From Pyrobaculum aerophilum str. IM2 (GTDB taxonomy: Archaea > Thermoproteota > Thermoprotei > Thermoproteales > Thermoproteaceae), in assembly GCF_000007225.1 (NCBI RefSeq), contig NC_003364.1:480001-512000 (forward strand): a stretch of DNA of 32,000 nt, read 5' to 3'. A model generated the notes under the pieces. The model did not search any database, was not told the origin of the DNA, and saw only the letters and a list, made by a program, of their open reading frames with translations. The translations under genes and the position numbers were made by a program. Numbering within the stretch: the first letter of the stretch is position 1; every line of letters starts with the position of its first letter. This document shows, one piece after another, positions 1 to 32,000 of this stretch.

Positions 1-1053
1 GCCTCTGAGATTTTGGCTAAGCTGGGCGGCTCGGCGATTTGCGAGTATAAATACGACGGAGAGAGGGCCCAGATACACCTCACTCCAGGCGGCGTGAAAA
101 TATTCAGCAGGAGGCTTGAGGACATCACCCACGCCTATCCCGATGTTGTCAAGGCGGTTAAAGAGGCTGTGTCCGCAAAGGAGGCGATTTTAGAGGGGGA
201 GATAGTGGCTGTTGATCCCGATACTGGGGACATGTTGCCTTTTCAAGAGCTTATGCATAGGAAGAGGAAACACGATGTGGCAACAGCCGTGGAGCTGTAC
301 CCCACAGTGTTGTATTTATTTGACGTCTTGTACGTCGACGGCGAGGATTTAACAGAAGAGCCTCTTATATACAGGAGGGTGAGGCTTTCTGAAATTGTCT
401 GCGAGACTGACAAGGTGTCAATAGCCAAGTGGAGAATTTTTGACAACGCCGAGGCTGTTGACGTCTTTTTCCACGAGTCTGTGTCTATGGGCACTGAGGG
501 CTTGATATGTAAATCGCCTTCTTCAATTTACGAAATGGGGGCCAGGGGCTGGAACTGGATTAAATACAAGCGGGATTACCGTAGCGAGATGATAGATACA
601 GTAGACCTCGTTGTAGTAGGCGCCTTCCACGGCAGGGGCAAGAGGGCCGGCCTATACGGCGCCTTTCTCTTGGCGGCATACGATCCTTCCACTGACATGT
701 TTTATACTGTGTGTAAAGTTGGAAGTGGGTTTACAGACGCCGATTTGAAAAAAATGTACGAGATTTTGCAGCCGTTTAAAATCCCCCACAGACACCCCAG
801 AGTTGTGTCTAAAATGGAGGCGGATGTGTGGTTCGTGCCCCAGGTAGTTATTGAGGTTATAGGGGCTGAGATTACTCTGTCGCCTCTCCACACTTGCTGT
901 TTAGGCGCAGTGCGCCCGGGGGTTGGGCTGGCGGTTAGATTCCCCAGATTTACTGGCCGTTATAGATCTGACAAATCCCCAGAGCAAGCAACGACGGTGG
1001 CGGAGATGTTAGAGCTGTACAAGAGGCAGAAAAAAGTGGTTCAGCCCGAGTAG
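1..1053 (+). CDS. lig: ATP-dependent DNA ligase, C-terminal ~350 aa (5' end outside the window)
   Basis: The frame is open from nt 1. Adenylation motif I '[12 protein letters not shown]' (KxDG) is followed by 'EGLICKSP' (motif IV-like) and 'WIKYKRDY' (motif V-like), then an OB-fold-type C-terminal region. Confidence 0.93.
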
Positions 1054-1547
1054 ACTTTTTCAAGAGTCCACCGGAGGACTCTTAGTATTTCCCTCTTCCT
1101 CTCCTCAGTCCTGTAGTTGTATATTTTCAACGCGACTGCCTCGCCCTCGCCGCCTTCTACCTCATATCTCAATACCTCCTCTTGTTTTAAAGCCCCTTGT
1201 CTCGCCTCCCGCATGTCTTCATCTCTGTACTTCTGGAGGAATTTGTCTAGGAAAAACCTCTTGAAAAGCCCGTCTAGCTTCACCGGCTCTTTGAACTTTA
1301 TATACAAGTAGTTGTTGTACACTTCTGCAGTGGCGTATACTTCGCCGCCCCGCCCCCTCACCTCCTCCACGGCCTCAGGCTTGGCCGTCTGTTGCGCCGC
1401 GGCGGCTGTGGTGAAGGACTTCTCTCCAATTGCCTTGTCTAATACTTCTAACATGGCCGTGTAGAGGGAGAGTTCTTGTTGTAATTTCGCGATTTTTTCC
1501 TCCAGTATTTTCCTTAGCTCAAGCAGTTTTTGTACCTCCACGTTCAC
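1041..1547 (-). CDS. hypothetical protein with N-terminal coiled coil
   Basis: 168-aa ORF with a heptad-like N-terminus ([24 protein letters not shown]). It converges on lig with a 13-nt 3' overlap, and an A/T-rich block lies upstream (1548-1581). No recognisable domain. Confidence 0.6.
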
Positions 1548-1581
1548 GCCATTATTTTTATATTAAAAATTTTAGAGAGAT

Positions 1582-2499
1582 GTGATAGTCGCCTCTATTG
1601 GCAATTTAAATTTCGATATCTATCTAAAAGTCTCCGAGTTGCCGGGGCCTGATGAAAACGTTGAAGCTCTTGATTTATATACAGGCGGCGGCGGATCGGC
1701 CGCGAATTTCGCCGTGGCTATTGCTAAAATGGGGCTCAGCGCTAGGTTTATCGGCGCAGTGGGGGAGGACCCGCTGGGGGAGATCTCTCTGAGGGAGTTA
1801 AGGGCTGAGGGAGTGGACGTGTCTTTTGTGAAAAGAGTGAGGGGCGTTAGGTCGGGCGTAGTTGTGGTATTAGTCCACCCAGACGGCGTGAAGAGAATGG
1901 TGTCCTACCGGGGGGCTAACCTAGGCCTCACGCCGGCTGATCTCACAGTGGATAAATTCGCGGGGGTTAAACATATACACTTAGCCACGGGGAGGACTGA
2001 GCTTATATTAAAGGCCAAGGAGATCGCCAGGGAAATAGGCGCGAGTATTTCAGTAGATGGGGGGACGGCTCTTGCCAGAAAGGGCCTTGAAATCGTGAGG
2101 GCGGCCGTGGAGGGCGTCGACGTGGTATTTATGAACCACGTGGAGGCGCAACTTGTGGCAAACGCCGGCGATCACAAATCCGCGGTCGAAAAACTGGCCA
2201 GAGAATTAAAGGTGGGGGAGCTAGTCGTTACCCTAGGTCCTATTGGCGCAGTGGCTTTTAAAAACGGCAGGTTGTTACACGTAGACGCGTTTAAAGTAAA
2301 CGCGGTGGACACCACGGGGGCCGGCGACTGTTTTGCAGCCGCTTACATAACAATGTATCTAAGAGGGAGAGATCTATACGAGCGGCTTTTATTCGCAAAC
2401 GCGGCCGCCGCTATTAAAGTCACAAGGCCCAGCGCTAGGGCCTCGCCGCGTTACGATGAAGTAGTGGCGTTTCTCGAATCTCTTGGCTACAAGATTTAA
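1582..2499 (+). CDS. PfkB-family carbohydrate/nucleoside kinase (ribokinase-like)
   Basis: GTG start. Contains 'GGGGSAANFAVA' (GG motif) and the C-terminal 'DTTGAGDCFAAAY' PfkB signature. A TATA-like 'tttttatattaaaaatttt' lies upstream. Confidence 0.85.
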   Translation: MIVASIGNLNFDIYLKVSELPGPDENVEALDLYTGGGGSAANFAVAIAKMGLSARFIGAVGEDPLGEISLRELRAEGVDVSFVKRVRGVRSGVVVVLVHPDGVKRMVSYRGANLGLTPADLTVDKFAGVKHIHLATGRTELILKAKEIAREIGASISVDGGTALARKGLEIVRAAVEGVDVVFMNHVEAQLVANAGDHKSAVEKLARELKVGELVVTLGPIGAVAFKNGRLLHVDAFKVNAVDTTGAGDCFAAAYITMYLRGRDLYERLLFANAAAAIKVTRPSARASPRYDEVVAFLESLGYKI

Positions 2500-2518
2500 A
2501 TAGTAACGAGTATAATAC

Positions 2519-2860
2519 ATGGTGGCTCAAAAGACGTTGTGTCTAGGTCCCAAATGCGCCTTTGGCCCAAACAGCTCTTCGTTATTTAGATGCGGCAAAA
2601 AGGCGCTTAAACCTACAATTAGAGGCAATAAAATAGTGTTCTGGTGTACGTGGCTAAACGACGAGTGTATTGGCGCCAAGTGTCAATACGCCTACTGCGA
2701 GGCCAGGGCCATGACGCCTGAGGGCTATTGTACATATAAAGCCGCTGGAGAGGAGGAGGCCGGCAAGAGGGATATTTTGGCCGAGGTTAAGAAAATGGAG
2801 AAAGAGGTGGAGAAGATAAGAGCTCACTTAAAAAGGCAGGGGCTGGGCGATTATTTGTGA
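2519..2860 (+). CDS. hypothetical Cys-rich protein with C-terminal coiled coil
   Basis: 113-aa ORF with 10 Cys in the first ~70 aa (e.g. 'WCTWLNDECIGAKCQYAYCE'), then a K/E-rich helix. Its stop overlaps the next gene's GTG (GTGA), which argues for operon membership. Confidence 0.55.
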   Translation: MVAQKTLCLGPKCAFGPNSSSLFRCGKKALKPTIRGNKIVFWCTWLNDECIGAKCQYAYCEARAMTPEGYCTYKAAGEEEAGKRDILAEVKKMEKEVEKIRAHLKRQGLGDYL

Positions 2861-3534
2861 AGGCGGTAATACTCGCCGCTGGACTCGGCACTAGGCTAAG
2901 GCCGTTGACGTTTTTCATTCCGAAGCCCCTAGCTTTTATTAACAGTAAGCCTTTAATTAGCCATGTGATTGAGTGGCTGAGGCTAAACGGAGTGAGGGAA
3001 ATTGCTGTAGTGGGGTTTTATATGCAGGTCTTGCTGGAGCGCTTTCTCTCAGAGCGGCATCCCGATGTCGTCTTTTTTAAATCGAGAAAACTATTGGGCA
3101 CCGCGGGACAGCTATACTACGCAAAAGAGTGGGTTGATGGGGATGTGGCTGTTGTTAACACCGACGTTTTGACAAACTTAGACCTAAAATACCCTTTGGA
3201 GTTGCATAAAAGAGAAAGCGCGTTGTTAACTATAGTGGGGCAACGTTACAAGGCGTCGTTGCGATTCGGCGTGCTCGAGGTGGAGAACGCGGTCTTGAGA
3301 GCTTGGCGGGAAAAACCCAGTTTTGAATACATAACTTCCACGGGGATCTACATAATATCGGCGGAGGCAGTGAAAAAACTAGGCGAGGAGTTTCTCGACA
3401 TGAACACTTTTGCCGCCTCTCTTATGCCCAGAGTCGCCGTGTATATAGCTAGGGAGGCGTATTTCCACGACGTAGGAACTTTAGAGGATCTCCAAAGGGG
3501 TAGTGCCTTAGGGACAAGAGGTTTAAAGCCGTAA
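2857..3534 (+). CDS. sugar-phosphate nucleotidyltransferase (NTP_transferase family)
   Basis: N-terminal 'MKAVILAAGLGTRLRPLT' is the G-x-G-T-R-L signature of glucose-1-P thymidylyl/uridylyltransferase-like enzymes. Confidence 0.8.
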   Translation: MKAVILAAGLGTRLRPLTFFIPKPLAFINSKPLISHVIEWLRLNGVREIAVVGFYMQVLLERFLSERHPDVVFFKSRKLLGTAGQLYYAKEWVDGDVAVVNTDVLTNLDLKYPLELHKRESALLTIVGQRYKASLRFGVLEVENAVLRAWREKPSFEYITSTGIYIISAEAVKKLGEEFLDMNTFAASLMPRVAVYIAREAYFHDVGTLEDLQRGSALGTRGLKP

Positions 3535-3564
3535 TAAATATATATTTTCCATCACAAAAAGGCG

Positions 3565-4296
3565 ATGAGCGTATGTCCAGCTCTTAGACGCGGAGAGGGC
3601 GGATTTGTATGTGGCTATACTAGTAAGCCCATTGATCCCTTTAGTTGGTACTGTATTGGTAATTACACCGAGTGCCCCATATTTATAAGATATACACGCG
3701 AGGAGAAAACTAGAGCCGCCCTCCCTTCTAAGCCTGAAGAAGCGCCAAAACCGTTGGCCGAAGTCCTGCCCCTAGCCCCCGAGAGTGCCGAGGCGGAGTT
3801 CGAAAAGGCTATTAAGCCAGTTATAGACAACATTGTATTGAAATACGACGACTTAGTGAAAAAACTGGACAATATGTGGAAGGAGTATGAGGGCGATGTG
3901 GTGAAAATAAGGCGGCAGTGGGAAGTGGAGAAAATGTCGCTTTTAAGGGCGCAGGAAATATTAAACAGGACTATAGGCGATTACGAGAAGATGTTGAGCG
4001 GGCTGGAGCTAAAAAAAGAGTTCTTGCCCCCGGAGTCTTATGAAAACGCCAAGAGAGATATTGAGGCCAAGCTGGGAGCCCTCCGCAGTCTTTTAGAGGA
4101 AGTTCAGTCGAAGTATGTAGCGCTGGAAGAGGGGCTCGGCGCCCACTTTAAAAGAGTTCTTTCCACCTCCACAAGCGCCGAGGTGATATCGCTTAAACTA
4201 TCGCTATCAAAACTTGACGAGTTGCTTAAAGAGGGTAAAATATCCCGTGAGACGTACGAAAAACTTAAGAAAGAGCTGGAAGAGTTGTTGAAATGA
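3565..4296 (+). CDS. hypothetical protein: N-terminal Cys motif + long coiled coil
   Basis: 243 aa. 'CPALRRGEGGFVCGYTSKPIDPFSWYCIGNYTECPIF' is followed by a Pro-rich linker and ~170 aa of heptad-rich K/E/L sequence. The stop overlaps the next start (ATGA). Confidence 0.6.
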   Translation: MSVCPALRRGEGGFVCGYTSKPIDPFSWYCIGNYTECPIFIRYTREEKTRAALPSKPEEAPKPLAEVLPLAPESAEAEFEKAIKPVIDNIVLKYDDLVKKLDNMWKEYEGDVVKIRRQWEVEKMSLLRAQEILNRTIGDYEKMLSGLELKKEFLPPESYENAKRDIEAKLGALRSLLEEVQSKYVALEEGLGAHFKRVLSTSTSAEVISLKLSLSKLDELLKEGKISRETYEKLKKELEELLK

Positions 4297-4847
4297 GCCT
4301 CGACGTGGCGTATTTAGCGCTGGGGGAGCTGGAAAAAATACTTGGCCAATACGAGGAAAGGCTAAAGGGCATTGAGGACGCTTGGAAGGCGTTTACAGAA
4401 TCCGCCATAAAGGCCAAGTCTAATTGGGACGCAGATATCCCGAGGATTAAAATAAGACTGGAACAGTTGAAAAACGTCGTTGAGAGTTTGAAAAAAGAAC
4501 ACGAAGTGCTCATGGCCAAGAGGGAGCTGGGCTTAATCTCAGATAAAGATTATGAAGGCCTATCCGCCGAGTTGCAGAAAAAAATCGCTGAGTACCAGGA
4601 GAAGCTAGACGCCCTCTCCCAAAAAGTTGCGGAAATTGAAGTCAGAGTGACATACCTATGGGCCAGAGCCTTATCAAAGGAATACTTGGCTAAATTCGAC
4701 CTTGTGGAGTTGGAGAAGAGGATAGAAGATGCAAAAGCCGCGGGGAAGATAGACGATGAGACATACGCAAAAATGAGACATGAAATAGAGATAATGAAAC
4801 ACACTTGGGAGCTACTCAACGTCTTATCCCCTGCCGACAAGGTTTAA
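4293..4847 (+). CDS. hypothetical coiled-coil protein
   Basis: 184 aa, almost entirely heptad-like K/E/L/A sequence, translationally coupled to 3565-4296. Confidence 0.6.
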   Translation: MSLDVAYLALGELEKILGQYEERLKGIEDAWKAFTESAIKAKSNWDADIPRIKIRLEQLKNVVESLKKEHEVLMAKRELGLISDKDYEGLSAELQKKIAEYQEKLDALSQKVAEIEVRVTYLWARALSKEYLAKFDLVELEKRIEDAKAAGKIDDETYAKMRHEIEIMKHTWELLNVLSPADKV

Positions 4848-5217
4848 CATAGGCAACGCCTCCCCTTATCTCAACTAATTCAACGCAACTACCTGCCGTT
4901 GCCTCGCAGCCGTCGCAGACTGCCCTCCAGTACTCTCCGCTGATTTTAACCACACCCATGGGTTTGAGATCCTCTACTACGACTCCCCTTCCCCCTAAGT
5001 ATGTATAGCCCCTGGGAGTCTCTTTAACTACCTTCACGCCTACATACACCGCCAGCGCTAAAAACGGGGCTGATACCACAAGCGCTATCCACAACGGCAC
5101 AACGCCCACGGCGTGTAACACGAGCGCCAAGACGGCTGGCAGTATAAATAAAAAAATATCGTCTAAAATCGCAACGACTATTGCGAGGCGAGACATATAA
5201 TCCCATGTACAACTCAT
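4816..5217 (-). CDS. NfeD-like membrane protein (two TM helices + C-terminal OB-like domain)
   Basis: Hydrophobic N-terminal half, then 'GRGVVVEDLKPMGVVKISGEYWRAV', which resembles the NfeD C-terminal domain. The start could instead be Met8 (nt 5196), which fits a TATA-like 'cataaatta' better. Confidence 0.55.
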   Translation of the reverse strand: MSCTWDYMSRLAIVVAILDDIFLFILPAVLALVLHAVGVVPLWIALVVSAPFLALAVYVGVKVVKETPRGYTYLGGRGVVVEDLKPMGVVKISGEYWRAVCDGCEATAGSCVELVEIRGGVAYVKPCRQGIRR

Positions 5218-5222
5218 AATTT

Positions 5223-6284
5223 ATGTTTAGAGTAGCTGTGCCGGAGGGATATACAGCCCTAGTCAGAGGACCCGCCGCCGTGAGGTGTCAAGAGTTGTGC
5301 AAAGTTTTCGGAGGGGCCTTTTTTTATTTCGTCGTATCTCCCCATAAACAATACCCAGTGGAGGGGCCAGCAATTATGGAGCTAGAAAGCGGGGCAATAA
5401 TATTAATCCGCGGAAGGGCCGTGCCTCCAGACTGGGGCCATGAGCTAGAAGGCATAGCGGCGCTTGTGGGGCCCACCGATTCGGGCAAGAGCAGCTTGTC
5501 CACCTATCTGTTAAACACACACGTGGCGAAGGGCAAGAGGGTATGTGTTATAGATGCCGACGTGGGCCAGTCAGACATAGGCCCGCCGGGCTTTGTGGCG
5601 TATAGTTGCACCTCGGCCCCAACGCCACATATCTCAGAGCTAGAGCCGCATGACGCCTATTATGTCGGAGTCACTAATTTACAAGGCGCCGAGGAGTTGT
5701 TAATAGCAGGAGTGGCGTGGGCGCTCAAAAGGGCAATGTCCCAATACCCCCACCTCATCCTCATAAACACCCCCGGCTGGACCACAGGCCGCGGGCTCCA
5801 GCTCCTAAGGGCTTTAAAAGACGCCACTGGGGCGAAAATAATAAACCTAGGCGAAAAAATTCTGCCCGGCCTCGTGGCGTCAAGGCCCGCACACGTATAC
5901 CCAAGAGGGCCTCAGGAGAGAAGGGAGTTGAGAAATTACGCATACAGAAGGCACATCAAATTGGCGGAGAGGCTACAGGCAGAGCCGGAGAAACTGGCCA
6001 ATTGTAACTGGGACAAAGGCCTGGACTGTCCCTGGGGGAGATACGTCCCAGGCGACGTGCCTGAGCCGCAGAGAAAGGGCAGAGAGCACTTAGTCCCTCC
6101 GCACTATTTGAGGCACTTATTCGCCGCCCTGTATAAAAACGGCAGGCTGGCGGGGTACGGCATAGTGGAGAAATTCGAGCCTAAAATAACGCTGTACGCC
6201 ACCACTGCTGAATTCGACGAAATATGGATAGGAAAAATACGAATTGATCCGCAGACGCTTGAAGAACTAGAACCCTTGCCGTAA
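5223..6284 (+). CDS. Clp1/Grc3-family polynucleotide 5'-hydroxyl kinase
   Basis: P-loop 'GPTDSGKSSLSTYL' followed by 'VIDADVGQSDIGPPG' (the Clp1-type DxDxGQ motif). Confidence 0.78.
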   Translation: MFRVAVPEGYTALVRGPAAVRCQELCKVFGGAFFYFVVSPHKQYPVEGPAIMELESGAIILIRGRAVPPDWGHELEGIAALVGPTDSGKSSLSTYLLNTHVAKGKRVCVIDADVGQSDIGPPGFVAYSCTSAPTPHISELEPHDAYYVGVTNLQGAEELLIAGVAWALKRAMSQYPHLILINTPGWTTGRGLQLLRALKDATGAKIINLGEKILPGLVASRPAHVYPRGPQERRELRNYAYRRHIKLAERLQAEPEKLANCNWDKGLDCPWGRYVPGDVPEPQRKGREHLVPPHYLRHLFAALYKNGRLAGYGIVEKFEPKITLYATTAEFDEIWIGKIRIDPQTLEELEPLP

Positions 6285-6448
6285 ACGAAGCATGAGAGGG
6301 AAATTACGCCTTGGGGGGATGTTAAATTGGAGAAGTCGGGGGGCGGCCAAGGAAGTAGCATTGCGCAAGGCGGCTAATTCTGCCCAACGCGTTGACAAGA
6401 TCTGCCATAAATACGCCAGTAGGGATTAGAAAATAGTGGCGGTAAGAC

Positions 6449-6542
6449 TGGCGGGCCCGGTGGGATTTCTGGGCGGCATTGCCTGAACCCACGACCTACG
6501 GCTCCGCAGGCCGCCGCTCCATCCAGGCTGAGCTACGGGCCC
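6449..6542 (-). tRNA. tRNA-Arg(GCG) with a ~16-nt intron in the T-loop; CCA encoded
   Basis: The reverse complement reads GGGCCCG-TA-GCTC-AGCCTGGATG-GAGC-G-GCGGC-CTGCGGA-GCCGT-AGGTC-GTGGG-TTCA[GGCAATGCCGCCCAGA]AAT-CCCAC-CGGGCCC-G-CCA. All stems pair. An A/T box (6564-6575) lies ~22-33 nt upstream. Confidence 0.85.
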
Positions 6543-6681
6543 CCGTTTTCACATCCTTTGTGTCTAAAAATTTTTCGATCAATCTAAGCGTGCGCCGTAA
6601 TATACTACTTCAGCGTGACATTGGGGGAACCCTCTAGTCTTGCTTAATAGTTAGTGTCTATACGCACTATTAATACTGCCC

Positions 6682-7263
6682 ATGTACGCGCCTAGCTTAA
6701 TTGGAGGATATGTCAAAACTTTTAAAAAATGCCGGGCTGGTGATCATGTGGAGTTTCCTGTTTTGAGCAAGCCTTGGAGAGACTTGGAGAAATATAGGGA
6801 GGCTAGGTTGCGGGAGGCGCGGGTTGAGATAGACCTCGCGCTTGAGTTTCTAGAGGACGGCCTTATTAGAATTGCCGCCGGTAAGGCCTTTCAAGCTTGG
6901 AAGGCTTACCTCGCCTCTCGTCTAGCTGAGAAGAGAGAGGCGTTAAAGGAGCTTTTCCCCGGCTCTAGGAGAATTAGGGCAGGGGAAGAGGAAATAGAAG
7001 TGGAAGATGTAGACGTTGTTATCGCCCTGGTGCCGACTACTCAAATGATTAAATTATCAACTGTAGTTGGCGAGGACGCAGTTGAATTCACATCCTTAGC
7101 GCTTGATCTTCACCGTTATCAATACAACGGCCCCGATCCCGAGGGCTTTTTCTCCGAGGTGCCAGACGACAGGACGGCCGCCCTCCTTATCTGCCGCATG
7201 GCTTTTAGACTGGCAGGCGATACAGATCTCTTCAAGAGGGTATGCGGCGTCTTTAAGCGATAG
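6682..7263 (+). CDS. PaREP1/PaREP8-like (HEPN-clan-like) family protein
   Basis: 193 aa. 'RIAAGKAFQAWKAYLA' and 'LDLHRYQYNG' resemble, from memory, the conserved blocks of the crenarchaeal PaREP1 family. Not verified by search. Confidence 0.55.
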   Translation: MYAPSLIGGYVKTFKKCRAGDHVEFPVLSKPWRDLEKYREARLREARVEIDLALEFLEDGLIRIAAGKAFQAWKAYLASRLAEKREALKELFPGSRRIRAGEEEIEVEDVDVVIALVPTTQMIKLSTVVGEDAVEFTSLALDLHRYQYNGPDPEGFFSEVPDDRTAALLICRMAFRLAGDTDLFKRVCGVFKR

Positions 7264-7415
7264 CGAGGAGGGCAAGTAACCGTAGACTTAAAGTGGTCAT
7301 AAAGCTCTGACTATTCTCTTATTACCTCGGCATACGGCGAAAGATCGCCGAGCTGACAAACGAATACGCCCTTGGACATGCCTTTTGGTGAGACGGGGAG
7401 TGGATAGGGAAGCCC

Positions 7416-7568
7416 ATGTCGGGTTTCGTCACGGAGAAAAAGGTTGTTTGCATAGTGGGGGGCGAGATGGCCTCTTTTTACGTATTCGATATGCCTCACG
7501 GCGTCTACCTAAGGCTTGAAATCAAACTTGTAGTCAAGGCGGCGCACAGGAGCGATGACAGCGGTTAA
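7416..7568 (+). CDS. small ORF (50 aa), first gene of a repeated two-ORF module
   Basis: MSGFVTEKKVVCIVGGEMASFYVFDMPHGVYLRLEIKLVVKAAHRSDDSG. It is below the 60-aa track cutoff. A paralogous copy at 29334-29456 differs mostly at third codon positions in the FYV.D.P.G core. Confidence 0.35.
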   Translation: MSGFVTEKKVVCIVGGEMASFYVFDMPHGVYLRLEIKLVVKAAHRSDDSG

Positions 7569-7734
7569 TGTAACGTATAGAAAAATGACACTGCCAGAGG
7601 TTTTTGAACCACCGCTGAGGTTTGGGGCGTTCTGGGGGTGCCTTACCCAAGGCGCTTTCAAAGGCATTGACGCGGTGGTGACAGAATTCCGCTACGTATT
7701 GCCTTACTCACTAGCTCAGAAAACGGCCCCGTGA
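7555..7734 (+). CDS. small ORF (59 aa), overlaps the previous ORF by 14 nt
   Basis: MTAVNVTYRKMTLPEVFEPPLRFGAFWGCLTQGAFKGIDAVVTEFRYVLPYSLAQKTAP. Its start overlaps the preceding ORF's end (ATGACAGCGGTTAA). The N-terminus has a truncated homolog at 29475-29507 (METVKVTNNI). Confidence 0.3.
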   Translation: MTAVNVTYRKMTLPEVFEPPLRFGAFWGCLTQGAFKGIDAVVTEFRYVLPYSLAQKTAP

Positions 7735-7808
7735 CGCAAAAGAGGCAATTACAATATTAGGCGTATAAATCCATGAAAAATTTAAAAACAGCCATACACA
7801 TGGATCAC

Positions 7809-7945
7809 GCCCCGGGAGAGGGGGAGCCGTGGCCAGCCGGCCACTCCAACCGGTAGTCTAGCCCGGACAAGGATGTGGGCCTTTCGAGCCCATGACCCGG
7901 GTTCAAAGGCGGAGATCCGCCGTATACATCCCGGCCGGGGCACCA
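7809..7945 (+). tRNA. tRNA-Glu(UUC) with two introns (~38 nt after the 5' acceptor strand; 21 nt in the T-loop); CCA encoded
   Basis: GCCCCGG(7809-7815)-[intron ~7816-7853, boundary ambiguous by 2 nt]-TA-GTCT-AGCCCGGACAA-GGAT-G-TGGGC-CTTTCGA-GCCCA-TGAC-CCGGG-TTCAAA[7908-7928]T-CCCGG-CCGGGGC-A-CCA. Acceptor, anticodon and T stems pair perfectly. TTTAAAAA at 7781-7788 lies 21 nt upstream, and a T-run follows. Confidence 0.72.
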
Positions 7946-7968
7946 CCATTTTTCTAATAATTCTTTAG
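7931..7968 (+). repeat. left copy of an exact 38-bp direct repeat (tRNA-Glu positions ~62-76 plus 23 nt of T-rich downstream flank)
   Basis: CCGGCCGGGGCACCACCATTTTTCTAATAATTCTTTAG is identical at 17015-17052. Confidence 0.95.
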
Positions 7969-8295
7969 CGGGAAGGTCTGCGGGCGCCTCGCCGGTGAGG
8001 CATGAAAGCCGCGAGACGGAGGACGGCGCCAGCGCCTGTCTCAACTGCGGGTTCGCTGATTTTTGAGCCAGCACAACGCCCGCGCCTCGCCCTGTCGATG
8101 CGGGGGGCGTTGCCGCCTCTCCGCTCATCCGCTGTTAGATATAGCGGAGTAGATATGTATCACTGCGCCGGAGGTTTGTAAACGGCCAGGAGCAGAGGGC
8201 TTGCTGGAGTAGGCGTTGGGGATGGCCGCGGCTTTCCCTCTTTACAGACACCACAGCACTATACTTTACAAACTCCCCGGGGGCGATCCAGAGTA

Positions 8296-8320
8296 GTTGT
8301 TTAAAAACATTAAAATTTAG
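8296..8320 (+). promoter_or_regulatory. A/T-rich promoter-like block upstream of the giant ORF
   Basis: 'ttgtttaaaaacattaaaatttag' is the only A/T-rich stretch in an otherwise G+C-rich region. TTTAAAAA (8300-8307) matches the boxes upstream of the tRNA genes. Its spacing to ATG 8323 (16 nt) is shorter than I would expect. Confidence 0.4.
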
Positions 8321-8322
8321 TT

Positions 8323-11300
8323 ATGGAGGATTGGAAAAGTCGTTTTAAACCAACGGCGGGCCACCACTGGGAGCCCCGTTGGGAGCCACGCGGCGAGACT
8401 CCCCGTTGGGAGCCGCGGTGGGAGCCCCACTTCTCCCCGCAGCCAGAGCCCAGGGAAGAACCCCGGTGGGCTCCCCAGTGGGAGCCCCAGCGGGGGCCCT
8501 CCGGCGGGGAGGCCTGGGGGCCTTCGGGAGGGGACTGGAAGCCGCGGTGGGAGCCTCCCCAGCACTACTCCGGGGAGAGCAACTGGCACGGCGGCTACTG
8601 GGGGCCGGCGGAGCTCCGCGAGCAAAGACCCCAGCCGCTTAATTTTGACTTCATCCAGCCGGCCTGGGAGGGCCCCGGGGAGGGGCGCTGGGCGGGAGAA
8701 TCTCCAGCGCCCGGGCCGCGCGAGGCCTTAACTAGGGCGGAGCGCCTGGCCCCCGCGCCGCCTCCCGGGCCTTGGGAGTCAACGCAGCTTTTAGAGGCCG
8801 GCGCCGAGCCCTCTAAACTGCCCGGCCTCTGGGAGGCTGGGCAAAGCCCCGGCGCTGGCCTTACAGCCGCCGAGGGGACGCCGGGGGGTTTCACACAGCC
8901 CGCGGAAAGGCGGGCGGGGGCGGCGGAGCTCCCAGAGGGCAACGCGGCCGGGCGCGTGGAAAAGCCGCCGGACGCATGGGCGGCCGGAGGCGCGGCGCTT
9001 AGCGAAGGCCCTGAGCCGCGGGTGGGCGACGCGGCGCTTGGAGAGGCAGGCGCAGAGGCTTGGAGGGCTCCTGGAGGGACGCACGCCCACGGCCCCGCCC
9101 AGCCGCACGTGGAGTCTGAAAGCCGCCCCTACGGGCGGCCGCCCGCCGAGACCGGGGAGTCGGCGGGCGCTGGCGGCACGCCAAAGCCCTCCGGAGGGCC
9201 GCCGGAGTTTGAGAGGGCAGTTGCGCTTAAGCCTGCGGTGGAGGCGGCGGGCGACTGGCCGCGCGGCGAGGCGGAGGCCAGAAGCGTAGAGCCCGCGGGG
9301 CCTCCCCCGGCCGTCTGGCAGATACGCGAGGCACAGCCAGCGCCTTCTCAGCAACCGCCCAGTGCAGAAGGCGTAACTCCCGCAGAGCCCCATTCCGGGC
9401 GGGAGGACGGCGTAATCCGCGCCTACCTCCAGCCCACCGTTGCGCCACACGCAGAGTCTCCTCATCCCGTCGCTGAGGCTGGAGAGGCCCTCCGCGGTCA
9501 GCACAGAGCCGAGGCGTTGCCTCCCGCCGGGCCGCACGCAGGGGATCTGCCAAAAGCCTCCTTAGAGGCGCCCAGACCCCATGGAGCTGTCTACAAAGAG
9601 CCAGAGGCTCTCCCCGCGAGAGAAGCCGCGCCGGAGATCCAGCGCGGCGAGGCGGCCAGGCCGGAGGTCCAGCGCGATATTATTGAGGCCAAGGCTCAGC
9701 GCGGCGTTGAGGCAACTGGAGAAGCCGGCAGCCCAGCTGGCCTCCACGAGGCCGCCCGGTTAGAATACGCTAAGTCAGCACTCCAGCCGCCAGCCGCGGG
9801 AGGCCTCCAGGAGATCCGCGCAGTTGAGGCGGAGAGGGGGATCCCCCAGGAGTGGAGGGCAGAGATTCCATCCCCAGCCGGAGCAGGGCAGTTGGAGGCG
9901 GCTGGCGCCCACAGCGCCGGGGCGGAGCGCCTAGCCGAGGTCTTGAGGGAGGGCTGGGGAGGGGCGGAGCCGGTTGCGGGAGCCCCCGCGGCCGGCCGGG
10001 TGTTGCCGGTCTTAGAGGGGGCCGTGAGGCCGGCGGAGCTGGCTGGAGTTGAGGCGCCGCGCCTGGTAGAGGCCGAAGCTCCGGCGTATATAGAGCCGGC
10101 CAGAGGAGCGGCTGGGGAGCTTAGGTCAGAAATGGCTAGGTTTAGAGAGGCGGTTGAGGCCTATTTAAAAGGGGCTCTGGACCAGGACTTGTTAAAGGCT
10201 GAGATGGCCAAGGCGTGGGAGGCTTGGGATGAGGCGTTGCGCAAATCGCCGGCCGCGGCCTCCGGCGACCCGGTGCTGGCGGTGTTGGCAGAGGCCTTTA
10301 GAGAGAGGGTGGAGAGGGCGAGGGGGGATAGGGAGGCAGTCGCCGAGCTGGCCAAACTCGCCGAGCTCATGCGGCTCTGGCCTCCGGAGGCCGTGGCCGA
10401 CGCCTTTCGCCACGGGGCAGAGGTCCTTACGGCGGCTGAGGCCGCGGGGTTGAGCGCAGTAGAGCCCTCCCGCGCGGCGGAGCGGGCAGAGGTGGAGGCG
10501 GGGCGTGGGGGAGCCGCCGGGGGACTGGCGGGGGCGGGGAGGCCTCTTCAAATTACTCCGGAGTTGCGCGAGGCCGCTGAGGGGAGGCTTGCTGGGCGGC
10601 GGGCTGTGGGCCGGGGCGCAGTCCGCCCGCCCGCCGCCTTCCGTTTTGAGGCAACCCCTGAGAGAGTGGCCGCGGCTTTGGGAGAGGCCCCCGCGGGCGC
10701 TTACGTGTTGGCGGCCATGGGGAGGGAGCTGGCCGAGGCCGTGGGTAAGAGGCTGGCAGCGCTGAGGGAGGGAGTGTGGAGTCTGTTAGTGGACATAGCG
10801 CCCTACTCCCCGGCGAAGCTCCCCGTGGGGCCTCCCGGCATATTCCACGTCCCCTATAAGAGCCAGCTGGCGGGCTACAGCGACGTGGCCGAGTTTTACA
10901 AAAGCCCGGCAGGCTCCAGGCACTTGGCCCTGGCTGAGGCGCTGGCCCACTTGGCGGCGCACGCCGCCTTGGAGAGGCTGGCCTATAAGCTAGAGGGGAT
11001 CGCGGCGTATATAATCTCCGCGAGGGCGGCGCTGGAGTTGAAGAGGGCCGCGGAGGCGGCCGCCAGGGCTGGGGCGCATTACGCAGAGGTGACGAAAATA
11101 AGCGCCGAGGAGCAGTACAGAGAGGCTGTGCGGAAGGCGGCAGGGGCCTTGCCCGCGGCAGGCCGGCGCGCGGCAGCGGAGCTGGCCGAGGAGCTGGCCA
11201 AACAAATAGGCGGGGCCGCCCGCCTGCTGAAGGCCGGGAGGGACTTGGAAAAGGCCTTGGAGAAAGTGGTAGAGGCCTTGAGGCTGGAGCGCCTCTATGA

Positions 11301-14300
11301 AATACACGGGGACAAGAGGCTTTTACAGGCGGCTTGGGCGCGCGCGGTGTATAAGGCGCTGACGGAGGGTCTGAGGGCCCCTCCCATCAGCGCTCTGGAC
11401 CTCCCAGCCGGGCGCCCGGCGGATCCCGTGGAGGGGGCCGTGGCCTCTGCGGCCAGGCGCTGGCTCGCCGAGAGAGTCGCGGCCCTCAAGGCGGCCGCCA
11501 GGCTCTCCAGCCCCGAGTCAGCCCCGCCCTCCCTCAGGCATTTGGCGAGGGGGCTAGGCGACTTCAAGGCCGAGGCCAGGCGTTTTGTGGAGGAGGCCAA
11601 AAGGGCCGCCGCCTTCTCCCCGGCCGTCAAGGCGGAGCTACTCTCAGCGGCTAAGAGGCTCGCCGCCGCTAGCGGCGTGGAGAAGTACGCTGGGGTTAAG
11701 CTGTTGCAAGAACTGGGGAGAGTCCAGCCGGGCGGTGCCGACTTCTACTCCCTGCCCAAGAGGCTGAGGGAGCTCTCGGGCCTATCCGAGGGCGACTTGA
11801 TTAAAGCCGGCTACTTCGACGAGGCGCTGAGGGCAGTTTACAGCTCGTTGCGCCTGCCGTTTAAGAGGGAGGACCCCAGGCGCGTCGCCGAGGCCCTGGC
11901 CGGGAGGGCCGCGGCGGTGGCCAAAAAGCTAGGCGTAGACCCCTCCCCTCTGTTAAAAGCGCTGGGAGAGCTGAAGGAGGCCTCCGTTGGGGAGGCCCCC
12001 GCCAGAGCCGCGGGGGCGGGGGAGGCGCTGGTCAAATTCGCCGCAGAGGCGGTGAGGGCGCTCGCAGAGAGGAGGGGCGTTAACGGCGGAGACGCCCTAT
12101 ACGCCCTGGCCAGAGCCGTGGCGAGAGGGCTGGGCGCCGGGAGGGAGCTGGCGGCAGAGGCGGTGGCGGAGCTGGTCAAGAGGGGCTCTCCGCTAGCCGC
12201 GAGGAGCGCTAAGACCGCCGAGGCCCTCTCAGGGAGGCTTTTGGCAATACCGGCTGAGGGCTATGCGGAGGGGAGGAGGACTTTTATATACATCTTGCTA
12301 CACCCCTCTCAGCTGGGACAGTTGAAAGAGGTCTTGGACAGAGTGGCCGCGGAGCTGGCCTTTAAGGGATACGCCGCCGCCCCGCGGCCGGCTGAAGCGG
12401 CGTTGTTACTGCCGGAGGTAGAGCTGAGGAGAGGCCTGGTCTACTTAAGGGGAAATCCCTTCGGCGAGTTGAAGAGACTGGCCGAGGCCTTGGTGAGGGA
12501 TGCCGGAAGAGGGGAGGCCGCCGCCTCTGTTGAGAGGCTACGCAGATACGCCCTATATCTGGCGAAGAGGTATGGCCTTGATTACAGCCCGCTTGAGGCC
12601 GGGAGGGAAGAGGCGGCTATTGGCTTCGCGGCAGTGAGGGAGGCGGTGGGGGCTCTTAAGCGCAGGGGCCGCTGGGGTATTTCCCTCAGCATCCCCCTAG
12701 AGCTTATGGAGGGGGCGGCGCTGGCCCTGGGGGTGGAGAGGGACGAGGTAATTGACGTGGAGAGAGCCCTCTACTGGATTTCAAGCTCTGAGCTGGTGCC
12801 CCCATTCGCCTCTAAGAGGGCCTACGCCGCCGCCGTTAGGCTATACGCCGAAATAGCCGGGGTGAGCGAGGGGGAGGTCTGGGAGCATGTGTACGAGCGG
12901 CTGTCCAACACCCTCGGCCCCCATTACATTAGAGAGCTGGAGAAATTCGCCAGGGAGAAGCTTGTGGAGGCATGGAGGCTGGGCGCCGCTGGCAGAAAGG
13001 CGGGGGCGCCCGGCGGGGCCGTGGACAACGCCCTCGGCCGGGCTGCAGGCCCGCCCCCGGCCTCAAACGCTGGGGCTACCGGCGGCCTTATCCCCCCTGG
13101 GGAGAGGGAGGTGGGCGCCGCTTTGTGGCTGGCGAGGTTTTTCGGGGGGCTTGAGGCGGCTAATTACACAGAGGTGAGCCGCGGGCTTGACGGAGCCGCT
13201 GAGCGAGTGCTTGAGGAAGTCAAGGCGAGGGCGCGGGGGGCGTGGTACTGGGAGGCGGCCGCTGAGGCGGCGAGGAGAGTGGTTGAGGTTTTGGCCACGG
13301 CGGCTAGGTCTAGGGCGGCTTTGGAATACGCCTATTTGGCTCTCATTGGCGGGCGGCATGACGGCGATGTCCTATACGGCGAGTACCTCAGGCGCGCCCC
13401 TGAGGAGGCCAGGGGGCTCGTGCTGGAGGCAGGCATTAAATTCGCCCAGCTGGCCAGAGGTATCTGGGAGAGGGCGGAGAGGGCCTTAGGCGAAGTGGAG
13501 GAGGGGCTTGGCCGCGTTGGCGATTTGCGCGACGCGATTTCAACGGTAGCGCAACCCATGGCGGCCGCAATCGCCTACGCAGAGGCCGGACGTTTTAAAG
13601 AGGCAGTTGAGGCGGCGAGGGAGGCAGCCCGGCGTATATACGAGGCGGCCCGGGAGGCCTTTGAAAAAGCCAAGATAACGCTAGAGCGCATATACGAAAT
13701 AATAGTAGAGGCAGTGGCGAGAGTCCTTGACTACATAAAAGCGCATTGGTTTATACTGGCCGCCGCGGCGGCCGGGCTAATCGGCTGGGCCTTTGCACAG
13801 CAATTGGACTACACGCTTTGGCAAGACCACGTGGCGAAATTCGCGCCGCTGATAGCAGGAGTACCAGCATTTAAGGAGTTCAAGACAGCCCTAAGCGACA
13901 GCGACCCCGTGCTCAAGGCGGCTGAGGAGGCGTTAAAGCACATGTCTGAAGACGCGGTTAAGAGGCTGTTTGAAGAGGCCAAAAGGGCTGTGGGACAGAG
14001 CTCAAAGCCGTGGTCTGATTTGAGGAAGGTAGCTAGGGATGTGGAAAGGTACGGCAAAGAGGGCGTTAGGCCGGAGCACGCCGCTGTGGCGTGGGTCCTC
14101 CTTGAGGCCGGGCTGAGGGAGCTGGGCGATGTGAGAGACAAGGCGCTGTCGGCGCTTAGAGAGGCGGAGGAGAAATTGTCAAGGGGCGAGGAGGTAGAAA
14201 TGTCAACAAAAGAGCTGTCGGAATTTGTGAGAAGGGCGCGGGACGTGGCGCACCGCCTTGAGCTGTTGTTTGAAGATCTTGTGAAAAACGTTGAAAAGCA

Positions 14301-16680
14301 CAGCGAAAAGGAGATGAGAAAAGCCCTCGCCGTAACGGAATTGGCCGGGGAGCTGGCTGAGGCGTCTAAAGCTGACTTCGGCGAGCTAGGCGGCGCCACT
14401 CTCGCCGACAAGGTCGTCGCGTTTTTTGAAAGCCTGGCAGAGGGCACGGCGTGGAGCCGCGTTGTGATAAACGCCGCGGAAAGGGGAGAGGCGTACGGGG
14501 CGTTAATCAGAACGCCGAGAGGCGCATTAGACAAATACGGCGCGGGCAGGGAAAAGGCAAAGGGCGAGGAGGGGCGGTTAGGCGCTGTTATCTCCCGTCT
14601 CGCCTACTGGCTCGCCGAGAGAGGCGTTGACAAGGCCGTGGTTAGGCGCGAAGGCGATAAGGTGGAAGTCGTGGTAGACGACGAGACTGTGGCGGAAGTA
14701 AGGATTAGGGCGATCAAGATGGAAGATGAGAGGGAAAGCGTTATCTTCAATGCGTGGGGCAAGTGGGTAGAGGAGGAGGGCAAAAAGGCCGCGGAGCTTG
14801 CGGCGAAAATAGAGCCTAGCAAAGCGAAAAAACACCAAATTTACGCACTGTTGGCCACAGACGGAAGCTATGAGGCAGAGGGCGAGGTCAATGCCAGCAC
14901 CACCTCCGTTCTGCAAGCCGCGTTGTACAGGCGGTTTGGAATGGAGGTGTCACGTACGGAGGGAGGCAATTTGACTGAAGACGGCCTCAAGCCCCAACTA
15001 GCGGCCAAGTTCTACAAGGAGAGCGGCGGGGAGAAGGTGGTGGAAATGATTCGACGCGATTTAGAGGAGGGTTTGAGGACGTTACTGGGTAACGCCAAAC
15101 TAAGGGAGGAGCTTAGAGAAAAGGCGTTGAAGCTCCTCAGCGAGATGAAAATCTCGGTGCAAGGCGCCGACGTTACCGATGAGGGCAGACAGAGGGTAGA
15201 GGAGGCGAGGAGGAAGATTGAGGAGCGTATAAAGAGATTCTTGACGGATCTTCGCCTTGGTGAAAACGGCTCCGTCTGCCTTGTGAATTGCCAATTCGGC
15301 GAGACGGCGCTGACGTATAAGCACGAGCCGTACGCCCGCGTAATTGCGCCGTTAGTGCACTATATTGCCTCAAACGCGCCGGAGGAGGTCATGAGGTTCC
15401 TGGCATATGCAGTGCTTTTCGACGGACACGTGAGGACAGGCGAGATATCCCTCACGCTTGGCAATTTCCGTGTGGCGTCAAGACGCCTCCCGCTTGATGT
15501 TTACGACAAAATCGCTCTGTATATAATCCTCGCCGCGAAATATGGCGTAGGGGTTAATGGAGTGTATGTAAGAGGGCGCGAGATCAGGCTGTATTTCGAC
15601 GCAGAATACGCCACTGGGGTGTTCGCGACGGCGTGGACTGAGCTCTCGCGGCTGTGGAGATTCGGCATGGAGCATGGCCTATACGCCGATCACATTTTTA
15701 ATAAGCTAGATAACATTAGAAGGTACGTGGAGGAGTACGCTAACAAGCTGAGGATTGAATATGAACTTTACAGCCCGCAGGGCGTAGACCCGTGGGTGGA
15801 GGTGAGGTTTAAGGACGATAGGGGAAATGAGATAGCCCACATAAACATTAGGTGGAATGGCGAAAAACTACGCGCCGAATTCACTGGCGCTAAAGAAAAG
15901 GCAGAAAGACTGGCCTCAATACTAAACGCGCTGGGCGCCAGCGTAGAGGCGAAGGAGCTTGGTGGGGAGTGGCGCGTACAGCTTACAACTGACTCCATCA
16001 CCGCAATACGCCGTAAGGAGTGGCTGGAGGCGGTTAAGGCCTTAGTGGAGGAGTTGCACAGAAGGGGAATGGTAAACGAGAGGCAAAGGGATAGATTGCT
16101 GACTGAAATAAACGCCGGGCCCAACGTAGTCGAAATTGCAAACGTGGAGCTCAGCGTTAGGGCGCCGACAACTAACAAATTCAAGCGGCTGGAGATAGTG
16201 TACCAGCCGAGATCTGCAAAAGCCTTTGACGCCGCCGTAAATGCTCTTAGGGACGCTGGCTTTGTTGAGGGAGTACACTTCACGGCAAAAAAGCCGGAAG
16301 GGGGCAAACTTGGCCACGTATACATTAAGTTGCCTGCTGGCCTTTGGCGCCTTGTGGAGCTGAGGAGGCAGGGTGTCGACTGGGCCGACAAGGCGCTTAG
16401 GCGCCTCGAGGAGATTGCAAAGGCGAGAGGTTTCTACGACCTTCTGGAGGAGTACTTAAGGCCGGCTATGGAGGCAGAAACAGTGGACCCGAGAGGGTTA
16501 GTGGCTGAAGATGTCGAGAGAGGAATGAGGGCTGTAGTGAAAGACGTTAAGGCGACGTGGGAGGGCGGTAAGCCTAGAGTTGTGGTGGAGTACGAGGTAG
16601 GCGGGGATGCTAAATCCTTCTTTTTCACTTGGCGCGTAAAAACGGGAGGGGGGGGGGGTTATAGCAGGAGTGAAGCTTAA
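8323..16680 (+). CDS. giant hypothetical protein, 2,785 aa (repeat/low-complexity N-terminal two thirds, one TM-like helix, ordinary-composition C-terminal third)
   Basis: A single frame is uninterrupted for 8.36 kb, including ~3 kb of only moderate G+C where chance ORFs of this length are implausible. No catalytic motif recognised. It may be related to the large 'PaREP2'-type ORFs of Pyrobaculum (memory only). Confidence 0.75.
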   Translation: MEDWKSRFKPTAGHHWEPRWEPRGETPRWEPRWEPHFSPQPEPREEPRWAPQWEPQRGPSGGEAWGPSGGDWKPRWEPPQHYSGESNWHGGYWGPAELREQRPQPLNFDFIQPAWEGPGEGRWAGESPAPGPREALTRAERLAPAPPPGPWESTQLLEAGAEPSKLPGLWEAGQSPGAGLTAAEGTPGGFTQPAERRAGAAELPEGNAAGRVEKPPDAWAAGGAALSEGPEPRVGDAALGEAGAEAWRAPGGTHAHGPAQPHVESESRPYGRPPAETGESAGAGGTPKPSGGPPEFERAVALKPAVEAAGDWPRGEAEARSVEPAGPPPAVWQIREAQPAPSQQPPSAEGVTPAEPHSGREDGVIRAYLQPTVAPHAESPHPVAEAGEALRGQHRAEALPPAGPHAGDLPKASLEAPRPHGAVYKEPEALPAREAAPEIQRGEAARPEVQRDIIEAKAQRGVEATGEAGSPAGLHEAARLEYAKSALQPPAAGGLQEIRAVEAERGIPQEWRAEIPSPAGAGQLEAAGAHSAGAERLAEVLREGWGGAEPVAGAPAAGRVLPVLEGAVRPAELAGVEAPRLVEAEAPAYIEPARGAAGELRSEMARFREAVEAYLKGALDQDLLKAEMAKAWEAWDEALRKSPAAASGDPVLAVLAEAFRERVERARGDREAVAELAKLAELMRLWPPEAVADAFRHGAEVLTAAEAAGLSAVEPSRAAERAEVEAGRGGAAGGLAGAGRPLQITPELREAAEGRLAGRRAVGRGAVRPPAAFRFEATPERVAAALGEAPAGAYVLAAMGRELAEAVGKRLAALREGVWSLLVDIAPYSPAKLPVGPPGIFHVPYKSQLAGYSDVAEFYKSPAGSRHLALAEALAHLAAHAALERLAYKLEGIAAYIISARAALELKRAAEAAARAGAHYAEVTKISAEEQYREAVRKAAGALPAAGRRAAAELAEELAKQIGGAARLLKAGRDLEKALEKVVEALRLERLYEIHGDKRLLQAAWARAVYKALTEGLRAPPISALDLPAGRPADPVEGAVASAARRWLAERVAALKAAARLSSPESAPPSLRHLARGLGDFKAEARRFVEEAKRAAAFSPAVKAELLSAAKRLAAASGVEKYAGVKLLQELGRVQPGGADFYSLPKRLRELSGLSEGDLIKAGYFDEALRAVYSSLRLPFKREDPRRVAEALAGRAAAVAKKLGVDPSPLLKALGELKEASVGEAPARAAGAGEALVKFAAEAVRALAERRGVNGGDALYALARAVARGLGAGRELAAEAVAELVKRGSPLAARSAKTAEALSGRLLAIPAEGYAEGRRTFIYILLHPSQLGQLKEVLDRVAAELAFKGYAAAPRPAEAALLLPEVELRRGLVYLRGNPFGELKRLAEALVRDAGRGEAAASVERLRRYALYLAKRYGLDYSPLEAGREEAAIGFAAVREAVGALKRRGRWGISLSIPLELMEGAALALGVERDEVIDVERALYWISSSELVPPFASKRAYAAAVRLYAEIAGVSEGEVWEHVYERLSNTLGPHYIRELEKFAREKLVEAWRLGAAGRKAGAPGGAVDNALGRAAGPPPASNAGATGGLIPPGEREVGAALWLARFFGGLEAANYTEVSRGLDGAAERVLEEVKARARGAWYWEAAAEAARRVVEVLATAARSRAALEYAYLALIGGRHDGDVLYGEYLRRAPEEARGLVLEAGIKFAQLARGIWERAERALGEVEEGLGRVGDLRDAISTVAQPMAAAIAYAEAGRFKEAVEAAREAARRIYEAAREAFEKAKITLERIYEIIVEAVARVLDYIKAHWFILAAAAAGLIGWAFAQQLDYTLWQDHVAKFAPLIAGVPAFKEFKTALSDSDPVLKAAEEALKHMSEDAVKRLFEEAKRAVGQSSKPWSDLRKVARDVERYGKEGVRPEHAAVAWVLLEAGLRELGDVRDKALSALREAEEKLSRGEEVEMSTKELSEFVRRARDVAHRLELLFEDLVKNVEKHSEKEMRKALAVTELAGELAEASKADFGELGGATLADKVVAFFESLAEGTAWSRVVINAAERGEAYGALIRTPRGALDKYGAGREKAKGEEGRLGAVISRLAYWLAERGVDKAVVRREGDKVEVVVDDETVAEVRIRAIKMEDERESVIFNAWGKWVEEEGKKAAELAAKIEPSKAKKHQIYALLATDGSYEAEGEVNASTTSVLQAALYRRFGMEVSRTEGGNLTEDGLKPQLAAKFYKESGGEKVVEMIRRDLEEGLRTLLGNAKLREELREKALKLLSEMKISVQGADVTDEGRQRVEEARRKIEERIKRFLTDLRLGENGSVCLVNCQFGETALTYKHEPYARVIAPLVHYIASNAPEEVMRFLAYAVLFDGHVRTGEISLTLGNFRVASRRLPLDVYDKIALYIILAAKYGVGVNGVYVRGREIRLYFDAEYATGVFATAWTELSRLWRFGMEHGLYADHIFNKLDNIRRYVEEYANKLRIEYELYSPQGVDPWVEVRFKDDRGNEIAHINIRWNGEKLRAEFTGAKEKAERLASILNALGASVEAKELGGEWRVQLTTDSITAIRRKEWLEAVKALVEELHRRGMVNERQRDRLLTEINAGPNVVEIANVELSVRAPTTNKFKRLEIVYQPRSAKAFDAAVNALRDAGFVEGVHFTAKKPEGGKLGHVYIKLPAGLWRLVELRRQGVDWADKALRRLEEIAKARGFYDLLEEYLRPAMEAETVDPRGLVAEDVERGMRAVVKDVKATWEGGKPRVVVEYEVGGDAKSFFFTWRVKTGGGGGYSRSEA
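8368..8560 (+). repeat. imperfect 12-nt tandem repeats TGGGAGCCNCGN encoding W-E-P-R units
   Basis: tgggagccccgt / tgggagccacgc / tgggagccgcgg / tgggagccccac / tgggctccccag / tgggagccccag / tggaagccgcgg / tgggagcctccc. The protein reads HHWEPRWEPRGETPRWEPRWEPH...WAPQWEPQ...WKPRWEPP. Confidence 0.85.
16648..16658 (+). repeat. G11 homopolymer at the 3' end of the giant ORF
   Basis: 11 consecutive G by direct count. The longest other G/C run I noticed in the window is 7 (31134-31140). Confidence 0.95.
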
Positions 16681-16855
16681 CGACGAGAAGGCCCTAGTGT
16701 TGGCCGCTCTCCTCGGCGATGGGGCAATAAGGGAGAAGAGGGGGAGCATAACGCTAACCGCAAGACATCTACTCGCCCTGGCCAAGTACAAGGGGGCAGG
16801 CTGGGAGTTGTTGAGGTGGTACGCCGAGGTGATGAAAGAGTCGGCAGAGCTTTAA
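16670..16855 (+). pseudogene. out-of-frame continuation of the giant ORF (frame open from 16640); would be fused by a 1-nt contraction of the G11 run or a +1 frameshift
   Basis: The second frame opens at 16640, runs through the G-run and reads ...GGGVIAGVKLNDEKALVLAALLGDGAIREKRGSITLTARH...SAEL. It has no independent promoter or ATG (only GTG at 16670). Confidence 0.5.
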
Positions 16856-16918
16856 GCCCACTTTAAATCTACGGTTAGGAGAGAAAATCTAAAAACACGA
16901 CGGAAAATATGGAGTGAG

Positions 16919-17029
16919 GCGCCGGTTGCTCAGCCCGGCCGGAGTTCCCAGGGGCAAAGCCTCGCGTAAGCCTCATAAGCGGGTCCCGGGTTCAGGCATT
17001 GTCGCCTAGAATTACCGGCCGGGGCACCA
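16919..17029 (+). tRNA. tRNA-Met/Ile2(CAU)-like sequence with two introns; aberrant fold, possibly chimeric or a pseudogene
   Basis: GCGCCGG-TT-GCTC-AGCCCGGCCG-GAGT-T-CCC[intron 16950-16969]GC-CTCATAA-GCGGG-TC-CCGGG-TTCA[16995-17010]ATT-ACCGG-CCGGGGC-A-CCA. Problems are a G3:G70 mismatch, a G53:A61 mismatch and only 2 nt of variable region. The 3' 15 nt belong to the 38-bp repeat. A promoter-like 'tctaaaaa' lies at 16888-16895. Confidence 0.45.
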
Positions 17030-17052
17030 CCATTTTTCTAATAATTCTTTAG
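17015..17052 (+). repeat. right copy of the exact 38-bp direct repeat
   Basis: Identical to 7931-7968. Flanks diverge immediately upstream (c vs a) and downstream (c vs t), with only patchy similarity beyond. Confidence 0.95.
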
Positions 17053-17135
17053 TGGAGGTGTCGTAGAGTCTGCGCTGCGGCAAGTATTGTTAAAGGCTGT
17101 GTGCCGCGTTTTTATATCGGCGAGTTGCGTGGCGC

Positions 17136-17468
17136 TTAGTGTTTAGGCGTTCCTTGTGCGTGTGCATCCTCTTCGCATTCGAATTTTAAAGTGCCTTTAG
17201 TCAAGGCGCGGTAAACGACACACTTTTCCTCTTGGCCTGTACATTTAGCTTTACATTTAATCTCGTAGCCCTCTATTTCACATTCCATTTCAAAGGGCCG
17301 TCCTTCCATGTCTATATAACGTATGCCTATGCCGTAGGCCAGCGCCGCTAGCATGAGATCTATTGGCCTTAAGCCAGTGATGTCTATCTCTCTATCTCCT
17401 ACAATCATTCTCTCGGGCGTGGCTAATATTTTTATCGAATTGCCCCTCTTGTGCATAACAAGGCGCAC
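17136..17468 (-). CDS. small OsmC/Ohr-like protein
   Basis: 110 aa. 'GLRPIDLMLAALAYGIG' resembles the OsmC-family P-x-E-L-L-L-A-A-L-A core. It overlaps the upstream gene's end by 37 nt if Met1 is used; Met at 17408 would remove the overlap. Confidence 0.5.
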   Translation of the reverse strand: MRLVMHKRGNSIKILATPERMIVGDREIDITGLRPIDLMLAALAYGIGIRYIDMEGRPFEMECEIEGYEIKCKAKCTGQEEKCVVYRALTKGTLKFECEEDAHAQGTPKH

Positions 17469-18328
17469 GCCCCGCAGCCCGTACAGTTATTTAGTATCTG
17501 CGGCACGCCGAGGGAGGTTGGAACAATTGCTGGACACTTGGTTTTAAGACAATCGCCGCATTTATCGCATAAATCTGGATCCACTACATATTTCTTTTTC
17601 TCGTAGGCGTATCCAGTAATGCGGCTTTGGAGGAAATTACACACATCGCCCGGCTCATCTAGAATTACGACATACCCCCCCATCTCGGCCACTTTGGCCG
17701 TGAGGAAGTCGCGGGTTTTGGCTACTGCTATTACAGGACCCGCCTTATAGCCCCCAATTAAAATGCCCAGGGCTATGGCGGCGGCTTTAAGCGGGGGCAA
17801 GTAGACGTCTACTATTTCTGCCACTTCTGCCGGCTCGTGCCACGTCGGAATCACCATGTAATCTGGCCGCGAGGCGGCGCTTGGGGAGAGCCTGACGTCA
17901 GAGACTACTACTGGCACCGCGTTTAACATTTTGAGTTGTGTATAGAGACAAGACATTAGGGGGAGGAGCGGATGTCCTACCTCCACCTTCTCGCCTCCCC
18001 GCGCCCATCTCCACGGCGACATATAGTGTTTATTAAATGTGGAGACTCTGCGGTTTGCAGTCGCGGGCCTAGGCCCCTCGTAGCCCACAGGAATTGAGTA
18101 TATTTCAGAATAATCGACTGCCTTTTCGGCGTCGTTAAAACACGGCAAATCGGGGGGACACGGCGTAATGAGGAGGGCCCCCCACACTGCGCCTTCAACT
18201 GCCCTTAGAGCCTCTCTGCTGGGCCGCGCCTCTACTAATACTTGTCTAAATGTTATTGAGAGGCCGACGCCGATTGCGAATCTTTCGTCGTCGGTATAAG
18301 AAGGGTCGCTTATAATGAATTCAACCAC
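17432..18328 (-). CDS. uncharacterised protein with C-terminal 2x[4Fe-4S] ferredoxin-type domain
   Basis: 298 aa. The C-terminus 'CDKCGDCLKTKCPAI...CTGCGACALLCTRGAI' contains two CxxCxxCxxxC(P) motifs. I do not recognise the ~240-aa N-terminal part. Confidence 0.65.
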   Translation of the reverse strand: MVEFIISDPSYTDDERFAIGVGLSITFRQVLVEARPSREALRAVEGAVWGALLITPCPPDLPCFNDAEKAVDYSEIYSIPVGYEGPRPATANRRVSTFNKHYMSPWRWARGGEKVEVGHPLLPLMSCLYTQLKMLNAVPVVVSDVRLSPSAASRPDYMVIPTWHEPAEVAEIVDVYLPPLKAAAIALGILIGGYKAGPVIAVAKTRDFLTAKVAEMGGYVVILDEPGDVCNFLQSRITGYAYEKKKYVVDPDLCDKCGDCLKTKCPAIVPTSLGVPQILNNCTGCGACALLCTRGAIR

Positions 18329-18340
18329 AGTGCGGGGCTT

Positions 18341-18742
18341 TCACCTTATTTTAAGTTTAATCACGAGTTTTTTGAGCGCATTCTTTTCGCCCGGAAAGTG
18401 GTCCAGCGGCTTTGGACCGTTTATTTGAACCCAGAGGCACTTCTCCGAGAGGTAGATCTCTCCCGTTTTTAAATTTAAGACGAGGGGGTACATTTTACAT
18501 GACAGCGGTTTTTTCTCATGTGTAGTACACTTCCCCTTGTAGAAGGGACACCACCCCTCGATAATCCACTTGTAAAGCTTTACTCCGTTGTACTCGCCGT
18601 ATTCTTTAAAAGTGAGCTTAACGCCTATATTCTCGGCCTCCTTTAAAAGAGTTGGTATTTCTTCTTCCAGGACTACTGGCATTTCATCTATACTGTTAAA
18701 TTTACAACAATCAGCGGGGCAGCCCACGGGACATGTGAACAC
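18341..18742 (-). CDS. YkgJ/UPF0153-like Cys-cluster (putative Zn/Fe-chelating) protein
   Basis: 133 aa. It has an N-terminal 'CPVGCPADCC' cluster plus 'WCPFYKGKCTTHEKKPLSCKMYP'. First gene of a three-gene minus-strand operon. Confidence 0.5.
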   Translation of the reverse strand: MFTCPVGCPADCCKFNSIDEMPVVLEEEIPTLLKEAENIGVKLTFKEYGEYNGVKLYKWIIEGWCPFYKGKCTTHEKKPLSCKMYPLVLNLKTGEIYLSEKCLWVQINGPKPLDHFPGEKNALKKLVIKLKIR

Positions 18743-19072
18743 ATGTGGGTATTGCGTAGCTTATTTAAACCCTATGGCGCTTCAAATAAGCAAATTATAT
18801 TCTCGATATTTGTCAATATATTTATATCTCAAACCCTCTTTGCTATTTGTAAATTTAATTGTATAAAGGGTAGTCTTTAAATATGTCCTTAATCTCAGTG
18901 GTTCCAGTAAAATAACTAGAAAGGCATTTAAAATAAATTAAAGAAAAATTTAAAAATGTTTTCATCTTCATGATGCCATGAAGAAGGAGAAGAAAGAGGA
19001 GAAAAAGGAGGAGAAAAAGAAATAATAGAGTAGGGCGCTAAGATTTTTAAAACCCCCTTTCTTTTTCCCTCT
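18743..19072. promoter_or_regulatory. unusually long, very A/T-rich divergent intergenic region
   Basis: About 330 bp between divergent operons. It contains the hairpin CTTCATG-atgc-CATGAAG (18967-18984) and a purine tract (GAA/GAG)n at 18978-19025. Confidence 0.5.
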
Positions 19073-19384
19073 ATGGTTAAGGTCATCGATATCGGCAGAG
19101 TTGTAGTTAAAGTTCTGGGGAGGGAGGCCGGCAGGAAGGCCGTTGTTGTGGATATCGTAGATGAAAATTACGTGGTAATCACAGGGCCTAAGCCCATTAC
19201 TGGCGTAAAGAGGAGGAGAGTAAATATTAACCACATTGAGCCTACTGACAAAAAAATTGACATTAAGAGAGGGGCGTCTGACGACGAAGTCGCCAAGGCC
19301 ATAGAGGCAGCGGGGCTTGTTGAGTACATGCGCGAAAGGGTAAAGCCAAGCTTCGTGGGTATTACTAAGGCTGAGACTAAGTGA
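19073..19384 (+). CDS. rpl14e: 50S ribosomal protein L14e
   Basis: 103 aa. '[32 protein letters not shown]' is a KOW-type motif typical of archaeal L14e. Confidence 0.85.
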
Positions 19385-20382
19385 AGTGCCCTTCGAGAGA
19401 GGTTTTTAGTAAGTTTGAGGAGTCGACTAATCCCCAGTGGGGTAAGCCGCCTTCTCAAAGGTCAACTGAGGAGTATATTAAATACTCGCTGGTTATATTA
19501 GACAAGCCCAGAGGGCCTAGTAGCCATGAAGTCGCCGCTTGGGTTAAAAAGATATTAGGCGTGGAAAGAGCAGGCCACGCGGGCACTCTCGATCCCAAGG
19601 TTTCGGGGGTTTTGCCTATTGCAATAGCTGAGGGCACTAAGGTCTTAATGGCCCTTTCTAGATCTGACAAGGTATACGTGGCAGTGGCTAAATTCCACGG
19701 AGATGTGGACGAGGATAAGTTAAGGGCTGTGCTACAAGAGTTCCAGGGAGTGATTTATCAAAAGCCGCCTTTACGCTCGGCTGTGAAAAGGCAACTGCGT
19801 ACTCGCCGTGTTTATTCGCTGGATTTGCTGGAACTAGACGGCAGATATGCAGTTATTAAAATGCATGTCGAAGCTGGCACTTATGCGCGGAAAATTATTC
19901 ACGACATAGGTGAGGTCTTAGGCGTTGGGGCAAATATGCGCGAGCTCAGGCGTATTGCGGTGTCTTGCTACACAGAGGATGAGGCTGTGACGTTGCAAGA
20001 TATTGCAGACGCGTATTATATATGGAAACATTACGGCGACGACACTTATCTCAGGAGAGTGCTACTCCCAATTGAGGAAATCGCCAGGCACCTCCCTAAA
20101 ATCTGGGTGCGCGACAGCGCAGTCGATGCCATTTGCAACGGCGCGCCGCTGGCGGCCCCCGGCATTTCTAAATTTGAGACGCCTTTTTCTAAGGGGGATT
20201 TAGTGGCCATGTTTACATTAAAGGGTGAGTTAATTGGCATTGGCAGGGCGTTGGTAGGCTCAGAGGAGGTTAAAAAAATGGAGAGGGGATTAGTCGCCCG
20301 TACGGACAGAGTTGTTATGCGCCGGGGTACATATCCAGCGATGTGGAAAAGAAAAGCGAAAAGTCAAAGCGATTCGGCGTAA
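19381..20382 (+). CDS. cbf5: H/ACA RNP pseudouridine synthase Cbf5 (TruB family)
   Basis: The GTG start overlaps the rpl14e stop (GTGA). '[16 protein letters not shown]' is the catalytic Asp motif, and the C-terminus is PUA-like. Confidence 0.9.
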
Positions 20383-20454
20383 GGGTATAATACAGAGCGC
20401 TACGGCGGCTTAACGGGCAGTAAAAACTTAAAAGTAAATGATGTTATAATAAAC

Positions 20455-20748
20455 GTGGGGCAACGTCCTCCAATTCGCCGCATAGTTATAGACGCGGCAA
20501 TCCCCACTAAGGGGATTACCATTGTGGACGTGGCTAAAGAACTTTACAAAGTAGAGGGGGTCAAGGCTGTGCGTATAACTGTTGACGACGTAGATGTAGA
20601 CGTATTGGGTCTTGCCATAGTGGTAGAGGGCGTTGATATAGATTACAACGAACTGGAAGACGTCTTGGAGAAAGTAGGCGGAGTGGTGCACTCAGTTGAC
20701 GAGGTAGTTGTCGGCGAGTATATCCCTGAGGCGGGAAGGACGGCGTGA
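20455..20748 (+). CDS. DUF211 (COG1888)-like small protein
   Basis: 97 aa, GTG start. 'IRRIVIDAAIP...ITVDDVDVDVLGLAIVVEGVDIDYNELEDVLEKVGGVVHSVDEV' matches my memory of the DUF211 pattern. Confidence 0.55.
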   Translation: MGQRPPIRRIVIDAAIPTKGITIVDVAKELYKVEGVKAVRITVDDVDVDVLGLAIVVEGVDIDYNELEDVLEKVGGVVHSVDEVVVGEYIPEAGRTA

Positions 20749-21239
20749 GGTATCTAGTACTCGGCGCAATAGACGGGATTATTACCGCGGGCACGCTCTC
20801 CGCCTCGTTGTTATTAAAAGGCGGCCAGATAAGCCTCGACTTAGCCCTTTCTATTGCCGTAGTGGTGGCCACTATTAATTCCTTGACAGTGTTCGTGGCT
20901 GAGTACTCACATCAAATGAAAGAGGTCAGGGAGTACGCATACAAACTGTCGCTTAAAGAAGAGCAGAGGGGCTGGACTTTACTACACACCCGCGCTCTCT
21001 ACTCCACCGCCCTCTCGGCTCTGGCGAATTTCGCGGCGTCTTTTTCAGGGGCGTTGATAATTTTAATACCTGCCTATTTCACGCCGCATGTAGCTATGGC
21101 GGCCGTGGCGGCGGCCATTATAGCGACTAGTCTTGTGCTGGCTGGGCGCTCATGGAGGGAGTTTGTTGAGCTCGCAATTATGATATCGCTGGCAGTTGCC
21201 GCGGGGCTGACAGTGGGGCTTATGTTTCCAATTATTTAA
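20745..21239 (+). CDS. VIT1/CCC1-like (COG1814) membrane protein
   Basis: 164 aa. It has an N-terminal 'LGAIDGIITAGTLSA' and several hydrophobic helices, and its start overlaps the DUF211-like gene's stop. Confidence 0.45.
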   Translation: MRYLVLGAIDGIITAGTLSASLLLKGGQISLDLALSIAVVVATINSLTVFVAEYSHQMKEVREYAYKLSLKEEQRGWTLLHTRALYSTALSALANFAASFSGALIILIPAYFTPHVAMAAVAAAIIATSLVLAGRSWREFVELAIMISLAVAAGLTVGLMFPII

Positions 21240-21259
21240 ATACTCAAACACGTAGGGAC

Positions 21260-21718
21260 GTGGCCACCTTACCCATAGAGTATCTCAGAACCACCCGCTT
21301 GTTTAGAGAGAGGGTAGGAGACGTTGAGCTTATTTCGTTTGAAGTCCCTGTGCATAAGTATTTCTCGAGAAATGAAATACCGTATCTCGCCACGGCTCTA
21401 GATGTAGATCTCCGCAAGATGGAAAACATGATCGCCGATATGAAATACGGCAGAGTCGCCGTAGAGAAGCTCTGGGCGTATAGGCTAGACGCCGATGTTT
21501 TACGCGAGAACAAAAAGGTGTTGTTGCCAGATCTCGCCAGCAACCCCGTTGATGGAGAAGTAGACGAGCTAGAAGACGCGAAGATCATAAAGATACACAT
21601 CGGCCCGCTGAGGGAATACATTAGAATTTTCGTAAGGCCAAGACAGGGATTTAGAGAAGTCATAGTGTACAGAAAACCCCCGCATCCCGCCTTAATTAGA
21701 TACGTGGCGTATTTATGA
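21260..21718 (+). CDS. hypothetical protein
   Basis: 152 aa, GTG start. The stop overlaps the next gene's ATG (ATGA). I prefer it over the antisense ORF 21244-21759, which is Ser-rich and low complexity. Confidence 0.55.
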   Translation: MATLPIEYLRTTRLFRERVGDVELISFEVPVHKYFSRNEIPYLATALDVDLRKMENMIADMKYGRVAVEKLWAYRLDADVLRENKKVLLPDLASNPVDGEVDELEDAKIIKIHIGPLREYIRIFVRPRQGFREVIVYRKPPHPALIRYVAYL

Positions 21719-22647
21719 AAGTGGCGGTTGTGGGAATTGGGGGGTGGGGGAAAAATCACTTACGCGTAGTGGCGCAATTAAGAGGCGAGGGGTTAGTAGA
21801 TACAATATACGCCGTGGATATTGACGAGTCTAGGCTGAGATGGGCAGAAAAAGTATACGGCGCAGTGGCGGTGAGGGGCGTTGACGCCGCCGCCAATATA
21901 GACGTCGACGCGGCCATTGTGGCAACCCCCACTACGTTACACGCTGCCCACGCCTCTGTATTTCTCTCAAGGGGGATACCGACGCTGGTGGAAAAGCCCT
22001 TTGCCGCGAGCCTCCAAGAGGCGTATCAATTAATTGATATCGCCGGCAAGACGCTCGTGAGTACGGGGTATTTACTGCGTTTTCACCAAGGCGTGAGATA
22101 CGTTAAGAACAACTTAGACAAGCTGGGCCGCTTCCTCACGGCATATGGCAAGAGGACATCTAGGTGGCCGTTGAGGCCGGGCGATGTGGGCGTGGTAAAA
22201 GATTTGGCGATACACGACATTGATTTAGTCACTTATATCACCGGTCTGAGGGCGACTTCCGTATACGCCTCCGGCGGGTCTACTAGGGGCATGTATGAGG
22301 ATCATGTACAGATTTTCTCACATTACGACGGAGCCTCGGCTATTTACGAGGCCAACTGGCTGACGCCGTATAAATTCAGAAAACTGGAGCTCACAGGTGA
22401 GCAGGGCATATTTATTGTGGATTTCGCTACTGACGAAATATACTTTTACGGCGAAGAGGGAGTCTACCGTCCCAGGCTTGAAATAGCCGAGCCCCTCCTC
22501 ATACAAGACAGAGAGTTTCTCAAGGCGGCTTCCGGCAGAGGCGGCGAGGTGGTGAACAGAGAGGACATTATATACACAATGAAATTCTGTGAGGCGGCCA
22601 TCCTGTCAATAAAAACTGGGAGGGCAGTCAGTCTCGGCGATTTATAA
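21715..22647 (+). CDS. Gfo/Idh/MocA-family NAD(P)-dependent oxidoreductase
   Basis: N-terminal Rossmann motif 'MKVAVVGIGGWGKNHLR' and 'EKP' motif ('TLVEKPFA'). Confidence 0.8.
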   Translation: MKVAVVGIGGWGKNHLRVVAQLRGEGLVDTIYAVDIDESRLRWAEKVYGAVAVRGVDAAANIDVDAAIVATPTTLHAAHASVFLSRGIPTLVEKPFAASLQEAYQLIDIAGKTLVSTGYLLRFHQGVRYVKNNLDKLGRFLTAYGKRTSRWPLRPGDVGVVKDLAIHDIDLVTYITGLRATSVYASGGSTRGMYEDHVQIFSHYDGASAIYEANWLTPYKFRKLELTGEQGIFIVDFATDEIYFYGEEGVYRPRLEIAEPLLIQDREFLKAASGRGGEVVNREDIIYTMKFCEAAILSIKTGRAVSLGDL

Positions 22648-22706
22648 AGACGTATACTTAGTCCTTTTTACGGGTTGGCCATTTTTAAAAAAGAGCCCAC
22701 AAGTGT

Positions 22707-23252
22707 ATGAAACCCGGCGAAGAGCTGGACCTCATAGAGTTGGACAAGTTGGACATGGGCAAGGATTTCAAAATAATTTTGTCGAGGGTATTGAACGGGT
22801 CTAATGTATATATAGTAGGCCCGCCCGGAAGCGGCAAGACGGCCATGCTCCGTAAACTAGGCCTCTACCTCTCAAGGGCGGGTAAAGACGTTGCATATGT
22901 AAAATTAGAGTGGGTAAAATACGGCTGGGATCTCGGCGAGTATATAAAACACTACGGCGTTAAAATAAAAGAATTTGTGGGCAATGACGGCGGAATGCAC
23001 AGCGCTATCGTCTTGCTCGATGACGGCGAGTTGTTGTGGAGTTATAGTTCTGCCTACAGAAACCTAATAAGGGATATTAGGGGGAGACAAATTATTGCGG
23101 CCTTTAGGGAATTTGACGCAGACACTGCTACATTACTCTTTGGAGATGGCTTTATCATGTATTTACAACGCAAGACAGCCACAAAGCCCCTGGTAAAAAC
23201 GCCCCTGGGGCTCGGTTTTATTGGCAAAACTGCGGAGGTCGTGGTGATTTAA
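22707..23252 (+). CDS. small P-loop ATPase (archaeal-ATPase-like), function unknown
   Basis: 181 aa. Walker A 'GPPGSGKTAM' and Walker B-like 'AIVLLDDGE'. Confidence 0.6.
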   Translation: MKPGEELDLIELDKLDMGKDFKIILSRVLNGSNVYIVGPPGSGKTAMLRKLGLYLSRAGKDVAYVKLEWVKYGWDLGEYIKHYGVKIKEFVGNDGGMHSAIVLLDDGELLWSYSSAYRNLIRDIRGRQIIAAFREFDADTATLLFGDGFIMYLQRKTATKPLVKTPLGLGFIGKTAEVVVI

Positions 23253-23830
23253 CTTGACACTAAGGGGAGCAGGGCTAGGAAATTATTAATGCCGTGTAGC
23301 GCCATGGCTGACACCACGCCGCCTCTCTTAAACGCAAATGTTAGTATAACTCCATAGACAAAGTAAAGAGGTATGAGATAAGGGAGGCCGTGGACTGCGG
23401 CGAATGCTAGAGAATTGCCCACATAACCCACTAAAGCCCCAGCCCTTTTTTCAAGCTCTGCGTACAGCATGGCGCGGAAGATTGTTTCTTCCACAAGCGG
23501 GGCGAGAACTACAGCGGTAATAAAAAAGTAAATTTTCCACTGGGGGCACTGGGCGAGTAATTGAAGTAGCGCCTCCGTCATTGCGTTATATCGGCTTAAC
23601 AGCGGCTCTAGGGCTAGCTCCACGGTCCATACGCCGGCGAACATTAACAGCGATATAGCGAAGTACTTTGGTTTAATTTTAAACGGCTTGGCGTAATAAA
23701 CAACGGGGATTAGGGCTAAGTACGCCGCGGCGAGCGAGGCGGGGATGCCACACTGTGGGAGCAACAAGGCGGCGAAGCCCATTGCGGTGAACATTATTGG
23801 CAACGACAAGGCGAGGATTAGTAAGCGCAT
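23249..23830 (-). CDS. CPBP-family intramembrane metalloprotease (CAAX protease/Abi-like)
   Basis: A polytopic membrane protein with 'EETIFRAMLY', 'FAAVHG' and 'HGINN' motifs. Confidence 0.8.
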   Translation of the reverse strand: MRLLILALSLPIMFTAMGFAALLLPQCGIPASLAAAYLALIPVVYYAKPFKIKPKYFAISLLMFAGVWTVELALEPLLSRYNAMTEALLQLLAQCPQWKIYFFITAVVLAPLVEETIFRAMLYAELEKRAGALVGYVGNSLAFAAVHGLPYLIPLYFVYGVILTFAFKRGGVVSAMALHGINNFLALLPLVSS

Positions 23831-23858
23831 ATATTTATAGATGTGAGGTATAAAAAAC

Positions 23859-24344
23859 GTGGAAATAGAGGTGGCCGCCTCTGCTGTCGGTAAAAAGAAG
23901 TTCTACATAGACGTGACAAATTGGGAAAAAGTAGAGAGGCACTACAGGCCCTTTTTAGTAAACGCAGGTTGGCCGCAGGGACTAACAAATAGCGTAAGAG
24001 ACATTAAGAGTTATATGGAAGAAATAGCCCAGATATATAAAGAGGCCGTTGAGGCCGCGGGGAGGGCTAGTAGGGATTTTGTGAAAAACGTGGCGAGGGT
24101 CTGGCCTCTGAGGTTTATACTCCCCACTAGGCTGGAGATAGGCGCAGAGGCTCTAAGAGAGGCTAGGGGTTATTGGGAGATAAAGACGCATATAGAGAAC
24201 GTATTGGGCAAAAAATTCCACGCGTGGGGAGAGGTGTATACGGGAAGAGTCGCCGTTGAGATAAAAAACGGCGTTGTGTACATAGGCGGGACTCCGTCTT
24301 TGGGCCATACATATCTCCAGCTAATTGGCGTATTTACCCTGTAG
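23859..24344 (+). CDS. hypothetical protein
   Basis: 161 aa, GTG start, no recognisable motif. Its 3' end overlaps the convergent gene by 11 nt. Confidence 0.5.
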   Translation: MEIEVAASAVGKKKFYIDVTNWEKVERHYRPFLVNAGWPQGLTNSVRDIKSYMEEIAQIYKEAVEAAGRASRDFVKNVARVWPLRFILPTRLEIGAEALREARGYWEIKTHIENVLGKKFHAWGEVYTGRVAVEIKNGVVYIGGTPSLGHTYLQLIGVFTL

Positions 24345-25134
24345 ATATACTGGCTCTGTCGCCGTATTTCAATTTAATTAGTTCAATGAGCCTATCTGAG
24401 GCCTTGGAGACTAAGGCCTCGGCCTCCTCCTTACTCCCGGCGCTGGCGTAAATATGTATATGTAAGAGAGGCGCGTTTACCTCAAATCCCCTCGGGTGGG
24501 ATTTTACATACACTCTCTTGTCTAATCTCATGACTTCTCTTATCACGGGGGCTATGTCTGCCTCTGGCACCCCCCTCACCACCACTTCCCTCTCCGAGAA
24601 ATACACAGGAGGCCCGCGCGATTTTAACAAGGGCTCTACGTGGTTTTCAAATATGGCTTCCATCTCCTTGGGGACTCCGGGCAGAAGCACTACTAGTTTG
24701 CCCCCGCTTTCATATAAAATGCCGGGGGCCGTGCCCACGGGGTTTGGCAAAGGAGTGGCGCCGGGAGGCATCATTGCCATTTTAATTCTCTCAGGAGTTA
24801 GCGCGTAGCCGCGTGACTCGTATTTTCCCCTCACCATTTTCAACGCCTCATCGTTAACCACAGCCTCTACGCCCAGAGCCTTGCAAAACGCCAGATTTGT
24901 TATGTCGTCTGGAGTTGGGCCGAGGCCGCCTGTTAAAATCACCACGTCTGCTCTGTTTATGGCCTCTCTAAACGCCTCTACTATGTCATTTTCCTCATCG
25001 GGCACGACGACAATGCGCCTAACAGAATAGCCGAGAAAGGTGAGTTTGCTTGCAAGCCACGCGGCATTTGTATTAACAACTCTGCCAATTAACAGCTCGT
25101 TACCTACTGAAAGAATCCAGGCCACCCCCTTCAT
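24334..25134 (-). CDS. CinA-like / MoCF-biosynthesis (MoaB-MogA fold) domain protein
   Basis: 'ILSVGNELLIGRVVNTNAAWLA...VILTGGLGPTPDDIT' is typical of the CinA N-terminal molybdopterin-binding-like domain. Confidence 0.78.
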   Translation of the reverse strand: MKGVAWILSVGNELLIGRVVNTNAAWLASKLTFLGYSVRRIVVVPDEENDIVEAFREAINRADVVILTGGLGPTPDDITNLAFCKALGVEAVVNDEALKMVRGKYESRGYALTPERIKMAMMPPGATPLPNPVGTAPGILYESGGKLVVLLPGVPKEMEAIFENHVEPLLKSRGPPVYFSEREVVVRGVPEADIAPVIREVMRLDKRVYVKSHPRGFEVNAPLLHIHIYASAGSKEEAEALVSKASDRLIELIKLKYGDRASISTG

Positions 25135-25144
25135 CTTAATACAG

Positions 25145-26023
25145 CTAATCCGTCCCTTTTATCTCTTCTCTTATGATAAAAAGCAGTCCAATTAATGTCA
25201 ACACAATGCCTATTGCCTCAACAGGTATTTCTAAAGGGCCTACGCTGGGAAGCTCGGCGCGGACGGTCCCCCTTGGGAGCTCCCCAAGTATTGGAACTGC
25301 GAGTAGAGTCGCCCCCACGGGCTCGCCCAGAGTGCTTACTGCTATTGTAATTGCCCTGTGCTTGCCGAGGAGATAATTAAAAACTGTGTGCCCCAACATC
25401 ATGGGAATAGAGGCGATTAGGAGGAACATTAAAAAGGTGTGCGCGTCGTACTGCGTCAAATTGGCTCTAAGCAAGACGGCCGTAACTAAGGAGACTAAAG
25501 AGGCAACTCCATACGCCACGGCGACGTATCCAAAAGTCCCTACAGACAGCCTGATAATGCGGCCAAGGGCTAAATACCCAGCAAAAGACAACGCGCCTAT
25601 AATGGCGAGTATATTCCCCGCAAAGCCGCCAGGCGAGAAAGTAATTAATACGCTGCCCAAGACGGCCACGGCAACTCCCGCCACGGTAGTTCCGCTTACT
25701 CTCTCCCCTATTCTCCGCGATAGGGCCAACATAAAGATCGGGTGAATATTTACAAGGGTGGTGCTGGCGGCCACAGTGGTTAGAAACAGAGAAGGGATCC
25801 AGCTTAGAAAATGCACGGCTAAAAACAAACCGGAGGCAATTGAATACGCTAAGGCGCGCCCCCTGGGCAACTCCAAGCCCCTCCATACGCCAATGAGGAG
25901 GACGATGAGAGTTGCAAAGGCCAGCCTCCAGAACGTAATAGCTAAGGGATCTGCAGGGGTTAATCTTATTAAAATAGCGGCGCTCGAAATAGCCAAAATG
26001 CCGACAGGCAGTAGCCAGAGCAT
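25145..26023 (-). CDS. EamA/DMT-family transporter
   Basis: 292 aa with ~10 hydrophobic helices in two similar halves. Confidence 0.7.
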   Translation of the reverse strand: MLWLLPVGILAISSAAILIRLTPADPLAITFWRLAFATLIVLLIGVWRGLELPRGRALAYSIASGLFLAVHFLSWIPSLFLTTVAASTTLVNIHPIFMLALSRRIGERVSGTTVAGVAVAVLGSVLITFSPGGFAGNILAIIGALSFAGYLALGRIIRLSVGTFGYVAVAYGVASLVSLVTAVLLRANLTQYDAHTFLMFLLIASIPMMLGHTVFNYLLGKHRAITIAVSTLGEPVGATLLAVPILGELPRGTVRAELPSVGPLEIPVEAIGIVLTLIGLLFIIREEIKGTD

Positions 26024-26063
26024 TAATCTAAAAATTCTTATTTATACAAATCAATACTGCCTC

Positions 26064-26477
26064 ATGAAATTCCCAGAAGTGGAACTACAAGCACACACCG
26101 GCGAGGTGATTTTGCCGGCGAGAACGCCTAAGGCAGTGGTGTATTTCTTCCCAAAGGCTTTTACACAGGGATGCACGCGGGAGACTATACGATTTAATGA
26201 GCTTTACGAACAGTTCAAGCAGAGGGGATATGAGGTATACGGCGTATCCACAGACAGCGTGGAGACGTTGAGAAAATTCGCCGATAGATACGGCGTTAAG
26301 TTCAAACTGCTAAGCGATAAAGGCGGAAAGCTCGCCTCGCAACTCGGCATATTGAGGCCGACGGGAACCGCGGAGCGCGTCACTTATATTCTAAAAGAGG
26401 GCGAGGTAGTGCACGTCTTGAGGGGGCTTAAATCTGCCGATGAACACGCAGACCGCGCCCTAGAGCTCGCCCAATGA
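26064..26477 (+). CDS. bcp: peroxiredoxin, Bcp type (AhpC/TSA family)
   Basis: 'VVYFFPKAFTQGCTRE' is the peroxidatic Cys motif. The start is set at the internal ATG 26064 because the longer track ORF (from 25758) runs antisense through the EamA gene. Confidence 0.85.
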   Translation: MKFPEVELQAHTGEVILPARTPKAVVYFFPKAFTQGCTRETIRFNELYEQFKQRGYEVYGVSTDSVETLRKFADRYGVKFKLLSDKGGKLASQLGILRPTGTAERVTYILKEGEVVHVLRGLKSADEHADRALELAQ

Positions 26478-26707
26478 AAATTTACGAAGTTAAAGGGCCC
26501 TGCCCCGAGCTGGGAGTAACTCTTGCCAGAATAGCCGCAGAATTGGGAGAGGGCGAAGAGGCTCTAGTGGTGAGCAAGTGGAGATACGTGATAAACGACT
26601 TGAAAAACTCAGCGAGTCTCCTCGGCTTGGAGATAGTCGCCGTGCAAGAACAGGGGGATCGCGTTCAAGTAGTCGTCAAAAAGTCAAGACAAGCTCTGCA
26701 TCTTTAG
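26474..26707 (+). CDS. TusA/SirA-like small sulfur-carrier-like protein
   Basis: 77 aa. 'VKGPCPELGVTLARI...GEEALVV' resembles the TusA G-x-x-C-P-x-P N-terminal motif. The start overlaps the bcp stop (ATGA). Confidence 0.5.
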   Translation: MKIYEVKGPCPELGVTLARIAAELGEGEEALVVSKWRYVINDLKNSASLLGLEIVAVQEQGDRVQVVVKKSRQALHL

Positions 26708-27065
26708 CAAGGGCCAAGAACGTCAAAGACCCCGCGGCTTCAACTCCGTCTATTGGCCGCACTCCCAGCATTTTAACAACGGGTTCGTCGACATAAATCT
26801 TTACGCCGCTTTTAATACACTCAGCGGCGAGCTCCTCAAGGCTCTTCGCTCCTATCTTCCTTATTTTCCACTTTATGTACAAAGAGGCGAGATACGGCAG
26901 GCCAATAAGCCGGGTTTTCGGCTTTTTGCTGAATATAAAGGCGCCGAGCCCCGTGGCGAAGAGATGCACGTCATAGCCTATTGACTTAGCTGACAGGGCT
27001 ATCACCAAGGCGTGGTAAGCCCTTGCTATGTCGTTATCAGACAACATAATGACTAGTTTAGGCAT
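26676..27065 (-). CDS. DsrE/DsrF-like (COG2210) protein
   Basis: 'MPKLVIMLSDNDIARAYHALVIALSAKSIGYDVHLFATGLG...GVKIYVDEP' has a DsrE-like layout. Start 27065 is preferred over 27104 because 'ctattaatac' lies ~25 nt upstream of it. Confidence 0.6.
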   Translation of the reverse strand: MPKLVIMLSDNDIARAYHALVIALSAKSIGYDVHLFATGLGAFIFSKKPKTRLIGLPYLASLYIKWKIRKIGAKSLEELAAECIKSGVKIYVDEPVVKMLGVRPIDGVEAAGSLTFLALAKDAELVLTF

Positions 27066-27116
27066 ATATACTCCTCGGATGCGTATTAATAGATGATGTG
27101 CCAATGCAGGCGGCGA

Positions 27117-27788
27117 CTATGTGACCGGTGACCTGCCGGCTGATTTAAACGAAGGGCATTTCGCGCCGATGGGGCACTGACCGCATTTGGGATTCCTGGC
27201 TCTGCACACATCTCGGCCGAACTGAATTAGCTTTAGGTGAAAATCGAGATATTTATCCCTGGGGAGTCTCTCCATAAACCAACGGCTTATTTCATCGTAC
27301 TTCTCGCCTATCCCCCACCGCTTTGCAATTCTAGTGATGTGAGTGTCGACTGGGAAAGCTGGAAGGCCTAAGTTTACCAGAACCACATCTGCCGTCTTTT
27401 TGCCAACCCCCGGCAGGCTGAGTAGCAATTCCCTAGCCCTCTCGGGGCCCATCTCCACGAGTCTCTCCGGCGTTAGGCCCAGCTGAATAAAGGCCTCTGC
27501 CAGGGCTTTTAAATTACGGGCGCGTTGTCTATACATGCCTGCCGGCTTGATTAACTCCTCAAGCGCCTCAATTGGCAATTCCAGCAAGGCTTGCGGCGTA
27601 ATTGTCCCTACTTGCTTCTCTAAATTCTCCAGCGCTTTAAAGGCGTTTTTGTCGGAGGTGTTTTGGCTCAGCACCACGGCGACTAGCATTTTGAACAAGT
27701 TCTTCTCTCTCCGCCACACAACTGGGGCGATGAACTCATTAAGCCTCAGCTCGACATATCTGTCCACTATTTCGATTAATTCAGACAC
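27117..27788 (-). CDS. nth: endonuclease III (HhH-GPD DNA glycosylase/AP lyase with [4Fe-4S] cluster)
   Basis: HhH 'LPGVGKKTADVVL', catalytic-region 'VDTH', and C-terminal 'CRARNPKCGQCPIGAKC'. GTG start. Confidence 0.9.
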   Translation of the reverse strand: MSELIEIVDRYVELRLNEFIAPVVWRREKNLFKMLVAVVLSQNTSDKNAFKALENLEKQVGTITPQALLELPIEALEELIKPAGMYRQRARNLKALAEAFIQLGLTPERLVEMGPERARELLLSLPGVGKKTADVVLVNLGLPAFPVDTHITRIAKRWGIGEKYDEISRWFMERLPRDKYLDFHLKLIQFGRDVCRARNPKCGQCPIGAKCPSFKSAGRSPVT

Positions 27789-27833
27789 GTCAACTTGTTT
27801 ATAGCCCTTATATATTTCTCGCGCCGATAAGAC

Positions 27834-28322
27834 GTGGACGAAATGAAATTTTCGGTGAGGAAATCAGATTTTGACAAGTTCGCAGAGAGGCTTGGCGTAA
27901 GCCCTGAGGAATTGCTCTCCGCGCTTAAGGCCGAGGTGGTTAAAGTAGGGCCTGGCTTTAGATATGTCATCAACATGGAGAATTTCTTTTACTTCGTCCT
28001 GTCTAAAATATTCGAGAAGAAAAGGCCCGCCCAGCGCGAGGTCTCCCAGGAGGAGTTTGAAGACTCGTTGAACAAGGCGATAGATAGGCTGGCCGGGATT
28101 AGCGGATATGCCAAGCTGGTAGAGGTGAAAGAGGCAGTGACGCAAGAATTAGGAATAGGTGAGGAGGAATTCGTGAAGAGGCTCTCAGAGCTTCTTCAAA
28201 GAAAGAGAGGGGCGTATGTGCTGTTGGAGGGCGGGGACGCGAAAATTCAAATCGGCGCCAAGAAGTACGGATTTATCAAAAGAGTTGAGAAGAGGGCTGT
28301 GGCCGAGGTGGTGTACTATTAG
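27834..28322 (+). CDS. hypothetical protein
   Basis: 162 aa, no recognisable motif. ATG 27843 may be the real start, given its spacing from the shared palindromic TATA 'ttatatattt' at 27808-27817. Confidence 0.5.
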   Translation: MDEMKFSVRKSDFDKFAERLGVSPEELLSALKAEVVKVGPGFRYVINMENFFYFVLSKIFEKKRPAQREVSQEEFEDSLNKAIDRLAGISGYAKLVEVKEAVTQELGIGEEEFVKRLSELLQRKRGAYVLLEGGDAKIQIGAKKYGFIKRVEKRAVAEVVYY

Positions 28323-28366
28323 TGAGATACAGTCTTTCGTTTATTTAACAAGTCATTCATAACGAT

Positions 28367-29152
28367 GTGAGTTTAAACGGCTGTAATATACCCAAGTGGC
28401 CCGTCGCTGGCGACGGCCTTAAACTCGGCGGCAGGTCGTGGCAGAGGGCCGTTGAGGCCCTTGTAAAACTCACATCTACGTTTCCGATGGCTATTCTCTT
28501 GGGCAGGGCAGGGATGGGGAAGTCGCAAGTGGCCTACGAGGTGTGTAAAAAGACTAACTGCATTTACGTGGATTTGACAGAGGTGGGGGAGAGGAATATG
28601 GCTAACGTAGTGGCTATCGTGGTGTGGAGGCTGTTGTCTAGATATGGAGATAAGGGAGTAAGGAATAGGGTGGCTGAGGCGTATAAAAAATTCGGCTATG
28701 AGGGCCTCCTCTCTCTGGCAAAGGGAGACCCTGCGTGGACGTTGAGATCGGCCCTAGAGCTCGCTGGGGGGAGGACTGTAATAGTGCTAGACGAGCTCTT
28801 GCCCTCAGCTGAGGATCCCAAGTTCTTCGAAGTGGCGTATATTCTTCACAGGGTTCGAAACATGCATCTTTCCAACGCCTCCTTTCTTGTTACGATGTTG
28901 CCCGAGGTGTATGAAAAAATAGTAGAGCGTATACCGCCTCTTGGAAACTTCTTTATACACATTACTGTGCAACTGCCCGACGTTATACCAGAGGATGAAG
29001 TCGACGATATTATATCCGCTTACTGTCCGGAGAAGGTCGAGCTCGCGCGTAAAATTCTCGCCGAGAGGCCGGACATCACAGTTCGCGAATTACTGCTAGA
29101 ACTTAACAACATGCCGTCTAGGAGGTACGTGGAATTAGTGCCGGCAGATTAA
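28367..29152 (+). CDS. P-loop ATPase (archaeal-ATPase/AAA-like), function unknown
   Basis: 261 aa, GTG start. Walker A 'GRAGMGKSQV' and Walker B 'VIVLDELL'. Confidence 0.6.
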   Translation: MSLNGCNIPKWPVAGDGLKLGGRSWQRAVEALVKLTSTFPMAILLGRAGMGKSQVAYEVCKKTNCIYVDLTEVGERNMANVVAIVVWRLLSRYGDKGVRNRVAEAYKKFGYEGLLSLAKGDPAWTLRSALELAGGRTVIVLDELLPSAEDPKFFEVAYILHRVRNMHLSNASFLVTMLPEVYEKIVERIPPLGNFFIHITVQLPDVIPEDEVDDIISAYCPEKVELARKILAERPDITVRELLLELNNMPSRRYVELVPAD

Positions 29153-29313
29153 TAAAGCGCTTTTTCATAACCTCGACGTATCATTTGAGCCGTCCCCAGC
29201 CTACGCCTCGGTAACTCGCCAAAGCGAATAGGCGGCGTGGTACCTAGTCTTTCTACCCCTTTACGCCAGTTAGGACGGCTAGCACTAGAGCCCTCTCGCT
29301 GTCTTAATGGGAT

Positions 29314-29507
29314 GGGGAGTGTAGGGGAAGCCCATGTCATGTTTCGTAACGGAGTAAAGGCGTTTTGCAAAGTGGGAGAGAAAAATGACCACGTTCTATG
29401 TGTACGACGTGCCCGATGGGGGCGTATTTGAAATCAAGCATGCGGACGATGGATAAAAGTGGCACACAGAGGAGATGGAGACGGTTAAGGTGACAAACAA
29501 TATATAG
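29314..29507 (+). pseudogene. degenerate second copy of the 7395-7734 small two-ORF module
   Basis: Aligns to 7395-7580. ORF1 homolog: MSCFVTE-stop(TAA 29355)-RRFAKWERK-MTTFYVYDVPDGGVFEIKHADDG. The ORF2 homolog is truncated to 10 codons (29475-29507). Confidence 0.5.
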
Positions 29508-29525
29508 TGATAAAAAACAGGGTTT

Positions 29526-31001
29526 ATGATAAAATCGGAGACAGTTAAGCAAATCTTGGAACACTACAGAGTCATCTGGGCGCTGAGCCACGCCCAAGCG
29601 CTATTGGGGTGGGATTCCGAGACTTATATGCCAGAGGAGGGAATTAAGGGCAGGGCTGTGGCCAGGGCGGAGATAGCGCAGTTAATCCAGCGGTTTATGC
29701 TTGAAGAGAAATTTGTTAAGCTCATTGAGAAGGCTGAGGAGGAGAAAGATCTCACAGACGTCGAGAGGGGGATTATAAGAGTGCTGAAAAGGGATTTGAA
29801 GTTTTATCAAAAAGTTCCCCCTGAAATTGTAAAGGAGTTTACAAAAGTCACTTCGGAGGCTTTCATTGCATGGAGAGGCGCTAAGGAGAAGGCTAAGTTC
29901 GATATTTTCGCTCCGTATTTAGAAAGGATAGTTGAGCTCAGCAGGGTTATAGCCGACAAATTGGGCTATGAGGAGCACCCATACGACGCCCTCCTTGATT
30001 TGTACGAAGAGGGCTTAACCTCTAGAGATGTTGAGTCTGTTTTCTCCGTCTTAGAGCCTGGCATAAGGAAGTTGTTAGGGAAGCTGGAGTCAATCGGGTG
30101 GCCTAAGAGTCACAAGCTTGAGGAGGAGCCTTACGATAAGACTAAAATGGAGGCTGCAATTAGGGAAGTTCTTGAATTAGTCGGCTACCCCAAGGGCAGG
30201 TTTAGAATAGACATTTCGCCTCATCCATTTACCATCGGCATTACGACGCCCTTTGATGTGAGAATTACCGTGAGGTACAGGGGAGTGGACTTTAAAGAGC
30301 CGCTTTTCTCGGCGTTGCACGAATACGGCCATGCCCTTTACGAGCTGAACGTAGACGAGTCTCTGGCCATGACGCCGGTGGGAACCGGCGTGTCGCTCGG
30401 AGTTCACGAGTCCCAATCCCGATTTATGGAGAACGTAATAGGTAGGAGCAGGGAGTTTGTTGAAAAAATAGCGCCCATACTGCGGAAGCACCTCGACTTC
30501 CTCTCGAAATATGGAAACGACGACTTGTTTTACTACTTCAACGTGGTTAGGCCGAGTTTAATACGTACAGAAGCCGATGAAGTTACGTATAATTTACATA
30601 TCTTACTGCGGTATAAGCTGGAGCGCTTAATGATCACAGGCGAGGTGAAGGTTAACCAGTTGCCGGAGCTTTGGAATAGCGAAATGGAACGTCTCCTGGG
30701 CGTGAGGCCGAAAAACGACGCGGAGGGGGTTCTGCAAGACGTCCACTGGAGCCACGGCTCAATAGGCTACTTCCCGACGTACACCCTGGGCAATGTGGTG
30801 GCCGCAATGATTTACTATAAACATGGGAGAATACGGAGTTTAGTAGCCGAGGGCAATATAACGGCCATTAAGGAATATCTCAGAGAGAAGATACATAAAT
30901 GGGGTAGCGTCTACCCGCCAAAAGAGCTCCTGATGCGGAGTTTCGGCGAGGCTTACAATGCCGAATACCTCGTTAAATACCTAGAGGAGAAGTATAGTTA
31001 A
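29526..31001 (+). CDS. M32 carboxypeptidase (Taq-type thermostable carboxypeptidase)
   Basis: 'HEYGHALYE' (HExxH) and 'HESQSRFMEN' are the M32 signature motifs. Confidence 0.9.
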   Translation: MIKSETVKQILEHYRVIWALSHAQALLGWDSETYMPEEGIKGRAVARAEIAQLIQRFMLEEKFVKLIEKAEEEKDLTDVERGIIRVLKRDLKFYQKVPPEIVKEFTKVTSEAFIAWRGAKEKAKFDIFAPYLERIVELSRVIADKLGYEEHPYDALLDLYEEGLTSRDVESVFSVLEPGIRKLLGKLESIGWPKSHKLEEEPYDKTKMEAAIREVLELVGYPKGRFRIDISPHPFTIGITTPFDVRITVRYRGVDFKEPLFSALHEYGHALYELNVDESLAMTPVGTGVSLGVHESQSRFMENVIGRSREFVEKIAPILRKHLDFLSKYGNDDLFYYFNVVRPSLIRTEADEVTYNLHILLRYKLERLMITGEVKVNQLPELWNSEMERLLGVRPKNDAEGVLQDVHWSHGSIGYFPTYTLGNVVAAMIYYKHGRIRSLVAEGNITAIKEYLREKIHKWGSVYPPKELLMRSFGEAYNAEYLVKYLEEKYS

Positions 31002-31636
31002 CACACGTTGCACAAGCGGGAGAGCGCACTGCACATATCAACTCCCTTTTTAAAGCCGTCTTCCCTACGCATAAAAGTCCCCCACGCCAACTCGTAATCC
31101 TCTATTACAACGCTTTTTAACATATCCTCAATAGGGGGGGTGTACTCTCTTATTAAACCAGCGCCTCTGGCCAGTTGTATGACGTAGTTATTCAGCCCCA
31201 CTCTCGCTCTAAACAATACGTAACTCGCCGCGTCGCAATTGTCGCGGAGTTTGATAACTCTACCGTCAAAATACAGCGGCCGGCCTAATTTTGCCGTAAG
31301 CTCGGCCGAGGCTTGCGAGGCCAACACGCTGATAATCTTAAACGTCCTGCCGCCATAAGGGGCCGCTCTGAAAAATAAGAGGTTTATCTCGTCGCTAACT
31401 ACGTGGACGTAATCAGCCCCCTGGGTCAGCGCCAGCGATTTAGCCACTTCCACAAGCGCGTTGTGTACAAGGCGGCTCCTCGGCGGAGGGAAGTCCTTAA
31501 GCCTCTTCCCGAATCCCACGCCGTCTAGCCTCACCGCGAAGGGGACAGTTGCGGGCTCGCACACAGCCTCTCTTTCTCTAAACCTCATTTCAAGCAGACG
31601 GGGGTTCTCGGCGATTAGCCTCTTTAAGAAATCCAC
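30998..31636 (-). CDS. Thg1-like protein (tRNA-His guanylyltransferase family / TLP)
   Basis: 'FAVRLDGVGFGK' and 'VSDEINLLF' resemble the two catalytic-Asp motifs of Thg1/TLP. Confidence 0.7.
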   Translation of the reverse strand: MDFLKRLIAENPRLLEMRFREREAVCEPATVPFAVRLDGVGFGKRLKDFPPPRSRLVHNALVEVAKSLALTQGADYVHVVSDEINLLFFRAAPYGGRTFKIISVLASQASAELTAKLGRPLYFDGRVIKLRDNCDAASYVLFRARVGLNNYVIQLARGAGLIREYTPPIEDMLKSVVIEDYELAWGTFMRREDGFKKGVDMCSALSRLCNVC

Positions 31637-31676
31637 GAGTAATGTTATTTTTTAAAAATGGAATGCAGAGCCGGAT

Positions 31677-32000
31677 GTGAAGTACAAATTTAGAAACGTC
31701 GTGCTTGGGGGGACCTTCGACACCCTACACTCAGGCCACGTCAAGCTGTTAGCCACGGCCACTCTAATAGGAGACAGGATTTTAATAGGGCTTACAAGCG
31801 ACTCCTTTGCCTCTACTTATAAACAGTATAAGGTGAGGCCCTTCTCTGTGAGGCTTGCCAATTTGAGGAATTTAATGAGCCTAATAGCGCCCGAGCGGGA
31901 GGTGGCGTACGTTGAAATTCACGACCCGTACGGCCCCGCCGTCTTTGACCCCAGGTTAGAGGCAATTGTGGCCAGCATAGAGACCGCCCCCCGCGCCCTT
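31677..32000 (+). CDS. phosphopantetheine adenylyltransferase, archaeal type (cytidylyltransferase fold), 3' end outside the window
   Basis: GTG start. 'VVLGGTFDTLHSGHVKLL' is the (T/H)xGH nucleotidyltransferase motif. The frame is open to nt 32000. Confidence 0.72.
   Translation, partial: MKYKFRNVVLGGTFDTLHSGHVKLLATATLIGDRILIGLTSDSFASTYKQYKVRPFSVRLANLRNLMSLIAPEREVAYVEIHDPYGPAVFDPRLEAIVASIETAPRAL

Follow-up and report, generated by a model that had tools for sequence, protein, structure and literature searches.

A strain-variable paREP2b island bounded by tRNA-derived 38-bp direct repeats downstream of tRNA-Glu(UUC) in Pyrobaculum aerophilum IM2

Introduction

How did a giant gene come to lie between two identical copies of the 3' end of a tRNA gene, and do these copies mark the ends of a mobile element? 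The question is raised by a 32,000-nucleotide stretch of the Pyrobaculum aerophilum IM2 chromosome (complete genome AE009441; NC_003364.1, positions 480,001 to 512,000; hereafter the window). In Crenarchaeota, tRNA genes are hot spots of integration and rearrangement (PMC3218864). Elements integrated in crenarchaeal tRNA genes have been described under the term 'gene capture' (She et al. 2001/2002, as cited in PMC3218864), as have split, inverted and permuted tRNA genes (Chan, Cozen and Lowe 2011, PMC3218864). The giant gene itself belongs to the PaRep2b family, which has been referred to as 'putative transposons' (PMC3558965). Here, we compare the locus with other alleles and other PaRep2b loci, and weigh the ways in which its present arrangement may have arisen. 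All features are given on the + strand of the window, except the remnant X, to which no strand is assigned.

Results

The + strand of the window contains exactly two copies of the 38-mer CCGGCCGGGGCACCACCATTTTTCTAATAATTCTTTAG, those at 7931-7968 and 17015-17052 that a first-pass annotation had noticed; no third match is present in the window when up to 3 mismatches are allowed, and none was obtained in 100 shuffles. The identity reaches 41 nt if one mismatch is allowed, and on both sides the perfect 38-mer is flanked by decayed homology. The left, attL-like copy (7931-7968) comprises tRNA positions 62-73 (T-stem positions 62-65, the acceptor 3' strand and the discriminator A) and CCA, amounting to 15 nt, followed by 23 nt; the cloverleaf described below agrees with its earlier assignment to the last 15 nt of tRNA-Glu(UUC), including CCA. 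The first 15 nt of the right, attR-like copy (17015-17052) form the end of a tRNA-like gene that we call Z. A core of 38 bp is within the size range of archaeal att sites. The 12 nt TGGAGGTGTCGT (17053-17064) lie between the right copy and the sequence that, from 17065, is common to the window and the ancestral-type allele; these 12 nt are present in the empty-site allele and not in the ancestral-type contig L004, and they loosely resemble the first bases of the island, CGGGAAGGTCTGCG.

The first-pass annotation had proposed a search for an empty site in related genomes, and such a site exists in two P. aerophilum assemblies, L032 and L033, where tRNA-Glu is followed by a single 38-mer and then by window 17053 onward. 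L032 1-5796 corresponds to window 2170-7968 and L032 5759-11396 to window 17015-22655, the overlap being exactly the 38-mer; L033 gives the same alignment pattern, and the flanks of these empty-site alleles are ~99% identical to the window. P. aerophilum strains thus either carry or lack precisely these 9,084 bp. The alignments place this strain-variable island at 7969-17052 or, because of the repeat, equally at 7931-17014, and judged from sequence comparison the repeats are its true insertion boundaries. They are thus the two junctions of a mobile or deletable 9,084-bp cassette directly downstream of tRNA-Glu(UUC) in IM2. The occupied allele was found in at least 8 independent contigs or assemblies, each at least 99.7% identical to the window; since the same arrangement recurs in several independent assemblies, it is not an assembly artefact. 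None of the 14 occurrences of the 38-mer in the contigs compared is a circular or attP-type junction; a circle junction is expected to have the form ...AGAATTA-38mer-CGGGAAGG. The evidence for the empty site comes from L032 and L033, a closely related pair in which the neighbouring Fer4 gene is fragmented, which may be a sign of indel-prone assembly.

Between the two copies lie a 354-nt leader, the ORF at 8323-16680, its frameshifted tail to 16856 and Z. The content listed earlier (giant ORF, out-of-frame tail and tRNA-like body) is thereby confirmed, with the leader added to it. Ahead of the ATG, at 8300-8308, this non-coding leader (7969-8322) has an A/T-rich box, TTTAAAAAC; none of its small ORFs has a Pfam match at E<=1. 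The G+C content is 0.50 in both flanks, 0.585 at 7969-8322, 0.69 at 8323-13422 and 0.56 at 13423-16856, in keeping with the report that G+C richness begins at 7969; the rise stems mostly from the Ala/Gly/Pro/Arg-rich N-terminal 1,700 residues of the giant protein.

The giant gene (8323-16856) is a bona fide member of the paREP2b family, which marks strain- and species-variable regions. Its ORF encodes 2,785 aa (AAL63076.1), is present in a protein cluster as the exact member 'paREP2b [P. aerophilum IM2]', matches Pfam PF07775 with E=1.5e-135 (453 bits vs a cut-off of 20.4) and is 62-79% identical, over ~1,000 aa, to other PaRep2b proteins of Pyrobaculum. A single additional G in a G-run at ~16648 shifts the rest of the C-terminus, up to 16856, into another frame; contig L015 has no extra G and contains an unbroken 2,843-aa gene, its sole indel relative to the window being at 16648. 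The window copy has 2.4 times the usual PaRep2b length and an orphan, low-complexity N-terminus of 1,700 aa, and the divergent PaRep2a partner that usually accompanies these genes is missing. Neither protein search returned a homologue of the N-terminal or middle 1,061 aa, to which compositional bias may contribute. An exact-protein look-up gave no record for the window ORF, P0064 or P0020, and exact 8-residue patterns from the PaRep2b C-terminus matched only an unrelated bacterial locus in the genome contigs.

The window copy differs from the other examined loci of the family in having 38-bp boundaries and an empty site. The PaRep2b loci L012, L014 and L040 contain no tRNA, and therefore tRNA targeting is not family-wide; flanking direct repeats were not found at L012 and L014, nor was the 26-nt trailer described below at L040. 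We also considered Z plus the 38-mer as a generic PaRep2b end and rejected it, given the lack of flanking repeats at L012 and L014 and the loss of homology at the stop codon in the closest PaRep2b loci.

The tRNA-Glu(UUC) cassette (7721-7945), with a TTTAAAAAC box at 7781-7789, contains exons at 7826-7828, 7850-7907 and 7929-7942 and an encoded CCA at 7943-7945. The exons are interrupted by an intron at position 3/4 (7829-7849) and by a 21-nt T-loop insert or intron at position 59/60 (7908-7928). Neither ARAGORN nor Rfam detects a tRNA at 7826-7945, and removal of 7829-7849 and 7908-7928 leaves a perfect tRNA-Glu(UUC) cloverleaf; going by this fold, tRNA-Glu(UUC) is a real gene with two putative non-canonical introns. 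When six Pyrobaculum tRNA-Glu genes are aligned, the 3/4 intron is conserved in all of them and the T-loop insert is found solely in the window allele. Folding of the T-arm gives a T stem, a loop and an intron hairpin, to which a strict BHB is not assignable. No paper containing the tRNA sequence strings was found.

Z (16919-17033), a defective tRNA-like gene with a CAU anticodon whose final 15 nt coincide with the beginning of the right repeat, is preceded by a TCTAAAAAC box at 16888-16896. It carries an insert in the anticodon stem (16950-16969) and a T-loop insert, GGCATTGTCGCCTAGA (~16998-17013), which resembles the T-loop intron GGCAATGCCGCCCAGA of the tRNA-Arg at 6452-6542. Z fails the cloverleaf test: an exhaustive scan with ARAGORN, removing two inserts, gave imperfect tRNA-Met-like folds only, and the defects include the mismatch G3.G70, a variable region of 3 nt and a T stem of 4 bp. 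In the acceptor stem of Z, the 5' strand GCGCCGG would pair with CCGGCGC, and the strand actually present is the CCGGGGC of tRNA-Glu; Z therefore looks chimeric.

A different allele, which we call ancestral-type, is present in L004 and L010. Here, tRNA-Glu has the opposite orientation (L004 5873-6059 matches window 7907-7721 inverted, at 98.9%) and the T-loop intron, the encoded CCA, the 26-nt trailer and X are all absent. The same tRNA orientation is seen in P. islandicum and three MAGs, and five other genomes with the ancestral arrangement have no 9-kb paREP2b gene at the locus. By alignment, the window's tRNA cassette is inverted relative to the ancestral one, and it has gained a T-loop intron, a CCA encoded in the gene and a T-rich trailer that is new. 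The first-pass annotation had taken the tail of the repeat for the downstream flank of the tRNA. This part of its description does not hold: the 26 nt beyond the tRNA are missing in L004, L010 and outgroup species, and are therefore not the original chromosomal flank. One-step integration into the ancestral allele was likewise rejected, as the flank orientation is wrong and L004 has neither copy of the 26-nt trailer. The history of the locus thus goes beyond a single integration: it involves the remnant of an older PaRep2 unit, the inversion of the tRNA cassette and the gain of a T-loop intron. Three states (ancestral, rearranged, and rearranged with the island) coexist in one species. Small tRNA cassettes flip often in the genus, further cases being tRNA-Arg (L029 vs L004) and tRNA-Glu in Pyrobaculum sp. 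3827-6. When the window is compared with L004, the right flank has 21 of its 31 differences within 500 nt of the junction and the left flank only 2 in 5,108 nt; the cluster fits allele import or gene conversion at the site.

The older remnant, X (7278-7719), derives from a PaRep2a/2b unit and is missing from the ancestral-type allele; in L004, window 7277 is joined directly to the tRNA 3' end. Positions 7278-7335 correspond, in reverse complement, to the 3' end of a PaRep2b gene (the inverted repeat 7277-7335 / 16819-16877 is 83% complementary), and 7416-7568 code for the last 50 aa of PaRep2a (E=6.8e-14 with the Pfam PaRep2a profile, at its positions 72-122 of 122). In addition, positions 69-422 of X (window ~7332-7685) match L012 9717-9361, a PaRep2a region of P. 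aerophilum, at 71%. The junction of X with the native trailer CTTGCC coincides exactly with the former 3' boundary of the tRNA and, since X abuts this boundary, the end of tRNA-Glu has been struck twice by PaRep2.

No integrase or transposase is encoded inside the island or within ~10 kb on either side of it, which extends the earlier statement that none, intact or fragmentary, lies beside the repeats. Pfam and NCBIfam recombinase domains are absent from the ORFs of 7270-8330, from the giant gene and the neighbouring genes, and from the genes called in loci that span this region. The PaRep2b cargo has no match in plasmid and phage collections (tblastn), and PADLOC gave none. Both the 26-mer trailer and the 5' body of Z returned no matches in viral contigs and none in metagenome contigs, a collection that evidently lacks the samples bearing the locus.

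The conserved core of PaRep2b (14740-15702) is predicted to fold into two alpha-beta-beta-alpha-beta-beta-alpha units in a LAGLIDADG-like manner. In the AlphaFold2 model (pLDDT 90.7, pTM 0.90), unit 1 reads H31-39/E42-45/E49-54/H57-65/E69-79/E82-91/H97-117 and unit 2 H214-228/E229-232/E235-241/H254-268/E272-278/E281-286/H288-311. The first helix of each unit ends in Asp-Gly, in ALLATDG (Asp codon 14860-14862) and AVLFDG (Asp codon 15421-15423), and T40, D41, D228 and G229 are invariant columns in 18 homologues. The top Foldseek matches are LAGLIDADG enzymes or intein-containing proteins, with E values of 0.008-0.2, probabilities of at most 0.99 and a TM of ~0.4; the similarity never reaches E<=0.001. 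HMMER tests of the core against LAGLIDADG were negative, and hhalign against I-CreI and I-DmoI, with both of these sequences entered by hand, gave no signal.

The core thus resembles free-standing LAGLIDADG homing endonucleases, and archaeal intron-encoded ones such as I-DmoI and I-Tsp061I, in its double topology, in the helices ending in Asp-Gly and in its best structural matches; moreover, paREP2b shows a patchy, selfish occurrence beside a conserved RNA gene. It differs from these enzymes in lacking Pfam or HMM membership, in its TM of only ~0.4, in the ~190 aa of extra helices between its halves, and in forming part of a protein of 1,100-2,800 aa that also has a conserved hydrophobic helix. 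Taking the model at face value, PaRep2b may be a homing-endonuclease-like nuclease, which we offer as a lead only.

Discussion

Entry or exit of the island by reciprocal recombination across the 38 bp is the most likely account of the locus. In its full form, the best explanation is that the cassette was crossed in or out over the 38 bp by host recombination, perhaps stimulated by PaRep2b, and in our judgement it has about an even chance of being correct. The cassette would move in or out through one reciprocal crossover of the Campbell type, located inside the 38 identical base pairs. One partner would be the resident junction, in which the 3' end of tRNA-Glu adjoins the terminus of the older PaRep2 unit, and the other the cassette junction, in which the 3' end of the tRNA-like gene is joined to the left end of the cassette. 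The crossover would be catalysed by host homologous recombination with no dedicated integrase, and it may be stimulated by a double-strand break made by PaRep2b, which is possible because the conserved core models as a double LAGLIDADG-like fold. In this way the cassette would swap the 3' flank of the tRNA and leave the tRNA undestroyed, as is also known for tRNA-targeting elements. This account is favoured by the exact repeat and empty site, the older unit X, the decayed homology around the 38-mer, the lack of recombinase domains, the LAGLIDADG-like core and the cluster of differences beside the junction. Against it count the lack of a circular or attP-type junction among the contigs, the two closely related, possibly indel-prone assemblies behind the empty site, the PaRep2b loci without a tRNA and the sub-significant LAGLIDADG similarity.

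Two other accounts are less probable. The first is classical gene capture, one of the two origins suggested in the first-pass annotation: a virus or plasmid would have entered tRNA-Glu by means of a tyrosine integrase of the SSV or pNOB8 type, had that integrase lost or split, and then decayed to a single gene, the 38-mer being the att core. The position of the island at a tRNA 3' end, direct repeats that include part of that end, a kept intact tRNA, strain variability, an exact empty site with one core copy and the length of the core all agree with such an event, and crenarchaeal tRNA genes are integration hot spots (PMC3218864). However, no intact, split or fragmentary integrase was found next to either repeat or within ~10 kb, nor were viral or plasmid genes; the cargo is a chromosomal multi-copy family unmatched in plasmid and phage collections, and neither the 26-mer nor the tRNA-like body matched viral contigs. 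Furthermore, the core runs 26 nt past the tRNA into element-like, non-native sequence missing from the ancestral allele, and the distal repeat is joined to an entire tRNA-like gene, which has a promoter but is defective. We therefore consider this origin unlikely.

The second account holds that there was no recent insertion: the island would be the older state, the repeats would come from recombination or conversion between two adjacent tRNA genes, tRNA-Glu and a CAU tRNA whose 3' end is nearly identical, and the empty strains would have lost 9 kb by homologous deletion. Deletion between the 38-bp repeats would yield exactly the same empty site as insertion, the occupied allele is present in far more contigs than the empty one, Z looks chimeric (GCGCCGG facing CCGGGGC) and tRNA cassettes flip often in Pyrobaculum. 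The locus shares with rearranged crenarchaeal tRNA genes a synteny break exactly at a tRNA boundary, an inverted cassette and partial or chimeric tRNA fragments nearby; it differs from them in that tRNA-Glu is still contiguous and in having three allele states within one species. Recombination involving tRNA genes, the alternative given in the first-pass annotation, is viable as the origin of the repeat. As a full account, this reading is nevertheless improbable, to about the same degree as capture: it leaves unexplained a 9-kb paREP2b gene between two tRNA 3' ends and five other genomes without that gene there, and a perfect 38-mer within much more diverged homology is easier to reconcile with a crossover or core site than with an old duplication.

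Homing in the strict sense, in which an active LAGLIDADG PaRep2b would cut the empty allele near the tRNA-Glu 3' region and the cassette would be copied in when an occupied allele serves for the repair, with the repeats incidental, is the least probable of these accounts: the predicted double domain with its invariant Asp-Gly, the divergence tract concentrated beside the junction and two PaRep2 insertions at one tRNA end would suit it, but the fold matches are sub-significant, the sequence-profile tests are negative, homing neither needs nor makes a 38-bp duplication, and other PaRep2b loci (L012, L014, L040) lie away from tRNAs. An IS element or DNA transposon finds no transposase domain and no inverted repeats at the island ends, and a target-site duplication as the source of the repeat was rejected, 38 bp being far too long and containing tRNA sequence.

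The nuclease lead permits a bolder suggestion, which we regard as quite improbable: PaRep2b proteins might be unrecognised, highly diverged LAGLIDADG-type homing nucleases, some of which attack tRNA 3' regions, with the T-loop intron, the CCA and the trailer as footprint or immunity. The latter three would then have arisen with PaRep2 insertion, and the intron would break the target, as in 'collaborative homing'. If true, a resident selfish nuclease family would be linked to the exceptional spread of non-canonical tRNA introns and the frequent tRNA-cassette flipping of the Thermoproteales.

In summary, paREP2b genes account for much of the strain-variable DNA of Pyrobaculum, and they were previously without defined ends, target or enzyme. 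The locus analysed here, in the type strain IM2, is the first concrete paREP2b anatomy found: its boundaries are exact, an empty site and an ancestral allele are known, and the target, a tRNA 3' end, has been used repeatedly. The LAGLIDADG-like core adds a candidate activity open to experiment. Should this nuclease lead hold, the locus would provide an experimental handle on how islands move without an integrase in hyperthermophilic archaea, and on why the tRNA genes of the Thermoproteales gather introns and rearrangements.

Alleles of the tRNA-Glu locus

The island at 7969–17052 (9,084 bp), which holds a leader, a giant paREP2b gene and a tRNA-like gene with a CAU anticodon, is bounded by exact direct repeats of 38 bp. 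As the first-pass annotation had reported, the window contains exactly two copies of the 38-mer, 7931–7968 and 17015–17052, and these have the + strand in common; neither the window nor shuffled sequence yields a near-match, and the identity extends to 41 nt with one mismatch.

Three allele classes exist among the contigs that share these flanking proteins. The window type, H3, is represented by contigs L001–L003, L015, L018, L020 and L034–L039, each of which matches the window at 99.7% identity or more. The empty site, H2, is present in two P. aerophilum assemblies, GCA_003400025.1 and GCA_003400145.1 (contigs L032 and L033). Positions 1–5796 of L032 align to window 2170–7968 and positions 5759–11396 to 17015–22655, the overlap being exactly the 38-mer; the order in H2 is tRNA-Glu with a T-loop insert, a single 38-mer, TGGAGGTGTCGT and the right flank. 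The predicted junction of tRNA-Glu with the sequence from 17053 on therefore exists, and it makes the island a precise presence/absence polymorphism among P. aerophilum assemblies. It should be noted that the ferredoxin-like gene by the empty site is called in two or three pieces (L032 6176–7069; L033 5654–6549). This fragmentation points to frameshifts or to assemblies prone to indels, a quality caveat on these two contigs, which are the sole evidence for the empty site.

In the third class, H1 (L004 and L010), tRNA-Glu comes immediately after PaREP1 (6682–7263 in the window) but on the opposite strand. The tRNA gene has neither the T-loop insert nor an encoded CCA, its trailer is CTTGCC, and its promoter side joins the sequence from window 17065 onward. 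P. islandicum and three Pyrobaculum MAGs, all without PaRep genes at this place, share the H1 orientation, and H1 is therefore the ancestral arrangement.

A comparison of IM2 with the H1 strain shows 2 differences over 5,108 positions of left flank and, on the right (L004), 31 over 1,874, with 21 of the 31 lying within 500 nt of the junction (17065–17565); this cluster resembles a recombination or gene-conversion tract that stops at the locus. The H2 strain is uniformly ~1–2.6% diverged, yet has the same derived tRNA arrangement. These strain relationships show exchange of the locus between lineages.

All 14 occurrences of the 38-mer in the fetched loci are in left (attL-), right (attR-) or empty-site (attB-type) contexts, and none is a circle junction. 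Many short-read contigs (L008, L016, L017, L019 and L021–L024) include exactly 30 nt of the 38-mer before they stop (window 7960 or 17023), the k=31 graph break expected at a two-copy repeat; in these contigs the occupied and empty alleles are indistinguishable.

tRNA-Glu and the tRNA-like gene

ARAGORN detected no tRNA in the window and Rfam a single one, at 6452–6542 on the minus strand. The left tRNA gene was missed by both because it is interrupted twice: 7826–7828, 7850–7907 and 7929–7945, when joined, give a perfect tRNA-Glu(UUC) cloverleaf with an encoded CCA. The left repeat, previously described as the 3' part of this gene plus flank, indeed consists of tRNA positions 62–73, CCA and 23 nt of flank. 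For the right-hand body, an exhaustive two-insert removal scan of 16900–17045 gave only imperfect tRNA-Met(CAU)-like folds, and the body is therefore a defective or chimeric gene. These folds have a G3.G70 mismatch, a variable region of 3 nt and a T stem of 4 bp; to pair with its acceptor 5' strand the gene would require CCGGCGC, but in that place it has the CCGGGGC of tRNA-Glu. One A/T box, T[TC]TAAAAAC, recurs upstream of three features, namely tRNA-Glu (7781–7789), the giant gene's ATG (8300–8308) and the tRNA-like gene (16888–16896), so that each may have its own promoter.

The minus-strand gene at 6452–6542, tRNA-Arg(GCG), has a 16-nt T-loop intron, GGCAATGCCGCCCAGA, closely like the insert at 16998–17013 in the T loop of the defective tRNA-like gene. 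Its cassette is also inverted between a MAG locus (L029) and P. aerophilum (L004 and the window).

An older PaRep2 unit and a proposed mechanism of island gain or loss

H1 lacks segment 7278–7719, left of tRNA-Glu. The segment opens with 58 nt that correspond, in reverse complement, to a PaRep2b 3' end (83% identity with 16819–16877), and the remainder comprises the C-terminal portion of a PaRep2a gene with its downstream region. The usual P. aerophilum unit is a divergent PaRep2a/PaRep2b pair, and the segment is one of these that has lost a large part of its interior. The native tRNA-Glu trailer abuts its PaRep2b end precisely at the former 3' boundary of the tRNA (GGGGCA|CTTGCC in H1; CTACGGTTA|CTTGCC on the other strand of the window). 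An earlier PaRep2 unit would thus have inserted directly after the tRNA-Glu discriminator base, in the same relative orientation as the present island, and would then have undergone deletion, the 261-bp tRNA cassette being flipped. The 26 nt after the tRNA in H2 and H3 would most simply be the end of this older unit, not chromosome. This view is supported by the first bases of the island past the 38-mer, CGGGAAGGTCTGCG, which loosely resemble the 12 nt past the resident copy, TGGAGGTGTCGT. A T arm and a diverged T-loop insert are common to tRNA-Glu and the tRNA-like gene upstream of the 38-mer; the perfect 38-bp core therefore lies within decayed homology. A second decayed PaRep2a fragment is found at 29308–29494 (66% identical to 7389–7574), upstream of an M32 carboxypeptidase gene (29526–31001).

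The exact core, its single copy in the empty allele and the hybrid flanks are what one reciprocal crossover would produce, either by an integrase or by homologous recombination. The absence of an integrase or transposase beside the repeats, noted at first reading, is borne out: neither the small ORFs of the island nor the genes within ~10 kb on either side encode an integrase, transposase or other recombinase domain. Since no integrase is present in cis, we favour host recombination across the 38 bp, in which a crossover between the resident tRNA-Glu::PaRep2 junction and an equivalent junction carried by the cassette would lead to gain or loss of the cassette.

The giant paREP2b gene

The giant ORF (8323–16680) encodes a PaRep2b protein (Pfam E=1.5e-135); exact look-ups identified the window as P. 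aerophilum str. IM2, the 2,785-aa product being AAL63076.1, 'paREP2b', the Clp1-like protein AAL63072.1 and the ferredoxin-like gene PAE0857. In the L015 assembly, 99.98% identical to the window, the gene is unbroken (2,843 aa). The sole indel is one extra G in the window, in a G-run of 11–12 at ~16640–16650 (about 16648), which divides paREP2b into the 2,785-aa ORF and an out-of-frame 58-codon tail.

From 0.50 in each flank, the G+C content rises to 0.585 in the leader of 354 nt and to 0.69 across the N-terminal 1,700 codons, which are rich in Ala (21%) and also in Gly, Pro and Arg; the conserved C-terminal part has 0.56. No homologue of the N-terminal 1,700 aa came up in two very large protein searches, nor were any detectable for the middle 1,061 aa; those of the conserved C-terminal 1,085 aa are confined to Pyrobaculum. 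The N-terminal region (8323–13422) is of low complexity, rich in Ala, Glu, Gly, Arg and Pro, with short tandem WEPR-like repeats at its start. A hydrophobic helix, HWFILAAAAAGLIGWAFAQQL (~13740–13800), precedes the conserved core and is kept in all family members.

The AlphaFold2 model of the core (14740–15702) is confident (pLDDT 90.7, pTM 0.90) and consists of two alpha-beta-beta-alpha-beta-beta-alpha units, whose first helices end in ALLATDG and AVLFDG, the Asp (and Gly) being invariant in 18 homologues. In Foldseek searches, LAGLIDADG homing endonucleases (among them I-LtrI, I-PanMI, I-OnuI, PI-PfuI, I-Tsp061I and I-DmoI) top the PDB list with both models, and intein-bearing proteins and annotated LAGLIDADG endonucleases that of the viral models in BFVD. 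No match reached E<=0.001, TM-scores were ~0.4 and unrelated folds were interleaved; a LAGLIDADG-like core is thus a lead suggested by the model.

Relation to other PaRep2b loci and known elements

The PaRep2b loci L012, L014 and L040 have no tRNA, the first two have no flanking direct repeats, and the 26-mer and 38-mer are absent from L040; use of a tRNA end therefore characterizes this locus or subfamily rather than the PaRep2b family overall. L040 (GCA_003400145.1, NMUF01000004.1; 5877–14454), from a strain without the island, encodes at another locus a PaRep2b of ~2,850 aa in three ORFs, only distantly related (60–77% identity in patches), which adjoins 14 consecutive small same-strand ORFs and a UPF0175/DUF3368 pair.

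An independent case is found in Pyrobaculum sp. 3827-6 (L027; GCA_025641885.1, reverse-complement 2718–5760), where tRNA-Glu lies in the reverse of the ancestral orientation. Homology stops exactly after its discriminator base and is followed by ~2.85 kb of unrelated DNA, with ORFs of 154 and 439 aa that have no Pfam match and, at the far end, a 24-nt 3' fragment of tRNA-Arg(GCG), with a possible 5' piece on the other strand.

An IS-type transposon is rejected as an explanation for the island. The earlier view of an att-bounded, possibly captured element holds for the precise boundaries and the empty site; the island carries no viral or plasmid cargo, which, with the lack of an integrase, places it outside the integrase-type family, although it works like a tRNA-targeting integrated element. 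Its giant gene genuinely belongs to the PaRep2b family, and the setting of the island fits what is known of crenarchaeal tRNA genes, which tend to serve as points of breakage and integration (PMC3218864). As far as could be checked, three things are new: the defined boundaries, the series of three alleles and the LAGLIDADG-like lead.

Follow-up and report, generated by a model that had tools for sequence, protein, structure and literature searches.

A length-variable poly-G run that breaks the reading frame of a giant PaRep2b-family gene in Pyrobaculum aerophilum

A giant open reading frame of Pyrobaculum aerophilum str. IM2 ends close to a run of 11 G residues, and a second frame passes through the same run and stays open beyond it. 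The locus raises the question of whether the run closes the gene as a rule, serves as a switch or a recoding signal, or reflects a frameshift or a length error. The whole 32,000-nucleotide stretch analysed here is called the window. The best reading of the run is an ordinary slippage frameshift or a one-base miscount, not a designed signal. On balance, we favour the explanation that a slippage-prone poly-G tract in a real 2,843-codon PaRep2b-family gene has an out-of-frame length at G11; the window carries either a true frameshift allele or a G10 run overcounted by one base.

The G11 run and the giant open reading frame

By direct reading, the G11 homopolymer is located at 16648-16658 on the plus strand, directly after GGGA, in the glycine codons (GGA GGG GGG GG...) of a loop of the PaRep2b domain. 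According to a run census, it is the only homopolymer longer than 7 nt in the 32 kb; among G/C runs, C7 at 17675-17681 and G7 at 31134-31140 come next. In dinucleotide-preserving shuffles, G10 matched 0.54 times per window on average, and the observed count was reached in 15 of 100; composition is a weak argument against a chance origin of the run. However, long runs are depleted in the actual sequence, and this site is the only one with a G/C run of at least 8 nt in the Pyrobaculum DNA retrieved (504 kb).

The giant open reading frame as read (8323..16680, plus strand) is truncated at 2,785 residues. Its stop lies 20 nt past the run, and its C-terminus is KTGGGGGYSRSEA, with a six-residue out-of-frame end (YSRSEA). 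The second frame opens at 16640, just past the TAA at 16637-16639, is translated as GGGVIAGVKLNDEK and onwards to MKESAEL, and is closed by the TAA at 16853-16855. The part of it beyond the run is the displaced tail (16659..16855, plus strand), which consists of 65 codons and the TAA in the +1 frame and contains a GTG at 16670 as its only start codon. By frame arithmetic, G7, G10 or G13 would join the two frames; with G10, (16855-1-8323+1)/3 gives 2,844 codons, or 2,843 amino acids. The ends spanning the junction are TGGGGVIAGVK in frame and TGGGGGYSRSEA (GGGGGYSRSEA) in the G11 frame. The first-pass annotation had described the run as terminating the giant frame at these positions, the second frame running from 16640 to 16855 with a GTG as the start of the downstream piece, and a next-longest G/C run of 7, and the reading and the census agree with it on all of these.

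The giant frame starts with the same ATG as the gene called in another strain (L036). Third codon positions carry 26 of the 38 substitutions relative to L015 and 14 of the 22 relative to L036. The start and frame kept in another strain and the third-position bias indicate that the giant open reading frame is a real gene. Directly 5' of the ATG at 8323, an A/T-rich box (TTTAAAAACATTAAAATTTA, 8300..8319, plus strand) can be read in the sequence, and it may be a candidate archaeal TATA-like promoter for a leaderless transcript.

No Pfam family matches the N-terminal region of about 2,300 residues, a low-complexity stretch in which Ala, Glu, Arg and Pro are abundant. When the middle 1,400 residues served as a protein query, three weak matches were the only result, and known relatives such as P0003 were missed, probably because the search was flooded with low-complexity words. 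Searching the PDB by sequence produced no meaningful match, and exact-product look-ups of the giant frame, P0010 and P0018 found nothing on record.

The displaced tail and the PaRep2b domain

The alignment defines a PaRep2b-homologous region at 15268..16855 on the plus strand, which is contiguous only if the run is G7, G10 or G13. As it stands, the giant frame scores 453 bits to the PaRep2b family (PF07775) from residue 2415, and it ends near profile position 457, so that the domain is not complete in one frame of the window. The tail, searched alone as a 71-residue piece, matches profile positions 458-511 of 512 (E 4.2e-9, 35.9 bits). After frame correction, the C-terminal 528 residues score 497 bits, and the gathering score of the family is 20.4 bits. 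In the G7 and G10 alleles described below, the domain is complete to the C-terminus of the profile in one frame.

The tail is colinear with 25 homologues and contains 13 invariant or near-invariant columns; in this alignment, one extra residue is present at the run site in the window only. No break occurs at the site in any of the nine P. oguniense paralogues. In the predicted structure, the tail has a pLDDT of about 86-94, and the run falls in a loop between strands 447-457 and 464-470. With an E-value of 4.2e-9, the match of the tail to PaRep2b lies well outside what chance would give, and the comparisons indicate that the tail is the conserved C-terminal end of the domain and no separate gene. 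An independent gene was considered and rejected on the conserved domain end, the internal position of the sole GTG and the lack of a gene call elsewhere; an exact-product look-up of the 61-residue tail frame found no gene with such a product on record in any assembly.

The PaRep2b domain may resemble LAGLIDADG endonucleases, and the last module, which is the tail, contains the second LAGLIDADG-like motif (LVLAALLGDGAI).

Run length in relatives and the origin of G11

The run length and the frame were compared at the syntenic loci of other assemblies. In three independent assemblies of one lineage (L015, L016 and L017), about 99.6% identical to the window, the site is G7 and in frame, with no indel other than the run itself within 500 nt. 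In L025, the site is G10 and in frame. A comparison of L025 with the window over 8,898 nt shows no mismatch and a single 1-nt gap, the other 8,897 positions matching. The single frame of roughly 2,840 residues that the first-pass annotation had predicted for G10 or G13 exists here as a gene call of 2,843 residues. Among the assemblies compared, only the window has G11 and is out of frame. The ortholog check proposed in that annotation gave G7 or G10, with read-through to the stop at 16855. The annotation had also held that orthologues sharing the early stop, with no conserved downstream frame, would speak against it; the opposite was found, the downstream frame being the end of PaRep2b. In the 15-20 kb shared with relatives, homopolymers of 6-7 nt elsewhere are constant in length in 10 assemblies, and the remaining indels are of 2, 3 and 12 nt, mostly at short repeats. 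Since these assemblies effectively amount to two lineages, one with G7 and the other with G10 or G11, any preference for in-frame lengths rests on a single event, which luck would give in one case out of three.

The close match with L025 bears on the possibility that the true run is G10 and that the deposited sequence overcounts it by one, since long homopolymers are hard to call. The otherwise identical L025 has an intact gene at G10, and the tail as a separate gene is called in no assembly on record. Three short-read assemblies of the window lineage stop 4-53 nt past the run (L029 at 16662, L027 at 16691 and L018 at 16711), which indicates that the site is hard to sequence or assemble. Among public runs, SRR4136271-78, SRR4028136 and ERR1254308 have contigs that match the window at 100% identity, and ERR14821858 has contigs at 99.5-99.8%. 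However, the window itself shows no sign of error, and the site varies in nature between G7 and G10, so that a real further step to G11 would be equally natural. Clone-to-clone length differences at G/C runs in P. aerophilum are also said to be real. We regard a miscount as possible but less likely than a real frameshift.

In the explanation that we favour, a slippage-prone tract in a real gene, the ancestral tract would be G7, encoding three glycines, a length as in every other family member. In the window lineage it would have grown to G10, encoding four glycines with the frame kept. One further G, probably added by strand slippage during replication, would then shift the frame in the window, so that six junk residues follow and translation stops at 2,785 residues. 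The protein would thereby lose its final 65 residues, which are conserved in the domain and modelled with high confidence, and the frameshifted allele is probably impaired. P. aerophilum is reported to be without MutS/MutL mismatch repair. In such an organism, a run of 10-11 bases would change length frequently, and cultures probably contain mixed lengths.

Outside the lineage of the gene itself, the run is not kept. Among 16 homologous sites, the longest G run outside that lineage is 6, and the glycine codons there are interrupted (for example GGAGGAGGC, GGAGGGATA and GGTGGGGGG in paralogues), and the closest homologue reads GAGAGGAAGAG. The interrupted codons indicate that the long run is lineage-specific, and a G run as a conserved trait of the PaRep2b family was rejected because no paralogue site carries a long run. 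A scan of genome contigs returned matches from P. oguniense and a single Thermoproteus locus, none of them from P. aerophilum, and the paralogues compared accordingly belong to genomes other than that of the window. Metagenome scans with both flanks and a variable gap, and with the left flank plus G7, gave no match, and a scan of viral contigs gave no PaRep2b relatives.

The homologous sites also bear on whether the run is a contingency locus, that is, a tract kept by selection for reversible switching between a full-length and a C-terminally truncated protein. A hypermutable coding tract with in-frame and out-of-frame states, which has grown in the window lineage and has not been interrupted, agrees with it. 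So does a tract length that differs (G7, G10, G11) among sequences 99.6-100% identical, as expected of a contingency locus, and the gene is accessory, repeat-associated and strain-variable, the type that phase-varies in bacteria. Against it, a tract maintained across strains and paralogues is not what the 16 homologous sites show; neither the paralogues nor the more distant homologues have retained a run there. The G7 clade is uniform, and the OFF state was seen once. The run is close to the 3' end, and a shift takes off 2% of the protein and is no full switch-off; no phenotype is known for such a switch. As no paralogue retains the run at the site, nothing shows an evolved switch, and we consider this explanation improbable. 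The earlier proposal of a length-variable tract with a recent frameshift or length error is therefore upheld, and its switch is not, because no paralogue keeps the run.

Programmed recoding would make G11 the normal state, with the full-length protein produced by transcriptional slippage or by +1 ribosomal frameshifting. In other organisms, runs of at least 9 identical bases make RNA polymerase slip, so that some frame-restored mRNA is physically plausible. G11 exceeds the length of about 9 bases expected of a transcriptional slippage site, a length that is necessary but not sufficient. However, the orthologues are plainly in frame with G7 or G10, and a shift is thus neither required nor conserved. 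Folding of 16659-16760 gave z = +1.0, and 172 of 200 shuffles folded at least as well; an RNA structure 3' of the run that stimulates frameshifting was rejected on this result. The sequence shows no evident rare-codon or stop context of the kind seen at +1 sites. Programmed recoding is thus very unlikely.

The strain-variable segment and comparison with known systems

Strains differ in whether they have the giant gene, and the segment of about 9 kb that holds it is missing from L014, L039 and L045. A 41-nt direct repeat occurs twice on the plus strand, 98% identical and 9,084 nt apart (repeat search family D5, confirmed by blastn). The left copy (7931..7971) consists of the 3' end of a tRNA-Glu gene plus 26 nt downstream, and the right copy (17015..17055) lies where a tRNA(CAU)-like gene has its 3' end; the right copy is also a point (17023) at which many short-read contigs break. 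The tRNA-Glu(UUC) gene (7836..7945, plus strand), which is located at the left border of the segment, is interrupted by inserts of 11 nt following position 3 and of about 21 nt within the T-loop. ARAGORN calls tRNA-Glu(ttc) after removal of both inserts and makes no call on the raw sequence. The tRNA(CAU)-like gene (16919..17029, plus strand) was found by brute-force removal of two inserts followed by ARAGORN. Its acceptor stem contains a G.G mismatch and its T-arm is weak; it gave no Rfam match at 16919..17029 and appears to be a hybrid with the tRNA-Glu-type repeat as its 3' end.

Direct repeats of a tRNA 3' end around a strain-variable segment are the arrangement of a tRNA-targeted integrative element. 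No integrase or recombinase family was found in the 9-kb segment by Pfam. In the strains without the giant gene, the tRNA-Glu is inverted, and the T-loop insert and the 26-nt part of the repeat are absent. Simple integration at a tRNA site was rejected as the origin of the giant gene because of the inverted tRNA, and the presence or absence of the gene does not correspond to a simple insertion. Further to the left, an inverted remnant of a paREP2b gene 3' end (...PYAEVIRE and stop) lies at 7277..7335 on the minus strand and is 83% identical to window positions 16819-16877 on the opposite strand. In L036, L037 and L042, the gene call beside this remnant is a PaRep2a fragment.

In P. oguniense, differences between strains and between species are marked by paREP2 regions, and PaREP2b has been termed a putative transposon (PMC3558965); likewise, the gene described here lies in a segment present or absent between strains. 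With the frame restored, the C-terminal region of about 530 residues matches PF07775 over the full length of the profile. Typical PaRep2b members have 370-630 residues, whereas the giant gene adds the N-terminal region of about 2,300 residues.

Unstable G:C mononucleotide tracts have reportedly been found in P. aerophilum before. Like them, the present tract is a coding G run with a length that differs between otherwise identical sequences and a broken frame. The earlier tracts are said to vary from clone to clone in one culture, whereas G7, G10 and G11 come from independent assemblies.

Phase variation at poly-G and poly-C tracts is known from Neisseria, Haemophilus and Campylobacter (for example PMC3639595 and PMC4235727). 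In bacterial contingency loci, as here, the length of a G tract sets the frame of an accessory gene through slipped-strand mispairing. The bacterial tracts, however, are conserved across strains, are usually near the 5' end or the promoter, and have a shown phenotype, whereas the tract in the giant gene is confined to one lineage and sits 2% from the 3' end.

Homopolymer frameshifts are rescued by transcriptional slippage at the poly-A tracts of insect endosymbionts, in bacterial dnaX and in IS elements. The giant gene resembles these cases in having a long homopolymer at which a fraction of transcripts could restore the frame. The rescued cases involve A/T runs and were demonstrated by transcript sequencing, whereas the giant gene has a G run with in-frame alleles in close relatives.

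The general phenomenon has already been described for P. aerophilum, and no new mechanism is revealed. For annotation, the frame of 2,785 residues and the GTG frame of 61 residues are to be treated as one PaRep2b gene of 2,843 residues interrupted at a homopolymer. If the tract were a true archaeal contingency locus, for which the chance appears small, it would switch the last module of this giant protein, a PaRep2b member associated with mobile elements, between present and absent, and populations would be heterogeneous in the activity of a possibly nuclease-like protein. The locus gives a clean natural case of a poly-G run that expands in steps (G7, G10, G11), in an archaeal lineage that is reported to be without conventional mismatch repair, and the site would be a convenient reporter for slippage rates in Pyrobaculum.

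Run length at the G tract in syntenic loci

The giant ORF (8323–16680, + strand, 2,785 aa) passes through an uninterrupted run of 11 G at 16648–16658, in the context GTAAAAACGGGA-G11-TTATAGCAGGAGTGAAGCTTAACG, and ends with the C-terminus KTGGGGGYSRSEA and a stop codon. The +1 frame is open from 16640, passes through the same run and reads GGGVIAGVKLNDEKALVLAALLGDGAIREKRGSITLTARHLLALAKYKGAGWELLRWYAEVMKESAEL up to the stop codon at 16853–16855, and the GTG at 16670 is its sole start codon. The two frames become one at a run length of G7, G10 or G13. The first-pass annotation had described the run, the end of the ORF and the second frame, and re-reading of the window confirmed all of these sequence statements. 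Apart from G11, no homopolymer in the 32-kb window exceeds 7 nt; next in length among the G/C runs come C7 (17675) and G7 (31134). Among 504 kb of compared Pyrobaculum DNA, G/C runs of at least 8 nt occur only at this site, and the real sequence shows a depletion of long runs. In dinucleotide-preserving shuffles, G10 was matched 0.54 times per window on average, and the observed count was reached in 15 of 100 shuffles. Composition alone is a weak argument.

Syntenic contigs of other assemblies, 99.5–100% identical to the window, were found via its neighbouring proteins. Five assemblies contain the complete giant gene (the window, L025, L015, L016/L036 and L017). In L015 (ENA ERZ1669369), L016 (GCA_009888185.1) and L017 (ENA ERZ936123), which are about 99.6% identical to the window, the run is G7 and the frame is kept. 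The gene continues to the equivalent of 16855 in these three contigs, and the 4-nt gap is the sole indel within 500 nt. As most of their substitutions are shared, the three contigs are assigned to one clade. In L025 (254-kb contig of GCA_013329805.1), the run is G10, with 0 mismatches and one 1-nt gap to the window over 8,898 nt. The gene is in frame and is called as a PaRep2b protein of 2,843 aa, exactly the length expected for the ATG at 8323 with G10. The sampling effectively comprises two lineages, with the G10/G11 difference inside one of them. The first-pass proposal of a length-variable tract, with a frameshift or length ambiguity, is supported by the presence of G7, G10 and the out-of-frame G11 at one site.

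The other 6–7-nt homopolymers in the shared 15–20 kb are equal in length in ten assemblies, and the remaining indels are 2-, 3- and 12-nt differences, mostly at short repeats. Length differences in short purine repeats were observed between strains for a 12-nt GAGGAGAAAAAG unit (18996–19007) and a 3-nt GGA unit (15381), both multiples of three. In the window's lineage, three short-read assemblies stop 4–53 nt past the run, at 16662, 16691 and 16711; this is a hint, but no proof, of a site that is difficult to sequence or heterogeneous. We lean towards the G11 of the window being a real variant or a mixed population; a pure error, that is, a +1 miscount of G10, seems less likely.

At the homologous site of the paralogues and homologues, the Gly codons are interrupted (for example GGAGGAGGC, GGAGGGATA and GGTGGGGGG, with G6 at most), and the closest homologue (82% DNA identity) has GAGAGGAAGAG. 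The run was therefore rejected as a family feature. The uninterrupted GGA GGG GGG GTT (G7) is confined to this gene, and the growth to G10 and G11 is confined to the window's lineage. An evolved contingency switch at the tract is not supported and seems unlikely, because the tract lacks conservation, its OFF state was observed only once, and that state costs just the final 2% of the protein.

The downstream frame as the end of the PaRep2b domain

At its C-terminus, the giant ORF contains a PaRep2b domain, which scores 453 bits against Pfam PF07775. Positions 458–511 of the 512 in PF07775 are matched by the 71-aa downstream frame alone (E 4.2e-9), and the frame-restored protein gives an unbroken match of 497 bits. 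Twenty-five homologues, drawn from P. aerophilum, P. oguniense, P. arsenaticum and metagenomes, were aligned with the frame-restored 528 aa, and each of them is colinear across the junction, with the consensus W.V..GG.V.A.V.LN.EKA.VLAALTGD...LFALA..KGVGW.LLRWYAEV; one of the homologues, P0003, diverges a few residues past the junction, where it has its own frameshift. Thirteen invariant or near-invariant family columns lie in the tail (A466, L470, E473, A475, D484, L496, A503, G509, G511, W512, L514, L515 and W517), and the P. oguniense paralogues are unbroken through the site in 9 of 9 cases. At the junction, the G10-corrected window is one residue longer than every homologue in the alignment, indicating that G7 is the family-length state.

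An AlphaFold model based on this alignment has a mean pLDDT of 82. The run is located in a loop between the strands 447–457 and 464–470, a position that explains the tolerance of an extra glycine. The tail is modeled as a strand and helices with pLDDT of about 86–94 except for the last few residues. According to the profile match, the colinear homologues and the modeled fold, the tail is part of the domain, and a separate gene was rejected on these grounds.

A Foldseek search of the model against the PDB gave LAGLIDADG homing endonucleases as the best matches (E 4.6e-4), but the TM-scores are low (0.14–0.22). The LAGLIDADG-like strings FLAYAVLFDGHV and LVLAALLGDGAI both occur in the frame-corrected domain (15268–16855), the latter in the tail lost by the frameshift. 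A relation to these endonucleases is a tentative lead, and such a likeness might be a reason for the mobile-element behaviour of paREP2b.

The giant gene in a strain-variable segment

The giant ORF represents a real gene. An A/T-rich box is located at 8300–8319, upstream of the ATG, and in another strain the identical start is called and the first 2,048 codons are intact. Between-strain substitutions fall at third codon positions in 26 of 38 and 14 of 22 cases. They are clustered in tight patches (13764–13833, 15852–15867 and 15984–16016), a pattern suggestive of gene conversion with paralogous paREP2b copies as donors. No Pfam match was found in the N-terminal ~2,300 aa. In the first ~700 residues (8323–~10400), which have no family match, Pro, Glu, Ala, Gly and Trp are extremely abundant and short WEPR-type repeats occur (a 29-nt repeat family at 8362–8501); all three codon positions have high GC there.

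The segment 7278–17063 is absent from the assemblies L014, L039 and L045, where an inverted copy of 7721–7945 is present instead (L014 5151–5350). A 41-nt direct repeat (7931–7971 and 17015–17055, copies 98% identical) brackets the giant gene and is made up of a tRNA-Glu(UUC) 3' end (CCGGCCGGGGCACCA) plus 26 nt. Many short-read contigs break at 17023. The repeats look like att sites, but no integrase was found among the Pfam profile matches in the segment, and the empty site is not simple. Simple integration at the tRNA was rejected as the source of the giant gene, because the empty-site strains have this tRNA inverted.

The tRNA-Glu(UUC) gene (7836–7945, + strand) was recognized by ARAGORN only once two inserts were taken out, one of 11 nt following position 3 and a T-loop insert of about 21 nt; these inserts explain why ARAGORN and Rfam miss it. 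In strains without the giant gene, the tRNA-Glu lacks the T-loop insert; this insert may be a strain-variable intron. A tRNA(CAU)-like gene (16919–17029, + strand) was likewise found only after removal of two inserts (20 nt and 16 nt). Its acceptor stem has a G.G mismatch, its T-arm is weak, and its 3' end is the right-hand repeat, as if replaced by the tRNA-Glu-type repeat. Another tRNA at 6452–6542 (− strand; Rfam 51 bits, no ARAGORN call) has a 19-nt T-loop insert at a non-canonical intron position.

An inverted remnant of a paREP2b 3' end (7277–7335, − strand, 83% identity to 16819–16877) adjoins a 50-aa PaRep2a fragment (7416–7568, + strand), indicating decayed paREP2 material just upstream of the giant gene. 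In P. oguniense, paREP2 regions were tied to strain differences, and PaREP2b was described as a putative transposon (PMC3558965).

Origin of the frameshift

Replication slippage on a lineage-specific tract is the simplest account. G7 would have grown to G10 with the frame kept and one more Gly in the loop, and then G10 to G11 with the frame lost. According to Fitz-Gibbon et al. (2002), runs of G:C are reportedly unstable in P. aerophilum, and MutS/MutL are said to be absent. Programmed ribosomal frameshifting at the run is without support, because no RNA structure was found 3' of the run (z = +1.0, folding versus shuffles) and the orthologues need no shift. On physical grounds, transcriptional slippage at G11 would be plausible.

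The G11 case exemplifies what has already been described for P. aerophilum, a frameshift or length ambiguity at a homopolymer, here in a gene of a repeat family. The value of the site lies in annotation and in the natural series of run lengths.
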